Shown one piece after another: positions 1 to 64,000 of a stretch of 64,000 nucleotides of DNA. Source of the stretch: an uncultured Eggerthellaceae bacterium. Its GTDB lineage: Bacteria; Actinomycetota; Coriobacteriia; Coriobacteriales; Eggerthellaceae. The position numbers were made by a program, and so were the translations under genes. Each line of letters opens with the position of its first letter. The stretch's first letter is position 1. Location of the stretch: NCBI GenBank assembly GCA_903789375.1, contig CAIFEB010000004.1, positions 65,289-129,288 on the forward strand, in the 5' to 3' direction. Under the pieces are notes generated by a model that saw nothing but the letters and a program-made list of their open reading frames with translations, was not told the origin of the DNA and did no database searches.

Positions 1-3000
1 CCTGACGACCAGCTGTACGGCAGCTCTGTCAAGTGGTACGTCACCGCGAACGGCGGCACGGGTACGACGGTGAGCACCTCCGAACAGAGCACGCCGATCA
101 CGCCCGAGATGCCTTCGGCCGATGCGTATCCTCCAATGTACGTCACCGAAGTGTACGCCAACGACGGCACCGGCGAGTACAGTTACTTCGAGGTGTACAA
201 CGCCTCCGACAAGCCGATCAACCTGTCGTACTTCAAGATCTTCTACTACTACAACTACCCCGCCTACACCGCCTCGCAGTCCGGCAAGATTTGGACGCTG
301 TCCGACTTCACCACGTTCCTGCAGCCCGGCGAGACGATGGTTTACTGGCTGGCTAACGACGGCACGACCGTCGACGACTTCAACAATCACTTTGGCACCA
401 ACCTGGAGCTTGGCAAAGACATCGTGCAGGTCAGCTACCCGGGCCTGCATGCCTCCGACAACCGGTGGATCCGCTTCGGCACGTCCGAGGACAACGCGTT
501 CTCGCTCGTCGGCTTCAACACGAAGAGCACCGGCATTTCGAGCAAGGGCACGGCTTTCCAGTACACCTATCCGCGCGGCGCCAACGCGAACGAATCCGTT
601 TCCGTGGACATTGAGAATCCCACGCCCGGCACGGTGAAGGATTGGCAGAAGGCGCCGATTACGGCCAAGTTCAACGGCTATGCCGGCTACCCTGCCGACG
701 ACGGCAAGGCGCCGACGCTTTCCGTCAACACCGAGGAAGGCTTCCCCATTCCTTCGTCGATCGACGAGGGCGACGACCTGAAGGTCATGTACGACACCGA
801 CCTGCTGCTGGGCGCCACCGACGCCGCCCGTCTGAGCTCCTTCAAGGACAACGTCGATCCGAGCAACCCCACGAACTACCCCGGTGGCGCAGAAACGCTC
901 AAGGAACGTCCGTACCTGCTGGGCACCGAGGTGCTGTACAAGCTTGACGACGATACCGAGTGGACCACCGTTCGCCAGAGGACACAATGGCGCTTGGGGC
1001 ACTTCCTCATGCAGATTCCGGCAGACGTGCTGTTCGGTCACGACAAGGTGACGTACAAGGTGCGCGCCTACACGCTCTACGGCATGTCCGAGACCGAGGA
1101 GACGACGGTTCCCATCAACCGCCTGCAGAACAGCACGGACAGCGTTCGCATGAACGTCAACAACGGTGACGTCGTTTCCGGAACGACCACGATAACAGCC
1201 AACAACGGTGGCGACAATACTGCAACATCGATATCCGTCGACGGCACCCCTGTCTCAGATTCTCGCCTGTCGCTTGAAAACGGCGCGTACTTCCTGGTCA
1301 AGACGACCGGCATGGACAGCTACTTCAAAGACGCCGTCACCGCGCCGTTCGGAGACGACCCGCGCGACATCCTGACCATCATGGGCAACTGGTGCGAATC
1401 GCCGACATCGCGCGCCATCCACGTGGACAACAAGTACTTCACCTACGATTCCGCCACCGATTCGTACAAGATGGACCTGACCATCTGGGCTGGCGGCACG
1501 GGCACGCCGTTCGAGGAGATCTACGACGAGGTGGCAACGGCCAACCACGAGGATTTCAACGTCAGCGGCCTGCAGCTCGCGCTCGAGAACGGCAAGACCT
1601 ATCTTCCGACGTCAATCTCCCCGGACAACGCCAAGACGAACACGTCCACGGCTCTCGACGCCGTCCACACCATCGGCGACAGCGCGGGCATGGTTCCGCA
1701 TCTGACCGCCTCATTCAGCATTCCCGCCTCCGACGCCACGGCGCAGGGCGCTACCGTGGACACCACGAAGCTCTCCGATGGCGAGCACACCATCACCGCC
1801 ACCTCCAACGACAAGACCACGACGGCCAAGATTATCGTGGACAACACGGCCCCAACCATCGACTTCGGTATCGACGACACGACGACCTACTACAAGCCGT
1901 TCACGCTTGATGCCGGCAAGATTGCATTCGATGCCAACGGCATCAAGTCCCTCGACGTCACGCTCGACGGCGAGACGATTCAGCTGCCCGACACCATCGA
2001 TCCGCACGACCTCGCCGAAGGCACCCACACGCTCAAGGCCATCGCAATCGACAACGCCGGCAACCTGGCGCAGAGCTCGGTCACTTTCGCGACCGGCATC
2101 GACGACCCGGATGTCTCCAAGAACGCGGCGGGCGACGTCGAGTCCGCGAGCGCCGACCTGTCGGTCGACGTAGACGGCCCGGCCAACGTGACGTTCTACC
2201 AAGGCCGCCAGCTGACCACCGACAACGGCGGCATCGTCGCCGCCTCGGGCCAGGCGCAGACGACCAGCTCGGGCGCCACGGGCGAATCCCCCTATCAGCT
2301 GTTCAAGCTGAACAGCGGCGACGTATCGGCTGACGACGCGCTTCAGATCAACTGGAACGGCACGGCAACCGCCGGCGACAGCGACCACCCGCTGACGCTG
2401 TTCGCCTACAACCAGGCGACGAGCGCATGGGATTCCGTGGCGACGGCCGACAGCACCGACGCCCTGTCCGCCCGAATCGCCGGCACCTACGCCAAAGACG
2501 GCGCAGTCTACCTGGCTGTTCAGCGTGTGACCGCAGACACCGCCTGCACCGCCCCGGCTCCCACGGCCGACATGTTCGGCGCTTCCAACGCACCTGCCGC
2601 CACGACGCTCGACGCCAGCGCGCCCCTCTCGTCCTGGGACGGCACGAGCGCGCCCGACAACTACGACTTCTGCTTCGCATGGGAGACCGACACCCAGTAC
2701 TACGCCGAGAGCTTCCCGTACCATTACACCAACATGAACCAGTGGATCGTGGACAACGCTTCCAACCTGGACATCCGCTACGTCCTGCACACCGGCGACA
2801 TCGTAGATGACTTCGATATGACCGGCGAGTGGATCAACGCCGACAACGCGATGAAGATCTTCGACGACGCGGGCATGCCCTACGGCGTCCTGGGCGGCAA
2901 CCACGACGTGAGCGCCGGCATGGAGGGCTACGGCAACTACTGGAAGTATTTCGGCGCCGACCGCTTCACCAACAAGAGCTACTACGGCGGCACGTACAAG

Positions 3001-4167
3001 AACAACCTCGGCCACTACGACCTGTTGACCGAAGACGGGCAGGACTTCATCGTCCTGTACATGAGCTGGGACATCTACACCGACGAGATCAACTGGATGA
3101 ACCAGGTGCTCGCCCAGTACCCCGACCGCAAGGCGATCATCGCGCTGCACCGCTACACCAACGTCGTTGCGTCCGACCAGATGCTCGACTACACCGGCCT
3201 GCTGCTGCAGAACGAGGTCGTGGCGAAGAACCCCAACGTGTTCTGCGTTCTGAACGGCCACTACCACGGCTCGAGCATCCAGACCGACTCGTTCGACGAT
3301 GATGGCGATGGCGTGGCGGAGCGCACCGTGTACCAGATCGCCACGGACTACCAGTCCGACCCTGAGGGCGGCTCTGAGTACATCAAGTTCTTGTACTTCG
3401 ACCTGCAGAACAACAAGATCTACATGAACTCGTACTCGCCGTACCGCAACGACTACAACTACTACGACGCGGCGAAGCTCTCCTCCTACGGCGCCGGCAC
3501 CCATGCGGCCAACCAGGACATCATGGAGCTCGACGTGCCGTTCAACACCGATGCGAAGAGCCTGACCACGAGCTCGATTTCTGCTGATGTTCAGACCGAT
3601 GATGTCATCGGCACGGTCACGGACGCCAACGGCGCCGCCTCGTACACCTGGACGGGCCTCGATCCCGATACCCAGTACGGCTGGTACGCCGAGGTGACCA
3701 ACGACAACGCCGGCGTGACGCGCACCCCGGTGACGCTGTTCACAACCGACGTCAAGTCGACGGACAACCCCGGCACCGGCGACAATCCGGGGACGGGCGA
3801 TAACGCCGGCTCCGGCAACAACCCGGGCGCGGGCACGGGTGACAATCCCGGTACCAGCACCGGCGACAACAACGGCGCCACCGACGGCAAGACCGAAGAC
3901 GAGACCAACGGCGCCTCCGGTTCCGATAACGCCGCCGATCCCAATGCCGACGGCTCCAGCGCCGGAACGGACAACGCGGGCACCGGCTCCGCGACGAGCA
4001 ATACCGGCGCGACCTCGGGCTCGAAGTCGACGGCCCCGCAGACCGGTGACGCAACGCTGCCCATCGCGGGCACCGCGGGCCTCGCAGCCCTCGTGGCCGG
4101 CGCCGTTGCAGCGTGGCGCGTCCGCGCCCGCCGCGCGGTCGAGCAGGGACTGCACGTTCGCAAGTAG
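1..4167 (+). CDS. Cell-wall-anchored surface protein, 5'-partial, with calcineurin-like metallophosphoesterase domain, Ig-like repeats, a Thr/Gly/Asn/Pro-rich stalk and a C-terminal APQTG sorting signal + TM + Arg tail
   Basis: ORF 70..4167 is open in the same frame back to base 1 with no stop, and the start at 70 would lack a signal peptide, so the gene continues upstream of the window. Metallophosphoesterase motifs LHTGDIVDD...GNHD are present. The C-terminus reads ...APQTGDATLPIAGTAGLAALVAGAVAAWRVRARR, an xPxTG-type sortase motif followed by a hydrophobic segment and basic tail. Confidence 0.8.
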   Translation, partial: PDDQLYGSSVKWYVTANGGTGTTVSTSEQSTPITPEMPSADAYPPMYVTEVYANDGTGEYSYFEVYNASDKPINLSYFKIFYYYNYPAYTASQSGKIWTLSDFTTFLQPGETMVYWLANDGTTVDDFNNHFGTNLELGKDIVQVSYPGLHASDNRWIRFGTSEDNAFSLVGFNTKSTGISSKGTAFQYTYPRGANANESVSVDIENPTPGTVKDWQKAPITAKFNGYAGYPADDGKAPTLSVNTEEGFPIPSSIDEGDDLKVMYDTDLLLGATDAARLSSFKDNVDPSNPTNYPGGAETLKERPYLLGTEVLYKLDDDTEWTTVRQRTQWRLGHFLMQIPADVLFGHDKVTYKVRAYTLYGMSETEETTVPINRLQNSTDSVRMNVNNGDVVSGTTTITANNGGDNTATSISVDGTPVSDSRLSLENGAYFLVKTTGMDSYFKDAVTAPFGDDPRDILTIMGNWCESPTSRAIHVDNKYFTYDSATDSYKMDLTIWAGGTGTPFEEIYDEVATANHEDFNVSGLQLALENGKTYLPTSISPDNAKTNTSTALDAVHTIGDSAGMVPHLTASFSIPASDATAQGATVDTTKLSDGEHTITATSNDKTTTAKIIVDNTAPTIDFGIDDTTTYYKPFTLDAGKIAFDANGIKSLDVTLDGETIQLPDTIDPHDLAEGTHTLKAIAIDNAGNLAQSSVTFATGIDDPDVSKNAAGDVESASADLSVDVDGPANVTFYQGRQLTTDNGGIVAASGQAQTTSSGATGESPYQLFKLNSGDVSADDALQINWNGTATAGDSDHPLTLFAYNQATSAWDSVATADSTDALSARIAGTYAKDGAVYLAVQRVTADTACTAPAPTADMFGASNAPAATTLDASAPLSSWDGTSAPDNYDFCFAWETDTQYYAESFPYHYTNMNQWIVDNASNLDIRYVLHTGDIVDDFDMTGEWINADNAMKIFDDAGMPYGVLGGNHDVSAGMEGYGNYWKYFGADRFTNKSYYGGTYKNNLGHYDLLTEDGQDFIVLYMSWDIYTDEINWMNQVLAQYPDRKAIIALHRYTNVVASDQMLDYTGLLLQNEVVAKNPNVFCVLNGHYHGSSIQTDSFDDDGDGVAERTVYQIATDYQSDPEGGSEYIKFLYFDLQNNKIYMNSYSPYRNDYNYYDAAKLSSYGAGTHAANQDIMELDVPFNTDAKSLTTSSISADVQTDDVIGTVTDANGAASYTWTGLDPDTQYGWYAEVTNDNAGVTRTPVTLFTTDVKSTDNPGTGDNPGTGDNAGSGNNPGAGTGDNPGTSTGDNNGATDGKTEDETNGASGSDNAADPNADGSSAGTDNAGTGSATSNTGATSGSKSTAPQTGDATLPIAGTAGLAALVAGAVAAWRVRARRAVEQGLHVRK

Positions 4168-4330
4168 CCGGCAGCCTGTAAAGCGAACGGCTTGCCGAGC
4201 GGCCGTCCGACGATTCTAAATCGGACGGCCGCGAAGGCACACGGAATTGAGCGACCGCACCTCCCACCCGCTCAATTCGCATCACTTGGTAGACCTGCCG
4301 TGAGCGTAAGAGACAGCGCGAAGCCAACAA

Positions 4331-4370
4331 GAACCGCCCATCCTCTCGCGAGGGTGGGCGGTTCTCTTTT
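4331..4370. terminator. Bidirectional intrinsic terminator-like hairpin between convergent genes
   Basis: Stem gaaccgcccatcc / ggtgggcggttc with loop tctcgcgag, followed by TCTTTT on the + strand and a T-rich run on the - strand. Confidence 0.5.
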
Positions 4371-4461
4371 CGCTCTGAGATATCGGATGTCGGAATCGGC
4401 GCAAGCGGCTATCGCGCGTGCCGGCATTGCATGCGCGACGCGGGCGCGTACGCTCACCTCA

Positions 4462-5274
4462 CTAGAGTCCGAGCGCCTTGCGGTAGCAGCGCTCCTCCTC
4501 GTCGGTGAACACGTCGAACACGACCCTCAACGCGCTGCCGGTCTCATCGAGCCAGCTGGACACCGCATCCACGGCTATCGGCGCCGCTTCGGCCACCGGA
4601 AAGCCGAACACGCCGGTGCTGATGCCGCAGAACGCAATCGATTCGAGCCCGTTGTCGCGGGCGCACTCGAGACAGGACAGATAGCAGCTGACGAGCGCCG
4701 CGCGGTTGCGGTCGGTCACCTGCCCCATGCAGATCGGCCCCACCGTGTGGATGATGTGCTTGGCTGGCAGATTCCATCCGCTTGTGATCTTCGCCGCGCC
4801 CGTCGGCTCCTCGTGTCCCTGCGCGCGCATGAGCTCGGCGCATTCCAGCCGCAGCTGGACGCCGGCGAACGTGTGGATGGCGTTGTCGATGCATTTGTGC
4901 CCGGGCACCCAGCACCCGAGCATCTGAGAGTTGGCGGCGTTGACGATGGCGTCGGCGCGAAACGCCGTGATGTCGCCCCGCCACAGGGAAAGCCGGCCAT
5001 CATGCGGCGACGGTTCCGTATTCGAGATATCGGCGATGCCCCGATTGGCAACCATGCCGGTGAGCAGCCGATCCTGCGCCTGAAGAAGGTCCGGGTCGGC
5101 TTCGGCAGGCGGCCGCGTGTTCACGAGCGCGCGAAACTCCGCGAACAGGTCGTCGACCTCGCCTGCCGTGCGCGCCTGCTCGTCCCGCTCTTCGGCGAAC
5201 CCCGCCACGAGCTCCGCCAGCAGCTGCTTCGCTTCCGCATGCGGGAGTTTGTGGTAGCCGATCGTCTCGTTCAT
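4462..5274 (-). CDS. Macro-domain (ADP-ribose / O-acetyl-ADP-ribose processing) protein with ~95-aa N-terminal extension
   Basis: Macro-domain motifs LWRGDITAFRADAIVNAANSQMLGCWVPGHKCIDNAIH, HIIHTVGP and CGISTGVFGFP. Start chosen at MNETIGY; the ORF track extends to 5400. Confidence 0.75.
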   Translation of the reverse strand: MNETIGYHKLPHAEAKQLLAELVAGFAEERDEQARTAGEVDDLFAEFRALVNTRPPAEADPDLLQAQDRLLTGMVANRGIADISNTEPSPHDGRLSLWRGDITAFRADAIVNAANSQMLGCWVPGHKCIDNAIHTFAGVQLRLECAELMRAQGHEEPTGAAKITSGWNLPAKHIIHTVGPICMGQVTDRNRAALVSCYLSCLECARDNGLESIAFCGISTGVFGFPVAEAAPIAVDAVSSWLDETGSALRVVFDVFTDEEERCYRKALGL

Positions 5275-5465
5275 CGCAGCAGCCCCTTCCTGGCGCACCG
5301 TCTGCGTTGCGCCGATTCGTTCGAGCGGATCTGCCCGGTAGGTTTCGCCGCACCTGTCCAATACTGTGATGGTAGCGCTCCGAAACGCCTGATTCCGCAC
5401 CGTTTCCGTTCCGTTGACACGGCGGGTGTGAGACGCCGTTCTTCGAAGCTGCGATGCTGCGTTGA

Positions 5466-5705
5466 GCTTCGGCCCTCGCTTTCAAGGAGCTGAGCGATGA
5501 CGAGGTTCCCGCGTTCGCCCGCGCGCTCGACCGCATCGATCGCGTGCTCAAGGATACCTGCAACATCCCCGAACATCCCCATGGCCCGGCGGGGCACGGC
5601 CGCCCCGAAGGACACGCCCGCCCCGAAGGCAATCACGGCCACGGTGAGCATGGCGACCACAGCCACGACGAGGGACATCATGGACATCCCCATGGCGCGG
5701 AATAG
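5466..5705 (+). CDS. Possible small His-rich metal-binding protein (start codon unresolved; alternative Met/Ala/Val-rich reading on the minus strand)
   Basis: Open + frame encodes ...AFKELSDDEVPAFARALDRIDRVLKDTCNIPEHPHGPAGHGRPEGHARPEGNHGHGEHGDHSHDEGHHGHPHGAE*. There is no in-frame ATG; candidates are GTG 5544 or CTG 5490, and AAGGAG at 5484. The reverse complement reads MGMSMMSLVVAVVAML... (Met-rich, TM-like), so the coding strand is ambiguous. Confidence 0.25.
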   Translation, partial: ASALAFKELSDDEVPAFARALDRIDRVLKDTCNIPEHPHGPAGHGRPEGHARPEGNHGHGEHGDHSHDEGHHGHPHGAE

Positions 5706-5778
5706 TATTCATATTGTTACCACACGCTAACTTTCAACGAACGACATCCGATTGCGGGCAACCGCGGAGAGGACAGAG

Positions 5779-6582
5779 ATGGCTAAGAAAGTCAAACTGT
5801 CAGCCAAGATAGCGCTCGACATCATCATGTTCGTGGCGCTGATTTTCCTGTACAAGGCGAAGGTGCTCACGCTCACCTACCACGAGGTCATGGGACTGGG
5901 AATCGCACTGTTCTTCCTGGTTCACTGCCTGTTCAACCGCACGTGGATCGTGGACACGGGCAAGAAGCTGTTCAGCAAATCGACGCCGGCGCGCACCAAA
6001 TTCGGCTATTGGATCACGATTCTGCTCGTCATCGATTTCCTGCTCATCATCGTCAGCGGCATATTCATCTCGAAAATCATCTTCCGCGACGCCATCTCGA
6101 GCCTGAACCTGGGCGACACGAGCATCTTCCGGAACATCCATCTGTTCTGCTCCGTCCTGTCGCTGATACTCATCGGCATCCACGTGGGCATCTACTGGCC
6201 GATGGTGAAGGGTTTCTTCGCCAAGCGCATCAACCTGCCCAAGCGCGTCGGCACGACGCTTGCCTACGTCCTTCTGGCCGTCATTGTGGCAACAGGCGTC
6301 TACTCCCCGCCGACGTCGAGCTTCACGAACTGGCTCACCTCCCCGTTCGTGCAGCAGACCGGACACGATCACGGTCACGGCGACCAAACAGCATCGGGAG
6401 ACGCAACCGTGAGCGCATCCGCAAGCGCATCGGCTTCGAGCTCCGCGAAGTCAGGCCACGGCGACGCCGCCTCCGTTGAATCGACGTCAGATGCTTCGAA
6501 TGCGAAGAGCGCCAACGCGAGCAACCACGGCAACGTCATCACGCCGCAGAACATTATCACGACGTTCTACCAGTACACGTAG
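5779..6582 (+). CDS. DUF4405-like polytopic membrane protein (cytochrome b561-like fold family) with Ser/Ala/His-rich C-terminal tail; frame continues past an in-frame TAG to 6681
   Basis: RBS GGAGAGG, 6 nt, then ATG 5779. Multiple TM helices and the motif LVHCLFNRTWI. TAG at 6580-6582 is followed in frame by IVGLFAVITFYIDRALRKRAKAKHDAVKVSEA* (a TM segment plus basic tail). Confidence 0.6.
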   Translation: MAKKVKLSAKIALDIIMFVALIFLYKAKVLTLTYHEVMGLGIALFFLVHCLFNRTWIVDTGKKLFSKSTPARTKFGYWITILLVIDFLLIIVSGIFISKIIFRDAISSLNLGDTSIFRNIHLFCSVLSLILIGIHVGIYWPMVKGFFAKRINLPKRVGTTLAYVLLAVIVATGVYSPPTSSFTNWLTSPFVQQTGHDHGHGDQTASGDATVSASASASASSSAKSGHGDAASVESTSDASNAKSANASNHGNVITPQNIITTFYQYT

Positions 6583-6903
6583 ATCGTCGGTTTGTTCGCC
6601 GTCATCACGTTCTACATCGACCGCGCGCTGCGCAAGCGCGCGAAGGCGAAGCATGACGCCGTAAAGGTGAGCGAAGCGTAGGTCGCCGATTCCCATGCGG
6701 CGAAAGCAGACTCTCTCTCGCGGAGCGCGCGGGGCGATTGCTCCGCGCGCTCCATTCGTTTGCGCTCTTCGCCTCACGACCCGCACTGGCGTCCCTCGTG
6801 CAAATGCGGAGCGCCCGGACTACCCGAGCGCTCCGCTTTTTATCTATCCACGAGGGGTGCTGACCCCTCGCGTATCTTCGTCAGCGTGTCCGTGCCAGCG
6901 AAT

Positions 6904-9762
6904 CTACGCCATCGTGGCCTCGTAGCCGGCATCGACGACGGCGTCGATGAGCGCCTGATCGTCGACATCGGAGGAGAGTTCCACGACCGCGTTCTTGTCG
7001 TCGAGGCTCACGCGCGCCTTCTCGACGCCCTCCACGCCCTCGAGCGCCTTCGTCACATGGGCGACGCAGTGGTTGCACATCATGCCCTCAACGTTGATCG
7101 TCTTCTCCATTGCAGCTTCCTTTCGTGTCGGTTCGTTCGTATCCAAAGCCGCCCCTGCGGCTCCGTTACCCTGAGAATGTGCCGCGGCGGCGACACCCGT
7201 AGGTTCGCCCGCAGCGCCTGCACCAGCGGTGCTTGCGTCCTGGGCACCAGCGTCAATGGCGGTCGCGCCCTGGGCACCAGCGCCCGCGCCAGCTGCGCCC
7301 GCTCCGGCAGCGTTCGCCTGCGAAGCCTTCTGCTGGCGCACAACCGTATCGGTCGAGCGCGCCTCCGCAGCAATCTGCGGCGCGCCTGCCTCGGATGCCA
7401 CCTGCTTCCCCTCGCTCTCGGTCGCGAAGGTCGACTCCTCGTCGGCGCCCGTCATGAAACGCGGCTTCCATCCGCGCAGACGCAGCGCGTTGCCGACGAC
7501 GGTGACCGAGCTTACGCTCATTGCCGCCGCGCCGATCATCGGGTTGATCTGCAGGCCCGCCCACGCGAACACGCCGGCTGCGATGGGGATGCAGATGACG
7601 TTGTAGATGAGCGCCCAGAACAGGTTCTGGCGGATGGTGCGCAGCGTGCGCTTGGACAGCTGCACGGCCGCGGGCACGTCCATCAGATCGGAGCGCATGA
7701 GCACGATGTCGGCCGACTCGATGGCGATGTCGGTGCCGGCTCCGATCGCGATGCCGACGTCGGCAGTGGCGAGCGCCGGCGCGTCGTTGATGCCGTCGCC
7801 GACCATCGCGACCGCGCCCCGCTCGGACAGGCGCTTGACCTCGGTCGCCTTGTCGCCCGGCAGCACGCCGGCGATAACCTCGTCGACGCCCGCCTTGCGT
7901 TGGATGGCCGCAGCTGTGCGCTCGTTGTCCCCGGTCAGCATGACCGTGTGGATGCCCATCGCGCGCAGCTCGCTGATGGCGCGGGCGCTCGTGGGCTTGA
8001 TGGCGTCGGCCACGGCGATGGCGCCGAGGAACCGTCCGCCCCGCGCGAAGAACAAAGGCGTCGCGCCGTCGTCGGCGTACCGTTGCGCCCGTTCTGCCGC
8101 GTCGGCAACCGGTACGTGCGCGTTTTCCATCATGCGTGCATTGCCGCACAGGACCGTTTCCCCGTCAACCTGGGCGCGCACGCCTTCGCCCGGCACCTGC
8201 TCGAACGCGTCGACGGCAACCTGGGCAGCCGGGATTCCGTGCTCGTCCGCATAGGACACGATAGCCTGTGCAAGCGGGTGCTCGGAACGCTGCTCCACCG
8301 CCGCAGCGAGCGCGACCAGATCCTTCGCATCTGCGCCTTCCGCCGGCGCAACCTCGACCACGCCGGGCTTGCCCTCGGTGATCGTGCCCGTCTTGTCGAA
8401 GACGACGCTCTTCACGCCGCCCGCGACCTCGAGCGATTCGGCAGACTTGATGAGGATGCCGTGCGTCGCGCCGCGTCCCGTTCCCACCATGATGGCCGTG
8501 GGCGTCGCCAGTCCGAGCGCGCACGGGCACGAGATGACGAGCACGCTGATGGCGAAGTTCAGAGCGCTCTGGAACGGAGCGGCGACCAGTAGCCAGATGA
8601 AGAACACGAGGATGGCCACGCCGATGACGGCCGGCACGAACACGCCGGCGATCTTGTCAGCCGTGTTCTGGATGGGCGCCTTTGAGCTCGTCGCTTCGTC
8701 GACCAGAGCGATGATGCCGGACAGCACCGTGTCGTCGCCCGTGCGCGTGACCTTCATGGTGAAGTAGCCGGCGCGGTTGATGGTGGCGCCCGTCACGGCG
8801 TCGCCGGGCGCCTTGTCGGCCGGGACGCTCTCGCCCGTGATGGCGGATTCGTCGATGGACGCTGCGCCCTCGAGCACGATGCCGTCGACCGGCACGCCCT
8901 CGCCCGCACGGACGACCAGCGTATCGCCCACCTGCACCTGCTCGACGGGCACGATGACCTCGTTTTCGCCGACGAGCTTCGTGGCGGTCTTGGGCGCCAG
9001 GTCCATGAGCTTGCCGATGGCGTCGGTCGTGCGGCCCTTCGCGCGCGCCTCGAAGTACTTGCCGAGCGTGATGAGCGTCAAGATCATGCCGGCGGAGTCG
9101 AAGTACAGCCCCATGAACGCGGTGTGCGCCCCGTCAAGGTCGCCCACGCCCATGAGCGCCGCCATGACGAACATCTGGTAGACGCTGTAGCCCGCCGAAG
9201 CCGTGGCGCCCAGAGCGATGAGCGAGTCCATGTTGGGCGCGCCGTGGAACAGGCTTTTGAACCCGTTCGAGAAGAACTTGAAGTCGACGAAGATGATGGG
9301 CGCCACGAGCAGAAGCTCAGTGAGCGCGGTGACCATCATGTTCTGGTGGCCCAGAAACACCGCCGGCAGCGGCCAGTTGAACATATGGCCCATGGCCAGG
9401 TAGAACAGCGGCACGCAGAACACGATGGACAGGATCAGGCGCATGCGCATGTGCTTCTCGGCGGCGATGGCGCGCTTGGTCGATTCCTCGTGCGCGAGCT
9501 GGGCGGTGGACTTGCCCGACGTCTGCTGGGTCTTCGCGCGGGGCGCCGCGCCGTAGCCGGCTTTGTCGACCGCGGCGGCGATTTGGTCGTTCACACGGGC
9601 GACGTCGGAATCGGACAGCCCGGGCGCGTACTCCACCTCCATGCTGTTCTTCAGAAGGTTGACCGCCACATCGGCGACGCCCTCCACCCCGCGCGTGGTC
9701 TTGTCCACGCGCGACGAGCAGGCCGCGCACGACATGCCGGTCACATCGAATGTCTGCTTCAT
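6904..9762 (-). CDS. copA: Copper-translocating P1B-type ATPase CopA with N-terminal HMA domain and in-frame C-terminal CopZ-like HMA domain
   Basis: N-terminal GMSCAACSSRV (HMA domain), CPC motif VISCPCALGLATP, DKTGT and GDGINDAP. Ala/Gly-rich linker, then MEKTINVEGMMCNHC...; an internal RBS GAAAGGAAG sits 5 nt before that ATG (7109). Confidence 0.9.
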   Translation of the reverse strand: MKQTFDVTGMSCAACSSRVDKTTRGVEGVADVAVNLLKNSMEVEYAPGLSDSDVARVNDQIAAAVDKAGYGAAPRAKTQQTSGKSTAQLAHEESTKRAIAAEKHMRMRLILSIVFCVPLFYLAMGHMFNWPLPAVFLGHQNMMVTALTELLLVAPIIFVDFKFFSNGFKSLFHGAPNMDSLIALGATASAGYSVYQMFVMAALMGVGDLDGAHTAFMGLYFDSAGMILTLITLGKYFEARAKGRTTDAIGKLMDLAPKTATKLVGENEVIVPVEQVQVGDTLVVRAGEGVPVDGIVLEGAASIDESAITGESVPADKAPGDAVTGATINRAGYFTMKVTRTGDDTVLSGIIALVDEATSSKAPIQNTADKIAGVFVPAVIGVAILVFFIWLLVAAPFQSALNFAISVLVISCPCALGLATPTAIMVGTGRGATHGILIKSAESLEVAGGVKSVVFDKTGTITEGKPGVVEVAPAEGADAKDLVALAAAVEQRSEHPLAQAIVSYADEHGIPAAQVAVDAFEQVPGEGVRAQVDGETVLCGNARMMENAHVPVADAAERAQRYADDGATPLFFARGGRFLGAIAVADAIKPTSARAISELRAMGIHTVMLTGDNERTAAAIQRKAGVDEVIAGVLPGDKATEVKRLSERGAVAMVGDGINDAPALATADVGIAIGAGTDIAIESADIVLMRSDLMDVPAAVQLSKRTLRTIRQNLFWALIYNVICIPIAAGVFAWAGLQINPMIGAAAMSVSSVTVVGNALRLRGWKPRFMTGADEESTFATESEGKQVASEAGAPQIAAEARSTDTVVRQQKASQANAAGAGAAGAGAGAQGATAIDAGAQDASTAGAGAAGEPTGVAAAAHSQGNGAAGAALDTNEPTRKEAAMEKTINVEGMMCNHCVAHVTKALEGVEGVEKARVSLDDKNAVVELSSDVDDQALIDAVVDAGYEATMA

Positions 9763-9817
9763 AACCGTTCCTATCCGGGCTTTGGGAAAGCCCCGTCACG
9801 TGCCGATTCGCCCGCGC

Positions 9818-10333
9818 CTACGAGCGGAACCGTTTGATCAGGTCCATCACCTCGTCGACGGCCTCAAGGTCGCCGGCCTGGATCTTCTCAACGACGCACG
9901 TCTCCAGGTGGTTCTTCAAGATGATGTCGGAAACGCGCCGCACGGCCGATTCTGCGGCCGCGAGCTGGATGAGCACGTCGCCGCAGTAGCGGTTGTCGTC
10001 GAGCATGTTCTTGACGCCGTTGAGCTGGCCGATCACCCGGTTGAGCCGCTTGTTCAGGTCGCGCTGCAGCTCCGCGCTGCGCTCGGTCTTCTTGTAGCGG
10101 CAGCCGCATCCGCACGCCTCGCCGGCGGCTTCCGCAGACGCGCCGCCGCCCGCTTCGGCGGAATCCTGCGCGGTCTCAGCGATGCTGGAGCAGGCACACG
10201 CGCTTGCCGCGGCGGTTTCGGCGGGCCGCTCGCCTTCGCAAGCTTCCGCCTGCGCGGCCGAGCCAGCTTGCGCGGCCGTCTCGGCCTGCGCGTCAACCGT
10301 CCCCTTCGAATTTTGGGTCAAGGTGTCTGCCAT
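9818..10333 (-). CDS. csoR: CsoR/RcnR-family copper-sensing repressor with Cys-rich low-complexity N-terminal extension
   Basis: C-terminal DUF156 core ...RYCGDVLIQLAAAESAV...NHLETC (Cys and His-x3-Cys ligands). N-terminal ~85 aa are Ala/Glu-rich with CACSS and CGCGC motifs. RBS GAGGAAG precedes ATG 10333. Lies immediately upstream of copA. Confidence 0.8.
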   Translation of the reverse strand: MADTLTQNSKGTVDAQAETAAQAGSAAQAEACEGERPAETAAASACACSSIAETAQDSAEAGGGASAEAAGEACGCGCRYKKTERSAELQRDLNKRLNRVIGQLNGVKNMLDDNRYCGDVLIQLAAAESAVRRVSDIILKNHLETCVVEKIQAGDLEAVDEVMDLIKRFRS

Positions 10334-10359
10334 GCGACGCTTCCTCACATCCGTACCTT

Positions 10360-10376
10360 ATACCCCCTGGAGGTAT
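10360..10376. promoter_or_regulatory. CsoR-type operator (GC-rich pseudo-palindrome ATACCCCCTGGAGGTAT)
   Basis: Inverted repeat TACCCCC-N-GGAGGTA 27 nt upstream of the csoR start. Matches the known TACCC-N-GGGTA architecture of CsoR operators. Confidence 0.6.
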
Positions 10377-10394
10377 CTTACGGGCGTCAGTATA

Positions 10395-10411
10395 GTACCC
10401 CCCGGGGGTAT
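10395..10411. promoter_or_regulatory. Second CsoR-type operator (GTACCCCCCGGGGGTAT, near-perfect palindrome)
   Basis: Second copy of the same operator 19 nt further upstream. Tandem operators are typical of csoR-copA promoters. Confidence 0.6.
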
Positions 10412-10528
10412 GTCAACGGCATGGGCGGTTTTATTGGAAAAAGTTCGCCGCTTCATACCTTTGACGAGCTCCCGACTACATAACTTCCAACTATTTGAAC
10501 TGAGCTCCCCGCTCGACCGACCAAATTT

Positions 10529-10633
10529 CCGGCTCCATCAACCGGGTTACGGCTCCATCAATCGAGCTTCCAGCTCCATCAATTGGACTTACAGCTCCAT
10601 CGGCCGAGCTTCCGGCTCCATTAACTCGGCTTC
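10529..10633. repeat. Tandem direct repeat, 21-bp unit x5 (consensus cGGCTCCATCAAyyGrGcTtC)
   Basis: Five contiguous 21-bp units read directly. No spacers, so this is not a CRISPR array. Confidence 0.8.
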
Positions 10634-10645
10634 CAACCCATGAGC

Positions 10646-10764
10646 CACCCGAGCCGCGAGCGCGAAGCCGTCCAGATTGCGGGCGCAAGCCGTCCGAGCC
10701 GCGTGCGCGAAGCCGTCTAGAACGCAGTCGCAAGTCACCCGAGCCGGGAGCGAGAAGCCTCGCC
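10646..10764. repeat. Tandem direct repeat, ~45-bp unit x2.6 (cacccgagccgcgagcgcgaagccgtc...)
   Basis: Units start at 10646, 10691 and 10736; read directly. Confidence 0.7.
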
Positions 10765-10844
10765 CCCGGTGGCTTCTTGGCAATCGTCAAGAAGTCTGTG
10801 CAAGTCTTCTCGGACGCGCTCTACACGAAAAACCGCCTCGCCGT

Positions 10845-10869
10845 GTGCAAATATCTAAGTTATTTGCAC
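10845..10869. promoter_or_regulatory. Palindrome GTGCAAATA-N7-TATTTGCAC (candidate regulator binding site), copy 1
   Basis: Perfect 9-bp arms in an AT-rich patch of the noncoding block. Confidence 0.4.
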
Positions 10870-11009
10870 CTATTTCCCAACTTCCGACATTTTCGGCAGC
10901 CGCATGCTTGATGAAACGCGCGATTGGCTCAAGATAAACCGCACTATGAAATAATATGTAGATTAACTAGCTCTCGCAGCAGATGATTTCAGGCTGGAAG
11001 AACTCCTAT

Positions 11010-11034
11010 GTGCAAATAATTAAGATATTTGCTC
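11010..11034. promoter_or_regulatory. Palindrome GTGCAAATA-N7-TATTTGCtC, copy 2
   Basis: Same motif 165 bp downstream of copy 1; 8 of 9 arm positions match. Confidence 0.4.
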
Positions 11035-12071
11035 GCAGGACGGCCGAAAAACGTGTATCAGCCGTCGCCGGGGCCGTGGCCATCGCCATCGCTGTCGCCA
11101 TGGCCGTCTCCCGCCTGCCGCGCCTCGCACGGCACGATACCGCCAACGCCCCGCTCAGCACGATGCCACCATCGCCTCGCACGGCAGGTCCTTCGTCTCC
11201 GGAGGCGCCGTCCCCCTCCTTGGGACTTACACAGAGAATGTTACAAACCCGATTGGCGAGCCGACTTCGAGAGAGACGTCCAAATTCTGGAAATAATGCC
11301 GAATCCGGGCAATTTCGCCAAAGTTTGGATGGCGCGACGGAGCCTGCCGATGATGCCAGCGAGATCATCGCGTCGTCGCCTCTGCGCTGTTCCCCGGTTT
11401 GCCGTTACATGATTGTATAACCCCAGTTCTCGATTGTTCTCAAACATGCTGTCTATATATCGCCAGACCTCGTGCACACGATGAGACGACGACGCAGGTC
11501 ATCTTCTGCCGTGACGAATCCAAAAACGGGAGAAAACGGCACCACGAAATCCAAACTCTGTAATAAATGACGCGATTCGTCATTATTTCCAGAATATGGA
11601 TGGGGCGCAGCGCAACCTGCCATCCGAGGCCCGAGCGTGTCGCAACGCAATCCGCCTGGCAGAGTCCGAGCGGGCTACAAGGCAATCCGGACGCGCCGCA
11701 GCCCGATCCGCCCTAACAAAACCAGCCGGGAAGTTCCAAGGCGCAACCTGCCGCCCTACGACAAGTCGATCAAGCGGAGGACAGAGCCGCATCTCTGAAA
11801 AGACTTGCACAGGCCCCTCGGCCATTCCCATGCACGAATCTCCGGTCAATTTCCCCGCTCGCCGCGCATCCTCCCCGTTTTCGTCACATTTGCCTTTTCC
11901 CAATTTACCAGGTGTTTTACCCAATTCTTACCCGTATTCGAAATTATTTCCTTTAATTCCTATTGACTTTATGGGTTATGGGTCGTACCTTAACAGCGTC
12001 ACATTAATTCCCACTATTCCTCTGGGGTTTAAGTGAGACGGATTCTGGGACGAGAGAAAAGGAAGCTCACC

Positions 12072-12986
12072 ATGGCAGTGAAAGCACTCAACCGCATCGA
12101 CGACCTGATCGGCAACACGCCGCTCATCAAGCTGAACGTCTCCGACAAGGCCAACGTCTACGGCAAGCTCGAGTACACCAACCCCGGCGGATCGGTCAAG
12201 GACCGCATCGCCAAGGCCATCATCGACGCCGGCATCGCCGAGGGCAAGATCAACAAGGACACGACCATCATCGAGTCCACGTCGGGCAACACCGGCATCG
12301 GCCTGGCGCTGATCGGTGCTGCGTATGGCCTGAAGACCATCATCTTCCTGCCGGCCGGCATGTCGGTCGAGCGCCGCAAGCTCATCCAGGCGTACGGCGC
12401 TGAGCTGCGCGTCGTCGACGGCGGCGTGCCCAAAGCCAACGAGGAAGCCGCCAAGCTCCTCGCCGAGACCCCCAACAGCTTCGCCCCGAGCCAGTTCACC
12501 AACCCGGTGAACGTCGAGGCCCACTACAAGACCACCGGCCCCGAGATCTGGCGCGACACCGAGGGCGACATCGCCGCGTTCGTCGCCGGCGTGGGCACGG
12601 GCGGCACGTTGACCGGTGCGGGCAAGTTCCTGAAGGAGCAGGACCCCTCCGTCAAGGCGTACGCGATCGAGCCTGAGGAGTCCCGCGTCCTCGAGGGCGG
12701 CCCGAACGGCGCCCACAAGATCCAGGGCATCATGCCCGGCTTCGTGCCGGACGTCCTCGACCAAGACATCTACGACGAGATCATCCACGTGTCGAGCGCC
12801 GAGGCGTTCGAGTATCAGAAGAAGCTCGGCGCTGAGCAGGGCATCTTCGTCGGCATCTCGTCCGGTGCCGCTGCCGCCGCCGGCGCGAAGCTGGCCGAGC
12901 GCCCCGAGTTCGCCGGCAAGAACATCGTCGTCATCCTCCCGGATACCGGCGAGCGCTACCTCTCCATGCTGAACTACGACGACTAA
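12072..12986 (+). CDS. cysK: Cysteine synthase A (O-acetylserine sulfhydrylase)
   Basis: MAVKALNRIDDLIGNTPLIKLN... and the PLP-site pattern SVKDR...TSGNTGIG. RBS AAAGGAAG precedes ATG 12072. Confidence 0.9.
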   Translation: MAVKALNRIDDLIGNTPLIKLNVSDKANVYGKLEYTNPGGSVKDRIAKAIIDAGIAEGKINKDTTIIESTSGNTGIGLALIGAAYGLKTIIFLPAGMSVERRKLIQAYGAELRVVDGGVPKANEEAAKLLAETPNSFAPSQFTNPVNVEAHYKTTGPEIWRDTEGDIAAFVAGVGTGGTLTGAGKFLKEQDPSVKAYAIEPEESRVLEGGPNGAHKIQGIMPGFVPDVLDQDIYDEIIHVSSAEAFEYQKKLGAEQGIFVGISSGAAAAAGAKLAERPEFAGKNIVVILPDTGERYLSMLNYDD

Positions 12987-13038
12987 GTCCATCTCCTCTC
13001 TCTCCTTTTCACCCAACAGCTACTCGTCGTCTTTCAGA

Positions 13039-13076
13039 ACGCCCGACCGGGAAACCGGCCGGGCGTTTCCTTTTCG
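13039..13076 (+). terminator. Intrinsic terminator after cysK
   Basis: Nested stem aacgcccgaccgg-gaaa-ccggccgggcgtt followed by TCCTTTTCG. Confidence 0.6.
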
Positions 13077-13239
13077 CCTGCGCGTTCACGGTTTCCCTGT
13101 GCGTTCCCTCGACTTGTTGGAGCGACAACGGACCCCGCGGTGCGCACTGCTATAGTCGGGGTATTCACCGTTGAGAATCGAAGGACTTGCGTACCGGAGC
13201 ATCGAGGCGACGGCCGCAAGCGCAGCGAAGGAGCGATTG

Positions 13240-14310
13240 ATGAGCGAACGGGACACTTCTCCCGAAGCACCCCTGACGAACAAGGCGAATGCAGCGGAAA
13301 CGGGAGGCGCCGCGGCCGCCGCCTCCCCCAAGCCCGCGCGGCGCTTCCCCATCCACGGCGTGCGCATCGCCGTCCGCACGCTCGTCCTCGTGCTGTTCGC
13401 CGTCGACTGCGCGCGCCTCGTCATCCTGTACCTGTGGGCGCAGGGCGCAGTCTCGATCAACTTCGGCCGCCCCCAGCTGACGGCTGGCCTGTCGCCTTTG
13501 TCCGGCCTGTTCGACCTGTGGGCGTGGATCCGCACCGGCCGCATGGACCCGGTGCTCCCGGCATCGCTTACCATCGTCGTGCTCGGTCTGGTCATGTCGC
13601 TCGTGTTCAAGCGCAGCTTCTGCAGCTGGATGTGCCCGGTCGGCACCGTCTTCGATGCGCTCGGCGTCATCGGCAAGCGCATCTTCCCCGGCATCAAGCT
13701 GAGCCCGCGCGCGCAGAAGATCCTCCACGCGCCCAAAACCGTCCTCGGCATCGCGGTGCTCGGCATCGTCATGATCGCCGTGCCGTCCTCGCTCATCGTC
13801 AGCATGTGGAGCGCGCCGTACTGGGCCGTGTCCGACATGGCCGTGCTCAAGCTGTTCATCAAGCCGGGCGTGCCCATCATCGTCGTGGGCATCTGCGTTC
13901 TGGGAGCGAGCCTGCTGCTCGGCCGCAACTACTGGTGCGCGGGCCTATGCCCGCTCGGCGGCATCTACGGCCTGGTGTCCAAGCCGTCGCCGACCGTCGT
14001 CGTGCGCAATCCCGAAGCCTGCATCTCATGCGGCGCGTGCTCGAAGGCATGCGCGTACCGCATCGATGTCGCGACGTCCAAAAAGCCCATCCGCACCGTC
14101 GACTGTACGGGATGCCTCGACTGCATAGCCGCGTGCCCCAAGGACGACGCGCTCGAGCTGCGCGCGTTCGGGCGCCGCATCCCGCTGGCCGCCGCGCCGC
14201 TCATCGTCGTCATCGTCTGGATCGGCATCTGGGTGTGCTCGCTCGCACTGGGCGCTTGGTACGGCTCGCCCAGCGCATTCCTCATCCAGATGGGGTTGCT
14301 GAGCATCTAA
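13240..14310 (+). CDS. NapH/MauN/NosR-like polyferredoxin membrane protein (4Fe-4S binding)
   Basis: TM helices with CSWMCPVG and CAGLCPLGG motifs, plus a ferredoxin pair CISCGACSKAC and CTGCLDCIAACP. RBS GAAGGAG precedes ATG 13240. Confidence 0.7.
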   Translation: MSERDTSPEAPLTNKANAAETGGAAAAASPKPARRFPIHGVRIAVRTLVLVLFAVDCARLVILYLWAQGAVSINFGRPQLTAGLSPLSGLFDLWAWIRTGRMDPVLPASLTIVVLGLVMSLVFKRSFCSWMCPVGTVFDALGVIGKRIFPGIKLSPRAQKILHAPKTVLGIAVLGIVMIAVPSSLIVSMWSAPYWAVSDMAVLKLFIKPGVPIIVVGICVLGASLLLGRNYWCAGLCPLGGIYGLVSKPSPTVVVRNPEACISCGACSKACAYRIDVATSKKPIRTVDCTGCLDCIAACPKDDALELRAFGRRIPLAAAPLIVVIVWIGIWVCSLALGAWYGSPSAFLIQMGLLSI

Positions 14311-14360
14311 CCGCGTTCACCCGGAGTCGCATGCGCGGCGCCCCTTCCCCAGCACAAGCG

Positions 14361-14419
14361 AAAGCCCGCTCTGACACAGGCGCTTCGGCGCCGCAGCCAG
14401 AGCGGGCTTTCTCGTTTTG
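14361..14419 (+). terminator. Intrinsic terminator downstream of the NapH-like gene
   Basis: 13-bp stem aaagcccgctctg / cagagcgggcttt with a structured loop, then TCTCGTTTTGC. Confidence 0.55.
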
Positions 14420-14579
14420 CATAATCGCAATGTCGGTCAGCAGCCTGCGGAGGTTCAGCAAGAGCTTGCCGCCCTGCATGCGGTGCGCACTTCCGCAGAC
14501 AACCATTTGACCTGCAGAAGCGCGCACCGAACGGACTGCCGTCACGCACGAAATGCGCACGCGCCAGGCGTCCGCACCC

Positions 14580-16037
14580 CTACTTCCGCTCGGACGCGTT
14601 CCCGTCCATCTTCGGGCCTTCGAGCGGCAGCTCGTCGGTTTTCGCGCCGGGCTTCTCGTCACCCTCGCTGATCGTACCGTCAACGCTGTAGATCGTCTCC
14701 TTGCCCGGCAGCACGATGTTCAGCACGATGCCCACGATCGAGCCCACGGCCAGGCCCGACAGCGAGATGGTGATGCTGCCCGCCGGGATGACGATGGCGC
14801 CGGCCGCGCTGTACGCGATGCCGATCGACAGCACGATGATGAGCGCCGTGATGATGACGTTGCGGCTCAGCATGAAGTCGACGTGGCCCTCCACCAGGTT
14901 GCGGATGCCCACCGCCGAGATCATGCCGTACAGCACGAGCGACACGCCGCCGATCACGCACGCGGGCATGACCTCGATGACCGCCGAGAACTTCGGGCAG
15001 AACGAGAACAGGATGGCGAAGCACGCCGCGATGCGGATGACGCGCGGGTCGAACACGTGCGTGAGCGCGAGCACGCCGGTGTTCTCGCCGTACGTGGTGT
15101 TGGCCGGCGCGCCGAACAGCGAGGCGAGCACCGTGGCCAGGCCGTCGCCAAGCAGCGTGCGGTGCAGGCCGGGCTCGGCGATATAGTTGCGGTTGCACGT
15201 GGAGCTGATGGCGGAGATGTCGCCGATGTGCTCAATCATGGTCGCGAACGCGAGCGGCACGATGGTGATGATTGCCGTGATGGCCAGGCCCGTATCCATG
15301 TTGGGTCCCATGATGGAGAACACCGTTTCATCCCAGGTGAACGGCATGCCGATCCACGGCGCCTCGGCGACGCGCGTGAAATCGACCAGTCCCAGGCACA
15401 CGGCGCACACGTAGCCCGCGATGACGCCGAGTAGGATGGGGATGATCTTGAGCATGCCCTTGCCCCAGATGTTGAACACGATGATGGTGGCGATGGCCAC
15501 GAGGGCGACGAGCCAGTTGGTCGAGCAGTTCGCCACGGCCGACGACGACAGCGTCAGGCCGATGGCGATGACGATGGGGCCGGTGACGACGGGCGGGAAG
15601 TACCGCATGACGCGCGCGGCGCCGAACGCGCGGAAGAGCGCCGCCAGCACCAGGTACAGAAGGCCCGCGCACGCCGTGCCCAGGCATGCGTACGGAAGCA
15701 TCGCCGTGTTGGCCACAGTGAGGTTGCCCGCGGCGTCCGGCAGAAGCGGCGCGATGGTGGCGTAGCCCGCGATGAAGGCGAACGACGAGCCGAGGAACGC
15801 CGGCACCTTGCCCTTCGACAGCAGATGGAACAGGAGCGTTCCCAAGCCGGCGAACAGCAGCGTCGCCGACACGGACAGGCCCGTGAGCGTGGGCACGAGC
15901 ACCGTCGCGCCGAACATCGCGAACATGTGCTGCAGGCCGAACACCGCCATCTTCGGCTTGCCGAGCGTGCGGGCGTCGTACACCGCGTCAGGAGCGTCCT
16001 CCGCTCCCATCGTCGGTACGCGGACTTCATCTGCCAT
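14580..16037 (-). CDS. Uracil/xanthine permease (NCS2 family)
   Basis: Twelve or more TM helices with NCS2-type motifs (e.g. FGLQHMFAMFGATVLVPTL and GENTGVLALT). Start at MADEVRV (ATG 16037, RBS GGGAAGGGAG). The longer ORF N-terminus looks non-coding. Confidence 0.8.
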   Translation of the reverse strand: MADEVRVPTMGAEDAPDAVYDARTLGKPKMAVFGLQHMFAMFGATVLVPTLTGLSVSATLLFAGLGTLLFHLLSKGKVPAFLGSSFAFIAGYATIAPLLPDAAGNLTVANTAMLPYACLGTACAGLLYLVLAALFRAFGAARVMRYFPPVVTGPIVIAIGLTLSSSAVANCSTNWLVALVAIATIIVFNIWGKGMLKIIPILLGVIAGYVCAVCLGLVDFTRVAEAPWIGMPFTWDETVFSIMGPNMDTGLAITAIITIVPLAFATMIEHIGDISAISSTCNRNYIAEPGLHRTLLGDGLATVLASLFGAPANTTYGENTGVLALTHVFDPRVIRIAACFAILFSFCPKFSAVIEVMPACVIGGVSLVLYGMISAVGIRNLVEGHVDFMLSRNVIITALIIVLSIGIAYSAAGAIVIPAGSITISLSGLAVGSIVGIVLNIVLPGKETIYSVDGTISEGDEKPGAKTDELPLEGPKMDGNASERK

Positions 16038-16355
16038 ACGTCTGGGCTCCCTTCCCTGCTCTTTGCTATTGAACTCGAATGCGCATGATTGAACCCGCGG
16101 CGGCCGTTGAACCGCCGAATACTTCGCCTGCTGGTACCGTGAGCGCGCAAACATGCGCGCGTGAGCCTGCGTCGGGGTTGCGAACATACGCCTGAGCCAT
16201 TGTGCCACAGCCGGGCCCGATTTACGGAAGATTTAACACGGTGCAGGCGCCTTCGCAGCATGCGCGCCCTGATCGAGCGGCTCGTTCTGAGCGCGGCGCA
16301 GCATAAACGCCAAAAATTGAACCACATGCTCGCAGATTTGTTCAAACCGTCTGTT

Positions 16356-16372
16356 TTGAACCGATAGTTCAA
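16356..16372. promoter_or_regulatory. TTGAAC-N5-GTTCAA palindrome (candidate XRE-HTH operator), with further TTGAAC/GTTCAA half-sites through 16318-16480
   Basis: Inverted repeat read directly. Additional TTGAAC/GTTCAA copies occur at ~16327, 16343, 16427 and 16472 in the 470-bp divergent intergenic region. Confidence 0.4.
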
Positions 16373-16505
16373 TTTTTCATGAACACCGCCGTCGTCCGTG
16401 CTACAGTTCACACATGCAATTTGAACTTTTTGGAACGTTCGCCGTTTGAGTCCATTCCCATCAGCAAAGTTCAATTTCATCAGCATGTCGGTTCGAGGAG
16501 GCACG

Positions 16506-18182
16506 ATGGCAGAAGACGTATTCGCTCAACGTCTGAATGAGGCGATGGCCGCACGGGGCGCCAAGCAGGTCGATGTGCTGCACGCCGCGCAGAACCAGGG
16601 CCGCAAGCTAGGGAAAAGCCAGCTCAGCCAGTACGTGAGCGGCAAGACCACGCCGCGCGCCGACACGATGGCCCTGCTCGCCGAGCTGCTCGGCGTCGAT
16701 GCCGCCTGGCTTTCCGGCGCATCGAACGCAGGCGGAGCGCAGGGCACGGTCGCAGCAGAAGCGACCGCAGGTGGCGCATCCACCTCAGACGCAGGCGCAA
16801 ACGCAGCCCAAGCAGGTGAGCCGTCGCGCACCGCCCGCGCCCGATCCCACTCCAACAGCAAGCGCGCCGCAGCCACAAGCTGCGCAAACTCCTCTTCGAA
16901 CACGAAAACCACGACCCCGTCTTCCGCATCCACCCCTTCTCCCGACTCTCCGAAAGGAACGCCCATGCGCACCTTCAGCAAATCAAGCAAGCTCGACAAC
17001 GTCCTCTACGACGTCCGCGGTCCCGTCGTCGACGAGGCCAACCGCATGGAGGAGAGCGGCACGCACGTTCTCAAATTGAACATCGGCAACCCCGCGACGT
17101 TCGGATTCCGCACGCCCGACGAGGTCGTCTACGACATGGCGCGCCAGCTGCCCGAGTGCGAGGGGTATTCCGCGAGCCGCGGCCTGTTCTCGGCGCGCAA
17201 GGCAATCATGCAGTATGCCCAGGTCAAAGGTCTGCCGAACGTCACCATCGACGACGTGTACACCGGCAACGGCGTAAGCGAGCTCATCAACCTGTGCATG
17301 TCAGCGCTGCTCGACAACGGCGACGAGATTCTGATTCCCTCCCCCGACTACCCGCTGTGGACCGCGTGCGCGACGCTCGCAGGCGGCACGCCCGTGCACT
17401 ACATCTGCGACGAGCAGGCCGACTGGTACCCCGACCTGGCCGACATGGAGAGCAAGATCACCGACCGCACGAAGGCCCTGGTCATCATCAACCCGAACAA
17501 CCCCACCGGCGCGCTGTACCCGCGCGAGGTGCTTGAACAGATCGTCGAGATCGCGCGGCGCCACCAGCTGATGATCTTCTCCGACGAAATCTACGACCGC
17601 CTGGTCATGAGCGGCGAAGAGCACGTGAGCATCGCGTCGCTCGCGCCCGACCTGTTCTGCGTCACGTTCAGCGGACTTTCGAAATCGCATATGATCGCCG
17701 GCTACCGCATCGGATGGATGGTGCTGTCGGGTAACAAACGCGCAGCTCAGGATTACATTCTGGGATTGAACATGCTGTCGAACATGCGCCTGTGTTCAAA
17801 CGTCCCCGCGCAGTCCATCGTCCAGACGGCGCTCGGCGGGCACCAGAGCGTGAAGAGCTACATCGTGCCCGGCGGCCGCGTGTACGAGCAGTGCGAGTTT
17901 GTGTACAACGCGCTCAACAACATCCCCGGCATCTCGGTCGTCAAGCCGAAGGCGGCATTCTACATCTTCCCGAAACTCGACGTGAAGAAGTTCAATATCA
18001 CCGACGACGTACAGTTCGCGCTCGACCTGCTGCGCGAAAAGAAGATCCTGATCGTGCAGGGCACCGGGTTCAATTGGGGTCAGCCCGACCACTTCCGCAT
18101 CGTGTACCTGCCGCGCATCGAGCAGCTGTCGGAGGCCATGACGAAGCTCGGCGACTTCTTGAGCACGTACCAACAGCACTAG
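16506..18182 (+). CDS. XRE-family HTH domain fused in frame, via a ~90-aa low-complexity linker, to an AlaA-type class-I PLP aminotransferase
   Basis: N-terminal HTH: QVDVLHAAQNQGRKLGKSQLSQYVSGKTTP...LAELLGVDAAWL. Aminotransferase body starts MRTFSKSSKLDNVLYDVRGPV...LKLNIGNPATFGF (closely resembles E. coli AlaA) and includes an SxSK lysine motif. An internal RBS GAAAGGAA sits 5 nt before the ATG at 16966. Confidence 0.75.
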   Translation: MAEDVFAQRLNEAMAARGAKQVDVLHAAQNQGRKLGKSQLSQYVSGKTTPRADTMALLAELLGVDAAWLSGASNAGGAQGTVAAEATAGGASTSDAGANAAQAGEPSRTARARSHSNSKRAAATSCANSSSNTKTTTPSSASTPSPDSPKGTPMRTFSKSSKLDNVLYDVRGPVVDEANRMEESGTHVLKLNIGNPATFGFRTPDEVVYDMARQLPECEGYSASRGLFSARKAIMQYAQVKGLPNVTIDDVYTGNGVSELINLCMSALLDNGDEILIPSPDYPLWTACATLAGGTPVHYICDEQADWYPDLADMESKITDRTKALVIINPNNPTGALYPREVLEQIVEIARRHQLMIFSDEIYDRLVMSGEEHVSIASLAPDLFCVTFSGLSKSHMIAGYRIGWMVLSGNKRAAQDYILGLNMLSNMRLCSNVPAQSIVQTALGGHQSVKSYIVPGGRVYEQCEFVYNALNNIPGISVVKPKAAFYIFPKLDVKKFNITDDVQFALDLLREKKILIVQGTGFNWGQPDHFRIVYLPRIEQLSEAMTKLGDFLSTYQQH

Positions 18183-18269
18183 AAGCGAAAGCAGGTTGAG
18201 CAAAGCCTGCGAAGTAAGCAAGTCGTCGCCCATCGCACTGACCGCAGCAATGCCAAGCGCGAAACAGAA

Positions 18270-18296
18270 CTGCCTGCATGCGGCGCATGCAGGCAG
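18270..18296. terminator. Perfect palindrome ctgcctgcatgc-ggc-gcatgcaggcag between convergent genes
   Basis: 12-bp perfect stem, followed by a T-rich run on the minus strand. Confidence 0.5.
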
Positions 18297-18369
18297 TTCG
18301 TCACTATGAGCACTCGCTGCCGCCATCAGATTCCAGCGTCTTTCGAAGCGTCAGCGAGCCCGAGCATCC

Positions 18370-18612
18370 TTACCGGCGCGAAGCGCGACGGCGCATCCGC
18401 AGGCTCAGGGCCGCAAGCGCGGCGCCGGCGGCTCCGAACCCAAGCGGGACCGCAGCCGAGGTCGCGTCGCCCGTCTGGGGAGCTGTCTTGGCAGCGACCT
18501 GCTCAGACACCGGGGCGGACGCCGCCGTGGTCGGGTCGCCAAACCCGCCGGCGGATGCCGCCGCCCCGTCGGAAGGCACAGTCCCGTCGCCCGCATCGGC
18601 CAATCCGCCCAT
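18370..18612 (-). CDS. Small ORF encoding essentially only an APQTG-type sorting signal (likely remnant/pseudogene of a surface protein)
   Basis: ...KTAPQTGDATSAAVPLGFGAAGAALAALSLRMRRRASRR closely parallels the C-terminus of the 1..4167 protein. There is no signal peptide, and 45-bp tandem repeats lie just upstream. Confidence 0.3.
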   Translation of the reverse strand: MGGLADAGDGTVPSDGAAASAGGFGDPTTAASAPVSEQVAAKTAPQTGDATSAAVPLGFGAAGAALAALSLRMRRRASRR

Positions 18613-18724
18613 ATCGCGCCTCGCACACGGTCGCGTCCGTCAGCTTACACGCCCCGATTTCCGCACTTCCCTTCCAGCGCGGCTGTCGCTGGGGAATCGG
18701 ACGTGCGCGCAAGAACCATACTCG

Positions 18725-18871
18725 GCACACGGTTGCGTCCGTCACGCTGCGCGCGTTCGCTCCGTCTTCGCACACGGTTGCGCCCGTCACGCTGCGCGCG
18801 TTCGCTCCGTCTTCGCACACGGTTGCGCCCGTCACGCCGCGCGCGTTCGTTCCGCCTTCGCACCCGCAGCG
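18725..18871. repeat. Tandem direct repeat, 45-bp unit x3.3 (gcacacggttgcgcccgtcacgctgcgcgcgttcgctccgtcttc)
   Basis: Units at 18725, 18770 and 18815, with a diverged partial copy at ~18621. Confidence 0.8.
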
Positions 18872-19644
18872 TCGTACAGCGCACGACCAGCCTTCACGAA
18901 CAGCGCCCAGGCGCCGAGCGCCAGCGCCGCATACGGCAGCAGGTAGCCGGGGTTGCCCACGACGGCGGCCGCCCACTCGAACGGCGTATTGGGCAGCGGT
19001 TTCGTGACGAAGAAGAAGTTCGTGCCGAACACCGGGTTGAACGCCAGGAAGAACGCGCCCGCCGCAACGGCTACGACGAACGGCAGCCACAGCCGCCGAT
19101 ACGACGGCCTATACTCGCGCCCGCAGACCATGCAGATTACCATCGTCACGAGCAGCGCGTGCTCGATGAACCCGCCGATCGACGCGTACGACGCAAGCGG
19201 GCAGTACGTCCAGCTGGGGAACAGCAGGGCGCCCGTCCCGCCGACGCACGCCCACGGATAGAAGACGTCCCCTACCCGCTCGCTTGCGGACAGCGCGAAC
19301 GCAACGGCCAGGTACTCGCAGAAATTGCAGATATGCAGCGGCCAGAACACGGGGATGAACAGGCCGCATGCGACAAGCGCGATGTCGCGCGACGCAAGCA
19401 GCGCCACCGGAACGCACGCGCACGATACAAGGAACCGCCGGCGCGGGCTTCCCCATGCGACGCCTTCGGGCAGACGCATGAACCGCACGACGAGCACGGC
19501 GATGAGCAGGCAGCAGAGCGCGAGCATGAGCAGATGGCCCGTTCCGAACAGCGCGAAACCCGGCCCGCCCGCAGCGAGCCCGCCTTCGTCCATGAACACC
19601 GGCTCGGGCGTGAAGAACGCCGCGAGCGCCGTCTGCACGTCCAT
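18832..19644 (-). CDS. Polytopic integral membrane protein, function unknown
   Basis: 270-aa ORF with ~7 hydrophobic helices. The opposite-strand ORFs are Arg-rich shadows. Confidence 0.5.
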   Translation of the reverse strand: MDVQTALAAFFTPEPVFMDEGGLAAGGPGFALFGTGHLLMLALCCLLIAVLVVRFMRLPEGVAWGSPRRRFLVSCACVPVALLASRDIALVACGLFIPVFWPLHICNFCEYLAVAFALSASERVGDVFYPWACVGGTGALLFPSWTYCPLASYASIGGFIEHALLVTMVICMVCGREYRPSYRRLWLPFVVAVAAGAFFLAFNPVFGTNFFFVTKPLPNTPFEWAAAVVGNPGYLLPYAALALGAWALFVKAGRALYDAAGAKAERTRAA

Positions 19645-19668
19645 CGCCTTCGCCTTCCGCCTGCGCTT

Positions 19669-20289
19669 CTACCGTCCGACCAGCGCGAACACGATCGACA
19701 CGACGAGCACGACGGCGAGCGGGCCCGCCCCGTCGTAGAACGACGCCGGCATGGGCAGCCCGTAGTACAGCACGTAGCACAAAAGCGCCGTCACGGCCGC
19801 GACAGCCACGACGATGCCGAGCGCGGTGACGGCGCCCGACCCCAGCGCCCCCGCGGCGGACAGCGCGTCGAGCGCGATGGCCTCGAGCACGACCCATCCC
19901 ACGATGAGCGCGAGCTCGGTCGTCACCGGGCGATGACACGCCCCGAGCGTGATGGCGAGCAGGATGAAGTACCCGACCACGCCCATGCAGACGATGCCGA
20001 ACACGGGAACGGAAAGCGACAGCCCGCCCAGGCTGCCGCAGATCTGGAACACGGCGTACAGGCCCGCGACGGCGGCTCCGATGATGAAGGCGACGCCCAA
20101 ACCTTTGACCGCGCCCGGCGTCGAAGCGGCGCCCGGCCGGAAGAAGATAACCCACCAGATGAGGTAGAGCGCTGCGCACACGGCGAGCGCGATATGGCCG
20201 CGCTGAATCTGAGCGATCTGCGTTTCGTATCCCACGACAACCCCGCCTTTCGCTGTGGCGTTTCGAGATGGGCGCGCCGGAGCGCGCAT
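19669..20289 (-). CDS. Integral membrane protein, function unknown (start uncertain; possible GTG near 20240)
   Basis: Five or six TM helices. Arranged in tandem with the preceding membrane protein. Confidence 0.45.
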   Translation of the reverse strand: MRAPARPSRNATAKGGVVVGYETQIAQIQRGHIALAVCAALYLIWWVIFFRPGAASTPGAVKGLGVAFIIGAAVAGLYAVFQICGSLGGLSLSVPVFGIVCMGVVGYFILLAITLGACHRPVTTELALIVGWVVLEAIALDALSAAGALGSGAVTALGIVVAVAAVTALLCYVLYYGLPMPASFYDGAGPLAVVLVVSIVFALVGR

Positions 20290-20557
20290 CCACCCCGATT
20301 CTAGCCCCGCGGGTCGGCTGATGGGCGGGAATCATGCGCACCCGAGAGAGCGCCGTTACCCGTCGTGCCCCGTCGCGCCCCGGATGGGATGCGCATGGGG
20401 TGAAACGCCGCGAACGCTCAGCGCCGTCTTCGCCGCGGACGCTACGCGGTCACGGCCTTGAGCGCGTCCAGCGTCGACTCGGGCATCGCCGACGTGCCGC
20501 TGCGGGCATTCTAAAACCGCGCAACGTCCTGCCTGCGCCTTCGGCGCCGTACGCCCC

Positions 20558-21415
20558 TTACGGCTGCGGCACGATGATGGTCGGTACCGTGAGATTCATG
20601 AGGACCGAGTGCGATACCGAGCCGAAGATGGCGCGTCCGAGCGCCGAGCGCGAATGCGTGCCCAGGATGAGCACCTCGCAGCCGTCGGCGTACTCGTTGA
20701 GCACCTGCGTGGGCGACGCGCCCTCGATGGCGACGCCCGACACGACGAGCCCCTCATGCTGCTCGCGCAGCAGCTCGACGATCTTGTCAAGGCGCGTCTG
20801 GAACCCTTCGCCCACCGCGTGCATGCCGCCGCCCATGACTTCGGCGGGACGCGACAAAAACGGCGGAACGCCGTACGCGGATACCAGATTGAGCTGGGCG
20901 CCCTTGGCCAGCGCCAGCTGCACGCCGTACTCTATGGCCGAGTCGCTCGAATCGTCCTGCGCCACGCCGACGACGATGCCGGCGCCGACCTCGCCCTCGC
21001 TCCACGTGACGGGCACGACCACCGTCGGCACCGTCGTGGAGATGGACACACGCAGACCCTTCGCACCCGAGATGGTCTCACCGATCTTCGAGCCGTGGTG
21101 CGTTCCCAGAACCACCAGGTCGTAATCGGTCGCGACGTCGGCGAGGACGCTCACGATCTCGCCCTTCCCCACGCGCGTTTCGCAGGCGATGGCGGGATGC
21201 TGCGCCGCCACCTTCCGCTTGAGCTCGGCGAGGAACCCTTCGGCGTTCCGCTCGACGGTCGCCTCATCGACGCCCGCCGACTTCGCGTACTCCTCGCTCA
21301 CCACCGTGAGCAGCGTGACCGAGGGGTCAGGCGTCGTCGGCGCCTCGTACAGCGCCCAGGCAAGCGCGCGTTCGCCGCGTTTCGAACCGTCGATGCCGAC
21401 GAGAATTCGTGCCAT
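20558..21415 (-). CDS. Universal stress protein, tandem UspA domains
   Basis: MARILVGIDGS..., and a second domain LVVSGVAIEGA...ILGTHSRS... RBS AAGAAAGGGA. Confidence 0.85.
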   Translation of the reverse strand: MARILVGIDGSKRGERALAWALYEAPTTPDPSVTLLTVVSEEYAKSAGVDEATVERNAEGFLAELKRKVAAQHPAIACETRVGKGEIVSVLADVATDYDLVVLGTHHGSKIGETISGAKGLRVSISTTVPTVVVPVTWSEGEVGAGIVVGVAQDDSSDSAIEYGVQLALAKGAQLNLVSAYGVPPFLSRPAEVMGGGMHAVGEGFQTRLDKIVELLREQHEGLVVSGVAIEGASPTQVLNEYADGCEVLILGTHSRSALGRAIFGSVSHSVLMNLTVPTIIVPQP

Positions 21416-21521
21416 GTTTGTCAGTTCCCTTTCTTCGAGAGGCGCCTCCGCCTTGGCGGCGCGCCGTCAGATGGCTTGTCTTAAGCGTGCAGATTTGCCG
21501 TGCTGCCTTGCTTGACGGCCC

Positions 21522-21773
21522 TTACTTGAGCCAGGGCACGAGCGCGTGCAGCTGCGGCACGATGAGGATCAGCGCGAACACGACGATCAGGATGCACAGC
21601 GCGAAGCAGACGTAGGCGACGATGCGGCGCGCGGGATGGGCGTCCACGTGGGTGCCGTCCGCGGCGACTGCGCCCTCGCCCTTGATGAGATTGCGCAGAC
21701 CGAACGCGTAGAGCGATCCGATGATGCTTGCGACGCAGACCGCGCAGACCAGAACCACAATGAAGTTCGTCAT
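21522..21773 (-). CDS. Small 2-TM membrane protein co-transcribed downstream of pit
   Basis: 83 aa with two hydrophobic helices; starts 16 nt after the PiT stop. Confidence 0.45.
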   Translation of the reverse strand: MTNFIVVLVCAVCVASIIGSLYAFGLRNLIKGEGAVAADGTHVDAHPARRIVAYVCFALCILIVVFALILIVPQLHALVPWLK

Positions 21774-21788
21774 GATGTTTTGCCTTTC

Positions 21789-22943
21789 CTACTGCGCAGC
21801 CACGGCGTTGTTGCTGGGGTTGAGCTTGACCTCCGCGGAGTCGTTGACGTTCGCCGAGTTGACGGGGTTGCGGCGCGACAGACGCAGGATGACGAGCGCC
21901 GCCGCGATGCCGATGAGCGCGACCACGATGACGCCGCCCATGCCCAGACGGGCGATGGCGCAGGCCACAGCGCCGAACACGCCGGCGACGGGGAACGTGA
22001 CGAGCCACGCGATGACCATGCGGCCGGCGACGCCCCAGTTGACCTTGTTGCCCTTCTTGCCGAGGCCCGAGCCGATGATCGATCCGGAGCAGACCTGCGT
22101 GGTGGACAGCGCGAAGCCCAGGTGCGACGACACGAGGATGGTGGTCGCGGATGCTGCCTCGGCGCCGAAGCCCTGCGGGGTGTTGATCTCGGTGAGGCCC
22201 TTGCCCAGCGTGCGGATGACGCGCCAGCCGCCGGTGTACGTACCGAGCGCTATGGCGAGGCCGCAGACGAAGACGACCCAGATCTGCGGGCCGGTGCCGG
22301 AGGCCTGCATGCCCTCGGCGATGAGCGTCAGAGTGATGATGCCCATGGTCTTCTGGGCGTCGTTGGTGCCGTGCGACAGGGCGACCAGGCAGGCCGTGAC
22401 CGTCTGGCCGTGGCGGAAGCCGTCCTCGACGCGCTTCTCATCGAGGCCCTTCACTATCAGATACATGAGCTTGACCGCGCACCAGGCTGCCAGTCCGGCG
22501 ATGATCGGCGAGATGAGCGCCGGAATGAGAACCTTGGAGATGACGGCCATGAAGTTGACGCCCTGGACGCCCGCGCCCACGATGACGGCGCCGACCAGGC
22601 CGCCGAACAGCGCGTGCGACGAGCTCGACGGCAAGCCGACGAGCCAGGTGATGAGGTTCCAGATGATTGCGCCTATCAATCCGGCGAAGATGAAGGCCGC
22701 GCTGATCGTGACCTCCTGCTCGTTGATGATGCCGCCCGAGATGGTCTTGGCGACCTCGGTCGACAGAAACGCGCCCACCAGGTTGAGCGTACCTGCGGCG
22801 ATGACCGCCGTCTTCGGCTTGAGCGCGCCAGTCGCGATCGACGTAGCCATCGCATTCGCCGTATCGTGGAAGCCGTTCGTGAAGTCGAAGATCAGCGATG
22901 TCGCTATCACCATCGCCACGACGACGAGCGTTGCGATATCCAT
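21789..22943 (-). CDS. pit: Inorganic phosphate transporter, PiT family
   Basis: ...FDFTNGFHDTANAMATSIATGAL... PiT signature, repeated in the second half as HGTNDAQKTMGII. Confidence 0.85.
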   Translation of the reverse strand: MDIATLVVVAMVIATSLIFDFTNGFHDTANAMATSIATGALKPKTAVIAAGTLNLVGAFLSTEVAKTISGGIINEQEVTISAAFIFAGLIGAIIWNLITWLVGLPSSSSHALFGGLVGAVIVGAGVQGVNFMAVISKVLIPALISPIIAGLAAWCAVKLMYLIVKGLDEKRVEDGFRHGQTVTACLVALSHGTNDAQKTMGIITLTLIAEGMQASGTGPQIWVVFVCGLAIALGTYTGGWRVIRTLGKGLTEINTPQGFGAEAASATTILVSSHLGFALSTTQVCSGSIIGSGLGKKGNKVNWGVAGRMVIAWLVTFPVAGVFGAVACAIARLGMGGVIVVALIGIAAALVILRLSRRNPVNSANVNDSAEVKLNPSNNAVAAQ

Positions 22944-23310
22944 ATGCCAGCTTTCCCTTTCGTAGCCCCTGTACTCATACGGTCAGGCATGCGCAAAGCG
23001 GCCGTATGCTGACCCGGGAGCTATGAAACAGAACGACTGTCAAAACCTTGTAAAGTAACCGTAAGGAGCACAAGGAACTAATGAGGAGACACGTTCGTGA
23101 CACAGACGTGCAGTCTCCCGTACGGCGGAAGAACGAGTCGTCTTAGCTGGTGAATGGACGTTTTCGAAACGGCGCGGCGCTTCGGCGGCAGCGCGCATGC
23201 GCGCGTGAGCCGCGCGCCCAATCCGTTCAGACGCGAAAACGGGAAGATGCGCGCGCCGAACGGGGCCGAAGACGACCCGAACGGTCGAGACGCGCCGAAG
23301 ACCCTGGGCG

Positions 23311-23529
23311 CTAGCAGGCGACGAGTTTGACGGCGTAGGCGGTCTTGCCGTCGAGCGCGATGTCGCGGCCGGCCACGCGCACGACCGTGCCGTCGATGCC
23401 GTAGCTGCGCACCACTTCGACGGAATCGTCGACGGCGAAACCGGACTGCTCCTGGAGCAGGCGGCCGCGGCGTCCCACAAGCCAGGCGATGCGGTAGCTG
23501 CCCGCGTCGGAATCGTACAGAGAGACCAC
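23311..23529 (-). CDS. Small hypothetical protein (~72 aa)
   Basis: Strong RBS AAAGGAG, 7 nt, then GTG. Non-junk composition (VVSLYDSDAGSYRIAWLVGRRGRLLQEQSGFAVDD...). Confidence 0.35.
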   Translation of the reverse strand: MVSLYDSDAGSYRIAWLVGRRGRLLQEQSGFAVDDSVEVVRSYGIDGTVVRVAGRDIALDGKTAYAVKLVAC

Positions 23530-24149
23530 AGAGCTGCTCCTTTCGCATCGCACGTGATGATTGTGAGTGCCGCCAGCTGACAGCCGGCGCGGAAGATGCA
23601 GGCGGTTCGTCCGATGAGCGCCCGCATGCAAGGCGTTCCGCCGTTGGACAGCGGCGCACACGGCGTTTGCGATCGAGCGGCCGACCTGCGACGGATGTGC
23701 TGCAGGCGCCCGGATCCCGGGGTCGCGGGCGCCCGCGCTCTCCCCCCTCGTGGTTTCGACTATGCGGCCCCGACCTGCAGTTAGTCAATAGAAACATCGT
23801 TCGACCTGGCGTTTTGGGCCCGTTCGGACGAACGCCCGCCCCACCCGGGCGCACATGAACCCGCCGAGCGTCTTTACCGGCCATGCGCAGCGGCTCCGTT
23901 TCGCACGCGTCCGGGGCGCCTACGGATCCGCCGCGCGAGATTCCGCACGCCGCGCACGGCGGCTCCCCTCGCGCCCGAATGCCGGTTTCGCCCGGACGCA
24001 ATCGCCCCCGCTTCTGCGAACCATTCGCCCCCGCTTCTGCGACCTCGGCATATAGCGTCTTCGCGCAATCTTTCCCAAACGCTTCGCATGCGCGCCTCCC
24101 TCTCATTAGAATGGATGCTTCGAACATGTGAAGCTGGAAGGAGTCGCCG

Positions 24150-27100
24150 TTGATATCGGACAAACTGCTCGCGAAGATCAGCAGCCCCGCGGTTCTCGCC
24201 CGTGCCCAGGGCATCGCGAACCGGGGGAACCGCATATCCAACCGGCATGTGAGCTACCAGAGCAAAGGCGACCTGCTGCTGTCGGCGCGCGTGCGCGGCA
24301 CCGGCGGGCGCGAGGCGTACACCACCACCGCGCGCATCAACGAGGGCGAAGGCACGGTGCTCGGCTACACGTGCACCTGCCCCGCCTCGTCGTCGTACCC
24401 CGGCGCGTGCAAGCATTCGATTGCGCTCGTCATCGACTTCGAGCTGCGTGCGCAGTCCTACGGCGGCTTCGACCCCACGCGCGACGTCAAAACCTCCCCG
24501 TGCATCACCTCGTACCTCGACGGCGCCGACGAACGCGCCGAGTCGCTCGTCGCGGCCGACGGCGGCGCGCGCCACGGCAGCATCGCGCTCATCCCCACGC
24601 TCATCGAGGACTACGACGGCTGGTCGATACGTTTCTCCATCAAGGGCGATTCGACGGCCTACGTCGTGAAGAGTCTGAGCGAGCTCGTGGACAACGTCGA
24701 AGGCGGCGTGTTCGTGCGCTATGGCAAGAGCCTCGCCTTCACCCATACGCGCGCGGCCTTCGAAGAGCGCTCCCAGCACGAGTTCGACCTGCTCGAGCGC
24801 GCGGTGCAGATCCGCCGCGTGGGCGCGGGCGGCGCGCGCTGGTCCTACTACGCCGCCCCCATCGAGCGCGACCTCACGCTGTCGACCCCCGAGCTGTTCG
24901 ACTTCCTGACGCTGTTTATGGGCGAGTCGATCCAGGTTCAATCGGGTCAGAGCGCGCGCAGCGGACGTCCCCTGCGCGTCATCGACGGAGACCCTGAGCT
25001 GCCGCTTTCCATCGAGCCGTTCGGTCCGAGCGCGTGGGAGGTCAAGCGCCAGGGCACGTGGCGGTTCCTGTCGTCGGAGGGCGAGTTCTGGGCGCAGGAC
25101 GACGTCGCCTTCTACCGCTGCAGCGACAAGCTGGCCAAGATCGCCCCGTTCCTCGAGGGCGTCTACGCCGCCGACCAGAGCGAGCTCGTGGTGTCCGACG
25201 AGGACATGCCGCGGTTCTGCTCGACGGTGCTGCCGCAGACCGAGCACGTGCTCGACGTAACGCTGCCGCCCGAGGTGGAGGCGCTGCGCCCGGCGTCGTG
25301 CACCGTGCGCTTCTACTTCGACCGTGCAAAAGACGCAGCTGTGTGCGTCGGATACGCCGTCTACGAGGACAAAGACGGCGAGGAGCACCGCCTGAACCTG
25401 CTCGACGACGCGCCGTCGCACGACATCATGCGCAACCTCGCCGCCGAACGCCAGGCGCTCGGCGTGTGCGACCGCTACCTCGACCGCGGCGACAGCACCT
25501 TCTTCGTTTCGTCAAAGGACCAGAAGCGGATGGCGACGCTCCTGTTCGAGGGTGTGCGCGCGCTGTCGGAGATCGGCACCGTGTTCACCACGCCCGCCTT
25601 CGACCGCCTGGCCGCCAAGACGCAGCCGCGCGTGACCATCGGCGTGTCCATCAAGTCCAACCTCATCGACCTGAACGTCGACACCGTGGGATTCCCACCC
25701 GACGAGCTGCACGCCATCCTGTCCAGCTACCAGCAGAAGAAGGCGTACCACCGCATGCGCGACGGTTCGTACCTGGACCTGCGCACGGCCGACCTGGACC
25801 AGGCGAGCGAGCTGGAAAGCGCGCTCGGGCTGACGTCCAAGGAGCTGGCGTCCGGCGACGTGAAGCTGCCGGCGTACCGCGCGTTCGAGATCGACGCGCT
25901 GCTCGACGACGACCAGAAGGACGCATCGTTCAACAGCTGGCTCGACGACTTCCACCAGGTGGACGACAGCGCGTTCGACGTGCCGTGCGACCTGGCCGGA
26001 ACGCTGCGCCCCTACCAGGTGACGGGCTACCGCTGGCTCGCCACGCTGTCGGACCTGAACATGGGCGGCATCCTGGCCGACGAGATGGGCCTGGGCAAGT
26101 CCATCCAGCTCATCGCGCTTCTGCTGCACGCGAAGGAGCAGCGCGCGCAGGCTAAAGCGGCTGCGGCGACGGGCGCTGCGGCCGCAGACGCGGCCGATGT
26201 GGCGCATACGGCTGGATCTGCAGACGCGCCCGATGCGGCGCGGACGGCCGCTGCGACGAAGACGGCGGGCACCGACGCCTCCGCCGACGAAGCGGCGAAG
26301 GCCGCAGGCTCCAGCGCGGAAGCGTCTGCCGACGACGAAGCCCCCGCCTCGTCGGGCCGCACGCTCGTCGTCTGCCCCGCGTCGCTCGTGTACAACTGGA
26401 TGGCGGAGTTTTCGCGCTTCGCCCCCACCATCGACGCGGCCGCCGTGGCCGGCAGTCCCGACGAGCGCGCCGCCGTGCGCGCCAATCCCGCCCACGAGGT
26501 GCTCGTCACGTCGTACGACCTGGCAAAACGCGACCTCGATGCCTACCGCGCCGAAACGTTCGACTACCTGGTCATCGACGAGGCGCAGTACATCAAGAAC
26601 GCCCAGACCCTCGTCGCGCGCGCCGTGAAGAGCATCCCGTCTGAGCACCGCATCGCGCTCACCGGCACCCCGGTCGAAAACCGCTTGAGCGAGCTCTGGA
26701 GCATCTTCGACTTTCTGATGCCGGGGTTGCTCGGCACGTACAAGCGGTTCCGCGACCGCTTCGAGGAACCCATCGTCAACGGCGACGACGACGCCCGCGA
26801 GCACCTGCGCGCCGCCGTGGCGCCGTTCATCCTGCGCCGCCTGAAAAAGGACGTCCTGCACGACCTGCCGGACAAGTTCGAGTCGGTCGTTTACGTCCAT
26901 ATGCCGCCCGAGCAGCGCAAACTCTACGATGCCCGCGAGCAGCTCCTGCGCAGCTCGCTCAAGAAGACCGGCGACGAGGCGCTGCGCACCTCCAAGCTCC
27001 AGGTCCTCGCCGAGATCACGCGCCTGCGCCAGATCTGCTGCGACCCCCGGCTTCTGTACGACAACTACCGAGGCGAGACAGGCAAGATCGACGCCATCTG

Positions 27101-27590
27101 CGACCTGGTGGAATCCAGCATCGAATCCCACCAGAAGGTGCTCGTGTTCTCCCAGTTCACGTCTTTTCTGGATCTGATCGGCAAGCGGTTTGCCCACGAT
27201 GACGTGGAGTTCTACACCATCACGGGCGCCACGCCCAAGCTCAAACGAGTCCAGCTGGTCAATGCCTTCAACGACAACGACGTGCCGGTTTTCCTGATCT
27301 CGCTCAAGGCGGGCGGCACCGGACTCAACCTGACGGGCGCGAGCGTCGTCGTGCACGCGGACCCCTGGTGGAACGCCGCGGCGGAAAACCAGGCGACTGA
27401 CCGCGCCCACCGCATCGGGCAGAAGAACGAGGTCAGCGTCTTCAAGGTGATTCAGCAGAACACCATCGAGGAGCGCATCATCAAGCTGCAGGAGGCCAAG
27501 CGCGACATCGCCGACAAGATCGTGAGCACGGACAACGTCTCCATCAGCTCGCTTTCCCGCGACGATCTGATGGCTCTCCTGGGCGAATAG
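24150..27590 (+). CDS. SWIM zinc-finger + SNF2-family helicase (RapA/HepA-like)
   Basis: SWIM motif CTCPASSSYPGACKHSIALV. Helicase motif I LADEMGLGKSIQ, motif II DEAQYIKN and a C-terminal helicase domain QATDRAHRIGQ. TTG start with RBS GGAAGGAG. Confidence 0.85.
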   Translation: MISDKLLAKISSPAVLARAQGIANRGNRISNRHVSYQSKGDLLLSARVRGTGGREAYTTTARINEGEGTVLGYTCTCPASSSYPGACKHSIALVIDFELRAQSYGGFDPTRDVKTSPCITSYLDGADERAESLVAADGGARHGSIALIPTLIEDYDGWSIRFSIKGDSTAYVVKSLSELVDNVEGGVFVRYGKSLAFTHTRAAFEERSQHEFDLLERAVQIRRVGAGGARWSYYAAPIERDLTLSTPELFDFLTLFMGESIQVQSGQSARSGRPLRVIDGDPELPLSIEPFGPSAWEVKRQGTWRFLSSEGEFWAQDDVAFYRCSDKLAKIAPFLEGVYAADQSELVVSDEDMPRFCSTVLPQTEHVLDVTLPPEVEALRPASCTVRFYFDRAKDAAVCVGYAVYEDKDGEEHRLNLLDDAPSHDIMRNLAAERQALGVCDRYLDRGDSTFFVSSKDQKRMATLLFEGVRALSEIGTVFTTPAFDRLAAKTQPRVTIGVSIKSNLIDLNVDTVGFPPDELHAILSSYQQKKAYHRMRDGSYLDLRTADLDQASELESALGLTSKELASGDVKLPAYRAFEIDALLDDDQKDASFNSWLDDFHQVDDSAFDVPCDLAGTLRPYQVTGYRWLATLSDLNMGGILADEMGLGKSIQLIALLLHAKEQRAQAKAAAATGAAAADAADVAHTAGSADAPDAARTAAATKTAGTDASADEAAKAAGSSAEASADDEAPASSGRTLVVCPASLVYNWMAEFSRFAPTIDAAAVAGSPDERAAVRANPAHEVLVTSYDLAKRDLDAYRAETFDYLVIDEAQYIKNAQTLVARAVKSIPSEHRIALTGTPVENRLSELWSIFDFLMPGLLGTYKRFRDRFEEPIVNGDDDAREHLRAAVAPFILRRLKKDVLHDLPDKFESVVYVHMPPEQRKLYDAREQLLRSSLKKTGDEALRTSKLQVLAEITRLRQICCDPRLLYDNYRGETGKIDAICDLVESSIESHQKVLVFSQFTSFLDLIGKRFAHDDVEFYTITGATPKLKRVQLVNAFNDNDVPVFLISLKAGGTGLNLTGASVVVHADPWWNAAAENQATDRAHRIGQKNEVSVFKVIQQNTIEERIIKLQEAKRDIADKIVSTDNVSISSLSRDDLMALLGE

Positions 27591-27601
27591 CGCCCGCATG
27601 A

Positions 27602-27673
27602 GTCACTTTGCCTGGCATTTTGTCTCATTGTGGAGATGTCTCCACAATGAGACAAAATGCCAGGCAAAGTGAC
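27602..27673. repeat. 72-bp perfect palindromic repeat element, copy 1 (35-bp arms, 2-nt centre)
   Basis: gtcactttgcctggcattttgtctcattgtggaga-tg-tctccacaatgagacaaaatgccaggcaaagtgac. Lies between the convergent SNF2 and TorD-like genes. A near-identical copy occurs at 36484. Confidence 0.85.
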
Positions 27674-27691
27674 ACACATGTCGGAGGCCAG

Positions 27692-28294
27692 CTACTCGCA
27701 AGCAGCGACGCCCTGAACAGCCAGCATTGCCACGTCGGTGTAGAAGTCGGCACCGGAACGCAGCATCAATATGCGTGCAGGTTCCAACCACAGCCCCATG
27801 TGCTCGGTCGCGAACTGACGGGCCAACCGTTCCGCCGTCTTCCGTTGCGCCTGGTCGGGAGCCTGCAGCTGCTGACGTTTCAGATACGCCAGAAACGCGC
27901 ACTCCGCCGCCAGCGAATCCGGAACCAGAGCGTCCACCGCTTCGGGACTTCCCGAAAGCAGCAGATAATCGAATCCGACCGCATGATAGCAACGCAGCAC
28001 CTGGTCGGACCGGGGACCCTGCCCGTGGCCGTATTCTCCGTCGCGCAAGTAGCCGTACATGCAGTTCTCGTTCGCAGGCACGTAGTACGTCCCGCCCGGC
28101 ACCAGAAACCGGTCGAAGTACCGCTGACGCAGCTCTTCCGGCTCAGGCCAGTCGCCGCACGACAGGCCGATTGCATCCGCCACCGTTCGCACGTCGCTCA
28201 GCACCTTGTCGGACGGCTCGTTGAGCAGTGCTTCCGCGCACACCTCGAGCACGACCGCCGCCGTCTGCGCGATCTGCCTGGTCTCGTCATCCAT
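27692..28294 (-). CDS. TorD/DmsD-family redox-enzyme maturation chaperone
   Basis: 200 aa with ...RQRYFDRFLVPGGTYYVPANENCMYGYL..., resembling the TorD signature. RBS GGAGGT. It is the last gene of the molybdoenzyme operon. Confidence 0.6.
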   Translation of the reverse strand: MDDETRQIAQTAAVVLEVCAEALLNEPSDKVLSDVRTVADAIGLSCGDWPEPEELRQRYFDRFLVPGGTYYVPANENCMYGYLRDGEYGHGQGPRSDQVLRCYHAVGFDYLLLSGSPEAVDALVPDSLAAECAFLAYLKRQQLQAPDQAQRKTAERLARQFATEHMGLWLEPARILMLRSGADFYTDVAMLAVQGVAACE

Positions 28295-28336
28295 GGGATA
28301 CCTCCGATATACAAGAACGGGTACCGAATGAAGGAA

Positions 28337-28386
28337 GCGGGGAGTGCAGCGGAAAGGGGATGTCTTGCACTCCCCGCAGTTTTCGC
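28337..28386 (+). terminator. Strong hairpin + T-tract oriented for + strand inside a minus-strand operon (between the dmsC-like and torD-like genes)
   Basis: 12-bp stem gcggggagtgca / tgcactccccgc followed by AGTTTTCGC. Confidence 0.35.
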
Positions 28387-28532
28387 ACGTCTGGAAAGTT
28401 TACGGATGGGTCTACCGATTCCAGAGTGCGACAAATGGGCAAACCTTCAACGCGGCAGCGGGACACGGACGCGGGATGCCTCGTGCTCATGCGCTTGCAT
28501 CCCGCGATCCGCCCTGCCCCGTCGCCCGCACG

Positions 28533-29390
28533 CTACATGGTGACCGCGGGCACCGCCGCCAGAACCACCAGGTAGCGCAGGACGAAGCCACCGATGAGCA
28601 CGCAGACCTCTGCGGTTGCGACCGCGCACAGAGGCCGCGCCTTCTTAAGCGACATCATGTCGATGACACAGGGTACCGCCAAGCCGACCACGATCAGGCC
28701 GCCCCAGAACAGAGGCGCAAACGCGCCCTTCACGATGCCGTCGACGGTCGCCGCGCCTGCAACTGCCATAAGCCCCGTGCCCTGCAGGGTCACGACCAGC
28801 AGGATGACCACCAGGCAAACCTCGATGATGGGCAGGACCGCCACCGTCTTCTCGTGGAAGGTGACACTGCGCATCGAAGCACGGTCGGCGATCTGCCCGC
28901 CCAGAAGTCCTGCGGCGAAACCGGTGCTGATGGCCGACACCAAGAACAGGATCGGCAGCACGGCCAGGTTCCACAGCGGGTAGGGCTCGGCCACGCCCAG
29001 CAAAACGCCCGTGTACACTGCCACGCACAAGCCGGCGATGATGCACAGCCAATCGAGGACTTTGGGCGTCTTCCTCTTGATGGCGTACAGCAGAAAATCG
29101 ATGAAGCCCGCAACCAGGAACACGGACAGAATCGCAGTGCCCCAGGTCATGACGGACCCCCAGTTGCTGAACAGGAGGATGAACCGCAGCGGATTGCGAA
29201 AGCCAGCCTTTGCGTCCAGCATCAGCAGCATGGTTCCGATGCCCACGGCTAAGAGGCCGATGAGCATATCGGCCAGGCACGCCTTGCGCGCCGTGGGGTT
29301 CTTCCACCCCAAAATAGTGGCGAAGGTGAAGCAGCCCGCACCCATGCCGGCAAGGAACAGGTAGCCGACGATCACTTCGTTCCAAACCAT
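28533..29390 (-). CDS. DmsC/NrfD-like membrane anchor subunit
   Basis: MVWNEVIVGYLFLAGMGAG... with 8 TM helices. RBS GAGGGGAGG. Starts 2 nt after the Fe-S subunit stop. Confidence 0.75.
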   Translation of the reverse strand: MVWNEVIVGYLFLAGMGAGCFTFATILGWKNPTARKACLADMLIGLLAVGIGTMLLMLDAKAGFRNPLRFILLFSNWGSVMTWGTAILSVFLVAGFIDFLLYAIKRKTPKVLDWLCIIAGLCVAVYTGVLLGVAEPYPLWNLAVLPILFLVSAISTGFAAGLLGGQIADRASMRSVTFHEKTVAVLPIIEVCLVVILLVVTLQGTGLMAVAGAATVDGIVKGAFAPLFWGGLIVVGLAVPCVIDMMSLKKARPLCAVATAEVCVLIGGFVLRYLVVLAAVPAVTM

Positions 29391-29392
29391 GG

Positions 29393-30022
29393 CTACCTCC
29401 CCTCGTACTTCTTGTAGACGTTGCCGCCCTTATGGATGGCCGAAACGCGCTCACACGCCTCGGTGTCCTTCAGGCCGATGTAGCGCAGCGCCGTGTCCTG
29501 GCCCAGTTCCTCGTGCAAGATCTCGCCGCCGCCGACTTCCGCCAGCCGCTTGGAGATGTCGCTTTCCGGGTCGTTCAGATCGCCGAACAGGCGCGCCTTG
29601 GTGACGCAGGTCGCCACGCACGCAGGCAGAAGCCCCTGGGTGGTACGGTGGTAACAGAAGGTGCACTTCTCCACCTCGCCCGTCACGTCATCGCACCAGC
29701 GCACGGAATACGGGCATGCCACCATGCAGTACTTGCAGCCGATGCACCGGTCGCGGTCGACCAGCACAATGCCCGTTTCGGGGTCGATGTGCGAGGCCTT
29801 GGTGGGGCACACGCTCACGCACGGCGCGTCCTCGCAATGGTTGCACTGCTTGGGCACGTTGGCGCGGTAGACGTTGCCGCCCTTTTCCGCATCCCAGCTT
29901 TCGACCCAGGTGTTGAACTTTGTCAGGGGAATGTCGTTCTCCTGTTTGCAGGCGACCGCACACGCGTTGCACCCGATACATAAGGAGAGGTCGATCAGCA
30001 TTCCCAATCGTTTGTTGCTCAT
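29393..30022 (-). CDS. 4Fe-4S ferredoxin-type electron-transfer subunit (DmsB/PsrB-like)
   Basis: Four Cys clusters: CIGCNACAVAC, CNHCEDAPCVSVCP, CIGCKYCMVACP and CTFC...C. Starts 13 nt after the catalytic subunit stop. Confidence 0.85.
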   Translation of the reverse strand: MSNKRLGMLIDLSLCIGCNACAVACKQENDIPLTKFNTWVESWDAEKGGNVYRANVPKQCNHCEDAPCVSVCPTKASHIDPETGIVLVDRDRCIGCKYCMVACPYSVRWCDDVTGEVEKCTFCYHRTTQGLLPACVATCVTKARLFGDLNDPESDISKRLAEVGGGEILHEELGQDTALRYIGLKDTEACERVSAIHKGGNVYKKYEGR

Positions 30023-30035
30023 AATCCCTACCCCC

Positions 30036-33000
30036 TTATGCCTTCTCGATCTTGTACATGCCGCCGTTGCGCCCAGGAGCTGCGGCGTTGTTGTCCGACA
30101 GATAGTACAGGGCATCGGTGATGGTGGGGTCGCGCATGGTGACCAGATGAATGCCTGCGGCGATGGCATCGTTGCCGTCGACCGTCTGACCGTCGACCTC
30201 CCACGACTTGGCGCCGTAGAAATGGTGCCCGTAGCCGTACGCCACGGCGAACGTGGTAGGCGCCGTGCCGGCGCGCACCATAGCCTCGCCGACCATAATG
30301 TCGCCGCCCGCGCTCGTGACCTTGACCGTGTCGCCGTCGGAAATGCCCAGCTTGGCTGCATCGTCGATGTTGATCTCGATGTAGTTGTGCTTGCACAGAT
30401 CGCGCATGATGGGGCTGTTGGACTGCATGGAGATGGAGCGGAAGCGCGGCTTGTAGTTGGTCGAGACGAAGGGGAACTCCTCGCGCGAGAAGTGGTCCTC
30501 GAGCAGCGACTGATCCGCCATCAGCTGGCCTGCCGCGTTGAGCGAGGCCGTCGGGCGCTTGCCACTGTAGGGGTTCACGCTCGTGCCGATGATCTCGGAG
30601 TACAAACGGCTTTCGAACGTCTGCGCGAAGGCGCTGCGACCGTCCTTGCCCTGGGCCATCTCGATGGGCCAGAACCGGCCGCCGCGGGACAGGACTTTCA
30701 GCACCTTGGGCCACTCCTCGGCGCTGACAGCGTTCTTCCAGGCCGCAGGTAGATTGTCGAGCGCCTGCAGCTTGATCTCATCGTCGGTGATGTCATCCAC
30801 GGGCGTCGTGTCGTAAGCCAGGTTGGCCACGGCCTTCAAGAAGAGGTCGCACGCATCGTTGAAGGGATGCATGGTGCCGTCAGCGTCTGCGATGGCGTTG
30901 TCGCCGAAACCCGGTGCGCCGCACGCTTTGGCGACGTCGCAGATGAAGGCCTCGTAGCTGGCATGGCGGCCGCCGGAGATCTCGACGCTTTCGGGCGTCT
31001 TAATGGGCCAGCGCACGGTGTTGCCGCGGCCGGGCCAGTAGCCCTCGTTCGTCACCACGCCGAAACTCTCATAGGGCGTCGTGTCGGGGATGATGTAGTC
31101 GGCCATGGACGCCATCTCGCCCATGAACACGTCGCACGCCAGGAACAGCGGAACCACATCCGGGTCGCACAAACGCGCGCGTACTTCGTCGTTGAATAGT
31201 CCCGGCGAGGCTTCGATGGTGTTCGACATCCAGGTGAGCAGGATTTTGGCCTTATAGGGGTACTGGTTGACAATCGACGTGAGAGCCTGGTTGTCCGAAA
31301 CCGTCGTGCTGGGGAACCACGGAAGCAGGGGCTTGGGATCGGCTTCGCCCTGCGCCTTACGGTTCTTGTACTCGTCGGTCTTGGTCCATGCGCAGGCATT
31401 GCGGCTGATGTAGGTGGCGTTCTTGGTGGAAACGGACGGCTTGCCCGCAACCGTGGCGATCTTGTAACGGGTACCATCGCTGGTCGTTGCCGCGGAATTG
31501 CGGCGCGGTACGGAGCCGCCGACCATCTGGTTGGACCCGATCATAGCGTTGAGCAGGCGGTAGCCCATAGTCGCCTCGGCGCCGTTGACAACAGCCGTGC
31601 CGCCCATGGAGTTTGCCGACGCCTTGACGCCGTGGGAGGTGAACTCCTTAGCCGTGGCCTCCAGGACGCTCACGGGAACGCCCGTGATCTGGGCGTATTC
31701 GTCCATGGTCTTCTGCATGACGGAATCTCGGAACATCAGGAAGGCCGTGCGAACCTTGACGCCGTTGACCTCGCCTTCGAATTCCAGGTCGCCCTTGCTG
31801 CACTTGGTGTGAAGCGCCGGTTCGCCCGTCTCCGCGTCGATGACGACGTATTGGACGATGGCCGCGCCCTTGGAATCGGTCTCACCGGGGTCTTCGATGC
31901 CGGCGTCGGCTGCCCGCATGAACTTGCGATAACTTGCAGAAGATTCGTCGACGATGACCAGGTGCGTCGCGTCGGTGTAGGACGCGTAGCCGCCTGCCAC
32001 GCCGGCTTGATAGTTGGGCAGCGAAAGGAACTCGGTGTTATACGCTTTGTGTTCCATCATCCAACGGACGAGCGCACTGCCGAACGCGTCGTTGGTAGCC
32101 GTGCGGATGGGATGCCACGTGATGTTGGGCGTCGTCGGGGTCACGCATCCGTTAGCTAAAGCAGGGTCGAACACGTCCATCTTGCAGCCCTTGTGGAGCG
32201 CTGCCATGGCGCGTTTGCTGATGCCCTGGAAGCTCTTGCCAGTACCGCCGGGGAACTGTCCCATGAACAGGACGTATTCCGCATTCTCCAGGTCGGCGGT
32301 GGTGTCCTTGGTGCCGGACTCAGATAGCGCACGCGCTATTGCTGAGCCACCTCAACTGGCGCCGTGGCCGTAGTTGTTGAGCGTGCCGAAGCACGAGGCG
32401 AAACGACCCGCCGTCGCACCCGCGCGCCCATCACCGCGACCGCCGAGCATGACCAGCTGATTGGACTTGGGACCCAAGTTGGGTTTGTCCGCATCCAGGG
32501 GCGTGGTCGTGTCGTGGATTGCCTTGAAACCTTCGATTTCGCGGTCTTCTCCCAGGTCGGCGAAGAGCTTGCCGCCCTCGGTGACCTCTGTGATCAGCTG
32601 ATCCCAGCTGATGGGCTTCCATTTTCCGGACCCGCGCTTGCCCGCGCGCTTGAGCGGCTGGGTGATGCGGTTCGGCTGCGAATAGGCGTCGAACGTCGCG
32701 TTGCCGCGGCCGCAGACGGTCCCCCGCAGCTGGTTGCCCTTGCCGTCCGCAAAGCTCATGGACCGATAGGCTTCCTCCAGCGGCTCTTCGAAGCTCAGGT
32801 ACGGGAACGAATTGTTGGGATTGTACGGGTTGCCGCACACGTTGAGCACACGGCCGGTCTCGCGGTCGATTTTGACGCGATTGCCGCACGAGCTGTAGCA
32901 GCCCAGGCAGGCGCTGTAGCGCACGACCACGTCCGGGTTGACCGTGACCTTACCCGTCTTGGGGTCGACCTTGGCTTCTACCGGTTGCCCCTGTTTTTGC

Positions 33001-33131
33001 TTTGGAAACTCAGCGTCGGCAGCGAAAGCGCTCGTGTCCTGCGCTGACAGTCCCACGCCTACGGTCGCCAGCGCGCCGAGCGCGCCTGCGGCTTTGACGA
33101 AGCTGCGTCGATTGAAGCTGAATTCTTCCAT
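30036..33131 (-). CDS. TAT-exported bis-MGD molybdopterin oxidoreductase catalytic subunit with an in-frame TGA (predicted selenocysteine) at 32352-32354
   Basis: RBS AGGAGAAAGGAGGGG precedes ATG 33131. TAT motif NRRSFVKAAGALGALA, N-terminal Fe-S motif CLGCYSSCGNRV...C, and molybdopterin domains. ORFs 32352..33233 and 30036..32264 are the same frame, separated only by a TGA in the context GHGAS-U-GGSAIA (compare FdhF RVUHGPSVA and NapA RLCMASAVA). Confidence 0.8.
32319..32346 (-). other. SECIS-like stem-loop 5 nt downstream of the in-frame UGA
   Basis: mRNA: UGA GGUGG CUCAG-CA-AUAGCGC-GU-GCGCUAU-CUGAG. Bulged stem with an apical G/U-containing loop. Confidence 0.55.
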
Positions 33132-33255
33132 AGCCCCTCCTTTCTCCTGACGAACAAGAAGTGGTGGCGTCCGCTGGCCGACGGCGCCGCGTTCTTCAGA
33201 AGGGAGGCGAGTCCTCATACTCGCCTGGTGCACCTGTCCCCTTATGAGGGCACTA

Positions 33256-33282
33256 TATCATAAATCATAGGGATTTATGATA
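33256..33282. promoter_or_regulatory. Palindrome TATCATAAATC-N5-GATTTATGATA in AT-rich promoter region of the molybdoenzyme operon
   Basis: 11-bp perfect arms. The half-site TATGATAC recurs at 33443 and in the GntR promoter. Confidence 0.45.
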
Positions 33283-33494
33283 CTTGTTATACAAACCTAT
33301 GATTCTATTTTTGGATAACAGGATGATGAAATGATGATTTTATAAGCGTGAACTGGGATAATGATAACTCTCGTCACCCGATGACGAAACTCATCAATTG
33401 TCAAGTTAGTAAACACATGTACTGATACTGGGGCGAATTCGAAGCCAGGCATATGATACTTGGCTCTATCGACAGACGTGACCTGCACCCGCCA

Positions 33495-33532
33495 GTGTGC
33501 GAAAAATCGACGATATTGTATTTTTCGCACAC
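33495..33532. promoter_or_regulatory. Palindrome GTGTGCGAAAAAT-N12-ATTTTTCGCACAC
   Basis: 13-bp perfect arms, just downstream of the AAA ATPase gene and upstream of the molybdoenzyme operon. Confidence 0.4.
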
Positions 33533-33568
33533 TGACAAAGGTGTCTCACCCGCGCCGTTGCCCTCTCT

Positions 33569-34870
33569 TTATTCCCATATCGACTTATTTCCAATAGCGT
33601 AAAGCGGCACGTTGCGCATCCAATTCTGGTCGCGGTAAGACGCCAGCGAAAATCGCCTGCAGTTCATGTCCGCGAAGCGCTTATTGAAAGCAGCCAGGCT
33701 CTTTGAACGCAGATTCTCTTCCGCTTTCACTTCGATGGGATAGATTCTCCCCTCGTCCTGAACCAGAAAGTCAATTTCCCCACTCGAATTTTCGGCAGAC
33801 CAGTAGAAGGGGTCCAGCCCGCACGACGAAATCAGCTGCTGACACACGTACTGTTCCGTCAAAGCGCCCTTGAACTCGGTAAACACACGGTTTTCCTCGA
33901 GCACCGCGGACGGATTCAAATCACACAGGGCGCCCAGCAGCCCAACATCGACCAAAAAGACCTTGTAGGCGACCGCATCGGGATACGAAGACAGCGGAAG
34001 TCCCGGCTTGCTCACACGCCGCACCTTGCGGATAAGGCCCGCTTGCTCAAGCCACACCAGGCATTCTTCGAAATCCGACGCTCGGGCGCCCTTGCGGACC
34101 TGGCCGAACACGAATTTCTTATTCTCTTTGGAAAGGTGCTTCGGTATGGAATCCCACACGAGCATCGTACGAGCCAGAAGGCGCGGAGGTATGTGCTTTG
34201 CGAAGTCGCGCACGTAGCCATCGAGGATTTCGTACTGGATGGCACGGGCAGTCTTGAAATCGCCCCCGTCTGCAAAGGCAACCACCGCTTCAGGCATGCC
34301 TCCGACAAGGTAATACTGTTTCAACAGATCGGAAAACCTTCTCTCAAGCGCATCGATAGTAGACGTATCGCCCGTCCGAACAAGATCGGCGAACCGCTTA
34401 TTATCGGTAGCGTCCAGAAATTCCAGGAAGCTGAGCGGATACAAATCCAGCATGTTCACCTTGCCAACGGGGAAACCCGTGCCCTCGGTTGCGGAAACGC
34501 CCAGAAGCGACCCAGCGGCTGCGACAGCATACTGGGGCGCGTCTTCGCAGAAATATTTAAGCGACGTGATGGCTCGAGGACACGATTGCACCTCGTCCAG
34601 CACGATGAGCGTACGATCCGGCCGGATATCGCAATCAAGCTCAAGGGACAACGCAGCGACAATCCGCGGGATGTTGAAATCGGAATCGAAGAAGCCTCGC
34701 GCCACGGAATCGCTGTCGAGGCTGACGTATGCGACATTTTCGAATTCGGTCTTACCGAATTCCTTGAGCAGCCAGGTTTTCCCGACCTGGCGGGCACCGT
34801 TCAGAACGAGGGGCTTTCTCCTGGGGCTGTGTTTCCAGTCTATGAGACGTTCCATCAGGGTTCTGTCCAT
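33569..34870 (-). CDS. AAA+ ATPase of the AAA_14/DUF4143 type (COG1373-like)
   Basis: Walker A LVLNGARQVGKT and Walker B LIVLDEVQ, with a C-terminal DUF4143-like region. AT-richer than its surroundings. ATG 34870; the track's TTG 34885 lies inside the palindrome. Confidence 0.7.
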   Translation of the reverse strand: MDRTLMERLIDWKHSPRRKPLVLNGARQVGKTWLLKEFGKTEFENVAYVSLDSDSVARGFFDSDFNIPRIVAALSLELDCDIRPDRTLIVLDEVQSCPRAITSLKYFCEDAPQYAVAAAGSLLGVSATEGTGFPVGKVNMLDLYPLSFLEFLDATDNKRFADLVRTGDTSTIDALERRFSDLLKQYYLVGGMPEAVVAFADGGDFKTARAIQYEILDGYVRDFAKHIPPRLLARTMLVWDSIPKHLSKENKKFVFGQVRKGARASDFEECLVWLEQAGLIRKVRRVSKPGLPLSSYPDAVAYKVFLVDVGLLGALCDLNPSAVLEENRVFTEFKGALTEQYVCQQLISSCGLDPFYWSAENSSGEIDFLVQDEGRIYPIEVKAEENLRSKSLAAFNKRFADMNCRRFSLASYRDQNWMRNVPLYAIGNKSIWE

Positions 34871-34882
34871 GGTATCGCCTTT

Positions 34883-34936
34883 CAATTTTACGTCCTTAAA
34901 AATGTATATTACTACATTTTTAAGGACGTAAAATTG
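34883..34936. repeat. AT-rich perfect palindrome with 24-bp arms, overlapping the 5' end of the AAA ATPase gene
   Basis: caattttacgtccttaaaaatgta-tattac-tacatttttaaggacgtaaaattg. Confidence 0.8.
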
Positions 34937-35005
34937 ATTGATACAACAATTTTCAGGCTGATGATTCCGAATGAATCCGCCCGAGTCAACTGTCTCATGC
35001 GATTC

Positions 35006-35932
35006 CTATTTCGCCACGTCATCCAAGCCGCTGAAGGCATCGGACAGGTCGCTGGGCAGCACGACCACGCCGCCGCGTTCCTTGACGCTGTCGGACACCA
35101 GGTTCATAGCACGCAGCTTGAGCGCCCCGTCTTCCTGGCGGTACTTGCGGGCGGCGTCCACGTACATATCCGCAATCTGCTCTTCGGATTCGGCAATGAG
35201 CATGCGAGCGTTGAACTCGCGTTCGGCCCGCGCTTCGATCGACATGGATTCCTGCAGGTCCTCGGGGATTTCGATGTTGCGGATTTCCACGCCCAGGATG
35301 TTGACGCCCCAGTCAGTGGTCTTTTTAGCCAGAGTGTTGAAGATTTCCTCGTCCAGCTGACGCCGGCGCATGCCCATCTCCGATGCGTTGAGTCCGCCGA
35401 TGGCGTCGCGCAGCGTGGTCTGGGCGACCAGGAGCACGGCCTCCCCCACCTCGCTCACTTCGAAGCAGGCATCTTTGGCGTTCCACACGACCCAGAACAA
35501 GACGGCGTCCACATCCACGGGGACCAAGTCGGACGTGAGCGTTTTCTCCGCCTTGACCGTGGTCGTGCGCAGACGCATGTCCACGGTCGAGGTCACGTAC
35601 TCGATGAAGGGGATGATGAACACGGCGCCCGGACCGCTTACACGGTTGAACTTGCCGAACCGCGTGACCACGGCGTTTTCCCACTCCATAACCACGTGGA
35701 AGCTCATCAAAAACATGAGCGCCGCCGCGACGCCCGCAAGGAAGAGCGGCACTGACTGCAGCTGCCAGGCTATCGCGGTGAAGATCAGAAACACGATTGC
35801 GGATGCACAGGCGCGAAGCGCATTGGCTCCCACGCGACTGACCTTGAGCATACGGATGCCATGCGGCTCAACCTCTTCGGATTGGTCGCCTTTTTCAAGG
35901 CTGGGATCCACGAACGCTTCCTTTTCGGCCAT
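35006..35932 (-). CDS. SPFH/band-7 (stomatin/HflC-like) membrane protein
   Basis: N-terminal TM segment, then VVTRFGKFNRVSGPGAVFIIPFIEY...DLVPVDVDAVLFWVV... SPFH core. RBS GAGGGGG. Confidence 0.8.
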   Translation of the reverse strand: MAEKEAFVDPSLEKGDQSEEVEPHGIRMLKVSRVGANALRACASAIVFLIFTAIAWQLQSVPLFLAGVAAALMFLMSFHVVMEWENAVVTRFGKFNRVSGPGAVFIIPFIEYVTSTVDMRLRTTTVKAEKTLTSDLVPVDVDAVLFWVVWNAKDACFEVSEVGEAVLLVAQTTLRDAIGGLNASEMGMRRRQLDEEIFNTLAKKTTDWGVNILGVEIRNIEIPEDLQESMSIEARAEREFNARMLIAESEEQIADMYVDAARKYRQEDGALKLRAMNLVSDSVKERGGVVVLPSDLSDAFSGLDDVAK

Positions 35933-36029
35933 GACTACCCCCTCGTACTACCGCCTGCATCGCAGCGCTTGGGACGGTTCCGCTTGCAACGTCGTCGGCG
36001 AATTTCCGCAGCGCATTGCAGCGTCGCCG

Positions 36030-36413
36030 CTAGCCCTTGTAGTTTTTCAGCTGCTCCTCGAAACGAAGCTTGAGCTCGTCGGACGTCATGTTGGCATCCT
36101 TTGCCGCCTCCATCAGCTCGTTTAAGATCAGGTCGACGGGCGATTCCGGAAGATCCATGGTCTCGGGGGACACCTCCGCTACGTACGACCGCCGACCGCG
36201 GCTGCTCACGATCAACCCGTCCAGCTCCAAGTCCTGGTAGACCTTGTGGACAGTGTTGTAGTTGATGCCCAGCTTGTTTGCCAGCTCGCGCACCGTCGGC
36301 AGGACGTCTCCTGCCTTCAGTTTGCCCGACTTGATCAGAAACACCAGATGGTTGCGCACTTGCACCCAGACAGGGACACCCGAATGCTCGTCTATGCTGA
36401 ATGTATCGACCAT
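36030..36413 (-). CDS. GntR-family (YtrA-like) transcriptional regulator
   Basis: wHTH motif: VPVWVQVRNHLVFLIKSGKLKAGDVLPTVRELANKLGINYNTVHKVYQDL. Start at MVDTFS; the track ORF extends to 36476. Confidence 0.75.
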   Translation of the reverse strand: MVDTFSIDEHSGVPVWVQVRNHLVFLIKSGKLKAGDVLPTVRELANKLGINYNTVHKVYQDLELDGLIVSSRGRRSYVAEVSPETMDLPESPVDLILNELMEAAKDANMTSDELKLRFEEQLKNYKG

Positions 36414-36441
36414 GCGCCTTCCACTTCGTTTGCGGGTCTCT

Positions 36442-36463
36442 GTATCATACAGGTACATGATAC
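36442..36463. promoter_or_regulatory. GTATCAT-N8-ATGATAC palindrome upstream of the GntR gene (candidate auto-operator)
   Basis: Perfect 7-bp arms. Shares the TATGATAC half-site with 33256-33282 and 33443. Confidence 0.45.
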
Positions 36464-36483
36464 TCGCGGCAACCACCTACGAG

Positions 36484-36565
36484 CATGAGACACTTTGCCT
36501 GGCATTTCGTCTCATTGTGGAGATGTCTCCACAATGAGACGAAATGCCAGGCAAAGTGTCTCATG
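36484..36565. repeat. 82-bp perfect palindromic repeat element, copy 2 (40-bp arms)
   Basis: catgagacactttgcctggcatttcgtctcattgtggaga-tg-tctccacaatgagacgaaatgccaggcaaagtgtctcatg. Differs from copy 1 at two positions per arm, mirrored on both arms. Confidence 0.85.
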
Positions 36566-36585
36566 CCGTATGCGCCCCTGGCGGC

Positions 36586-37668
36586 TTATTTCGGCGTCAG
36601 CGTCGCCTTTCCGTTTCCGAAGAAGCCAGCTCCCGCCTCGTTGGCGTAGATGGTCCTTCCCGACGACGTCGTTCCCAGCACTTTCGTGTAGGAGGGTGCC
36701 GAACCTACGTAGACGGTAGCAGCACCGTTGGCGTTCTGTCCGAATCGGCCCATGAATTCCCACGTGGTGCTGTTCTTCTGCTGGACCGACCAAAGACCGT
36801 CCCAGCTGTCGGGAACGTCGACGGTGAAGTAGTCGCACTCGAAGTCGACGGCAGCTGCCCGGGCCACCTCTTCAGCGGCCTGTTGGCGAGCGGTCTCCTC
36901 CTCGGCAGCCTTCTGCGCTGCATCCGCTTCGGCTTTGGAAGTTGCCTCGTCGCGCACCGCGGTCGCCTTGTCCTTGGCGGATGCCACGGTTGCGCTTTCC
37001 ACGCCCGCAGCGGCAAGAGCGTCCGTCGCTGCGGAAATCTGATCATCGGTTACCTTGGATTCGTCCACCGTCTGATACTGGAAATTGGCCTCCGACGCAT
37101 CGAGCGTCGCATCAACCGCAGAATCCTTACCGACGGTAATCCCAAACGACATGCCCTGAGAAGCAAGGTAGGAACCGTCACCTGCGATGACGTCCGCCGC
37201 AGGCGCCACTTGGTAGCTACCGGGCGCAAGCGAAAGCCCCGTCCCCTCCGGCGTAACGGCGACGACTTTGCTCACGGCAGCGCCGCCCTCCTCCGTTCCC
37301 TCGACCGACAACGGGATCAGGACCCCGTCCGCAGAAGCTCCTTCCGGCAAGGTTACCGCGACGGCAATCGCGCGTTGCCCGTGGGCCTTCTGGTCGGATG
37401 CGTGCTGCGTCCACAGGACGGTGCAAAGGACGCAGACCGCCGCGACGATTGCCACGATCGCGGCAATCACCCAAAGCTTATCGCCGGAAGACTTCGCCTT
37501 CGCGACGGGGAAAGCCGGCTGGCTCGAAACGGGCACGCTTGCGCGCCTTTTCGCTCGAGCAGGCGTAACAGTGGAATAACCGTTCTCGTTCTGCGGAGAT
37601 GGGTTTCCGCACGAGGGACAGAATGCTGCACCGGAGGGAACTTGCTTTCCGCAAAAGGGACACTTCAT
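36586..37668 (-). CDS. Zinc-ribbon (CPxCG) N-terminus, single TM, and Ala/Glu-rich extracytoplasmic domain protein
   Basis: MKCPFCGKQVPSGAAFCPSCGNP..., then a TM helix LWVIAAIVAIVAAVCVLCTVLW, then a ~280-aa domain. The long ORF N-terminus upstream of 37668 looks non-coding. Confidence 0.6.
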   Translation of the reverse strand: MKCPFCGKQVPSGAAFCPSCGNPSPQNENGYSTVTPARAKRRASVPVSSQPAFPVAKAKSSGDKLWVIAAIVAIVAAVCVLCTVLWTQHASDQKAHGQRAIAVAVTLPEGASADGVLIPLSVEGTEEGGAAVSKVVAVTPEGTGLSLAPGSYQVAPAADVIAGDGSYLASQGMSFGITVGKDSAVDATLDASEANFQYQTVDESKVTDDQISAATDALAAAGVESATVASAKDKATAVRDEATSKAEADAAQKAAEEETARQQAAEEVARAAAVDFECDYFTVDVPDSWDGLWSVQQKNSTTWEFMGRFGQNANGAATVYVGSAPSYTKVLGTTSSGRTIYANEAGAGFFGNGKATLTPK

Positions 37669-37754
37669 AAACGAATTACCTTCCAAAAAATCAAGCAAAA
37701 AAATGCCGGGATGCCACGGCAATGAAATGTTGCGCGCACAAACACAGCAGCCGA

Positions 37755-39362
37755 CATGATACACGAAACAGGGCAACCCGACCGGAAAGAGCACGGCTGC
37801 CGCGCATCCCGCCGCTACCGCCTCCGTTCCACCGTTCGAGCGCAAGCCGCAACGGCAGAACGGATATCTTCCCTGCTCATAAGCCTGCGACCGATGGGGA
37901 TGCCCGCCGTTTCCTCGATGGCGTCCGTCACTTCCGTCCGGTAGTTGAACACATACCAGTTCTCGTCCAGGTAGGCCCCCTCCAAAGCAAGCAGCGCATC
38001 GGCGACCTGCGCCGCGTTGTAGCGCCAGCCCATGTCGCGACGGAGAACGCGCAGAGCGAAGAAGGCGGCGTAGCATATGGCGAAATGGGCTTTCATGTGA
38101 ATGCGGGCGTCCACCTCGTAGGGCATGGCGATGAAATCCGCCGGGATGACCTGGAAGGGCTCGTGGACGCGCCAAAGCTCGCGGTAAACGTTGAAGACGG
38201 CGGCGTCCGACCGCGCCGTCTCGTTGGAGACGATGCAAAAGACCTGCGAGGCGCCCGCTCCCGTCGCCCTGAAGGCGATCTGCTTGACCGCCGTCGGTCG
38301 CGCAGCCTCGCTCATGCCCGCACACTCACCCTCTCCGAAAAGGTCTCCGGCCAATACCGAGCGGGATTTGATCCGATAGCTCCCACTGCGAGCCATCGCG
38401 TACCCCGTCTCGTCGCGCGCCCACGAACCCGCTTCGACCGACATCGCATCCGCCGGCTGCAGAAAGACGAACCCGTCCCCTTGGGCGCAAACCGCATCCA
38501 TGAGCCAGGATGCCTGGGGAACCGTCGTCGCGACCAAAGTCACATGCCGCGCATCGAATTCCGCCTTCACGTCCTGAACCAAGTCCGCCACCTGGGCTGC
38601 CATCATTTCGCGCGGCACGATCCGATACGCCAGGGGAATCCCGTCGGCATCGATCGCCAGGCACAGACGTCCCCACTCCCCCGCGGCCATCTCATCGGGC
38701 CCTCCGGCGGATATCGTCTGCGACCAAGGGAAGGTGTAGTTGCTCAGAACCACGCGCACGTCAGACAGGGCACGATCTCCCCGCAGCTGCTCGTACCGGC
38801 GGTTGAGCTGGTCCACAAGGATGCGGTCGCCTTCCGCAAACCGCTCGAACGCCCGATAGACCGCCTCGTAAGAATCGCCGCAGGCCCGCGGGAATTTGGC
38901 GCGGTTATTCCAGGTTTCGCGCACGGGCACGGCGTGCATCATGCGCGCGGCGACCACCAGGTCGAAAATCCGCCCTGCATCGCCTTTGAACAGGGAGCTG
39001 CACCCGAACGCGTCCAGATAGCCCAAGGCGACGACGGCCCCCAAGGACACGGCGTTCGGCGTGTCGGACGAGATGACCGCGTTGCGGGCGATGGTCAGGT
39101 GCACCGGCTCGTCGCGCTCGTGCGCCCGCCGATTCATCTGGTCCACGACGGCGCGAAAGTGGGCGATAGGGTCGTCGTACCTGGTCGCGAGCTCGTCGAC
39201 ATATCCCAAAGACTCCACGGTCTTGGATTTGACCTTCCCCTGCGCCCGAAAGTTCTGCGCGATCGACAGGTACACCCGCCCGTTCTTCTTGCTCTGCTTC
39301 AGGTACACGGTTTCCCCCCTTCCTTGAAAATGAGACAGTGTCCCGTAGCTGTTTGTCTCATG
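37755..39362 (-). mobile_element. IS1634-family (IS4 superfamily) insertion sequence, ~1.6 kb, with imperfect terminal inverted repeats; ends approximate
   Basis: Contains transposase 37815..39308. Left end reads catgatacacgaaacag and right end (reverse complement) reads catgagacaaacagc, matching 15 of 17. No target-site duplication is evident. Confidence 0.55.
37815..39308 (-). CDS. IS1634-family transposase (DDE)
   Basis: Characteristic N-terminus MYLKQSKKNGRVYLSIAQNFRAQGKVKSKTVESLGYVDELATRYDDPIAHF. GTG start with RBS AAGGAAGGGGGG. Confidence 0.7.
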   Translation of the reverse strand: MYLKQSKKNGRVYLSIAQNFRAQGKVKSKTVESLGYVDELATRYDDPIAHFRAVVDQMNRRAHERDEPVHLTIARNAVISSDTPNAVSLGAVVALGYLDAFGCSSLFKGDAGRIFDLVVAARMMHAVPVRETWNNRAKFPRACGDSYEAVYRAFERFAEGDRILVDQLNRRYEQLRGDRALSDVRVVLSNYTFPWSQTISAGGPDEMAAGEWGRLCLAIDADGIPLAYRIVPREMMAAQVADLVQDVKAEFDARHVTLVATTVPQASWLMDAVCAQGDGFVFLQPADAMSVEAGSWARDETGYAMARSGSYRIKSRSVLAGDLFGEGECAGMSEAARPTAVKQIAFRATGAGASQVFCIVSNETARSDAAVFNVYRELWRVHEPFQVIPADFIAMPYEVDARIHMKAHFAICYAAFFALRVLRRDMGWRYNAAQVADALLALEGAYLDENWYVFNYRTEVTDAIEETAGIPIGRRLMSREDIRSAVAACARTVERRR

Positions 39363-39475
39363 TTTCCCTACGTTTCCCTACAATTTACTATATTTCTCGA
39401 GTTCGCCTCCGCTCTTCCCTACCATGAACGCCAGTGTTCTCATCCTCAAGCGAAAGGAAACCCGTGGAAATCACG

Positions 39476-39856
39476 ATGCTGGCCGGCAAAATCCACCGTG
39501 CGACGGTGACCCAGGCCGCGCTCGACTACGTCGGCTCTATCACCATCGACGAGGACCTGATGGACGCGGCGCACATCAGGGAGTACCAACGCGTCGAAAT
39601 CGCCGACGTCGACAACGGCGAGCGCCTGGCGACCTACGTCATCGCAGGCCAGCGCGGATCGGGAACCGTCTGCCTTAACGGCGCCGCCGCCCGGTGCGCC
39701 CAGTGCGGCGACAAGGTCATCATCATGGCCTACGCCCAGTTCACGCCCGAGGAAGCATCCCAGCACAAGCCCGCCGTCGTCTTTGTGGACGACGGTAACC
39801 GCCCCATCCGCATCACCTCCTACGAAAAGCACGGCCGCTTGGAGGACATGGACTAA
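39476..39856 (+). CDS. panD: Aspartate 1-decarboxylase
   Basis: [25 protein letters not shown]... (pyruvoyl Gly-Ser site). Alternative GTG start at 39464. Confidence 0.85.
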
Positions 39857-39925
39857 CAGCCATCCTCCAACGGCACCCCCATCGCAAGCGCACCGTCATC
39901 ACCATTCGACCCAAAAGGAGTCCCC

Positions 39926-40774
39926 ATGCAAATCGCCACCACCGTCGCAGAAGCCAAACACATCACCCGCGCCTGGAAGCGCGAAGGACAAACAATCGGC
40001 CTTGTCCCCACCATGGGCTACCTGCACGAAGGCCACGCGAGCCTAATCGAGCGCGCCCGCCGGGAAAACGACCGCGTGGTCGTCTCGGTTTTCCTGAACC
40101 CTATCCAGTTCGCCCCTACCGAGGACTTGGACCGCTATCCCCGCGACTTCGACCGCGATTGCAAGCTGTGCGAAGAAATCGGCGCCGACCTGGTCTTTCA
40201 CCCCGATCCTGCGGAGATGTACCACGATCCCCACGCGTACGTGAACATCGACCTTCTCTCCGACACCATGGACGGCGCTGCCCGCCCCATCCACTTCAAG
40301 GGCGTTTGCACCGTCGTCTCCAAGCTCTTCAACATCACCCAGCCCGATAACGCCTACTTCGGTCAGAAGGACGCCCAGCAACTGGCCATCGTGAAGAAGT
40401 TCGTAGAAGACCTCAACTTCGACGTCAAAGTGAACGGCTGCCCCATCGTCCGCGAGCCCGACGGCCTTGCCAAGAGCAGCCGCAACACCTACCTGTCGCC
40501 GGAGGAGCGCGCCGCAGCGCCCGTCCTCTTCCGCGCCGTTCAGCGCGGGCGGGAAATCATCGCACCCAACATGAAGGCATCCGAGCTGGAAGCCCAGATG
40601 AAGGCCGTGCTTGCCGAAGAGCCCCTTGCCGACACCGAATACGTGACCGCCGTGGACGCACTCACCATGCAGCCGGTCGAGACCATCGACCGCAACGTCT
40701 TGGTGGCCATGGCCGTCCGCATCGGGACGACCCGCCTGATCGACAACTTCAGCTACGAGCTTCCGCGCGCCTAA
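39926..40774 (+). CDS. panC: Pantoate--beta-alanine ligase (pantothenate synthetase)
   Basis: ...GLVPTMGYLHEGHASLI... HIGH-like motif and overall PanC length. Confidence 0.9.
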   Translation: MQIATTVAEAKHITRAWKREGQTIGLVPTMGYLHEGHASLIERARRENDRVVVSVFLNPIQFAPTEDLDRYPRDFDRDCKLCEEIGADLVFHPDPAEMYHDPHAYVNIDLLSDTMDGAARPIHFKGVCTVVSKLFNITQPDNAYFGQKDAQQLAIVKKFVEDLNFDVKVNGCPIVREPDGLAKSSRNTYLSPEERAAAPVLFRAVQRGREIIAPNMKASELEAQMKAVLAEEPLADTEYVTAVDALTMQPVETIDRNVLVAMAVRIGTTRLIDNFSYELPRA

Positions 40775-40803
40775 CCGCCGGCGCCAACCCTGAGAGGACT
40801 TCC

Positions 40804-41775
40804 GTGAAAACCATCGCAAACCTGGGGAATCTGCTGACGCGTTTCGTCGCCGTCATTATCATTCTCTTCTCGCTCTGGGCCTTTGCCACGCCCTCCGTCT
40901 TCGCCTGGACCACCCGGTACACCTCGATTTTCCTGGGTGTCATCATGTTCGGGATGGGGCTTACCATCAAGCCCGCCGATTTCCGCGTGGTTTTCACCCA
41001 CCCCAAAGAGGTCCTGATCGGCGCCGTCTGCCAGTACACGATCATGCCGCTTTCCGCCTGGCTCCTTGCCACGGTGCTGCAGCTGCCGACCGACATCGCC
41101 CTGGGCGTCATCCTGGTGGGCTGCTGCCCGGGCGGAACGGCGTCCAACGTCATCACCTACATCGCCCGCGGCGACGTGCCCCTGTCCGTGGGGATGACCA
41201 TCGTGTCGACTCTGATAGCACCCCTGGTCACGCCCGCATTGGTCTACCTAATCGCCGGCGCCTGGGTGCAGGTGTCCTTCATCGCCATGCTGAAATCGGT
41301 GGTGGAGGTGGTCCTTCTGCCCGTGGTCTGCGGCATCGGAGTGAACGCTTTCGCCTCGCAGGCGATACGGAAGATCACACCGATTCTCCCGCTGATCAGC
41401 GTCTTCGCCATCGCCCTCATCGTTGCCGGCATCACGGCCAACAACACGCAGAAGATCATCGAGAGCGGCGTTTTGGTGCTCGCGGTCGTGATCCTGCACA
41501 ACGCCATCGGGATGGCCTGCGGATACGGCGTCGCGCGCCTGTTCAAGCTGAACTACGCGAAAACGACTGCCGTCGCCATCGAGGTGGGCATGCAGAACTC
41601 CGGCCTCGCCGTGACCCTTGCCGCCGCCAATTTCGCGGCGAACCCCCTGGCCACGCTCCCGGGCGCGATCTTCAGCGTCTGGCACAACATCGCCGGCTCC
41701 CTCTTCGCCAGCGTCCGCAGCAAACGCGCCCTGGACGAGGGCGCGGCGCCTGCGCCCAGCCCCGATGCCGCTTAA
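40804..41775 (+). CDS. Bile acid:sodium symporter (BASS) family transporter
   Basis: 323 aa with ~9 TM helices and BASS-like motifs (GCCPGGTASNVITY). GTG start with RBS AGAGGA. Confidence 0.75.
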   Translation: MKTIANLGNLLTRFVAVIIILFSLWAFATPSVFAWTTRYTSIFLGVIMFGMGLTIKPADFRVVFTHPKEVLIGAVCQYTIMPLSAWLLATVLQLPTDIALGVILVGCCPGGTASNVITYIARGDVPLSVGMTIVSTLIAPLVTPALVYLIAGAWVQVSFIAMLKSVVEVVLLPVVCGIGVNAFASQAIRKITPILPLISVFAIALIVAGITANNTQKIIESGVLVLAVVILHNAIGMACGYGVARLFKLNYAKTTAVAIEVGMQNSGLAVTLAAANFAANPLATLPGAIFSVWHNIAGSLFASVRSKRALDEGAAPAPSPDAA

Positions 41776-41801
41776 TTGTGGAGGCGTCAGGCAGTCTGGA
41801 T

Positions 41802-41835
41802 CATTGTGGGGGCTGACAGCTCAGCCCCCACAATG
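41802..41835. terminator. Perfect 15-bp-stem hairpin cattgtgggggctga-cagc-tcagcccccacaatg between convergent genes
   Basis: Read directly. No strong U-tract. Shares the CATTGTGG...CCACAATG outer motif with the 72/82-bp palindromic elements. Confidence 0.4.
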
Positions 41836-42135
41836 CGGTGACTGCTCTGTTGCGCTAGTTGCCCAGCTCGTCGGACGATGCGGGCGCTCCCTTCTCGTCA
41901 GCGGCAGACGCTCCTTGCGCTTGCGCCTCCAAACCCTCGTCCGAACCGTCCTGCTTTGCCGCGGGCTCTTCCGCGCCGCCCTTGCCCTTGCCAACCGGCT
42001 TGAGCGACGGCAGTCGACCTGCCGTCATTCCCCTGCTGATTCCGTGCATGAACATGATGCGCCTCCCTATGGAGCCCCACCTACCGGAGCGCAACGCGGG
42101 CCGCGCCCAACAGCACGCAACCCGTAAACGCTTTC

Positions 42136-43797
42136 CTACTTTTTCTCGTACACGACCTTGCCAGCCAGAATAGTCTTCTCCACCTGGGCATCCCGGATGT
42201 CTTCGGGGTTGCCCGTCAAGAATTCCCGGTCCACGATGACCAGGTCGGCGTAGTTGCCGACTTCGACGGATCCCATATGGTCGTCGTCGTGGCTGAAGTA
42301 GGCGGAGTTCTTCGTCCACATGATCAATGCCTGCTCGGGCGTGACCTTGCATTCCTCGCCTAGCACGTTTCCGCTCGTCTCATCCAAGCGCGTCACGGCG
42401 TAGTACATGCCGGTGAGCGGGTTGGGCGTTACCACCGGGCAATCGGAGCTGCCGCCGCAGATGATCCCGTTCTTGAACATCAGGCCAGCGCCCTGGTTAA
42501 CACGTGCCTGGTCATCGTAGAGGCCGGGGGCTTCGCCCAGTGTGGAGGCGATGGTCGGCTGCATCGTCACGTTGATGTTGAGCTTTTTCATGCGGTCCCA
42601 CTGGTCCTCTTGCGGCAGGACGTAGTGAATCAGATAGTCGCGCTTGTCAGCAATGGGCTTTTGCCGGTCGGCCGCCTCGAACGCCTCGATCGCCATGTCG
42701 GCGGCGCGGTCGCCGGTGACGTGGATGCCGAACTGCCAGTTCTTCTCGTTGGCCTTGCAGACGAAGGCCGTGATCTCGTCCTGCGTCCAGATGCTGGGGC
42801 CCGTCGTCGTCGGATCCAGCTTGTAGGGCCGGCGCATCGCGGCGGTGAACATCGAGGGAACGCCGTCGAGCGTCACCTTGATGGCGTTGATCTTGACGAA
42901 GGGGTTGCCGAAACCGGTGACGTATTCGGCTTCCTCGAGCCTGCGCAGGTGGAAGGCCGCGTCGCCACGCGCGGAATCCAGATAGTACATAAGGTTCGCG
43001 CGGAATTTCAGCGCGTGTCGCTGGTAGGCCAGCCCGTAGGCGCGCACCTGGTCGTCGGACATGTTCGCGTCAATCGCGCTCGTAATGCCCATCGAGGCCA
43101 ATGCGTCGCCCGCGACCACGAGCGCTTCCACACGGTCGTCGTCCGATTTTTCCGGGATGACCCGTTGAACCAGGTCCATGGCGGAATTCTCGTAGAGCAC
43201 GCCATTGGGCCGCCCGTCGGGGAACCGGCCGATCGTGCCTCCCTCGGGATCGGGCGTTTGCGCCGTGATACCCGCCAGGCGCAGGGCTTCGGAGTTGGCG
43301 AATGCCGTGTGGTACGTGGTGCCCATGAGGAAAGCCGGGTGCCCACTGGTTACGGCGTCGAGTTCGTCGCAGGTGATGAGCGTCTTGTCGTCCCAGGCCA
43401 GGTGGTTCCAGCTGTTACCGAGGACCCACTTGCCCGGCGCCAGCTTCTTGGCGTACGCCGCGACTTTTTCGAAGACCTCGGCGCGATGCTCGATCCCGCC
43501 CAGGTCAAGCTCGAGCAAACCGTTGCCGTAGAAGGTCACATGGATGTGGCTGTCGCAGAAGCCGGGCGCTACGACCTTGCCCGTCGCATCCATGACGGTG
43601 GTGTGTTCGCCCTGATAACGCCTCATTTCGTCCGCCGAGCCAACGGCGATGATCGTGCCGTCCTTGATGGCGATGCCTCCGTCGCGGATGATGGGGAAAT
43701 CGGATTTCCCCTGCTTGACCTCGTCGCAGGTGATTGCGACCGTATAGATGGTCCCATGCAGAATAACGGTGTCTGCCTCCGGATACCAGGTATACAT
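42136..43797 (-). CDS. Metal-dependent amidohydrolase (YtcJ-like, amidohydrolase_3 family)
   Basis: MYTWYPEADTVILHGTIYTV...GFCDSHIHV... Strong RBS GAGGAGGG precedes ATG 43797. Confidence 0.75.
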   Translation of the reverse strand: MYTWYPEADTVILHGTIYTVAITCDEVKQGKSDFPIIRDGGIAIKDGTIIAVGSADEMRRYQGEHTTVMDATGKVVAPGFCDSHIHVTFYGNGLLELDLGGIEHRAEVFEKVAAYAKKLAPGKWVLGNSWNHLAWDDKTLITCDELDAVTSGHPAFLMGTTYHTAFANSEALRLAGITAQTPDPEGGTIGRFPDGRPNGVLYENSAMDLVQRVIPEKSDDDRVEALVVAGDALASMGITSAIDANMSDDQVRAYGLAYQRHALKFRANLMYYLDSARGDAAFHLRRLEEAEYVTGFGNPFVKINAIKVTLDGVPSMFTAAMRRPYKLDPTTTGPSIWTQDEITAFVCKANEKNWQFGIHVTGDRAADMAIEAFEAADRQKPIADKRDYLIHYVLPQEDQWDRMKKLNINVTMQPTIASTLGEAPGLYDDQARVNQGAGLMFKNGIICGGSSDCPVVTPNPLTGMYYAVTRLDETSGNVLGEECKVTPEQALIMWTKNSAYFSHDDDHMGSVEVGNYADLVIVDREFLTGNPEDIRDAQVEKTILAGKVVYEKK

Positions 43798-44416
43798 AAG
43801 TATGTCCCTCCTCAGTTCGAATGGGCCCCGTTCGCTTTCGACGGCAGCCCCCGAGGCGACCGGGAAGCCACAGGACGATTCGACTCTTCGGATTCCATGG
43901 AGCCGGATGCCGCCTCCCCCTTGGCATCCGACAACGCGCCATCCGCCGCGCTGCAAAAAAAAACGGCCAGACAAGACGTTCATCTTGTCTGGCCGTCGAT
44001 TGCAGCAATCGAGTCCCGTGATCCGAAGGGCGTAATCCCTGATGCAAGCCCTTCTTGCCCGGCGCCCTAAAGGGCACCACCGATGTAACTAGGAGTATAG
44101 AAGTCTCCGAGAACGACCGTCAACGAAAAACAACTGGATTTCGGTACCGCTCGCTTGGCCGATGACCTGTCAAGGGCGACAAAGGAGTCGGACAAAGGGC
44201 TACGACCCCTTTGTCACCTCTCGCCAACCCAAGCACCCCGCTCCCGTATCAAAATCTCACTCCGTTTCTTCTGAGGAATCCCGGCGGGGCGCAGCACGGA
44301 CCGCGCGCATGCTTTACCATAACGACCGTATCAAATCGATTCCGCGGTTATGCCTTCGGCATCTGCGGCAGTTCAAAACGCAGCGCCTTTCGCGCCGCAA
44401 ACAGGAGAGGAAACCC

Positions 44417-46180
44417 ATGAAGGTTCTCTACAACGACGGACACGTTGCGGAATGCCCCGAGGACGAAGAGCTCCACGTCCTGCGCCATTCCGCCGCCCAC
44501 ATCCTGGCCCAGGCGATCAGTCGCCTGTACCCGCAGGCTGACTTCGGCTACGGCCCCGCCACGGAAAACGGCTTCTACTACGACATCGACCTGGGCGACA
44601 GCAAGATCTCCGAGGACGACTTCCCCGCCATCGAGGCCGAGATGAAGAAGATCACCAAGGAGAACCTCAAGTTCACCGTCTTCGAGCTTCCGCGCGAAGA
44701 AGCCGTCAAGCTGATGGAGGACCGCGGCGAGAAGTACAAGGTCGAGCACATCGGCGACCTTGCCGAAGATGCCCGCATCACCTTCTACCAGCAGGGCGAC
44801 TACATCGACATGTGCGTCGGCCCCCACATCTGCTACACCAAGGCGCTCAAGGCCTTCAAGCTGACTGCCGTCTCCGGCGCATACTGGAAGGGCGATGCCG
44901 ACAACAAGATGCTCACCCGCATCAACGGCGTGGCCTTCCGCACCAAGCAGGAGATGGAAGACTACTTCAAGCTGCTCGAAGAAGCCGAGAAGCGCGACCA
45001 CCGCAAAATCGGCCGCGAAATGGAACTCTTCATGATGGACGACGCCGGCCCGGGCTTCCCCTTCTGGCTGCCCAACGGTATGCGCGTGCGCAACGCCCTC
45101 ATGCAGTACTGGATGGAGATGCAGGACGCCTACGGGTACGAGCAGGTGGACACGCCCATCATCCTGTCCCGGAAGCTGTGGGAGACCTCCGGCCACTGGG
45201 ACCACTACAAAGAGAACATGTACACCACGACCATCGATGACGAGGACTACGCCATCAAGCCGATGAACTGCCCCGGCGCCTGCCTGATCTACAAGTCCAA
45301 GCCGCGCTCCTACCGCGACCTGCCCCTTAAGCTGGCCGAAGCCGGCAAGGACCACCGCCACGAGCTCAAGGGCGCCCTGCACGGCCTGTTCCGCGTCCGC
45401 GCCTTCACGCAGGACGACGCGCACCTGTTCATCCGCCCCGACCAGATCACCGAGCAGGTGACCGACGTCGCGCACCTGATCACGGCCTACTACCACCAGT
45501 TCGGTTTCCCCTACAAGGTCGAGCTGTCCACTCGCCCCGACAACTCCATGGGGTCGGACGAGGATTGGGAGCGCGCCGAGGCTGGCCTCAAGGAAGCTCT
45601 GGAGTCCATGGGCATCGACTACACCTTGAACCCCGGCGACGGCGCCTTCTACGGCCCCAAGATCGACTTCCACCTGCAGGACTGCCTGGGACGCACCTGG
45701 CAGTGCGGCACCATCCAGCTGGACTTCCAGCTGCCGCAGAACTTCGAGCTGGAGTACACCGACAAAGACGGCACCAAGAAGCGCCCGATCATGATCCATC
45801 GCGCGGGCTTCGGCTCCTTCGAGCGTTTCATCGGCATGCTGACCGAGCAATACGAGGGCAAGTTCCCCACCTGGCTGTCTCCGTGCCAGGTCAAGGTCCT
45901 GCCCGTGTCCGAGAAGCACCGCGATTACGCCAAGCAGGTGGCCGATAAGATCCGCGAAGCCGGCGTCCGCGTGAAGGTTGACGAGCGCGACGAGAAGATC
46001 GGCTACAAGATCCGCGAGGCCCGCAGCATCGACCGCGTGCCCTACATGCTGATCATCGGCGAGAAGGAAGAGGAAGCGGGCAACATCTCCGTCCGCGACC
46101 GCACGAACGAGACCGTCCAGCGCAACCTGGACGACTTCATCGCCGACATCACGGCGGAAATCGAGGAGCGCCGCGGGTAG
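44417..46180 (+). CDS. thrS: Threonine--tRNA ligase (lacks N-terminal TGS domain)
   Basis: Editing-domain motif HSAAHILAQA, class-II motifs and a C-terminal anticodon-binding domain. RBS AGGAGAGG precedes ATG 44417. A ~330-nt leader lies upstream. Confidence 0.9.
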   Translation: MKVLYNDGHVAECPEDEELHVLRHSAAHILAQAISRLYPQADFGYGPATENGFYYDIDLGDSKISEDDFPAIEAEMKKITKENLKFTVFELPREEAVKLMEDRGEKYKVEHIGDLAEDARITFYQQGDYIDMCVGPHICYTKALKAFKLTAVSGAYWKGDADNKMLTRINGVAFRTKQEMEDYFKLLEEAEKRDHRKIGREMELFMMDDAGPGFPFWLPNGMRVRNALMQYWMEMQDAYGYEQVDTPIILSRKLWETSGHWDHYKENMYTTTIDDEDYAIKPMNCPGACLIYKSKPRSYRDLPLKLAEAGKDHRHELKGALHGLFRVRAFTQDDAHLFIRPDQITEQVTDVAHLITAYYHQFGFPYKVELSTRPDNSMGSDEDWERAEAGLKEALESMGIDYTLNPGDGAFYGPKIDFHLQDCLGRTWQCGTIQLDFQLPQNFELEYTDKDGTKKRPIMIHRAGFGSFERFIGMLTEQYEGKFPTWLSPCQVKVLPVSEKHRDYAKQVADKIREAGVRVKVDERDEKIGYKIREARSIDRVPYMLIIGEKEEEAGNISVRDRTNETVQRNLDDFIADITAEIEERRG

Positions 46181-46323
46181 ACCGGGCGCGAGCGGGTCGC
46201 CTGCTTCGCGGCTAGCGCGCGCAGTTGCTGGCGTGCGGGGTCACACACGGCGGGATGTGCGCGGCGTTGCCGCGCGCGGCCGGCATGCGGCAACTCCGCG
46301 ACCCGATGAACTGACGAGCTGAG

Positions 46324-46360
46324 ACGGCCCGGGCGTTCGCGTCCGGGCCGTTCTGTATAT
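46324..46360 (+). terminator. Intrinsic terminator after thrS
   Basis: Stem acggcccgg / ccgggccgt with a 10-nt loop, followed by TCTGTATATT. Confidence 0.55.
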
Positions 46361-46577
46361 TGAGGGTCGGCAGCGTCTGGAACGAGGCTGCGGCTGCGAT
46401 GCGTGCTGCGCCGCAGGGCCGTCGGTGCCTGCGACCGCGCATGCGCGCGCAGGCACCAGGGCGCAAGAACCACTTCACGCTTTCCCGCCGGCTCTGCGTC
46501 TGACAACTCGGCGGCATGCGGGGCTCGCACGCGCGGACGCGGCGCGACGCTGCTAGAATCGGTACCGACGAGAGGAC

Positions 46578-47579
46578 GTGATCGTTATGAACGAAGGCGA
46601 AAAGCACGAGGCCGTTTCCGACCTCACCCTCATGCTCGCGTATCTGACCTCGTGGGACGATACGTCGAAGCGCGCCCACAAGATGGGGGCGCCAAGCGTG
46701 CTCACGGCGTGGAAGGGCTACGACCGCGCGACGCTCGACGAGCTGCGCGAGCAGGGCCTCATCGAGACCGACACCCACGACAGCAAGCTGCGCCTGACCG
46801 ACGACGGCATCGACATCGCGCGCTACCTGCTGGAGAAGTACGACCTTGCCGAGAAGGCCGACGGTGCCGAGGAGACACGCACCGAGGCGAAGGAGGCCGG
46901 CGTCAATGCGACGCACGCCGCGCAAGAGCACGTCGAGCCCGATGACGAGCACGCCGTGCCGGCGTACGAGCTGCGCGTGCGCTTCGATTTCCACGCGCTC
47001 ACGTGCGTCCGCACCCTACTCGTGCCCAAAGACGCGACGTTCGACGACCTGCACGCGATGATCCAGGCGTGTTTGGGATTCGCCAACGCGCACCCGTACG
47101 CGTTCTACGCCGGCCATGGCGACGACGCGGTGCGCGTGAAGCTGCCCGAGGACGACCCGCTCGAGGATGCGGCGACCCGGAGCACCGCCGCGCTCACCGA
47201 CCGCGACGCCGCGGCGCTGCCGCTCGAGGCGCTTGTGCCCGACCACCACACGCTGCGCTACCGCTACGGCTACGAGGGCGGTTCGTGGCATCTGACCTGC
47301 GAGCTCACCGACGAGTTCGCGCACCTGCCCGAGGGTGTGCCCGTGTGCACGGCCGGCGCGGGCGACGCGCCCTGCGAGGAGCTGGGCGGCGAAGAGGAGT
47401 TCGCCGCGTTTCTGAAGACGGTGGACAACCCCGCAGCCACCGACTACGAGGACACCGAGGAATGGGGTGCTGATCAGGGGTTCGAGCGCTTCAACCTGAA
47501 GAGCGCCAACAGCAGGCTCGCCCACTGGAAGGAATGGAAGCTCACGGACGACGGACAGGAGGGGCAGGTTTTCGCATAA
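46578..47579 (+). CDS. Hypothetical protein with C-terminal plasmid pRiA4b ORF-3-like domain
   Basis: YELRVRFDFHALTCVRTLLVPKDATFDDLHAMIQACLGFANAHPYAFYAG resembles the pRiA4b ORF3-like family. Acidic N-terminal region. Start is either GTG 46578 or ATG 46587. Confidence 0.5.
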   Translation: MIVMNEGEKHEAVSDLTLMLAYLTSWDDTSKRAHKMGAPSVLTAWKGYDRATLDELREQGLIETDTHDSKLRLTDDGIDIARYLLEKYDLAEKADGAEETRTEAKEAGVNATHAAQEHVEPDDEHAVPAYELRVRFDFHALTCVRTLLVPKDATFDDLHAMIQACLGFANAHPYAFYAGHGDDAVRVKLPEDDPLEDAATRSTAALTDRDAAALPLEALVPDHHTLRYRYGYEGGSWHLTCELTDEFAHLPEGVPVCTAGAGDAPCEELGGEEEFAAFLKTVDNPAATDYEDTEEWGADQGFERFNLKSANSRLAHWKEWKLTDDGQEGQVFA

Positions 47580-47736
47580 ACGCCCCACGCAGCCCGGTCT
47601 TCGGCCCGCAGACTCGGAACCGCCCGCCTGCACGGCGGCGGACACGAGCCTGCGGGCGTTTTCGTTTCAGAACGGCGGACGGTGCCGCACGCACCGGTGC
47701 GGCATACGCGACCGCGGGCAGGCGCGGGTTGCGCGT

Positions 47737-48399
47737 CTACGCGATTCCCATAGCGCGCGACAGGTCGGCGTACGAGCTCACGACCAGGTCGGCGGTGCCG
47801 GCGAAGCGGTCGTCGCGGTCGGCGTCGCCGCTCGCCATGCCAACGGTGTGCAGGCCGAACCCGTGCATGGCGGCCACGGCGTAGGGAGCATCGTCCACGG
47901 CCCAGACGGCTTCGCGCGGGCAGCCGAGCACGTCCGTGGCCACGTCGTAGATCTTGCGCTCCTGCTTGGAGGCGCCCACCTCGTCGGTGGACACGAGCGC
48001 GCGGAAGCTGTCGAGCATGCCGTGGCGCGCAAGGCCCGCCTCCAGATAGCGCCGCGGACTCGATGACACGACAACGCACGGGATGCCGCGCGCCGCTATC
48101 GCCCGCACGAACGCCGCCGCGCCCGGGAGCTCCGCCGCCTCGTCGCGGTAGTACGGCAGCAGCATGCCGTCGAGGTGGTCGAGCACGTCGCGCGCGGACG
48201 CCCCGACGCCGTAGCGGTCGTGCAGGATGGCGCACGCGCGCTCGATCGGCGCGGCGTGGATTTCATCCTCCTGGTCGGTCGTCATCGGCCCGGCCTGCGA
48301 AAACAGGTCGCGCTCGGCCCGATCCCATGCGCCGATGGTGTCGAGCAGCGTGCCGTCGCAATCGAAGATGAACCCGCCCGCTTCCGCGATGTTCGCCAT
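47737..48399 (-). CDS. HAD-superfamily hydrolase (beta-phosphoglucomutase-like)
   Basis: FIFDCDGTLLDT (motif I), VVSSS and the pattern K...DD. RBS AAAGGGGAAGG precedes ATG 48399. The long ORF upstream is a shadow. Confidence 0.8.
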   Translation of the reverse strand: MANIAEAGGFIFDCDGTLLDTIGAWDRAERDLFSQAGPMTTDQEDEIHAAPIERACAILHDRYGVGASARDVLDHLDGMLLPYYRDEAAELPGAAAFVRAIAARGIPCVVVSSSPRRYLEAGLARHGMLDSFRALVSTDEVGASKQERKIYDVATDVLGCPREAVWAVDDAPYAVAAMHGFGLHTVGMASGDADRDDRFAGTADLVVSSYADLSRAMGIA

Positions 48400-48518
48400 G
48401 CCTTCCCCTTTGCAATCGGTGCGGACGCCGCCCCGGGCGCCGTCCGCGTTCGTCGTTTTCACCAGCATAGCAAACGCGGCGTGCGCGGCGAACGCCCCGC
48501 TCGGGAGCCGTCCGAAAA

Positions 48519-49715
48519 TCACAGCCGCCGGAAAACGAGGTAGCGGTTGAGCGCACCGGAGCGCCCGTCGGCGCAGAAGGAGCAGACGAGCTGCGCCTGC
48601 GCCGATACGGCGTCGGCGAGCCGGTCGAGCTCGGCGTCCGAGAAGCTGTGGCAGTAGCGGAAGGCGCCCGGTCGGTTCTGCCAGCCGAGCAGGTGGTCGC
48701 CTTCCTCGAGCGCGTCGAAAAGCGACGCAGGTTCGGCATCCTCTGCGGGCGCGACATCCCCCGCAAGGGCGACGGCACGGGTCGCTTCGACTGCACCGCC
48801 TTCCGCGAAGTACGCGCGGGCGCGTTCGTCGTCGGCGAGCGCCTTGCGCGCGAGGCGCTCGTCGTCCATGAAGCGCCAGAACGACGCCGCCACGATGCCG
48901 CCGGGGCGCACCGAGCGCACGAGCTCGGCGAGCAGGCGGGCGCGCAGGCGCTCCGACGGCACGTGATGGAAGAACCCGAAGCACACGGCCGCGTCGGCGG
49001 ATTCCTGCGAAAGAGCGCCGGAGAAGCATACGCCTGCGGGCGTACCCCCTGCTCCCAGCCCTGTTTCGCCACCGTCGCCGTCCGGGATGCCGCCTGCGGC
49101 GCAGGGTTCTCCGCCCGTGCGGAGCGCTGCCTGCGAGCTGCCGCCGGCGCCCAGTTCCGCTGCATCGCCGCACGCATCGCACGCCTCGTCCTCGTCGATT
49201 AGCCACGACACGACGTCGAGCGCATGGAACGTCACCTGCGGCATCCGCGAAAGCGGCTCGGACGCAAGCGGTTCGCAGTCGTCCACCGCCGTGAAGCGCA
49301 CGGCGTCCGCACCCCAGCGGTTCGCGCAGCACCGCTCGAACCGCAGGTTGCCGCATGCGACATCGAGGACGAGCGGCGGCGTGGCAGCGGATTCGGGCGC
49401 CGCCGGCGCAACCTGCGCGCATGCCGACGCACCCGCTGGCACAGCCCGCGCTCCTGCCGGTGCCACCCGCGCTCCTACCGGCGCCACCTGTGCGCGCGTC
49501 TGAGCTGCGCCCACTGCCCCGTCATCCACGGCCGCGGTTGGCGGCTTTTCCGCTTGCCCACCTGCCAGCGCAACGACCCCCGCGCGCTCGAGCTCTGAGC
49601 AGATGCGGTCCCACCCCGCCCACGCCTGCGCGCGCGTCTGCGCGAACGACTCGGCGTTGGCACGATAGAACCGGTTGTTTATCTTGCAAAGTTGCCGCGC
49701 AGCTGCGTTCTCCAT
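48519..49715 (-). CDS. Class I SAM-dependent methyltransferase with Ala/Gly-rich low-complexity insertions
   Basis: Motif I VLDVACGNLRFE and a post-I acidic residue. Divergent from the Elp3-like gene; their starts are 34 bp apart. Confidence 0.6.
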   Translation of the reverse strand: MENAAARQLCKINNRFYRANAESFAQTRAQAWAGWDRICSELERAGVVALAGGQAEKPPTAAVDDGAVGAAQTRAQVAPVGARVAPAGARAVPAGASACAQVAPAAPESAATPPLVLDVACGNLRFERCCANRWGADAVRFTAVDDCEPLASEPLSRMPQVTFHALDVVSWLIDEDEACDACGDAAELGAGGSSQAALRTGGEPCAAGGIPDGDGGETGLGAGGTPAGVCFSGALSQESADAAVCFGFFHHVPSERLRARLLAELVRSVRPGGIVAASFWRFMDDERLARKALADDERARAYFAEGGAVEATRAVALAGDVAPAEDAEPASLFDALEEGDHLLGWQNRPGAFRYCHSFSDAELDRLADAVSAQAQLVCSFCADGRSGALNRYLVFRRL

Positions 49716-49748
49716 CGGCGGATGCGACCCTTCCTCACGTACAATCGA

Positions 49749-51572
49749 ATGACCATGGACGACGTCATCCTCGACATAGTACACGCACTGCGCGAGCGCG
49801 GCTCGCTCGACGCGCGCGAGCTCGACGAGATCATGCGCGCGCACAGCAAGAAGGCGCACGACGGCCGCCGCGTGTTCGCGAAAAAGCACCTGCTCCCCTA
49901 CTATTTCCGCGTGCGCGAGCAGGATCCCGCACGCTGGGAAAGCTGGCACATCGACGAGGCTACCGAAGCGAAGCTCATCGCCACGCTGCGCATGAAGCCG
50001 CGCCGCACCGCGTCGGGCGTCGCCACCGTCACCGTCATCACCAAGCCGTGGACGTGCACGAGCGCATGCTCGTACTGCCCCAACGACGTGCGCATGCCCA
50101 AAAGCTACCTGCACCGCGAGCCGGCCTGCCAGCGCGCCGAGCGCAACTTCTTCGACCCGTACCTGCAGGTGGCGAACCGCCTGCGCACGCTGGCGCAGAT
50201 GGGGCACCCCACCGACAAGGTGGAGCTGATCGTGCTCGGCGGCACATGGTGCGACTACCCCGACGCCTACCAGCTGTGGTTCGTGAGCGAGATGTTCCGC
50301 GCGCTGAACGAGCTGGACGACGCGCCGACGCCCGCCCGCTGCGCTGAGCGCCGGCGGCTCTACGAGGATGCGGGCATCGCGTCGGACCCCGACGAGCTGG
50401 CACGACGCTGCGCCAGCGCCCAGCAGCGAGTCGACGCGGGCGAAGTGAGCTTCAACGAGGAGGTGCGCCGGCTGTACGGAACGGCATCGCCTTGGGAGCA
50501 GGCGGCGGCGTTCCAGCAGGCGACGCTCGACGAGCTCGAACGCGCCCAGCGCGTAAACGAGGCGGCCGCCCACCGCGTCGTCGGCCTGGTCGTGGAGACC
50601 CGCCCCGACACGCTCACGCCCGCCCGCTGCGCGCTGCTGCGCCGGCTCGGCTGCACGAAGGTGCAGATCGGCGTGCAGTCGCTCGACGAGGACGTCCTGC
50701 GCGCGCAAGGCCGCGCCGGCACGCTCGACGACGCTCGGCGTGCGTTTCGCCTGCTGCGCCTGTTCGGGTTCAAGCTGCACGCGCACTACATGGTGAACCT
50801 GCCCGGGTCCGACCCCGCGCGCGACATCGAAGGCTACCGGCGGTTCGCCACCGAAGCCGCCTGGGCTCCCGACGAGGTGAAGCTCTACCCCGTGGCCCTC
50901 GTCGCCGGAACCGGGCTCGTAACGCAGTACGAAATGGGAACATGGCGGCCCTACACCGAAGACGAGCTCGTGGGCGTTCTTGCGACCGACGTTGCGAACA
51001 CCCCGCCCTACCTGCGCGTTTCACGGATGATCCGCGACATCTCGGCGCAGGACATCCTGGCGGGCAACAAGAAGACCAACCTGCGCCAGATGGTGGAGAG
51101 CCGGCTCGCGCAAACCGGCGCGCACGTCGACGAAATCCGCTACCGCGAAATCGGCACGCGTCCCTTCGACCCCGCCGAGCTGGCGCTTTCGGTCGTTCCG
51201 TACGAAACCGACGTCACGCGCGAGCGGTTTCTACAGTGGACGTGCGCCGACGGCCGCATCGTCGGGTTCCTGCGGCTGTCGCTGCCCGATGCCGCGTACG
51301 TGCGCGCCCACGAGCAGGACCTGCCCATCGCGCCCGACGAGGCGATGATCCGCGAGGTCCACGTGTACGGCGCGGCGGCGCGCATCCATCGCGCGGGAGC
51401 GGCCGCCCAGCATCACGGGCTCGGGCACGCCCTCGTCGAGCGCGCCTGCGAGATCGCACGCGACGAGGGCTACGCGCGCATCAACGTCATCAGCTCCGTC
51501 GGCACGCGCGAATACTACCGCCACCTGGGATTTCGCGACAACGGCCTGTACCAGACGCGCGAGCTCGCTTAA
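49749..51572 (+). CDS. Elp3-like radical-SAM + GNAT acetyltransferase (tRNA cm5U34-type modification enzyme family)
   Basis: Radical-SAM Cys motif CTSACSYCPND (C-x4-C-x2-C), central domain, and a C-terminal GNAT motif HHGLGHALVERAC. Start uncertain (ATG 49749 or TTG 49692). Confidence 0.75.
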   Translation: MTMDDVILDIVHALRERGSLDARELDEIMRAHSKKAHDGRRVFAKKHLLPYYFRVREQDPARWESWHIDEATEAKLIATLRMKPRRTASGVATVTVITKPWTCTSACSYCPNDVRMPKSYLHREPACQRAERNFFDPYLQVANRLRTLAQMGHPTDKVELIVLGGTWCDYPDAYQLWFVSEMFRALNELDDAPTPARCAERRRLYEDAGIASDPDELARRCASAQQRVDAGEVSFNEEVRRLYGTASPWEQAAAFQQATLDELERAQRVNEAAAHRVVGLVVETRPDTLTPARCALLRRLGCTKVQIGVQSLDEDVLRAQGRAGTLDDARRAFRLLRLFGFKLHAHYMVNLPGSDPARDIEGYRRFATEAAWAPDEVKLYPVALVAGTGLVTQYEMGTWRPYTEDELVGVLATDVANTPPYLRVSRMIRDISAQDILAGNKKTNLRQMVESRLAQTGAHVDEIRYREIGTRPFDPAELALSVVPYETDVTRERFLQWTCADGRIVGFLRLSLPDAAYVRAHEQDLPIAPDEAMIREVHVYGAAARIHRAGAAAQHHGLGHALVERACEIARDEGYARINVISSVGTREYYRHLGFRDNGLYQTRELA

Positions 51573-51740
51573 ATTCGGTCGCTCAAGCGGCCGCAGCCGG
51601 CGATTGCGCTGAGCATGTCGCTGCGCATGCCGGGACGAACCGGCCGCCCGAAACGCAAGCGCAAGCCATCAGAGCAGCCTTCTGAAACGTCGGCGGTCAA
51701 CAGGCGGGAGCTCACATGCCGCCGCCCGAGCCGTCTCTTC

Positions 51741-52343
51741 CTACCCGAGCGCTCCCTCGATGGCGCCGAGCAGCTCCTCGAACGTCTCGCACGTCGGGAT
51801 GTCGGGGTTCTCGGCCTTGATCGCGTCGCTCGAGCGGAACAAAAAGCCCGCCTTGGACGCGCGGATCATACCGAGGTCGTTGTAGCTGTCGCCGCTCGCG
51901 ATGGTCTCGAACCCGCATGAATGCAGCGCGCGCACCGTCGTGAGCTTCGTCTGGTCGCAGCGCATGCGCCAGCCGGTGATGGCGCCGTCGGCAGCCACCT
52001 CAAGCTCGTTGCAGAACAGCGTCGGCCAGTTGAGCTTCTCCATGATGGGGCTCGCGAACTGCGAAAACGTGTCGCTGATGATGATGACCTGCGTTTCGCG
52101 GCGCAGGGTGTCCAGAAACTCGCGCGCGCCCGGCACCGGGTCGATGCCGCGGATGACGTCCTGGATCTGGGACAGCCCCATCCCCTGTTCCTTCAGAATG
52201 TCCAACCGATAGCGCATGAGCTTGTCGTAGTCAGGCTCGTCGCGCGTCGTGCGCTCCAGTTCGGGGATGCCGCTCGCCTGCGCGAACGCCACCCAGATTT
52301 CCGGCGCGAGGACTCCTTCAAGGTCCAAGCATACGACATCCAT
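51741..52343 (-). CDS. thrH: ThrH-like phosphoserine phosphatase / homoserine phosphotransferase (HAD)
   Basis: MDVVCLDLEGVLAPEIWVAFA...GDSYNDLGMI closely parallels Pseudomonas ThrH. RBS GAAAGGGG. Confidence 0.7.
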   Translation of the reverse strand: MDVVCLDLEGVLAPEIWVAFAQASGIPELERTTRDEPDYDKLMRYRLDILKEQGMGLSQIQDVIRGIDPVPGAREFLDTLRRETQVIIISDTFSQFASPIMEKLNWPTLFCNELEVAADGAITGWRMRCDQTKLTTVRALHSCGFETIASGDSYNDLGMIRASKAGFLFRSSDAIKAENPDIPTCETFEELLGAIEGALG

Positions 52344-52590
52344 GACACCCTGCCCCTTTCTCATACGTCAGACCTGCTCAGCGAAGAGCGGTATCCGTTT
52401 TCCGTGTGCCGCCCCGCTGCTCGCCGGCATCCGCGCGCGTGTCGCGTACGATGCTCGAAGCGAGCGGCGCGCACGGCGCCGGGAAAATCGTAGCATGCGC
52501 CCGCGCTATGGCCGGCCCCGCGTCATGCGGACGGCGCCCCCGACGCGGCGGCGCGCAAGGCCCCATCCTTAAAGAAAGGCAGGGATTCCG

Positions 52591-53013
52591 ATGTACGGAC
52601 TCACGACCGAAGCGTCGTTCGATGCGGCGCACTTCCTGACCGACTACTACGGCAAATGCGAGAACCTGCACGGTCATCGCTGGCGCGTCGTCGTGACGAT
52701 CGAGCAGGGCGAACTGGGAAGCGCCGGCACGGGCAAGGACATGGTCTTGGACTTCGGCGTGTTCAAGAAGACGGTGCGCGAAACGGTGGCCGAGCTCGAC
52801 CACATGTTTCTCGTGGAAGAGGGCTCGCTCAAGCCTGCGACCGTGTCCTGCCTGAAGGAGGAGGGCTTCACGCTGAAGATGCTGCCGTTTCGCACAACGG
52901 CCGAAAACCTCGCCCGCTACCTGTGCGAACGCCTGGCGGATGCGGGTCTGCCCGTCGCCGAAGTGGAAGTGGACGAGACGCCGAACAACCGCGCGTTCTA
53001 TCGTCCCGAATAG
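52591..53013 (+). CDS. queD: 6-carboxy-5,6,7,8-tetrahydropterin synthase
   Basis: CENLHGHRW zinc/catalytic motif and a 140-aa length. RBS AAAGGCAGGG. Confidence 0.8.
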   Translation: MYGLTTEASFDAAHFLTDYYGKCENLHGHRWRVVVTIEQGELGSAGTGKDMVLDFGVFKKTVRETVAELDHMFLVEEGSLKPATVSCLKEEGFTLKMLPFRTTAENLARYLCERLADAGLPVAEVEVDETPNNRAFYRPE

Positions 53014-53245
53014 AAACGCCCGCCCCGCATCGAACGACGCGGACCGGGCGTAACCGACTGGCTGCCGCGAGCGCGACCTTAGGGATCAGACGTTCCCGCG
53101 CGCAGAGATAGAAGCGGAGCGCATGGGCAAAGCCCGCGAAGCCGGAAAACAACGTGCGGACGGCGCAGGCAAAGCCCGCTGACCGGGCGCAACCGCTTCG
53201 ACCAGCTTCAACGCGCGCGATGCAGGGCACCGCAACGCCCTGCGC

Positions 53246-54154
53246 CTACTTCGCCGGATGCGGCGTGCGGATGTTCACGACCACCTTCTGGTTCTCCAGC
53301 GTCACGCGGGCGTTTTTGGGCACGGACTCCGTCACGAACGAGCTGCCGGCAATGACCGACCCCTCGCCGATGGTCGTCTCGCCGCCGAGGACGCTCGCGT
53401 TGGAGTAGATGGTCACGTTGTCCTCGATGGTGGGATGGCGCTTCTTGCCCTTGAGCTTCTGACCCGCTCGCAGCGACAGCGCGCCGAGTGTGACGCCCTG
53501 GTAGATCTTCACATGGTCGCCGATGATGGTAGTCTCGCCGATGACGACGCCCGTCGCGTGGTCGATGAAGAAGTACTCGCCGATGGTCGCGCCGGCGTTG
53601 ATGTCGACGCCCGTGCGGCTGTGCGCGTACTCGGTCATGACGCGCGGGATGAGCGGCACGTCCTGCACGTACAGCTCGTGCGCGAACCGGTAGACGTAGA
53701 TGGCGAAGAAGCCCGGGTACGAGAAGATGACCTCTTCCTTGCTCTGAGCTGCGGGATCGCCGTCGAACGCCGCCTGCACGTCCTTGTAGAGCATCTGCTG
53801 GATATGCGGCAGCCGAGCGATGAACGTGTCGACCACCTTCTCCGTGTGCTCCTCGATCTGCCCCTCGGTCTGCGTGGCGCCGTCGCGGAACCGGAACGCC
53901 TGATGCACGACCTTGCCCAGGTCCTCTTCCACCTGCAGCAGCGTGTTGCCCACGAAGTAGCACGGGTCCGACGTCGTCGGCACGCCGCTCGCGAAGTAGT
54001 TCGGGAACATCAGGTTGCGCAGGTTCTTCACGATGTCGATGATGAGCGTGCGATCGGGCATGCGTTTGACCGGACAGGCGAAGTCGATCTGCTCGCACGA
54101 GCAGTAGTTGTCGTCGATGGCGCGAACGACTCCCTCAAGCTCCCGGTTGTCCAT
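53246..54154 (-). CDS. cysE: Serine O-acetyltransferase (long form)
   Basis: Hexapeptide-repeat C-terminus (GATIGEYFFIDHATGVVIGETTIIGDHVKIYQGVTLG) and an N-terminal SATase domain. RBS GGAGAGAGGGG. Confidence 0.85.
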   Translation of the reverse strand: MDNRELEGVVRAIDDNYCSCEQIDFACPVKRMPDRTLIIDIVKNLRNLMFPNYFASGVPTTSDPCYFVGNTLLQVEEDLGKVVHQAFRFRDGATQTEGQIEEHTEKVVDTFIARLPHIQQMLYKDVQAAFDGDPAAQSKEEVIFSYPGFFAIYVYRFAHELYVQDVPLIPRVMTEYAHSRTGVDINAGATIGEYFFIDHATGVVIGETTIIGDHVKIYQGVTLGALSLRAGQKLKGKKRHPTIEDNVTIYSNASVLGGETTIGEGSVIAGSSFVTESVPKNARVTLENQKVVVNIRTPHPAK

Positions 54155-54488
54155 GATAGCCCCTCTCTCCGATCGGCCGCGCGAATGCAGGGCCAATCAA
54201 ATCCTAGTAAGTTGCTATCATTATAAGCAAACCATGCGGAGGCGGCGCAAGAAAACGCCCACGACTCTCGATAGCCCCCACATGCGCACCATATGGGGCG
54301 CAATTGTGCACCGCCAGCCGCGGCAACGGATAAACCCCCGTGTGCCATCGGCCGCGTTGCCGGACAAAATCCCGCGCGAAAGCCATCCAACCGCGTGCCA
54401 TAGAGCATGCGTACGCGAACCGGTCCGACCGGTCAAACCGGGCGGCAGCCCGATGCGGCACCGCGCCTCAGTCGGCCGCGGCATCGCG

Positions 54489-55448
54489 TCATTTGAACTT
54501 GCGGCTGAAACGGAAGATGAGCAGCACGCCCACCAGAAGCGCGACCGCGATGACGAGCGGCACGATCCACGTGGCCGCGAACGGCAGGTCGCCCACGTTC
54601 ATACCGTAGAAGCTGAACACGATGGTGGGAATTGACAGCGCGAGCATCACGATGGTGAGCGTCCGCATGACGATGTTCAGGTTGTTGCTGATGATTCTGC
54701 CAAACGTGTCCATGGTGCTCTCGAGAATGCCGGTGTAGATGTTGCTCATCTCGATGGCCTGGCGAAACTCGATGAACACGTCGTCGAGCAGGTCGCGGTC
54801 CTCCTCGTACAGCCTGATGACGCGGCCGCTCTTCACGCGCACGAGCGTGGACTCGTCGGCTTTGAGCGACGTGGAGAAGTAGACCAGCGATTTCTGCAAG
54901 CCCAGCATCTTGATGAGCTCGTCGTTCTGGAGCGTTTCGCGCAGGCGCCGTTCGTTCTTGGTGAACTGGCGGTCGATGCTGCGCAGGCAGGCCAGGTAGC
55001 GCTGCGAGATGTTCAGCAGCGCGCGCAGCAAAAAGCGCGTGCGCTGGTTGGTGTTGAAGTGCTTGATGCGGCCTTCCGAGAACAGGTCGAGCGTGCGGTC
55101 GCCGCGCAGGCTGACCGTGACGACCATGTCCTGCTCGGGCAGGAACAGAAACGACAGCGGCTGCGTCTCGTACTGGACGGAGGCGGGGTCGTCGGATTCC
55201 TGGTCGTCCTCGACGGCCGGACAGTCGATGATGATGAGCGCCTGGTCGGTGTCGTCATCGTAGTCGACGTGCGAGCTTTCCTCTTCGTCGAGCGCGGACT
55301 TGACGAACTCGGGGACGATGCCGAGCTGCTCTTTGAGCCACTGGCGCTCGTCGGAGGTGGGCGAGACGACGTTGACCCAGCAACCGGGCTCGGGTTCGTC
55401 TATCTTGCGGGTGACGGAATCTGGAAACGTCTTCACGCATTCGATCAC
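54489..55448 (-). CDS. corA: CorA-family Mg2+/Co2+ transporter
   Basis: YGMN motif plus two C-terminal TM helices. GTG start with RBS GGGAGGAG. The upstream ORF extension looks non-coding. Confidence 0.75.
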   Translation of the reverse strand: MIECVKTFPDSVTRKIDEPEPGCWVNVVSPTSDERQWLKEQLGIVPEFVKSALDEEESSHVDYDDDTDQALIIIDCPAVEDDQESDDPASVQYETQPLSFLFLPEQDMVVTVSLRGDRTLDLFSEGRIKHFNTNQRTRFLLRALLNISQRYLACLRSIDRQFTKNERRLRETLQNDELIKMLGLQKSLVYFSTSLKADESTLVRVKSGRVIRLYEEDRDLLDDVFIEFRQAIEMSNIYTGILESTMDTFGRIISNNLNIVMRTLTIVMLALSIPTIVFSFYGMNVGDLPFAATWIVPLVIAVALLVGVLLIFRFSRKFK

Positions 55449-55622
55449 AGTCCCGCTCCTCCCGCTTGTGGGCGCTTCATCCGGGCGCCCTCGCCTGCAT
55501 CTCCTCAATCGACGGCGTGCGGCGCGCTTGCGAGGCCCCGCACGTTCACCTCGAGCAGTATAGACCAACCCGCATTGCGCCCGCGCGCCGAAACGAATCC
55601 ACCGACGGAGTTTGCAAAATCA

Positions 55623-56039
55623 TTACGCGCGCTTCTGCGCGTCCTGACGGCGCGCGCGGCGCCCGGCCTGCGCGGTGTCCCATGCATGGTGCAGCGCGGC
55701 GATCGGATGGTGCAGCATCATGCGCGGGCCGGCATAGCGCATGACGGCCGTGATCTGCTCGCGCTCGGTCGGACGGTAGCAGTGGATCGGGCACGACGAG
55801 CAGAACGTCTTCGTCTCCAGGCGCGGGCAGTAGTCAAGGCGTCCGCGCACGTAGTCGGCGAGGCGCGCGCAGTCGGGGCACAGACCCTCGCCTGCGGGGT
55901 CGCGCTGCGCCCGCCGCTCCTCGTCGGAGCGGTGGTTGCCGTGGCAGTAGATCTGGATCATCTGCACGACGATGCGCTCCTCGCGCGCCCGTTTCGCCTC
56001 GAGCTGCTCGGGCGTCATATGCTTTTCGGCCATGGGCAC
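55623..56039 (-). CDS. YgbA-like Cys-rich protein (nitrous-oxide-stimulated promoter family)
   Basis: MIQIYCHGNH...LCPDCARL...CSSCPIHCY...MRYAGPRMM parallels E. coli YgbA. Starts 3 nt after the ABC transporter stop. Confidence 0.6.
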   Translation of the reverse strand: MPMAEKHMTPEQLEAKRAREERIVVQMIQIYCHGNHRSDEERRAQRDPAGEGLCPDCARLADYVRGRLDYCPRLETKTFCSSCPIHCYRPTEREQITAVMRYAGPRMMLHHPIAALHHAWDTAQAGRRARRQDAQKRA

Positions 56040-56042
56040 TCC

Positions 56043-59000
56043 CTAGCTCACGCGCCCGCGCTTCATCCGGAAGACCTCGTCGGCGATGCCCATCGTCGAC
56101 GGGCGGTGCGAGATGAGGACGACCGTGCGCGTGCCGCGTTGGTCGGACAGACTCTTCAAAACGGCTCCCTCGTTGAGCGAGTCGAGGTTGCTCGTGGGCT
56201 CGTCGAGCAGAAGCAGCGGCGCGTCGTGCAGGAACGCCCGCGCCAGTCCCAGACGCTGGCGCTCGCCGCCGGACAGCGTGTCGCCCAGCTCGCCCACCGG
56301 CGTGTCGAGGCCCTGGGGCAGGCTTCTCACGAACGCGTCGACCGATGCGGCGCGGCAGGCGTCCCACAGCTCGTCGTCGGTCGCGTCGGGCTTGGCGATG
56401 AGCAGGTTGTCCCGGATGCTGTCGTGGAACAGGTGGGTGTCCTGCTCGACGAGCGCCTCGGCCGCGCGCAGCGACGAGGTGCGAATCTGGCGCACGTCGA
56501 CGTTTGACAGCGCGATGCGTCCCTCGTCCACGTCCCAGAAGCGCATGAGCAGCCGACACAGCGTCGACTTGCCCGAGCCGCTCTTCCCCGCGATGCCGAC
56601 GATCTTGCCTTCGGGAATCGCAAGGCTCACGTCGTCGAGCACGCGCTCGGAGCCGTAGGAGAACCCTACGCGTTCGACCGCAGCGCCGTCGAACACGATG
56701 TCTTCGCCCTTCGCGTTTTCCTCGACGAGCGGTTTCTCATCGAGGATGGCGAGGACGCGTGCGCCTGAAGCGAGCGTGCCCTGGAGCGTGGAGCCCAGGT
56801 TGGCGAGGGCCACGACCGGGCCGAACGAGCTGAACAGCGTGACCGTGGCCACGAGCACGCCGTCCGCGGCGACGGCTCCCGCGGCGAACAGGTGCACGCC
56901 CACCGCCAGCTGGACGAGCGAGAACGCCAGAATGAGCGCTTGGACCGCGGCCGTTCCGTTGGCGGCCTTCGTGGCGATGACGCGCTGCGCGCCGATGAGC
57001 TTGCGCGATTCGGCGTCGAGAAGTGCGCGCTGACGGTCGCCGGCGCCGTACTGGCGGATCTCCGACGTGCCGCGCAGGCTGTCCAGCACGAAGCTCGACA
57101 GGCGGCCCGCCTGGCCGCGCGTGCGCGCTCCGGCATCGCCGGTGGTCTTGGAGATGACGACCGGCACCACCAGGCCGACGGCCAGGTACGCAAGCGCCGA
57201 CACCACGCCGAACAGCGGATGGATGGACCCGACGAACGCCACCATGATGACCGACGTGACAACCGCGATGCACACCGGCGAGATCGTGTGCGCGTAGAAC
57301 ACCTCGAGCAGCTCGACGTCCGCCGTGATGGTGGAGATGAGGCTGCCGCGATCGGCTCCGGCGAGCTTGGCCGGGCACAGGCGCCGTAGCGCGCCGAAGA
57401 CGCGGTCGCGCACCGAGGCAAGGAGCTTGAACGCGATGTAGTGGTTGCAGAGCTGCTCGAAGTAGTGCAGCACGCCGCGTGCCACGGCGAGGACCGCGAG
57501 CACGCCGATGCAGCCCCCGAGCGTCAGCGGGAACGGGCCGCCGAGCGCCACGAGACCCGCGCGCACGGACAGCACCGGGACGGCCGTCGCGCAGCAGAAC
57601 CCGATGACGCCCAAGACGATGGCGAGCACCATGATCCCCGCCATCGGCTTCGCCAGCCCGAGCATGCGCCACATGAGCGCGAGGTTGCCCGGCTTGCGCG
57701 CGGGATCCGCGGCCTTCGCTTCGGACGCGGCCGCCTTCGCCGTAGGCGCCGGAGTCTGCGAAGCCGCCGCGGGCGCCTCGTGCTGCGCGTCCGCCGCATT
57801 CTCGGTCGCAGCGTCGGCGCCGGCCGCTTCCGCTCCGCCGACCTGCGCAGACGCCGCATCCGCCGCGTGCGCCGTCGCGCCTTCCCCGCCCGCCTGCTCC
57901 TGCGGGCAGCTGCGATAGGACTCGAGCTCCTGCTGGCGCTCCCAGAGCAGCCGGTACTCGGAGCACGTTGCGAGCAGCCCGTCGTGCGTGCCCGCGCCCA
58001 CGAGCGAGCCGGCGTCCAGCACGTAGATGCGGTCCGCCGGCACGACGTTGGCCAGGCGATGCGAGATGATGACGACCGCCTTCTCCTGCGCCAGCTTCGC
58101 TACCGCGTCCATGATGCGGTTCTCGCTTTCGACATCGATGTTGCTCGTGGCCTCGTCGAACAGGTAGATCGGCGCGTCGTGCAGCAGCGCGCGGGCCAAG
58201 GCGAGCCGCTGGCGCTGGCCGCCGGAGAGGTTCTCGCCCTGCCGCTCAAGCCGCGTGTCCAGCCCTTCCTCGCCGCGCAGGTAGTCGGCGAGCGCCGCGC
58301 GTTCGAGCACGTCCCACATCTCGTCGTCGGTCGCGTCGGGCTTGGCCATGAGCAGGTTGTCGCGCACCGTCCCCGAGAACAGGTAGCTGCCCACGCGCAC
58401 GCACGTGACCGTGTCCGCAAGGCTCGCCGGCGCGATGGCGCGCACCTCGGACGCGCCCAGCCGGACCGAGCCCGTGTAGCCGTCCTGCGCGCCCGCGAGC
58501 AGTTGCGCGATGGTCGACTTGCCCGACCCGGACTCGCCGACGATGGCCGTCATGCCGCGCGGGGGCACCGACAGCGACACGCCGTGGAGCACCTCGCGTT
58601 CGCCATCGTAGGAAAACCGCACGTCGGACAGCTCGTACGAGGCGCCCGGCTCCACCGCGGCGTCTTTGCCCTCGGGCTCGGGGAGCTCGAGCAGCTTGAA
58701 GATCTTGCCGCTCGCCGCCACGCCGTTCATCGCCACGTGGAAGTACGAGCCCATCTGGCGCATCGGGATGAAGAAGTCCGCCGACAGAAGCGCGATGAGC
58801 AGGAAGCCGAAGAGCGAGAGCGTACCCGCCGCGAGCGCATGGAGCGCCACGGCCACGCCCGCGACGGCGCCGCCGAGCGCTATGACGTCCATCACGATAA
58901 TCGAGTTCAGCTGCATGCGCAGCACGCGCATCGTGATGCGGCGGAAGGCCTCCGCCTCGTCGTTCATCCTGTCGTGGCGCGCGGCGTCGGCCTGATAGAT

Positions 59001-59621
59001 CTTGAGGGTGGTAAGTCCCTGCAGGTTCTCCAGGAACGTGTCGCCCAGCTCGGCGTACTGGTTCCAGTACGAGCCGAGGAGCCGGCGCGCGATGCGCTGC
59101 ACGAGCATGATCGTCACCGGGATGAGCGGCACGCATACGAGCAGCACGACGGCCGCCTGCCAGCAGAAGCCCACGATGACGCAGAACAGCGTGACGGGCG
59201 CGAGCACGGCGTAGAACAGCTGCGGAAGGTAGCGTCCGAAGTAGCTTTCCAGCTGCTCGACGCCCTCGACGGCGACCTGCACGACCTCGGCGGTGGTGGA
59301 GCTTTCCTGGTACGCCGGGCCCAGGCGCAGCACCTTGTCGTAGATCTTCTCGCGAACCAGGCGCTTCACGTCCGACGATGCTGCAAACGATGCAGCCTCG
59401 GACGCCTTCGCCGACACGATCTTGGCGATGCACGATGCCGCGCACAGAAGCGCCGCGATCGAAACCGGCACGGCGGCGCCGGTGAGCACCGCCTCAAGCA
59501 CCAGGCACACGCCCCAGATGAGCGCGATGTTGGCGAGCAGGCCGACCCACTTGCCCGCCACGCACGCCAGGATATGGCGCATCGAGCCCGGCGCCAGGCC
59601 GAGCAGCTTCTTGTCCATCAT
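56043..59621 (-). CDS. Fused two-half ABC exporter (CydD-like TMD-NBD + linker + CydC-like TMD-NBD)
   Basis: Two sets of Walker A (GESGSGKST / GKSGSGKST), signature (LSGGQRQR / LSGGERQR) and Walker B. An Ala-rich low-complexity linker sits between the halves. Confidence 0.8.
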   Translation of the reverse strand: MMDKKLLGLAPGSMRHILACVAGKWVGLLANIALIWGVCLVLEAVLTGAAVPVSIAALLCAASCIAKIVSAKASEAASFAASSDVKRLVREKIYDKVLRLGPAYQESSTTAEVVQVAVEGVEQLESYFGRYLPQLFYAVLAPVTLFCVIVGFCWQAAVVLLVCVPLIPVTIMLVQRIARRLLGSYWNQYAELGDTFLENLQGLTTLKIYQADAARHDRMNDEAEAFRRITMRVLRMQLNSIIVMDVIALGGAVAGVAVALHALAAGTLSLFGFLLIALLSADFFIPMRQMGSYFHVAMNGVAASGKIFKLLELPEPEGKDAAVEPGASYELSDVRFSYDGEREVLHGVSLSVPPRGMTAIVGESGSGKSTIAQLLAGAQDGYTGSVRLGASEVRAIAPASLADTVTCVRVGSYLFSGTVRDNLLMAKPDATDDEMWDVLERAALADYLRGEEGLDTRLERQGENLSGGQRQRLALARALLHDAPIYLFDEATSNIDVESENRIMDAVAKLAQEKAVVIISHRLANVVPADRIYVLDAGSLVGAGTHDGLLATCSEYRLLWERQQELESYRSCPQEQAGGEGATAHAADAASAQVGGAEAAGADAATENAADAQHEAPAAASQTPAPTAKAAASEAKAADPARKPGNLALMWRMLGLAKPMAGIMVLAIVLGVIGFCCATAVPVLSVRAGLVALGGPFPLTLGGCIGVLAVLAVARGVLHYFEQLCNHYIAFKLLASVRDRVFGALRRLCPAKLAGADRGSLISTITADVELLEVFYAHTISPVCIAVVTSVIMVAFVGSIHPLFGVVSALAYLAVGLVVPVVISKTTGDAGARTRGQAGRLSSFVLDSLRGTSEIRQYGAGDRQRALLDAESRKLIGAQRVIATKAANGTAAVQALILAFSLVQLAVGVHLFAAGAVAADGVLVATVTLFSSFGPVVALANLGSTLQGTLASGARVLAILDEKPLVEENAKGEDIVFDGAAVERVGFSYGSERVLDDVSLAIPEGKIVGIAGKSGSGKSTLCRLLMRFWDVDEGRIALSNVDVRQIRTSSLRAAEALVEQDTHLFHDSIRDNLLIAKPDATDDELWDACRAASVDAFVRSLPQGLDTPVGELGDTLSGGERQRLGLARAFLHDAPLLLLDEPTSNLDSLNEGAVLKSLSDQRGTRTVVLISHRPSTMGIADEVFRMKRGRVS

Positions 59622-59991
59622 AGAGTTACCCCGTTCCGCCGGCCCTCGCCGGCACATCATGCCGCGTCTTCCCGAACGCGCATAACAGTATCTGCCGTGT
59701 GACAGCATAGCGGCATCGCGCCGATTCAGGAACGGCGCGAGCGCAATCCAAAAGTTACCGACACTTAACTAACAGGGAACGGATGCAAAGGCGAAGCGCC
59801 GCGACCGGCAGAACCGGCGTCGCGCCCCACGGCGCACGCCTCGCGCACGGACGCCGCCGCATCCGACAACGTTGCGACGACTTCGCAAAGCGCGTCGACT
59901 GCGCTGTGGCGATCGTGGCGTCGTGCACCGGCTGCGCTGCCACCCCAACGGATGCGGCGCCGCGTGCGAAACGCGGGCGCAGCGCCCCGCC

Positions 59992-62064
59992 CTACTTCGC
60001 AGGCGACGGCAGCGCGAGGATGGCTTCTCGCAGCTCCTTGTAGCGTGCGGTCTGCTCGTAGGCGCCCTGGTTCTCGCGGAAATCGTTGCCGAACGAGCCG
60101 CGCGTCACCGTGATGTTCGGCGGCATCTGGATGCGCTTGAACACCGCCGTGCGCATCTGGCGCAGCACCCGTTCCAGATCGTCGATGAACGCGCGCGGGT
60201 CGTCCAAGCCGTAGTAGCGCACCCATTTGCCGACGGGCGCAGAAGCGAGCCGGTCGGCGTAGTAGCGCTCCATCACCGCCACGGCGCCGTAGCCGGGATA
60301 GTCGGTCAGCTGGTCGACGAGCCAGTCGTGGTAGAACCACTTCATCGGGTCGCGCTGGCCGTCCGCAAGCTCGGCCGTAGGCGGCAGCTCCCAAGCGAGC
60401 CCGTCGGAGGTCTCGGTGGGAATGAGGCCCTCCGGCACGACCGCGCGCCCGAAGCGGCGGTTCAGCTCGCGCGCTACGCCGAACAGAGCCGTCTTGGTGA
60501 CGTCTCCGAGCGGGGCGAGCGCGCCGATGGCGTCACCGTAGAGCGTCGCGTAGCCGAACAGGCCCTCCACCTTGTTGCCGTTGTTCATGATGACGCCGCC
60601 CTCTATCTGGGAGAACGTCGAGAGCAGATGCCCGCGCAGGCGCGCCTGGACGTTCTCGTCCACAAGCCCCGCGCACGCGTCCGCGCCGTAGCCGTACTCC
60701 GCGACAACCGCGTGCGTCGCGTCGACGACCGGCTCGATGGACCCCGACCGCAGCTCCACGCCGAGCGCCGCGGCGAGCGCGTCCGCGTTCGACTTCGTGG
60801 CCGCGCTGTTGTGGCGCGTTGCCAGGTTGAAACCGCGCACGCGGTCGCGCCCTAATGCCCGCACGGCAAGCGCGCAGGTCACCGAGCTGTCGATGCCGCC
60901 CGACAGGCCGATGACCCAGTGCGGCTTCCACGGAAGCACCTGCTCGTCGAACCGTCGGATCGTCTTCTCGAGCGCGTCGGTGAGCTTGGCAGACGCCGGG
61001 TCGTCCGCAGCGGCGTAGGAGCTCGCAGGAACCGGTTCGGACGACGCGAGCGCGCCGTCGACGTCGACGATGGCGAGCTCGGGTTCGAAGTCGTCGCGCA
61101 GGCGCGCCCGCGCGCCACCGTCGGGCCCGTACAGCGCCGATGCGCCGTCGAACGCCAGCACGTTCTTCCCCGTGTTCTGCATGCCGACCGCGTTGACGTA
61201 GACGAAGGGGGGAAGCGCGCCGGCAGCCGCCCCCTGCTCGGCGAGCCGGCGGTCACGCGCCGTGTCCTTGCCCCGCGTCCACGGCGACGCGCTCACGTTG
61301 ACGACCAGGTCGCACCCCGCCTGCGCGTAGCACGCCGTCGGGTCGACGGCGTAGTCGGCCGCCCACAGGTCCTCGCACACCTCGAGCCCCACGCGCACCG
61401 TCTGGCCGCGGACGGCGAACGCGAAGGGCGCGAGATATGCCGCGGTGAAATCATCGGACGCGGGAGCCGCGCCGGAGCCCGCGCGGGGCTGGTCAGCCGG
61501 AACAGCAGCCGCGAGCGCAGCACCGGAAGCGGACGCGCCGTCAGCAGCGGCTGCAGCTTCCCCTTCCCCGCGCATGCCGCCCCGCGCGTAGTACGTCGCG
61601 TCCTCGAGCGCCGACGTGAAGTAGCGGTCGTCATCGAACATGCGGTAGTCGGGCGCGAGCGCCTTCACGTACACGCCGGCCGGCGCCGCACCGCCCGCAC
61701 GCGGCACCCACTCCCCGTCCTGCGCGAACAGCGCCGCGTTGTAGCGCGTCCGGCGTCCGTCGCGCCCCCGATGCCCCGGCGTGCGGTACGCGCGCACGAC
61801 GTTGCCGAACACGATGCCGATGCCCTGCGACAGCGCGCGCACGCGGTCGTTGAACGACGCCAGGTAGTCGACGAAGTCCTCGTCAGTCCACCGGTCGGCC
61901 AGGCAGTACCCGCCGACGCACATCTCGGGGAACACGACGAGGTCGGCCCCAGCCGCGCGCGCCTCGTCAACGGCGTGGCTCATGACGTCGAAGTTCCGGC
62001 TGGGCTGACCAGCCCATACGTCCATCTGGCACAGCGCGATGCGCAGCTTGAGCGTCTCACCCAT
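59992..62064 (-). CDS. nadE: Glutamine-dependent NAD+ synthetase (CN-hydrolase + NadE domains)
   Basis: N-terminal nitrilase-like domain (catalytic Cys in VFPEMCVGGYC region) and PP-loop GLSGGIDSS. RBS GAAAGGA. Confidence 0.85.
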   Translation of the reverse strand: MGETLKLRIALCQMDVWAGQPSRNFDVMSHAVDEARAAGADLVVFPEMCVGGYCLADRWTDEDFVDYLASFNDRVRALSQGIGIVFGNVVRAYRTPGHRGRDGRRTRYNAALFAQDGEWVPRAGGAAPAGVYVKALAPDYRMFDDDRYFTSALEDATYYARGGMRGEGEAAAAADGASASGAALAAAVPADQPRAGSGAAPASDDFTAAYLAPFAFAVRGQTVRVGLEVCEDLWAADYAVDPTACYAQAGCDLVVNVSASPWTRGKDTARDRRLAEQGAAAGALPPFVYVNAVGMQNTGKNVLAFDGASALYGPDGGARARLRDDFEPELAIVDVDGALASSEPVPASSYAAADDPASAKLTDALEKTIRRFDEQVLPWKPHWVIGLSGGIDSSVTCALAVRALGRDRVRGFNLATRHNSAATKSNADALAAALGVELRSGSIEPVVDATHAVVAEYGYGADACAGLVDENVQARLRGHLLSTFSQIEGGVIMNNGNKVEGLFGYATLYGDAIGALAPLGDVTKTALFGVARELNRRFGRAVVPEGLIPTETSDGLAWELPPTAELADGQRDPMKWFYHDWLVDQLTDYPGYGAVAVMERYYADRLASAPVGKWVRYYGLDDPRAFIDDLERVLRQMRTAVFKRIQMPPNITVTRGSFGNDFRENQGAYEQTARYKELREAILALPSPAK

Positions 62065-62113
62065 GGCGCGATCCTTTCGTCCTCGGAAAACCTGCGTGCG
62101 ACCCGCCCGGCCC

Positions 62114-62863
62114 CTACAGACACAGGGCGAACCCGTGCGCCCCCGTGGCCGAGATGCAGAAGTTGGCGGCGACGTTGCACACCGTAAGCCCCACGCACAG
62201 CTCCGCCCACGACGCCGCGCTCGGGTTGAACCCGCGCTGCGCGGCCTGCTGCTGGTACTGGCGCGTGGGCTGCTCGAACGCGCCGAGCGCCCAGCGGTAG
62301 TCGTCGTTGCCCGGATCCATCTGCACCGCGCGCTTGATCTGCTCGAACGCGAGCATCGTGTTGCCCGCGCCGTAGTTCGCGAGCGCCGCCAGGTAGTACC
62401 AGCGCGCCGTGCGGTCGCGCCGCCGGACGCCGTCGAGCACGGCGACCGCCTGCGGGTAGCGCGCGGCGTTGATGGCGTCGATGGCCGTGCGCATCTCGGG
62501 CGTGTCCTCGGCCGACGGCTCGGGATGGATCGAGCGCGGATCGGCGGCGCCGTACGAGAAGCCGCCGCCGAAGATGTCGTCCCACGTGTAGGTCTGCGCA
62601 GTCCACGACGCGCCGCCCGCCGCGGAGAACGGGTCGGACGCCTGCTGCGCCTGGGCGCGCCGGTGGTCGGACGCCGCGTATTTCTCGGGATTCATCAGGC
62701 GGTCGTACGCCTCGTTGACCTCGTTCATACGCTCCTCGGCATGGGGGTCGTCGGGATTGAGGTCGGGATGGTTCTCGCGCGCCTTCTTGCGGTACGCCTT
62801 CTTTATCTCGTCGGGCGTGGCGTCCTTCGAAACGCCGAGCACCTCGTAGGGAGACCGGTTCAC
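62114..62863 (-). CDS. DnaJ (J-domain) protein
   Basis: [32 protein letters not shown] (HPD motif). GTG start with RBS GAAAGGAG. Overlaps the upstream gene by 4 nt. Confidence 0.7.
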
Positions 62864-63780
62864 GATGCCGCTCCTTTCGCCACAGGCCCGCGCGCCACGG
62901 CATCCGCCATGCACGGAGAGGCCTTCATCTGCGCAGACGGCGTACCCGCGCGCTGCCCTTCGCCGTCCGCCAGGGCGTCGTTCACCCGCGCCCACATGCC
63001 GGCGTACAGCGCGCTGCGCATGAGGTGCGCGTCATGCACGAGCGGCAGCCGCTCGAACGCGTCGGCCGTGCGCGCCAGGCAGTCGCCCACGACGGCGCGC
63101 ATGTCGGCGGCGTCGAGCCCGCTTGCGCTGAAGGGGTTGTACGAGCCCGTCCGCTCGTCGTCGGCGCGGTCGACGGCGGCGTCGATCAGATAGACCGCGC
63201 GCCCCAGCTCGAATCCGAACCGGCGCAGCCCCTCCGCCCAGAAGTCCTCCTCGCGCACCATGACCTCGGCCATGATGGCCCCGAACGCCCGCGCGGCCTC
63301 GTCGGGCCCCACGTCGCGGCCCACTGCCGCCTGCCGTTCCAGCCCGTCGATGCGCGCAAGCCCCTGCTCGAGCGCCGTGCATTGGCGCGGCCAGCGCTCG
63401 CGCACGGCCTCGTAGGGCCGTCGCAGCACGCGCCCGTAGACGCGCGCCGGGATGCTGCCGTCGTCGTTCCAGTCGTCTGCGCACTTGCCGTGCATGAGCG
63501 CGATCGTCATGTCCGCCGCGTAGGCGATCTCGTCGTTTTGGATGTAGGCGCGCTCAGACGCCGGATGAACCGCGCAGCGACCGGTGCGGCGGACCTCCTC
63601 GGGCTCGTACAGCGACAGCCGCACGAGCGCACAGAAGACCAGGTCGTGGTTCACCGACAGGCGGCTCGCCTGGCCCGACCGGCGGCTCAGCTCGTGGCAC
63701 AGCCCGCAGTAGACCGCGCGGTAGCGCAGCTTCTCGTCCTCCGACAGGTCGGGTATGTTGACCGTGGCGAATCCAAACAT
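62860..63780 (-). CDS. Hypothetical protein (DUF-type; N-terminal [31 protein letters not shown]), translationally coupled to the J-domain gene
   Basis: 306-aa ORF with coding-like composition and CxxC...C/H motifs. Function unknown. Confidence 0.5.
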
Positions 63781-63786
63781 GTCCCG

Positions 63787-64000
63787 CTACCGCGACCCGC
63801 CGCCCCGGCGGCGGTTCTCCAACCGGCGCCGTGCGAGCTCGCGCTTCTCCTCGTTCATCTCGTCGATGACCCGCTGGCGCTCGGCGACGCTCATCTCGGG
63901 CCTCGACCCGGCGCGCTCGGCCTCGTCGCGCATGCGCTCCTTCTCGGCGGGCGTGTAGGCGCGCGGACGCTCGGCCGCGCGGACGCGGGCCGACTCCTCC
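63787..64000 (-). CDS. 3' end of a gene continuing beyond the window (C-terminus ...RELARRRLENRRRGGGSR*)
   Basis: Open frame to the window edge with a stop at 63787-63789. Charged coiled-coil-like tail. Confidence 0.4.
   Translation of the reverse strand, partial: EESARVRAAERPRAYTPAEKERMRDEAERAGSRPEMSVAERQRVIDEMNEEKRELARRRLENRRRGGGSR

Follow-up and report, generated by a model that had tools for sequence, protein, structure and literature searches.

The minus strand of the window, by which we mean the whole 64-kb stretch of DNA analysed, carries a copA gene (6904..9762) whose 952-aa, 98-kDa product is predicted to be a Cu(I)-exporting ATPase of the P1B-1 type. An N-terminal HMA domain is followed by a complete ATPase core, a linker and a second HMA domain at the C-terminus, with Pfam matches to E1-E2_ATPase (4.5e-56), Hydrolase (2e-34) and, twice, HMA. 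The translation contains the core motifs of P-type ATPases (TGE at 309, DKTGT at 456 and GDGIND at 655) together with CPC412, SEHP493, YN720 and MSVSS748, a set that matches the P1B-1 signature: CPC in TM4, YN in TM5, MxxSS in TM6 and a SEHP motif in the nucleotide domain. Its nearest homologues are heavy-metal P-type ATPases of Eggerthellaceae, with 57-98% identity. The N-terminal metal-binding domain is of the GMSCAAC type (9547..9762, minus strand; Pfam HMA, hmmsearch residues 12-83 of the stop-to-stop frame, or about aa 1-72 of the protein), and it shares only 40-47% identity with its C-terminal counterpart. Between the last transmembrane helix, which ends ...NALRLRGWKPRF (F769), and the C-terminal HMA domain lies a low-complexity linker of 115 aa (7111..7455, minus strand; 32% Ala, 15% Gly), encoded by 345 nt in frame without a stop codon. 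The corresponding linkers of relatives are 14-70 aa long where measurable and vary in sequence as well. Directly upstream of copA and in the same orientation is a gene for a CsoR-type copper-sensing repressor (9818..10348, minus strand, start codon uncertain; Pfam Trns_repr_metal, 1.5e-26, aa 96-173). The same csoR-copA order occurs in relatives, and the two genes probably form one operon, upstream of which a sigma-70-like promoter match, TTGACA-16-TATACT, is present as a consensus match only (10389..10416, minus strand).

The 3' end of copA can also be read as a gene in its own right. A nested frame of 68 codons (6904..7110 including the stop, minus strand) reads MEKTINVEGMMCNHCV... through to the copA stop and specifies a CopZ-like polypeptide of 7.24 kDa and pI 4.3 that is at the same time the C-terminal metal-binding domain of CopA. 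The domain, at aa 888-948, spans Pfam HMA profile positions 1-62 of 62, and its metal-binding loop, GMMCNHC, has the GMxCxxC pattern in the form of a CxHC motif. AlphaFold2 predicts the 68-aa product to be a complete HMA fold that begins at residue 2 (pLDDT 86.4; E2-8, H13-24, E29-36, E40-47, H51-60 and E64-67). In Foldseek comparisons this model matched CopZ proteins, MerP and ATPase metal-binding domains with TM-scores of 0.78-0.87, among them CopZ 6ff2 (0.86) and the CopZ proteins of Bacillus subtilis (2qif, 0.85) and Enterococcus hirae (1cpz, 0.78), and phmmer matched the sequence to 2roe, 1cpz, 6ff2, 2qif and 3fry. The frame opens with an in-frame ATG (7108..7110, minus strand; Met885 of CopA) exactly at the N-terminal boundary of the HMA domain, preceded on the mRNA strand by a putative Shine-Dalgarno (SD) sequence, GAAAGGAAG (7116..7124, minus strand), and the 5-nt spacer CTGCA, so that a start codon, an SD sequence at functional spacing and a domain boundary coincide. 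The calculated anti-SD duplex energy is -8.7 kcal/mol at this site versus -6.9 kcal/mol at the start of copA itself; among relatives the two are equally strong (-9.75 and -9.3 kcal/mol). Folding energies of 50-nt segments range from -1.3 to -5.8 at the internal ATG as opposed to -15 to -26 in the linker. The copA gene of Eggerthella lenta carries the same internal site, gaAAAGGAGagtaccATG. The ORF, the Pfam match and the mRNA-strand sequence thus bear out the original prediction that this CopA carries at its C-terminus a complete HMA domain of 68 aa with its own ribosome-binding site and ATG, the former 5 nt upstream of the latter. The Met codon had been put at 7109 in place of 7110, and the linker, rightly described as Ala/Gly-rich and as following the last helix, had been estimated at about 110 aa. 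The accompanying statement that CopA normally has no C-terminal HMA domain was too strong, since 117 of the 120 closest homologues in this lineage possess one.

Comparative analysis indicates that the internal start site is a conserved feature of these genes. We assembled 80 species-level loci of relatives, drawn from Coriobacteriia, Clostridia (Lachnospiraceae, Oscillospiraceae and Ruminococcaceae), Phascolarctobacterium, Erysipelotrichaceae, Tissierellia and spirochaete MAGs. All 80 carry the domain as an in-frame fusion with a start codon at its boundary, either at the HMA start or one to three codons ahead of it; this codon is ATG in 79 and GTG in the remaining one. A clear SD sequence lies 4-11 nt upstream of it in 78 loci, and the two exceptions (L029 and L053) have kept the ATG with a weak purine run only. 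The SD-ATG pair recurred in metagenomic data, where 48 of 49 distinct contexts have it; this second set had been seeded with the Met-less clade described below, but it returned matches only 38-52% identical and no further members of that clade, and it serves instead as an independent replication set. A stop codon between copA and copZ, the orthologue check that the original prediction had proposed, was found in none of the 80 species loci or 49 metagenomic contexts, which leaves the fusion unrefuted.

What is conserved at the site is RNA rather than peptide. The GGAG core falls in frame 0 in 41 loci, in frame 1 in 32 and in frame 2 in 3, and the residues encoded across it vary accordingly (KE, KGE/KGD, TEE, NGG, SGG, QGE, LEE, ERS); since neither its frame nor the amino acids it specifies are constant, the constraint on the SD and ATG acts on the transcript. 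Purines occupy positions -12 to -9 in 100/100/99/96% of loci with no codon periodicity, and the flanking linker upstream of -18 holds only about 0-0.4 bits per position. The median anti-SD duplex energy is -9.6 kcal/mol at the internal ATGs of the 80 species versus -3.0 kcal/mol at 1770 in-frame ATGs elsewhere in these genes (Mann-Whitney p = 3e-44), and energies of -8 or lower are reached by 95% of internal starts versus 7.6% of control ATGs. The surrounding message is also less folded (mean 50-nt folding energy of -3.5 at the ATG versus -13 to -14 kcal/mol in the flanks, n=79) and poorer in GC (0.41 versus 0.59 in the flanks, n=79). The Lys/Glu-rich beginning of the HMA domain accounts for part of the AT-richness near the ATG. 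The start site is, then, conserved beyond coding constraint and placed where mRNA structure is lowered, in the open, AT-enriched kind of setting that start codons typically have. At the same time, because the frame stays open everywhere, although the linkers differ widely in both length and sequence, the fusion itself, and hence the tethered form of the domain, is under selection. The original prediction had offered a fused CopA-CopZ and an independently initiated chaperone as alternatives, and the comparative data favour both at once. The site is conserved in more than 120 sequence contexts from several phyla, and one gene therefore very probably makes both a pump and a free chaperone.

Natural variation in the domain arrangement is consistent with this reading. 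One clade of Eggerthellaceae has a fused HMA domain that lacks the ATG and has a weaker SD, and at 6 of 6 loci of this Met-less clade copA is followed by a distinct copZ gene for a 68-aa protein, equipped with an SD of its own. Conversely, a stand-alone HMA gene occurs within 4 kb on either side at none of the 78 informative loci with an SD-ATG pair, nor anywhere in the 64-kb window. The complementarity of internal start and separate copZ comes from one clade, so it probably reflects a single evolutionary event despite the 6/6 count. A copZ elsewhere in these genomes would be compatible with the scope covered (4 kb on either side in relatives, 64 kb in this genome). The separate copZ of the Met-less clade is 57-59% identical to the nested product and has the same kind of SD; as regards the origin of the fused domain, the pairwise identity to stand-alone copZ (57-59%) compares with 51-58% to the Met-less fused type. 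Where C-terminal HMA domains occur in tandem (L070 and L138), the SD and ATG are found on the last one only. Three short CopA relatives of 772-817 aa (P0012, P0014 and P0019) were considered as split versions with a downstream copZ and rejected: their neighbourhoods differ, with no csoR and no HMA gene downstream, and they are uninformative paralogues or loss variants. The stand-alone copZ loci L090, L114, L162 and L165 have no P-type ATPase motif within their flanks and so have no bearing on a split arrangement.

Taken together, these observations make it likely, judging from the sequences compared, that copA is a dual-output gene that yields a tethered C-terminal HMA domain and, through internal initiation, a free CopZ. 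In the scheme we propose, a CsoR-controlled csoR-copA transcript would be translated from the copA start into the 98-kDa Cu(I) pump, the last 68 residues of which would form a CopZ-like HMA domain on a flexible 115-aa linker. 30S subunits would also bind the internal SD, GAAAGGAAG, on the same mRNA and start at ATG 7110, at the domain boundary, so that these 68 residues would also be released on their own, as a diffusible Cu(I) chaperone of the CopZ type with a mass of 7.2 kDa. Copper would thereby induce pump and chaperone together, and their ratio would depend not on two genes but on two starts of comparable strength. The free form would sequester cytosolic Cu(I) and pass it to the pump, and the tethered copy would have a metal-binding or regulatory role at the C-terminus, like its counterpart in Archaeoglobus fulgidus CopA. 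From the conserved internal start and the lack of a separate copZ nearby, we infer that the nested product acts as a free, soluble Cu(I) chaperone; we likewise infer both the internal initiation and the division of labour between free and tethered forms. Our literature search found nothing on internal initiation within copA or on a short CopZ product. Ribosomes elongating through full-length copA could occlude the internal start site. Isolated metal-binding domains of A. fulgidus, unlike CopZ, fail to deliver Cu(I) to the transport sites in vitro, according to work cited in PMC11970713, so a freed domain is not automatically a competent chaperone.

Several other readings of the locus deserve consideration. 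The most serious of them is that the C-terminal HMA domain is tethered only, and that the SD-like motif and Met are relics of an ancestral copZ or reflect a peptide preference with no initiation taking place. C-terminal metal-binding domains are indeed known on CopA, where the discussions in PMC7558416 and PMC11970713 treat them as regulatory; moreover, the Met-less clade demonstrates that a fused domain can exist with no start site, and the universally open frame points to selection on the tethered form itself. We nevertheless regard a purely tethered domain as unlikely. A neutral relic would not persist in a linker that is saturated with change (0-0.4 bits) and ranges from 14 to over 115 aa, and a preference at the peptide level is ruled out by the occurrence of the motif in different frames and over different amino acids. 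ATG, SD, spacing and low structure are, furthermore, retained jointly, and the inner HMA domains of tandem arrays, like the fused domains of the Met-less clade, lack them all. RNA-level conservation in a gene for a polytopic membrane protein could alternatively signal a programmed elongation pause, in which anti-SD pairing would give time for membrane insertion or for clearance of the linker before the HMA domain is made, again with no initiation. SD-mediated pausing is itself disputed. A pause would need no start codon, yet an ATG lies 4-11 nt from the motif in 79 of 80 loci; nor would it require an unstructured pocket centred on that ATG, and it leaves unexplained why the motif is lost alongside the appearance of a separate copZ gene. 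We therefore consider a pause very improbable.

The free chaperone might also be made from a separate short transcript that begins at a promoter within the linker. Such a transcript is compatible with internal initiation, as the internal SD would serve it too, and differential transcript formation has been reported for Escherichia coli copA (Drees et al. 2017, as cited in PMC7558416). The promoter match upstream of csoR is, however, the only sigma-70-like one between 6600 and 10700, and neither the linker nor the 3' portion of copA has one, although the scan used a crude consensus that models high-GC actinobacterial promoters poorly and its result is weak evidence. Since the linker is unconserved, no conserved promoter is visible in it either, and a short transcript of this kind seems to us improbable, if perhaps a shade less so than the pause. 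The idea that a sequencing or assembly error has erased a stop between separate copA and copZ genes has nothing in its favour beyond the odd appearance of an SD and ATG within an ORF. The same uninterrupted frame occurs in a second source whose protein is 98% identical, in 117 of the 120 closest homologues and, without exception, in the 80 species genomes and 49 metagenomic contexts, and in the window the linker runs for 345 nt with no stop; the comparative data thus refute a missing stop, and we assign this explanation a negligible probability. An E. coli-like frameshift site was likewise rejected: copA contains no CCCAAAG, and the only one nearby (9780..9786, minus strand) precedes the start of the gene at 9762.

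The dual-output arrangement that we favour resembles several known systems in part. In E. coli, one gene yields both the CopA pump and the CopA(Z) chaperone by programmed -1 ribosomal frameshifting (Meydan et al. 2017; Drees et al. 2017; both as cited in PMC7558416). As in our proposal, a single copA there gives rise to a Cu(I) pump and a small HMA chaperone identical to one of the pump's metal-binding domains, with copper co-regulating both products. The E. coli chaperone, however, corresponds to the N-terminal MBD1 and arises through frameshifting and termination at the slippery heptamer CCCAAAG, situated behind the first N-terminal metal-binding domain, whereas the candidate described here is C-terminal and would depend on an internal SD and ATG. 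A validated in-frame internal start of the latter type is found in E. coli arcB, where western blotting and mutation established a diffusible product, ArcB-C (Meydan et al. 2019; bioRxiv 10.1101/520783). ArcB is also membrane-anchored, and its internal start, too, has an SD-like sequence, lies at the boundary of the C-terminal domain and is conserved across species. ArcB-C, on the other hand, functions in a phosphorelay and was detected by western blot, whereas copA concerns metal trafficking and the case for it is comparative, with conservation over several phyla. A further parallel is A. fulgidus CopA, a P1B-1 Cu(I)-ATPase with one HMA domain at its N-terminus and another, with CxxC, behind its last transmembrane helix (PDB 3fry; Mandal & Arguello 2003, as cited in PMC11970713); the nested domain is similar in sequence to the latter (E = 4e-6). 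A tethered regulator is the only role described for that C-terminal domain, A. fulgidus possesses a separate CopZ, and no internal start has been reported. With respect to fold, the nested product is close to the stand-alone CopZ proteins of Firmicutes (B. subtilis 2qif/1k0v, E. hirae 1cpz and 6ff2; TM-scores 0.78-0.86), but these are encoded by separate, stop-bounded ORFs next to copA, whereas the nested frame is continuous with it.

Should initiation at the internal ATG take place, genome annotation would be overlooking the copper chaperone in much of the microbiota of human and animal guts. The groups concerned would include Eggerthella, Gordonibacter, Olsenella and many Lachnospiraceae, Oscillospiraceae and Ruminococcaceae, and inventories in which such organisms count as “CopZ-less” would be in error. 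The gene would also constitute a second, mechanistically different case in which one gene provides both pump and chaperone, which would suggest a strong and recurrent selective advantage in hard-wiring their co-expression and ratio. On balance we lean towards a still broader view, in which hundreds of gut and anaerobic species of Firmicutes and Actinobacteria that seemingly lack copZ hide the chaperone in copA behind an internal start, as a second independent solution beside the E. coli frameshift, and in which fusions in these organisms may routinely keep the ribosome-binding site of the downstream partner, so that many “fusion proteins” would be dual-output genes. An attractive feature of copA in this respect is that it offers a natural system for comparing tethered and free metal-binding domains: the identical 68 residues would be present both tethered and free, and in a sister clade the roles are divided between a start-less fused domain and a separate copZ gene. 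The frame-independent SD signature, moreover, provides a simple comparative test for hidden proteoforms that can be applied genome-wide, and it picked up the HTH::AlaA gene as well. As the original prediction had noted for that gene, HTH::AlaA has the same architecture, with GAAAGGAA (16952..16959) 5 nt ahead of an ATG at 16965, and by its sequence it is a further fused gene with a retained internal SD and ATG: a same-window example of a fusion that has kept the ribosome-binding site of its downstream partner.

The csoR-copA locus lies on the minus strand of the window and comprises a csoR-type repressor ORF at 9818..10348 (Pfam Trns_repr_metal, 1.5e-26, amino acids 96-173 of the ORF) and copA itself at 6904..9762. 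The latter encodes a 952-aa P-type ATPase with matches to Pfam E1-E2_ATPase, Hydrolase and two HMA domains, and with the copper-specific motifs CPC412, DKTGT456, SEHP493, YN720 and MSVSS748. The last transmembrane helix ends ...NALRLRGWKPRF at F769 and is followed by a 115-aa linker (32% Ala, 15% Gly), after which MEKTINVEGMMCNHCV... opens the final 68 residues; these run to the stop codon and cover the Pfam HMA profile completely (positions 1-62 of 62). In the transcript, five bases separate the internal SD GAAAGGAAG (7124..7116, minus strand) from an in-frame ATG at 7110..7108. The original prediction of a C-terminal HMA with its own SD and ATG therefore described the anatomy correctly, the position of the ATG being off by one base.

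A C-terminal HMA is the rule for CopA in this lineage. The closest homologues come from Eggerthellaceae (Eggerthella, Gordonibacter, Paraeggerthella and Curtanaerobium; 57-98% identity), and the domain is present in 117 of the 120 best; three short relatives without it occupy another gene neighbourhood and are not informative for the comparison. Among the 120, the linker varies in both length and sequence, and the residues directly ahead of the HMA are x-K-E-x-x-M in most. Exceptions to the KE (for example EKG, EKD, EEE or QE) also spell GGAG-like strings, and eight proteins form a subgroup in which both Met and KE are absent from this place. The same csoR-copA locus occurs in Eggerthella lenta (CP089337.1), with gaAAAGGAGagtaccATG as the internal site.

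The internal start is conserved at the level of RNA far beyond the family. A DNA scan of one genome per GTDB species with a VEGMMCxHC-type HMA as query gave at least 593 confirmed matches, and the best 80 of these, from Coriobacteriia, many Clostridia families, Phascolarctobacterium, Erysipelotrichaceae, Tissierellia and spirochaete MAGs, formed the analysis set; the species are related, so that the counts are of non-independent events. In all 80 loci a long upstream ORF runs in frame into the HMA (745-918 open codons where the contig permits), bearing out the proposed CopA-CopZ fusion. Every locus also has a start codon (79 ATG, one GTG) at the HMA start or 1-3 codons ahead of it, and in 78 a clear SD lies 4-11 nt 5' of that codon, the exceptions (L029 and L053) having merely GAAAGAAGA-like purine runs. 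Depending on the locus, the SD is read as AAG GAG (Lys-Glu) or AAA GGA GAx (Lys-Gly-Glu/Asp), and further readings are ACG GAG GAA, AAT GGA GGA, TCA GGA GGT, CAA GGA GAA and TTG GAG GAG; judged by the first G of GGA(G), it is in frame 0 at 41 loci, in frame 1 at 32 and in frame 2 at 3. Aligned at the ATG, the sequences have purines at positions -12 to -9 in 100, 100, 99 and 96% of cases with no three-base periodicity, the information content of the linker farther upstream is about 0-0.4 bits per position, and the HMA coding part has an ordinary codon-periodic pattern. An SD that occurs in different frames, at purine-fixed positions without periodicity and next to an unconserved linker, thus indicates selection on nucleotides and not on the peptide, and its frame changes show that it has been remodelled repeatedly under constraint. 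Another set, seeded independently and drawn from metagenomes, held 49 distinct fused contexts, 48 of which have an ATG with an SD energy of -7 or lower; one (L098) lacks both. At three loci (L073, L096 and L160) a stop or frameshift breaks the body of copA and leaves the terminal HMA frame and its SD and ATG intact; assembly errors may account for this, or the genes may be pseudogenes from which the chaperone is still produced.

Duplex energies between the anti-SD and the 20 nt upstream of the start set this site apart from 1770 other in-frame ATGs of the same copA genes, with medians of -9.6 versus -3.0 kcal/mol (Mann-Whitney p = 2.7e-44) and values of -8 or lower at 95% of internal starts versus 7.6% of controls. 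In strength, the internal SD matches the best SD candidate for the start of copA itself (medians -9.75 versus -9.3; -8.7 versus -6.9 in the window). The site also lies in an accessible pocket: across 79 loci the predicted folding energy of 50-nt segments averages -3.5 at the ATG versus -13 to -14 in the flanks, and GC content is 0.41 versus 0.59. Predicted values for the window are -1.3 to -5.8 at the ATG versus -15 to -26 in the linker.

The nested 68-aa sequence (7.24 kDa, pI 4.3) has the fold of CopZ, superposing on 6ff2 (TM 0.86), Bacillus subtilis CopZ 2qif (0.85) and Enterococcus hirae CopZ 1cpz (0.78). Its sequence matches are 2roe, 1cpz, 6ff2, 2qif and 3fry, the last being the C-terminal domain of Archaeoglobus fulgidus CopA, a metal-binding domain viewed as regulatory (PMC7558416; PMC11970713). 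C-terminal and CopZ-type domains share G-M-M-C-x-H-C, with an extra Met and a His (GMMCNHC in the 7075..7089 region of the window), and the N-terminal domains of the same pumps carry GM[ST]CAAC; one HMM separates the two classes, the former scoring above 75 bits bar a few and the latter below 60.

Presence of the internal start is complementary to that of a separate copZ. We analysed six of the eight Met-less members (P0003, P0004, P0010, P0011, P0018 and P0028; loci L084-L086 and L169-L171), and in all six the gene order is csoR, copA with a fused HMA lacking a start codon, and then a separate 68-aa HMA gene a few to about 30 nt downstream that has an SD of its own, such as tagAAAGGAAGcacaATG. 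In none of the 80 loci with SD and ATG, 78 of which extend 300 nt or more past copA, did an HMM search of all ORFs reveal a stand-alone HMA gene within ±4 kb, nor did it reveal one in the whole 64-kb window. The contrast (6/6 versus 0/79; Fisher p = 2e-9) counts as a single case, because the six loci form one clade and thus probably reflect one evolutionary event. This Met-less Eggerthellaceae clade shows the tethered and free roles naturally separated, and the nested product is 57-59% identical to its separate CopZ versus only 40-47% to the pump N-terminal HMA. The fused HMA of the clade has lost its start site and acquired a conserved F-P-x-P-P motif ahead of the domain, and it bears a C-terminal tail. 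Where two C-terminal HMAs stand in tandem (L070 and L138), the inner domain has neither start codon nor SD (energies 0.7 and -0.5), and both are present in the terminal domain (-9.6 and -9.3). Tandem C-terminal HMAs also occur in L038 and in P0022 (1036 aa), whose second HMA follows a linker just some 10 aa long (ERKDST-M), an arrangement that looks as if a downstream copZ had been captured recently.

We therefore consider it quite likely that copA has a dual output. One CsoR-controlled mRNA would have two translation starts, that of copA giving the pump with its tethered C-terminal HMA and the internal SD and ATG giving the identical HMA as a free CopZ-type chaperone, with labour divided between the two forms. 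Were the site a silent relic, or the HMA purely a tethered domain, the frame-independent conservation within a saturated linker would be left unexplained, and this reading fares worse. So does the idea that the SD-like motif is a pause site, which would need neither an ATG nor an unstructured pocket. A separate transcript for the chaperone from an internal promoter would be compatible with internal initiation, and both could coexist, but such a promoter is not indicated: in a crude scan of 6600..10700, the sole sigma-70-like match was just upstream of the csoR ORF. An assembly artefact as the source of the fusion is excluded.

Both halves of this proposal are known separately. According to the account of Meydan 2017 and Drees 2017 in PMC7558416, the Escherichia coli pump gene also yields a chaperone, but there it is the N-terminal domain, released by a programmed frameshift, whereas in the window it would be the C-terminal domain, made from an internal start; window copA has no E. 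coli-type slippery site. In mechanism, the nearest precedent is arcB of E. coli, in which an internal start at the C-terminal domain boundary of a membrane protein gives the diffusible ArcB-C (bioRxiv 10.1101/520783). That product was demonstrated by western blot and is kept in several species (bioRxiv 10.1101/520783), whereas the copA case rests on sequence comparison. A 2026 review of bacterial N-terminal proteoforms makes no mention of copper or CopA (PMC13515050), and our full-text literature searches found no report of copA or CopZ with internal initiation. The combination of pump and chaperone with an in-frame internal start, and its breadth across phyla, thus appears to be undescribed.

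A second gene of the window, HTH::AlaA (16506..18182, plus strand), fuses an HTH_3 domain, a low-complexity linker and an AlaA-type aminotransferase, with an internal SD GAAAGGAA at 16952..16959, 5 nt before an ATG at 16965..16967 at the start of the enzyme domain. Its 120 closest homologues, from Coriobacteriia and Bifidobacterium (497-610 aa), keep this Met in almost all cases, with KG, EG, RS, GG or GS placed two to three residues ahead of it. At two RS-type loci (L167 and L168) the DNA is caAGGAGCaccccATG and tcAAGGAGCccccagATG; RS is encoded as AGGAGC, and the SD is therefore conserved at the nucleotide level. Judging from these sequences, the frame-independent signature is the same as in copA, which supports the suggestion in the original prediction that the two genes may represent a recurrent architecture, and internal initiation probably yields a free AlaA enzyme as well.

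Several other features of the region deserve mention. The csoR ORF, whose start codon is uncertain, carries about 90 extra N-terminal residues ahead of Trns_repr_metal that are rich in Ala, Glu and Cys (ACEGE...ASACACSS...GEACGCGC), and its Cys clusters might bind metal. Convergent with copA is a gene for a DUF4405/cytochrome-b561-like membrane protein (5752..6582, plus strand) with a His/Ser/Ala-rich C-terminal tail, preceded by a 53-aa His-rich ORF (5544..5705, plus strand; ...HGHGEHGDHSHDEGHHGHPHG) that has no Pfam match; the functions of these two neighbours of the cop locus may be related to metal. Between the convergent genes, a perfect 14-bp GC-rich hairpin, GGAGCGCGCGGGGC-GATT-GCTCCGCGCGCTCC (6722..6753), may be a bidirectional terminator, though it has no clear T-tract. 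Finally, a 1365-aa protein (70..4167, plus strand) combines a Lamin-tail domain, a calcineurin-like phosphoesterase domain and a long Gly/Asn/Pro/Thr low-complexity region with a C-terminus made up of an APQTG motif, a hydrophobic stretch and a basic tail; this end resembles a sortase signal, so the protein is probably a cell-wall-anchored surface enzyme.

Follow-up and report, generated by a model that had tools for sequence, protein, structure and literature searches.

The 1,738 bp that separate csoR-copA (minus strand) from cysK (plus strand) in a 64-kb stretch of an uncultured Eggerthellaceae genome (referred to below as the window) originated by duplication, have changed repeatedly in length, and have been swapped in segments between strains. 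With somewhat less than even confidence, we read this block as a duplication-built, lineage-specific regulatory spacer that may carry auxiliary protein-binding sites. Four short palindromic or hairpin islands stand out within it, and we infer that regulators acting as dimers or oligomers, or else nucleoid proteins, may bind the DNA at these paired sites. The spacer is unusually long and repeat-built for a compact Eggerthellaceae genome, its main use would be as a hypervariable strain marker, and no finding so far requires a new mechanism.

Coding status of the block

All repeats named in a preliminary description of this DNA lie inside the block and are present, with coordinates that differ by 2 to 3 nt at most, and the alternation of GC-rich and AT-rich patches described there corresponds to swings in GC content from 0.43 to 0.68. 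The block is not an assembly artefact, as JGI, ENA and Logan assemblies made independently all contain it.

The same description had found no credible ORF in the spacer, and this holds for composition, protein similarity and substitution pattern alike. The block is the longest run free of coding signal in the window (2070 nt including smoothing, the next longest being 900 nt); over positions 10320-12000 the difference in GC between frames never exceeds 0.17, versus 0.4-0.65 in the flanking genes, and no GC3 frame signal was seen in the long haplotype. Pfam searches with 10 ORFs of the block gave no significant match (the best, at E = 0.11, fell below the curated cutoff), and a search of 5.8 billion proteins with the translations of the block ORFs gave no match beyond this locus, the ORF spanning element L (described below) having zero homologues in the protein collection. 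Substitutions among haplotypes have no 3-periodicity; for the interior between elements L and R, the counts by phase are 12/12/10 in haplotype L001 and 8/16/9 in haplotype L171. A pseudogene or decayed coding gene is ruled out by GC3 periodicity, Pfam and substitution phase.

Several small ORFs (one of 145 aa at 10983 with an Ala-rich stretch, and others at 11399, 11567 and 11596) were considered and rejected, as they have no Shine-Dalgarno sequence and are not kept across haplotypes; a 283-bp difference in the third array is not divisible by 3 and therefore shifts the reading frame of ORFs downstream of R. Gene callers put spurious ORFs of 56-250 aa into the block, which warns of such calls. 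An ORF at 13140-14510, considered as the gene after cysK, is in the wrong frame, its codon positions 1 and 2 being more diverged than 4-fold sites. A scan for tRNA and tmRNA genes detected none.

Flanking promoters and operators

On the left, two putative CsoR-operator-like pseudopalindromes with G/C tracts are located at 10362-10376 (TACCCCCTGGAGGTA) and 10397-10411 (TACCCCCCGGGGGTA), within 10358-10413. Both fit TAC-N9-GTA, the CsoR operator motif (PMC3902906), both are upstream of the csoR/copA operon, and the adjoining gene encodes a Trns_repr_metal domain. This pair, just left of the block, marks the end of the csoR control region and is the only intergenic part kept in the distant csoR loci L156 and L160. 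Among haplotypes, the csoR control region shows 0-1 differences in 104 positions. The predicted csoR promoter (10389-10416, minus strand, TTGACA-16-TATACT) overlaps the second operator, matches the consensus at 11 of 12 positions and is identical in the 4 haplotypes covering it.

On the right, conservation points to a cysK promoter at 11963-11991 (plus strand, TTGACT-17-TACCTT after TAATTCCTA), approximately 110 bp before the ATG at 12072, which would give a 5'UTR of about 75 nt. The pattern TAATTCCTATTGACT-N17-TAnnnT is common to the regions upstream of cysK in other species of the genus (L007, L009 and L010), and the promoter is kept in all 5 haplotypes; its core has 5/78 variable columns, and the 5'UTR has 1/66. 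With the promoter in this position, the region from 10420 to 11960 would be upstream of the cysK transcript; because this genus-conserved promoter is so close to the ATG, the block is not a cysK leader. The flanking control regions (the csoR promoter with its operators, and the cysK promoter) appear to account for themselves.

Species distribution, tandem arrays and length variation

The block is found in at least 8 independent metagenome assemblies, all of the same species. In relatives whose CysK proteins are 82-91% identical, only 130-380 bp lie upstream of cysK, with neither csoR/copA synteny nor DNA similarity to the block, and a genome scan with CysK found the nearest species representatives, at 82-90% identity, to be without it. 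The synteny comparison that had been proposed as a check shows the block to be lineage-specific. A metagenome scan with CsoR returned only distant csoR loci (51-74% identity), unusable as haplotypes.

The five 21-bp tandem repeats reported earlier were recovered at 10527-10635 (5.2 copies with a 72% match; 5 pattern matches versus 0.09 expected). They form a variable-number repeat of 5 or 3 copies depending on the haplotype, L001 having 3, and two exact 21-bp deletions are seen in L001 and L003; there is no sign of constraint on the cores of the unit, because these degenerate in L001. The 45-bp repeat, previously given as 2.6 copies, spans 10643-10759 (to 10777) with 2.6-3 copies, and its last copy enters two strong hairpins at 10743-10796 in which, as read from the alignment, the changes in L001 and L171 are uncompensated. 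Two arrays were absent from the earlier list: GCCATC in 4.5 copies at 11079-11105 and a 26-bp unit in 2.5 copies at 11121-11186. Copy number in these GC-rich arrays (11079-11200) is polymorphic, L004 being 60 bp longer and L001 rearranged.

A degenerate array of GGATGG..CAATCC hairpin repeats at 11597-11760 is truncated in the window, where it is 283 bp shorter than in most haplotypes. Its gaps amount to 283 aligned columns against L004 and L167-L171 and to 112 against L001, the main deletion being after 11689, and L171 has one additional 34-nt unit immediately after R. The copies are 60-86% identical and irregularly spaced (91, 35, 56 and 136 nt). A CRISPR array was rejected because of this irregular spacing; the "spacers" moreover carry the same motifs, and the copies reach only the identity just given.

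Total block length ranges from 1.75 to 2.08 kb among haplotypes of the same species, and since copy number differs between strains of one species, the arrays qualify as variable-number tandem repeats. Divergence is distributed as a mosaic: compared with L167, the window shows 0-2 differences over hundreds of base pairs beside segments at 9-18%. A recombination hotspot, one of the possibilities raised in the preliminary description, is therefore supported by the differences in copy number and total length and by this mosaic.

Conserved islands at fixed spacing

Palindrome 1 (10845-10869, GTGCAAATA-TCTAAGT-TATTTGCAC), a putative operator, is perfect and exact wherever covered, with 0/25 differences in all haplotypes. 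Palindrome 2 (11010-11034, GTGCAAATA-ATTAAGA-TATTTGCTC) has one arm mismatch and 1-2/25 differences. The two are 165 bp apart in all haplotypes, so that the earlier report of two GTGCAAATA-N7-TATTTGCAC palindromes at this distance stands, with one mismatch in the second; the palindrome pattern has 2 matches in the 64-kb window, both of them this pair, versus 0.01 expected. Between them is an AT-rich spacer (10870-11009, 43% GC) of fixed length and variable sequence, with 12-18/140 differences to every other haplotype, 25/140 variable columns and zero indels.

Element L (11279-11350) consists of a 52-nt imperfect hairpin followed by GGATGGCGCG..CCTGCC, and shows 0-3/72 differences and 5/72 variable columns. 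In element R (11549-11622), also a conserved island, the hairpin is the reverse complement of that of L (79%) and is followed by GGATGGGGCG..CCTGCC; GGATGGSGCG..CCTGCC, reported earlier as following both arms of a 15-bp inverted pair, is indeed found after both. The pair itself was confirmed as well: the 15-mers attctggaaataatg and cattatttccagaat start at 11284 and 11581 (earlier given as 11287 and 11583) and are the perfect 15-nt core of a longer inverted repeat, 11279-11330 / 11549-11600, of 52 nt and 79% complementarity. The L-R interior (11351-11548) is fixed in length and up to 17% diverged (L001 differs at 34/198 positions and L171 at 33/198, neither with a gap), and is neither coding nor structurally conserved.

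A 16-nt motif, GGAAATAATGCCGAAT, occurs in L (11289-11304, plus strand) and in R (11575-11590, minus strand), and a third copy, GGAAATAATNNCGAAT, is located at 11936-11951 (minus strand), directly upstream of the cysK -35 region. These are the only 3 matches in 64 kb, all within the block, versus 0.03 expected, and all 3 are exact in every covering haplotype. The spacing between the motifs in L and R is 286 bp in every haplotype; the distance from R to the cysK promoter varies by haplotype from 361 to 678 bp, and in the window L and R are about 700 and 400 bp from that promoter.

The four islands (palindromes 1 and 2, L and R), which were defined from the repeat structure of the window before conservation was looked at, have 12/196 variable columns, compared with 188/832 elsewhere in the block (p = 1e-8 by Fisher's test), although these column counts are not independent events because there are only 5 distinct haplotypes, related and recombining. 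Island conservation equals that of the cysK core promoter (5/78). Import of divergent alleles into the interiors, and not constraint on the islands, could explain some of the difference between the two. Neither the 140-bp nor the 198-bp interior has an indel, though 18-26% of their columns vary; neighbouring unique sequence (segment D, 11201-11278) has 11-13 gap columns.

These comparisons bear on the simplest alternative, that the block is junk: an unconstrained remnant spacer whose repeats are mutational by-products and whose islands arise from cold spots or from sampling noise, the haplotypes being few and recombining. Mean divergence of the block is at least that of 4-fold degenerate sites in the flanking genes, our neutral yardstick (1.4-7.7% diverged in copA and 0.6-2.4% in cysK); the cores of the 21-bp unit degenerate freely in L001, the hairpins at 10743-10796 are broken without compensation, and the block is missing from all related species, all as expected if nothing in it were selected. 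However, the island contrast is strong and conservation there is on par with a bona fide promoter, the 16-nt motif is preserved exactly in its 3 copies in every covering haplotype, and the cassette interiors lack indels while segment D next to them is gapped. We therefore regard the junk reading as unlikely.

Transcribed RNA

That the block might be a large regulatory RNA or a leader for cysK, as had been suggested, is not supported: it matches no Rfam family, shows no covariation, and is located upstream of the cysK promoter. Only sub-threshold noise (sR17, npcTB_6715 and Guanidine-III) came from Rfam scans by E-value, whether of 9500-13000 or of the longer haplotype L167, the best match scoring 19.9 bits versus a gathering score of 72. 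RNAalifold yielded a covariation term of +1; compensatory changes were seen in 2/112 pairs, and some 20 pairs are disrupted in one or more of the sequences. A long-range L:R RNA stem with an inner stem (11370-11382 / 11483-11495) was rejected, the changes in L001 and L171 being uncompensated.

One or more novel small non-coding RNAs might still be encoded here, for example one that the palindromes control, with its start in the AT-rich spacer and its end at hairpin L, and another on the minus strand ending at hairpin R. Several segments fold more stably than shuffled sequences (the R minus strand, z = -4.0; 10730-10820, z = -3.8; 11270-11630, z = -3.45), a U-rich tract can be read after the minus-strand hairpin of R, and weak promoter-like matches occur in the spacer and inside L and R. 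Yet low fold energies follow from inverted repeats by construction, no terminator-like site was found versus 2.6 expected, and the putative transcripts would consist mostly of length-variable repeat arrays; together with the Rfam and RNAalifold results, this makes small RNA genes a rather unlikely explanation.

Mobile elements, inversion and replication origins

A further inverted repeat, with 37-nt arms at 10778-10814 / 11794-11830, was absent from the earlier list; its arms are 76% identical in the window and 84% in L004 (E = 2e-6). With it, the block contains three inverted-repeat pairs of 37-52 nt and 71-84% identity, and these could be nested MITE-like non-autonomous remnants, one at 10822-11057 (51-nt arms) and one at 11279-11600 (52-nt arms), both inside the outermost at 10778-11830 (37-nt arms). 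The interiors are of fixed length, the block is lineage-specific as an insertion would be, and a Y1 transposase gene is found near cysK in one related species (L174). However, reading the sequence directly reveals no target-site duplication flanking any of the three pairs; the locus is without a transposase, the ORF across L has no homologue in the protein collection, neither the 64-kb window nor any of 174 loci holds a second copy, and blastn against 72,556 plasmids and 50,697 phages gave no match. Moreover, decaying MITEs would not hold arms that are more conserved than their interiors. Of the decayed mobile element proposed in the preliminary description, then, the nested inverted repeats are real and in its favour, while the target-site duplication, transposase, second copy and plasmid or phage similarity that would speak for it are missing from the sequences searched, and we consider MITE remnants improbable. 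Pattern scans of viral contigs with the L/R core and with the 21-bp unit also found no match, and one with the palindrome gave a single chance match to an unrelated AT-rich phage.

Invertons, that is, invertible promoters, are common in gut and rumen settings, from which the host comes, judged by metagenome sources. One or both inverted-repeat cassettes could be invertons acted upon by a recombinase encoded elsewhere in the genome: the repeats flank short interiors (134 and 218 bp), the arms are conserved, the spacing is fixed, and the L and R arms share their perfect 15-nt core. Against this, the interiors are collinear, none inverted, in every assembly covering them, which means 6 in the case of the palindrome cassette and 9 in that of the L-R cassette (a test at the level of assemblies), no recombinase was found among the genes called approximately 5-6 kb on either side of cysK or among 10 ORFs at 27.6-40.8 kb, and neither interior contains a good promoter. 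Furthermore, the "inverted repeat" of palindromes 1 and 2 is largely two direct copies of one palindrome. Inversion is thus a very unlikely explanation.

The five 21-bp direct repeats, two helical turns apart, the 45-bp array and the 140-bp segment at 43% GC between the palindromes recall an iteron-type origin of an integrated plasmid, or a centromere-like partition site, of which the block would be a relic. But no rep or par gene is nearby, the same plasmid and phage collections show no similarity, and the iteron-like cores are not kept in L001, so that such an origin is barely credible. A chromosomal origin (oriC) was rejected because no GC-skew switch was detected at the block, the skew being almost uniformly negative across the window.

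One cassette has palindromes 1 and 2 on either side of 140 bp, the other has L and R on either side of 218 bp, and both combine conserved inverted-repeat ends with interiors that differ by up to 17-18% between strains without a single indel. They might be functional units of an undescribed kind: substrates of a trans-acting site-specific recombinase (for inversion or for exchange of allele cassettes between strains), non-autonomous elements that are still mobile, or new small-RNA genes with functional hairpin ends. We hold this to be quite improbable.

Discussion

The regulatory spacer that we tentatively favor would be a non-coding segment flanked by promoters that point apart and are controlled independently, that of csoR-copA, repressed by CsoR, on its left and that of cysK on its right. 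The data show that repeated local duplication built it, giving tandem units of 21, 45, 26 and approximately 35-58 nt and, as inverted products, the arms of the palindromes, of L/R and of the outer 37-nt repeat. They also show that its length keeps changing via slippage or unequal exchange and that homologous recombination moves segments between strains. Most of the block is unconstrained, with purifying selection presumably acting on the four short palindromic or hairpin elements and keeping partner distances fixed (165 bp and 286 bp).

Because L and R share the 16-nt motif with the site beside the cysK -35 box, they may be distal auxiliary sites for a protein acting at the cysK promoter, via cooperative binding or DNA looping. 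Two features count against binding sites: 52-nt hairpins are long for ordinary operators, and the 165-bp spacing of the palindromes corresponds to a non-integral number of helical turns. No adjacent regulator gene is present among the genes called approximately 5-6 kb on either side of cysK, and no regulon can be inferred, because the palindrome and the 16-nt motif are absent elsewhere in the 64-kb window.

Should the four palindromes bind proteins, they would tie cysK, and with it cysteine synthesis, to distant regulatory sequence. Either this or a finding that the cassettes are recombination or RNA modules would open a first way into how genes are regulated in an uncultured gut or rumen lineage.

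Among known systems, the CsoR-controlled copZA/copA promoters (Streptomyces lividans; PMC3902906) resemble the left flank, as two TAC-N9-GTA pseudopalindromes overlap a sigma-70-type promoter. This likeness covers only 10358-10416 and not the 1.5 kb to the right. Invertible promoters such as fimS and the Bacteroides invertons likewise have inverted repeats around intergenic segments of 134-218 bp in a host-associated bacterium; in contrast to them, the segments here have a single orientation in all assemblies, with no adjacent recombinase and no clear internal promoter found. MITEs and REPIN-like hairpin repeats also have imperfect inverted repeats of 37-52 nt around short non-coding interiors, whereas the elements here are single-copy within the searched sequence, are without target-site duplication, and have arms more conserved than interiors.

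Looping operators include lac O1/O2/O3, gal OE/OI and ara O2/I1. Like these, the block has two copies of a palindromic site at a fixed distance around an unconstrained interior and a promoter motif repeated distally; unlike them, it has its R element some 400 bp and its L element some 700 bp away from the cysK promoter, the distance from R to the promoter is variable, and the hairpins measure 52 nt versus operators of 20 bp. Bacterial intergenic minisatellite or VNTR loci serve for MLVA strain typing. The block shares with them tandem units of 21-58 bp in non-coding DNA and copy numbers that differ between strains by whole units, but here a single 1.7-kb spacer holds several unrelated arrays, interleaved with palindromes that appear to be constrained and are held at fixed spacing.

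Results

A repeat-rich spacer in the divergent csoR-copA/cysK region

As typed by Pfam, the flanking genes encode a copper P-type ATPase (copA, 6904-9762, minus strand), a CsoR-family repressor (csoR, 9818-10333, minus strand) and a PLP-dependent cysteine synthase (cysK, 12072-12986, plus strand), so that the block (~10420-11960) sits in a divergent intergenic region of 1,738 bp, measured from the csoR ATG (10333) to the cysK ATG (12072). Every repeat listed in the preliminary description was found again when the sequence was rechecked: a 21-bp tandem array (10527-10635, 5.2 copies), a 45-bp array (10643-10759, 2.6 copies), the palindrome GTGCAAATA-N7-TATTTGCAC (10845-10869) with a one-mismatch copy 165 bp away (11010-11034), and inverted 15-mers, which lie at 11284 and 11581 (2-3 nt from the positions first reported) and form the core of a 52-nt inverted repeat (11279-11330/11549-11600, 79% complementary). 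A 26-bp array (2.5 copies), a GCCATC hexamer array and an outer 37-nt inverted repeat (10778-10814/11794-11830) had been overlooked. GC content does alternate, from 0.43 to 0.68 across the block. The repeats are far above chance, with two palindrome matches against 0.01 expected and five 21-mer units against 0.09.

Same-species contigs (L001-L006, L167-L170) and the more divergent L171, collected by exact look-up of CysK and a spurious block ORF, collapse to five distinct haplotypes. The block is present in independent assemblies from JGI, ENA and Logan and is therefore not an assembly artefact. Flanking genes are 95-99% identical; 4-fold degenerate sites have diverged by 1.4-7.7% in copA and by 0.6-2.4% in cysK. 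The distance between csoR-start and cysK-start anchors ranges from 1,751 to 2,083 bp among haplotypes. The 21-bp array has five or three copies, L004 carries an extra 60 bp in the 26-bp array, a degenerate GGATGG..CAATCC hairpin-repeat array after 11689 is extended by 283 bp in most haplotypes and by 112 bp in L001, and L171 has one additional 34-nt unit immediately after the hairpin element R (11549-11622). Given this extra array sequence, the window carries the shortest version seen. Compared with L167, there are 0-2 differences over 10421-10844 and over 11035-11622, 12/140 in an AT-rich spacer and 16/89 at 11761-11850, a mosaic characteristic of recombining alleles. The block is thus an indel and recombination hotspot, one of the possibilities raised initially.

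The csoR gene is itself polymorphic in length, with a CsoR of 171 aa in the window and called products of 184, 230 and 235 aa elsewhere (csoR at 3491-4198 in L001, 3376-3930 in L004 and 3075-3767 in L167). Its low-complexity N-terminal extension of ~95 aa (10080-10333) has no GC3 frame signal and contains 13- and 18-bp tandem repeats, which indicates that the hypervariable zone reaches into the csoR coding region.

In species with 82-91% identical CysK, the region upstream of cysK is only 130-380 bp; csoR-copA does not adjoin cysK in these species, and their DNA shows no similarity to the block. The synteny comparison proposed earlier thus shows the block to be young and lineage-specific. The block is a real noncoding spacer in which variable-number tandem repeats abound. 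All relatives examined show a rearranged cysK neighbourhood; one related species (L174, CysK 88% identical) has a divergent LysR-family regulator upstream of cysK and a Y1 (IS200/IS605-type) transposase 2 kb away (77-853 and 1666-2607 in L174).

Absence of coding signal

Genes of this genome have a GC3 (third-codon-position GC) of at least 0.9, giving a frame-specific GC difference of 0.4-0.65 in coding DNA. This difference is at most 0.17 everywhere in 10320-12000, making the block the longest run without coding signal in 64 kb (2070 nt including smoothing; next longest 900 nt). No significant Pfam match was obtained with ten block ORFs at E <= 1 (best E = 0.11, below curated cutoff), in agreement with the original view that no credible ORF exists here. 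Within the block, public pipelines annotate "genes" with products of 56-250 aa. These are mutually incompatible and on both strands (5277-5798, minus, in L002/L003; 5213-5965, plus, in L004/L005; 5001-5501, plus, and 4887-5057, minus, in L167). Searched against 5.8 billion proteins, the 250-aa product matched only the same locus and one diverged copy of it, and the ORF spanning element L (11279-11350) matched nothing. Lacking GC3 signal and homologues elsewhere, these hypothetical proteins are very likely spurious. Substitutions between haplotypes showed no 3-periodicity, nor did the longer haplotype show a GC3 signal; a protein-coding gene was rejected on Pfam, protein search, GC3 and substitution phase.

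Other parts of the window deserve mention. In the 900-nt run (18121-19020, GC 0.68), several ORFs of much the same length overlap. Downstream of cysK, the longest ORF (13140-14510) does not lie in the correct reading frame: divergence at its codon positions 1+2 exceeds that at its 4-fold sites. The real gene there is a ferredoxin-domain ORF (~13156-14310), for which other assemblies give a product of 356-396 aa. A regulator-like protein encoded ~4.4 kb downstream of the block (16446-18182, plus; 10435-12111 in L001) unusually combines XRE-type HTH_3 and class I/II aminotransferase domains. In 32000-38000, where GC is lower (0.55-0.60) and the GC3 bias weaker, lie genes for an AAA_14/DUF4143 ATPase, an SPFH/Band-7 protein and a GntR-family regulator; this stretch adjoins molybdopterin oxidoreductase and NrfD genes and is a candidate for horizontal acquisition.

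Control regions flanking the block

The left end of the intergenic region is the csoR control region, with the only strong sigma-70-type match, TTGACA-16-TATACT (10416-10389, minus). Of two G-tract pseudopalindromes here, TACCCCCTGGAGGTA and TACCCCCCGGGGGTA, one overlaps this match; both are putative operators that fit TAC-N9-GTA, the motif reported for CsoR operators in Streptomyces lividans (PMC3902906). Within the intergenic region, similarity to distant csoR loci is limited to this 52-bp pair. Upstream of cysK, a putative promoter TAATTCCTATTGACT-N17-TAnnnT (-35 at 11963-11968, -10 at 11986-11991) is invariant in all haplotypes and recurs, in the same arrangement, before cysK of three congeneric species (L007, L009, L010). 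From this conservation we infer that cysK transcription starts at ~11998 with a leader of ~75 nt; if so, 10420-11960 is not cysK leader. The control regions flanking the block are self-sufficient.

Constrained palindromic islands

The repeat structure of the window itself served to delimit segments, and variable columns were counted afterwards across the five haplotypes. Palindrome 1 (10845-10869) had 0/25 variable columns, palindrome 2 (11010-11034) 2/25, element L 5/72 and element R 5/74; the cysK core promoter had 5/78 and the cysK 5'UTR 1/66. Counts were 25/140 in the AT-rich spacer, 52/198 in the L-R interior and 22/67 in the unique segment D (11201-11278). Pooled, the four islands vary at 12/196 columns and the remaining block at 188/832 (Fisher p = 1e-8). 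In all haplotypes the palindromes are 165 bp apart and the L and R motifs 286 bp apart, and both cassette interiors lack indels, though L001 and L171 differ at up to 17% of interior positions; R, by contrast, lies anywhere from 361 to 678 bp from the cysK promoter. The block therefore holds four constrained palindromic islands with fixed spacing. The 64 kb contain three copies of a 16-nt motif, GGAAATAATNNCGAAT (0.03 expected): one in L (plus), one in R (minus) and one at 11936-11951 (minus), directly upstream of the cysK -35. All three are exact in every haplotype.

Discussion

The cassettes are odd in that their ends are conserved and their lengths fixed while their interiors vary, although nothing found here calls for a new mechanism. 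Our favoured reading, held tentatively and at somewhat below even chances, is that the islands are paired protein-binding sites, with L and R probably tied to cysK control, as suggested by the motif common to L, R and the site adjacent to the cysK -35; L and R might act on cysK via cooperative binding or looping. That the block is pure junk fits poorly with the constrained islands; we regard this as unlikely, though it is the foremost of the alternatives.

Slightly less likely still, the block could encode novel small RNAs. Folds of L, R and 10730-10820 are more stable than those of shuffled sequence (z down to -4), as expected for inverted repeats. RNAalifold over 11270-11625 gave a covariation term of +1, with 2/112 pairs compensatory and ~20 broken in at least one sequence, and, from the alignments read by eye, L001 and L171 carry uncompensated changes in the inner stem and in the 10743-10796 hairpins. 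These tests gave no positive evidence for structured RNA; the L and R hairpins themselves are invariant and carry no information either way. Rfam scans of the window and the long haplotype found no family, a tRNA scan found none, and no terminator-like sites were seen (2.6 expected). With neither Rfam nor covariation support, and with the inferred cysK promoter downstream of 10420-11960, the regulatory RNA or cysK leader first envisaged gains no backing.

The decayed mobile element also proposed at the outset keeps its inverted-repeat pairs, three in number with two nested inside the outermost, but target-site duplications were not found at any of them, nor was a second copy of any element in the window, the 174 fetched loci, or plasmid, phage and viral collections; nested MITE remnants are a possible but improbable reading. 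The paired ends could also mark the cassettes as invertons, which is very improbable, as both interiors are collinear in every assembly covering them. The neighbourhood examined contained no recombinase, rep or par gene and the block no GC-skew switch, and a plasmid-origin relic, for all its repeats, is the least probable reading of all.

To return to the cysK promoter region, TAATTCCTA (minus strand ATAGGAATTA) before the -35 box (11952-11968) is kept across the genus, and a CCTAC-N-TAGGA palindrome lies in the cysK 5'UTR of several relatives (window 5'UTR 12006-12071; compared with L007-L014). Such a sequence may resemble the CymR-type boxes found in cysteine regulons of Firmicutes.

Follow-up and report, generated by a model that had tools for sequence, protein, structure and literature searches.

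An AlaA-type alanine transaminase fused to an XRE-type DNA-binding head: a likely autorepressing enzyme with a conserved internal start

In the window, by which we mean the whole 64-kb stretch of Eggerthellaceae DNA that was analyzed, one gene joins a helix-turn-helix (HTH) domain to an aminotransferase, carries a second possible start codon where the enzyme begins, and is preceded by repeated TTGAAC/GTTCAA hexamers. This locus raises the question of whether an alanine transaminase carries its own regulator and is made both with and without it. Our reading is that the gene encodes an autorepressing enzyme-regulator with two isoforms, which we consider likely (probability about 0.7); it is inferred from sequence and comparison, with no protein, transcription-start, or binding data behind it.

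The reading frame is open from 16446 to 18182 on the plus strand, and its likely start is the ATG at 16506-16508, which gives a product of 558 aa with the following parts.

16506..18182, plus strand: full-length ORF of the long isoform, 558 aa plus stop, encoding a CI-like XRE HTH, a disordered linker, and an AlaA-type alanine transaminase
16495..16501, plus strand: Shine-Dalgarno (SD) sequence GAGGAGG of the long isoform, duplex energy -11.6 kcal/mol; the SD at this start is strong across orthologues (mean -8.79 kcal/mol)
16506..16721, plus strand: HTH domain, aa 1-72, five helices, AF2 pLDDT ~95-97
16722..16964, plus strand: linker, aa 73-153, low-complexity and disordered, AF2 pLDDT ~30

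Pfam places HTH_3 at aa 36-69 of the 558-aa product (E 3.7e-6; 27.3 bits against a cut-off of 23, which meets the criterion for the XRE/Cro-C1 family) and Aminotran_1_2 at aa 187-546 (E 1.4e-54). The HTH helices in the AF2 model span residues 2-16, 21-30, 37-45, 52-62, and 66-70, with K37-S45 (KSQLSQYVS) as the recognition helix; PHROG repressor families match the domain at E 2.7e-12, and it carries 16 to 18 invariant residues in the orthologue alignment. Residue 39 of the recognition helix is Q or H among orthologues. Ala, Ser, and Thr are abundant in the linker, as the initial annotation had said, and its length is ~81 aa, which corrects the ~90 aa given there.

The fusion is real and under selection, as comparative sequence data show. 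HTH and aminotransferase stand in frame in 80 of the 80 species loci inspected (Coriobacteriia, Bifidobacterium, and Clostridia), contig ends excepted, and nearly all of the 120 best matches, homologues of 497 to 610 aa, span 99-100% of the query. Orthologue linkers range from 7 to 109 aa (median, 33) and are hypervariable in sequence, and their frame is always open, with 0 in-frame stops versus 157 in the other two frames (joint probability of openness, ~1e-42). The in-frame fusion of an XRE-type HTH to an AlaA-type enzyme, proposed in the initial annotation, thus held by Pfam and in all 80 loci. That annotation had held that a stop codon between the two domains in related genomes, or an unconserved linker frame, would refute it; neither was found, and all 78 assessable loci have a linker free of stop codons. 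A separate 17-kDa HTH product, which it had also considered, is not expected, because the linker contains no stop codon; the predicted products are of ~59-60 and ~44-45 kDa. A search of 1.84 billion representatives, which returned mostly short proteins, gave no evidence of split HTH and aminotransferase genes among the inspected matches, and the short proteins inspected as possible stand-alone HTH relatives proved to be the same fused gene, frameshifted or chimerically assembled. With at least 597 species loci that match the HTH pattern, of which only the top 80 were inspected, the architecture is common in genomes, and the earlier description of it as unusual holds only relative to the literature: no paper describing the fusion was found in the literature that could be searched, including one full-text check. 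Such proteins are currently annotated merely as "aminotransferase class I/II-fold PLP-dependent enzyme."

The enzyme part (aa 154-558) is ~60% identical, judged by eye, to E. coli AlaA (YfbQ), a protein of 405 aa (PMC4094517), and has the same length from the aligned Met. A phmmer comparison with the structure of that enzyme (PDB 4CVQ) aligned query residues 3-404 to chain residues 29-430, end to end and without gaps (E 8e-170). In NCBIfam, the best fit is PRK08363 alanine aminotransferase at 355 bits, which falls short of the equivalog cut-off of that model, 534. The PLP lysine K393 (in SKSH), NPNNPTG, N331/N332, D360, Y363, and R531 are invariant in 67 sequences, as are Y168, R171, and G172 of the plug Y168-x-V-R-G-P, with P173 nearly so; their catalytic and plug roles are as described for E. 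coli AlaA (PMC4094517), with which this protein shares the PLP lysine, the partner-subunit Tyr, the Y-x-[IV]-R-G-P plug, and the carboxylate-binding Arg, and a homodimer is expected. We therefore hold it very likely that the domain is an intact AlaA-type class I (fold-type I) alanine transaminase, with its activity inferred from sequence alone; the proposed reaction would be glutamate + pyruvate <-> alanine + 2-oxoglutarate. E. coli AlaA has no DNA-binding domain, whereas in this protein the linker and the HTH are attached to residue 1 of the N-terminal arm. Regulation of E. coli AlaA at its own promoter is not described in the literature retrieved.

At the junction of linker and enzyme, the window carries a second set of translation signals.

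16952..16959, plus strand: internal SD GAAAGGAA, 5 nt before the internal ATG, duplex energy -5.9 kcal/mol
16965..18182, plus strand: ORF of the short isoform, AlaA enzyme only, 405 aa plus stop; Met154 aligns with Met1 of E. coli AlaA

An internal Met with its own SD had been claimed for this position, and the claim held, with the ATG corrected from 16966 to 16965-16967 and the signals found to be conserved at the nucleotide level. A start codon occupies the position in 75 of 77 assessable loci (73 ATG, 1 GTG, and 1 TTG), and the duplex energy before it in the orthologues is -8.24 kcal/mol, compared with -2.96 at 861 other in-frame Met codons (p = 1.5e-32) and, for the family as a whole, equal to that of the primary N-terminal start (-8.24 versus -8.79 kcal/mol). 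Positions -13 to -8 are ~90-99% purine in 75 loci, which come from two phyla; all 75 have a 4-mer SD core, and 66 of them have a 5-mer, against 7.2% at random codons. The tripeptides that this purine tract encodes are highly diverse (40 listed among 75), and codon choice is biased: Arg in the SD region is AGG in 22 of 31 cases (71%) versus 7.8% elsewhere, and Gly is GGA in 57% versus 18%. The internal SD of the window itself is weaker than the family average and weaker than its own N-terminal SD. Because the internal start and SD are conserved at the nucleotide level, the 405-aa, enzyme-only isoform is probably made as well, an inference that rests on sequence conservation only. Two orthologues (L009 and L041) have lost both internal start and SD and have kept the operators described below, which means that the short isoform is not indispensable. 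An internal promoter for it was considered and rejected, as extended -10 motifs show no excess upstream of the internal ATG (4 of 79 versus 4.6 expected), and therefore both isoforms would come from the same mRNA. The sole hint of a short product comes from IMG, whose gene caller predicted a 405-aa protein in the same 90%-identity cluster (P0121). Gene callers alternate between the 558-aa and the 405-aa models. Both models are probably real, in our judgment, in the absence of protein-level data.

The region upstream of the gene bears on the question of what the HTH may bind, and the following elements, all of them predicted, are those to which we refer.

16314..16325, plus strand: operator O1 AAATTGAACCAC, PWM score 18.9, at the upstream edge of the conserved promoter block
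16337..16348, minus strand: weak operator-like site around the GTTCAA core at 16340-16345, an exact hexamer with poor flanks, PWM score <12
16353..16364, plus strand: weak operator-like site around the TTGAAC core at 16356-16361, the left arm of an N5 palindrome, an exact hexamer with PWM score <12
16364..16375, minus strand: operator O2 AAATTGAACTAT (minus-strand reading), PWM score 22.5, abutting the putative -35
16379..16384, plus strand: putative -35 ATGAAC, inferred, 17 bp upstream of the -10 and itself a one-mismatch operator variant with a TGAAC core
16399..16407, plus strand: putative extended -10 TGcTACAGT, an instance of the family-wide TGnTAnnnT motif
16418..16429, plus strand: operator O3 AATTTGAACTTT, PWM score 22.9, just past the transcription start, which is predicted near 16413-16415
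16466..16477, minus strand: operator O4 AAATTGAACTTT (minus-strand reading), PWM score 22.7, in the leader ~20 nt before the SD
16069..16112, plus strand: three weak TGAAC-core sites by the permease start (hexamers at 16069, 16089, and 16107), PWM scores <=12.3, of uncertain relation to the system

The 468-bp intergenic region (16038-16505) contains 9 hexamers versus 0.38 expected, the maximum in 5000 dinucleotide-preserving shuffles being 4. The initial annotation had pointed to the palindrome TTGAAC-N5-GTTCAA, which lies exactly at 16356-16372 as it said, and to four or more additional half-sites, which also held (exact hexamers at 16317 and 16421 on the plus strand and 16340 and 16469 on the minus strand, and the three near the permease). 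The palindrome, whose left arm is weak, is not the conserved unit. Sequence comparison shows that this unit is an asymmetric site of ~12 bp, with the consensus AAATTGAACTTT in orthologue promoters, which occurs in either orientation. Within the window, O1 and 16367-16377 form an 11-nt perfect inverted repeat, O3 and O4 form one of 12 nt, and the block at 16308-16505 is nearly invariant in close relatives; the permease-side sites retain their TGAAC cores in relatives of 98% identity.

Among orthologues, TTGAAC/GTTCAA ranks first of all hexamers in the upstream regions (80 of 80 loci, 352 copies), with a density of 21 per kb in the 200 bp upstream versus 0.39 per kb in the remainder of the loci. 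Spacings between sites peak near 11, 20, 31, and 42 bp; an operator lies at the -35 position in 44 of 57 orthologue promoters, a second peak falls at +10 to +35 from the -10, and in some loci several sites lie farther upstream, at -45 to -75 relative to the -10. A scan with the strict sigma-70 consensus found no promoter, which was instead inferred from TGnTAnnnT, present in 61 of 81 orthologous upstream regions versus 20.6 in shuffles. Strong PWM matches in the window are confined to the aminotransferase promoter, plus one intragenic match. The PWM was trained on hexamer-anchored sites, so its scores are partly circular, while the density contrast and the 5-mer-anchored flanks are not. Intragenic operators at 17072 (in LKLNIG) and 17986 (in KKFNI) were rejected as products of conserved peptides: Leu is encoded by TTG in 11 of 79 cases versus 9% overall, which gives no sign of nucleotide-level selection on these sites. 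A search of Rfam with 15900-16700 at E<=1 gave no match and hence no known riboswitch or leader RNA, and a leader hairpin that pairs 16418-29 with 16466-77, possible in the window, cannot be general, because Clostridia loci have direct repeats only.

The HTH itself can be linked to these sites through its closest solved homologue, the N-terminal domain of TP901-1 CI, the repressor of a lactococcal phage (profile E 6.6e-16); structures of this domain and that of S. aureus phi13 CI (PDB 3ZHI, 3ZHM, 5A7L, and 6TRI) are the best solved matches. The recognition helices are nearly identical (KSTLSQYV in TP901-1 CI, KSQLSQYV here), and the validated half-site of TP901-1 CI, AGTTCAYR (PMC4941734, PMC7250872, PMC8516035), has its core AGTTCA embedded in the site found here, AA-AGTTCA-ATTT, the flanks being A/T runs rather than the YR of the phage site. 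Like the phage repressor, the protein has an HTH on a flexible linker, a separate dimerizing domain, and several operators around the promoter; the TP901-1 CI dimer binds far better than the isolated N-terminal domain (PMC4941734). In contrast, only the phage protein has a helical C-terminal domain for dimers and hexamers and is opposed by a MOR antirepressor, and its operators are inverted repeats, AGTTCA-N7-TGAACT, whereas those here lie in direct or inverted order with variable, phased spacing, and the dimerizing module is a metabolic enzyme. The locus thus does not meet the criterion of a CI-type C-terminal domain with a divergent MOR switch, since the C-terminal part is an aminotransferase and the divergent gene is a permease here and variable elsewhere. 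We conclude that the TTGAAC/GTTCAA sites are a phylogenetic footprint and likely operators for the fused HTH; their earlier description as plausible operators is supported by the 80 of 80 promoters and by the half-site match, without binding data and without promoters of unfused alaA genes as a control.

The divergent gene (14580-16037, minus strand) belongs to the Xan_ur_permease family (E 2.5e-86), so that its earlier assignment as a uracil permease that shares the region holds for the family, and its specificity for uracil is unsupported. A tblastn search found no homologue of it in any of the 80 other loci, on which grounds conserved co-regulation of the permease was rejected; because this neighbor is not conserved, the sites are taken to serve the aminotransferase promoter.

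We propose that an AlaA-type transaminase gained an N-terminal DNA-binding head of the TP901-1 CI type on a flexible tether, and that one mRNA would yield two proteins, of 558 aa from the ATG at 16506 and of 405 aa from the ATG at 16965. The enzyme domain would dimerize like all fold-type-I aminotransferases, a dimer of two long chains would present two tethered HTHs, and each HTH would read one ~12-bp site AAATTGAACTTT (core AGTTCA/TGAAC). Three to six such sites, at multiples of ~10.5 bp, would span the -35, the start region, and the leader as far as the SD (16314-16477 in the window), and once bound would block RNA polymerase, so that the protein represses its own gene and the transaminase level is held steady. 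That the effect is likely repression rather than activation is inferred from the positions of the sites only. The short isoform may form one-headed heterodimers and so tune repression, and substrate- or cofactor-dependent ordering of the N-terminal arm that bears the tether may modulate DNA binding, both of which are inferred and not shown, with no effector identified. A bolder version, which we consider less likely than not, is a self-titrating trigger enzyme: with long and short chains made in a fixed ratio, two-headed, one-headed, and headless dimers would form, of which only the two-headed (or arrays of them on phased sites) would repress well, the promoter would respond non-linearly to enzyme level, and alanine, pyruvate, glutamate, or PLP/PMP could gate binding. 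Such gating is conceivable because the tether joins residue 1 of a substrate-responsive arm that is part of the dimer interface and the active-site plug.

The natural null hypothesis is that only the full-length fusion matters, the internal SD and ATG being left over from the ancestral alaA start or serving as a translational pause. The internal Met does lie exactly at the ancestral AlaA start, two orthologues do without it, and the SD of the window is only moderate at -5.9 kcal/mol; internal sites can also be blocked by ribosomes arriving from upstream. A relic would erode, yet the purine tract stays almost wholly purine beside a hypervariable linker, the rare codons AGG and GGA are strongly preferred there, the replacement of Met was by GTG or TTG in 2 of 4 cases, and SD strength is on par with that of the true N-terminal start, all of which make this explanation unlikely. 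Another possibility is that the TTGAAC sites are -35-like elements, or operators of an unlinked regulator, and that the fused HTH binds elsewhere or nowhere. TTGAAC resembles TTGACA, 29 of 57 promoters have a forward copy precisely at the -35, and neither a binding experiment nor a comparison with unfused alaA promoters stands behind the link between HTH and site. However, the sites occur in both orientations, at 3 to 6 per promoter, also downstream of the -10 and in the leader, and their conserved flanks (AAA...TTT) exceed a -35 box; they are found with the fusion in all 80 loci, regardless of neighbors or phylum, and their core is the very half-site validated for the nearest HTH homologue, whose recognition helix is almost identical. 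We regard both versions as very unlikely.

It also appears very improbable that the protein is a pure regulator of the MocR/GabR kind in which the aminotransferase fold is a ligand sensor and not a working enzyme. The parallel is real, as MocR, GabR, and PdxR likewise have a DNA-binding head, a long linker, a dimeric fold-type-I PLP domain, several spaced repeats, and frequent autoregulation (PMC5320631); part of this comparison is general background. In those proteins, however, the head is a GntR-type winged HTH and the aminotransferase domain is a sensor, not an orthologue of a housekeeping enzyme. The HTH here is matched by XRE-type Pfam models only (HTH_3, HTH_31, and HTH_19, with no GntR), so that the MocR/GabR criterion of a GntR-type head fails, the alignment to E. 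coli AlaA is gapless with catalytic and substrate-plug residues invariant, and a conserved start for an HTH-less domain makes sense only with a working enzyme. As for the possibility that the long isoform activates the promoter, or bridges or loops DNA for another purpose, the upstream sites at -45 to -75 in some loci could be read in its favor, and two-headed dimers could loop DNA; but the main positions overlap the -35 and spacer and +1 to +35, and the last site abuts the SD, a classical layout for repression, which leaves this alternative with very little weight.

The autorepressing enzyme-regulator that we favor would resemble the trigger enzymes PutA, BirA, and NadR, in which an active metabolic enzyme and the repressor of its own pathway share one polypeptide; the enzyme and its fold differ from theirs. 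NadR also has an XRE-like N-terminal HTH. Membership in this group, which calls for catalysis together with specific DNA binding, is likely, and the support for it is limited to sequence and comparative evidence. No fusion of the PutA, BirA, or NadR type is known to have a conserved second start, in frame within the gene, that yields the enzyme alone, and to our knowledge no MocR protein has a conserved internal start that makes a domain alone. Internal initiation gives N-truncated isoforms in the Tn5 transposase and its inhibitor, ClpB 93/79, IF2 alpha/beta, and CheA L/S, and the short form of Tn5 lacks DNA binding and forms mixed oligomers. In contrast to those cases, the isoforms here are inferred from sequence conservation, and the truncated product is a complete metabolic enzyme.

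Alanine transaminase joins pyruvate, glutamate, and alanine, and with them carbon status, nitrogen status, and the supply of cell wall precursors. If our reading is correct, an XRE/phage-CI head would join the short list of enzyme-regulator fusions, an architecture like that of MocR would have arisen independently with a fully catalytic partner, and the gene would be a clear case from nature of regulatory and catalytic forms set apart by a conserved internal start. The carriers include Bifidobacterium, Collinsella, Olsenella, Slackia, Eggerthellaceae, and many Lachnospiraceae, so that many abundant gut commensals would control the alanine node through a regulator built into the enzyme. Should the bolder reading also prove true, there would be direct metabolic feedback on this nitrogen-carbon node in Bifidobacterium, Coriobacteriia, and Lachnospiraceae by way of a domesticated phage-repressor head.

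We consider it likely, at a probability of about 0.7, that the XRE-AlaA gene encodes an autorepressing enzyme-regulator made in two isoforms. The gene and its surroundings in the window are laid out as follows.

14580-16037, minus strand: divergent neighbor gene, Xan_ur_permease family
16446..18182, plus strand: ORF, most plausible start ATG 16506, giving 558 aa
aa 36-69: XRE-type HTH (HTH_3; Pfam, 27.3 bits, cut-off 23)
aa 187-546: Aminotran_1_2 (Pfam, E 1.4e-54)

GAGGAGG at 16495-16501 precedes ATG 16506 on reading the sequence, and the intergenic region between the permease gene and the ORF spans 468 bp. An AlphaFold2 model built from 67 homologs predicts a confident five-helix fold for the HTH (aa 1-72, pLDDT 95-97), a disordered linker (aa 75-148, pLDDT ~30), and, moderately well, the aminotransferase body. 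Downstream of the gene, a 45-bp tandem repeat (3.1 copies, 95% identity, 18725-18863) overlaps the 3' end of a convergent TMEM164-family gene (18832-19644, minus strand).

The fusion is conserved and is not an accident of this one genome. The best 120 database homologs are 497-610 aa long, with query coverage of 99-100% in nearly all, and come from Eggerthellaceae, Olsenella, Slackia, Collinsella, and Bifidobacterium. When the HTH pattern K[LI]GKS[QH]xSQY was run against a single genome of each species, it matched 597 or more loci. Our ortholog set is the best 80 of these, some from MAGs with unreliable labels; it also takes in many Clostridia (Mediterraneibacter, Eisenbergiella, Anaerostipes, Roseburia, Faecousia), and a few of its bins, oddly labeled, are probably misassigned. 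Barring contig ends, the HTH is in frame with the aminotransferase ORF in 80/80 loci. The linkers, 7-109 aa long (median, 33) and rich in Ala, Ser, Pro, Thr, and Gly, cannot be aligned; they contain no in-frame stop in 78/78 loci, versus 157 stops across the other two frames, and the joint probability of all of them staying open is ~1e-42. The initial annotation had named a stop between HTH and aminotransferase, or an unconserved frame, as what would refute it, and this was not met, since the domains stay in frame and the linkers open. Those short "stand-alone" HTH matches in a 50%-identity representative library that were inspected proved to be frameshifted or chimeric assemblies of the fused gene.

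The aminotransferase half is a genuine AlaA and, as sequence, an intact enzyme, without experimental data on catalytic activity. Residues 154-558 align gaplessly with E. coli AlaA (PDB 4CVQ; E 8e-170, ~60% identity by eye), placing Met154 at its Met1, and the E. coli protein has 405 aa, exactly the length of the enzyme half counted from Met154 (PMC4094517). The top NCBIfam model is alanine aminotransferase, with a score below its equivalog cut-off. The 558-aa protein belongs to both the AlaA enzyme family and the XRE HTH family and falls outside the phage CI repressor family. In MocR/GabR regulators, by contrast, the aminotransferase-like domain is a sensor and the HTH is GntR-type; because the enzyme half here is a real AlaA and Pfam assigns its HTH to the XRE type, the protein is not a MocR member and is only analogous in architecture. 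Three homologs (P0003, P0004, P0015) show internal duplications of 50-80 aa in the aminotransferase domain, probably assembly artifacts.

A second ribosome-binding site, just before Met154, is under selection. In an alignment of 75 loci anchored at the internal ATG, purines make up ~90-99% at positions -13 to -8, a 4-mer SD core is found in 75/75, and a 5-mer SD occurs in 66/75, versus 7.2% at random codons. The tripeptides encoded by this SD are very varied (40 listed among the 75 loci; KG, EG, GG, RS, QEV, and others), and its codons are skewed: Arg is AGG in 22/31 cases versus 7.8% across the remaining gene, and Gly is GGA in 57% versus 18%. The mean predicted SD/anti-SD energy of the internal start (-8.24 kcal/mol) is close to that of the N-terminal start (-8.79), and other in-frame Met codons (n = 861) are much weaker at -2.96 (p = 1.5e-32); the window's own internal SD, GAAAGGAA, reaches -5.9 kcal/mol, weaker than the family average. 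Among 77 assessable loci the internal start codon is ATG in 73, GTG in 1, and TTG in 1, and start and SD are both lost in only two, L009 and L041, natural "long-isoform-only" variants that retain the array of promoter sites. Upstream of the internal ATG, -10-like motifs are no commoner than expected in the orthologous loci, and a short product would therefore share the same mRNA. From this conservation, in the absence of protein data, we infer that a 405-aa enzyme-only isoform is likely made alongside the 558-aa fusion. For P0121, a protein that clusters with the window protein at 90% identity, the IMG gene caller gives a 405-aa product and the NCBI and ENA records give 558 aa, so public annotation already alternates between the two isoforms. 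The internal SD and ATG first proposed at the enzyme domain thus held, family-wide, and of all the coordinates proposed with them only that ATG was one base off (correct, 16965-16967).

The region upstream of the gene carries a family-wide footprint of operator-like sites, ~12-bp asymmetric units containing TTGAAC/GTTCAA, shown as sequence conservation without binding data. Across the 400-bp regions upstream of the 80 orthologs, this is the commonest hexamer (352 copies). It reaches 21 per kb in the 200 bp nearest the gene, compared with 1.18 per kb inside the coding sequence of the gene itself and 0.39 per kb over the other 358 kb of the loci. When the sites are oriented alike, their consensus is AAATTGAACTTT, whose flanks are still present with anchoring on TGAAC alone; position weight matrix (PWM) scores of the sites are partly circular. 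Gaps between adjacent sites group at ~8-13, 18-23, 29-34, and 41-43 bp, a helical phasing, and the final site usually adjoins the SD (AAATTGAACTTTTGGAGG). An extended -10 (TGnTAnnnT) occurs in 61/81 promoters versus 20.6 in shuffles; measured from it, 44/57 promoters have a site over the -35 region or spacer, with further ones at +10 to +35 and ~+50. Sites tend to alternate in orientation in Coriobacteriia and form direct repeats in Clostridia. In the window's intergenic region there are 9 hexamers versus 0.38 expected, and the promoter, whose transcription start is unmapped, reads as follows.

16314-25, plus strand: strong site
16364-75, minus strand: strong site
16379-84: putative -35, ATGAAC
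16399-407: putative -10, TGcTACAGT
16418-29, plus strand: strong site
16466-77, minus strand: strong site

The four strong sites score 18.9-22.9, and strong PWM matches in the 64-kb window are confined to this promoter, plus one in coding sequence. Block 16308-16505 is almost invariant in 98%-identical relatives, in which the mid-intergenic region has diverged with indels. The N5 palindrome reported by the initial annotation is present but is not the conserved unit, because only one of its arms (16367) is a strong site, the other (16356) being weak.

Matches within coding sequence, at 17072-17085 (score 16.4) and 17986-17999 (22.1), were rejected as operators, being due to the conserved peptides LKLNIG and KKFNI, at which ortholog codon usage gave no sign of selection for a DNA motif. 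Three TTGAAC hexamers at 16069-16112, 20 and 18 bp apart and 30-75 bp upstream of the permease start, have weak flanks (PWM <= 12.3) and TGAAC cores kept in 98%-identical relatives; they might be low-affinity sites, or the permease might be co-regulated in this lineage only. The permease-proximal half also holds a second repeated motif, CATGCGC(GC), at 16078-16086, 16151-16163, and 16258-16267, including a perfect palindrome, ATGCGCAT, and a near-palindrome, CATGCGCGCGTG; in close relatives, one copy is partly lost through a 14-nt indel, and the motif could be the operator of a different regulator.

The HTH itself points to these sites. The closest solved structure to its profile is the N-terminal domain of the TP901-1 CI repressor (E 6.6e-16), with nearly identical recognition helices (KSTLSQYV in CI, KSQLSQYV here), and it also matches phage repressor PHROGs. 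The half-sites of TP901-1 and phi13 CI are AGTTCAYR, a core C-to-G change abolishes binding, and the CI dimer is a far better DNA binder than the domain on its own (PMC4941734, PMC7250872, PMC8516035). The six-base core AGTTCA is common to that half-site and to the site here (other strand, AA-AGTTCA-ATTT). We infer, without binding data, that the fused HTH reads the TTGAAC sites, the shared core being the strongest argument short of experiment; together with the footprint, it supports the original proposal that these hexamers are operators for the HTH. In the representative library, P0126, P0127, and P0128 carry 3, 7, and 10 matched stretches of CI-like HTH, P0126 with a long C-terminal extension past its repeats; these are unrelated architectures reusing the head.

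Other explanations remain less convincing. The TTGAAC sites might be -35 boxes or operators of another regulator, and promoters of unfused alaA genes are absent as a negative control; we regard this alternative as unlikely. It is similarly improbable that the internal SD is a relic or a pause site, given its codon bias and retained start codon. That the aminotransferase domain is a catalytically dead sensor seems very unlikely beside its gapless match to AlaA, and activation instead of repression is just as hard to credit with sites lying over promoter and leader.

Our preferred reading of autorepression by a two-isoform protein builds on what is shown: the fusion, the second ribosome-binding site, and the phased sites over promoter and leader are all conserved, the enzyme is intact, and the HTH is homologous to a repressor head whose site shares that core. 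The enzyme dimer would present two tethered HTH heads, and their binding to the site array would occlude RNA polymerase, resulting in negative autoregulation. More speculatively, the short isoform might give one-headed and headless dimers that set the loop gain. The linker joins residue 1 of the AlaA N-terminal arm, whose first ten residues lie in the dimer interface and whose plug closes over the substrate (PMC4094517), so that substrate or cofactor state could conceivably affect DNA binding, perhaps especially in relatives with 7-20-aa linkers. The whole model rests on sequence and comparison, and experimental evidence of any kind is absent.

Functionally, the fusion resembles trigger enzymes with their own DNA-binding domain (PutA, BirA, NadR) as well as MocR regulators, and its two isoforms recall the in-frame dual-isoform gene of the Tn5 transposase and inhibitor. 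No description of the XRE-AlaA fusion, of the operator, or of the internal start turned up in the literature searched, with coverage incomplete and a prior description possible. Three independent lines of evidence agree on a case that is directly testable, and the XRE-AlaA fusion is widespread in prominent gut taxa.
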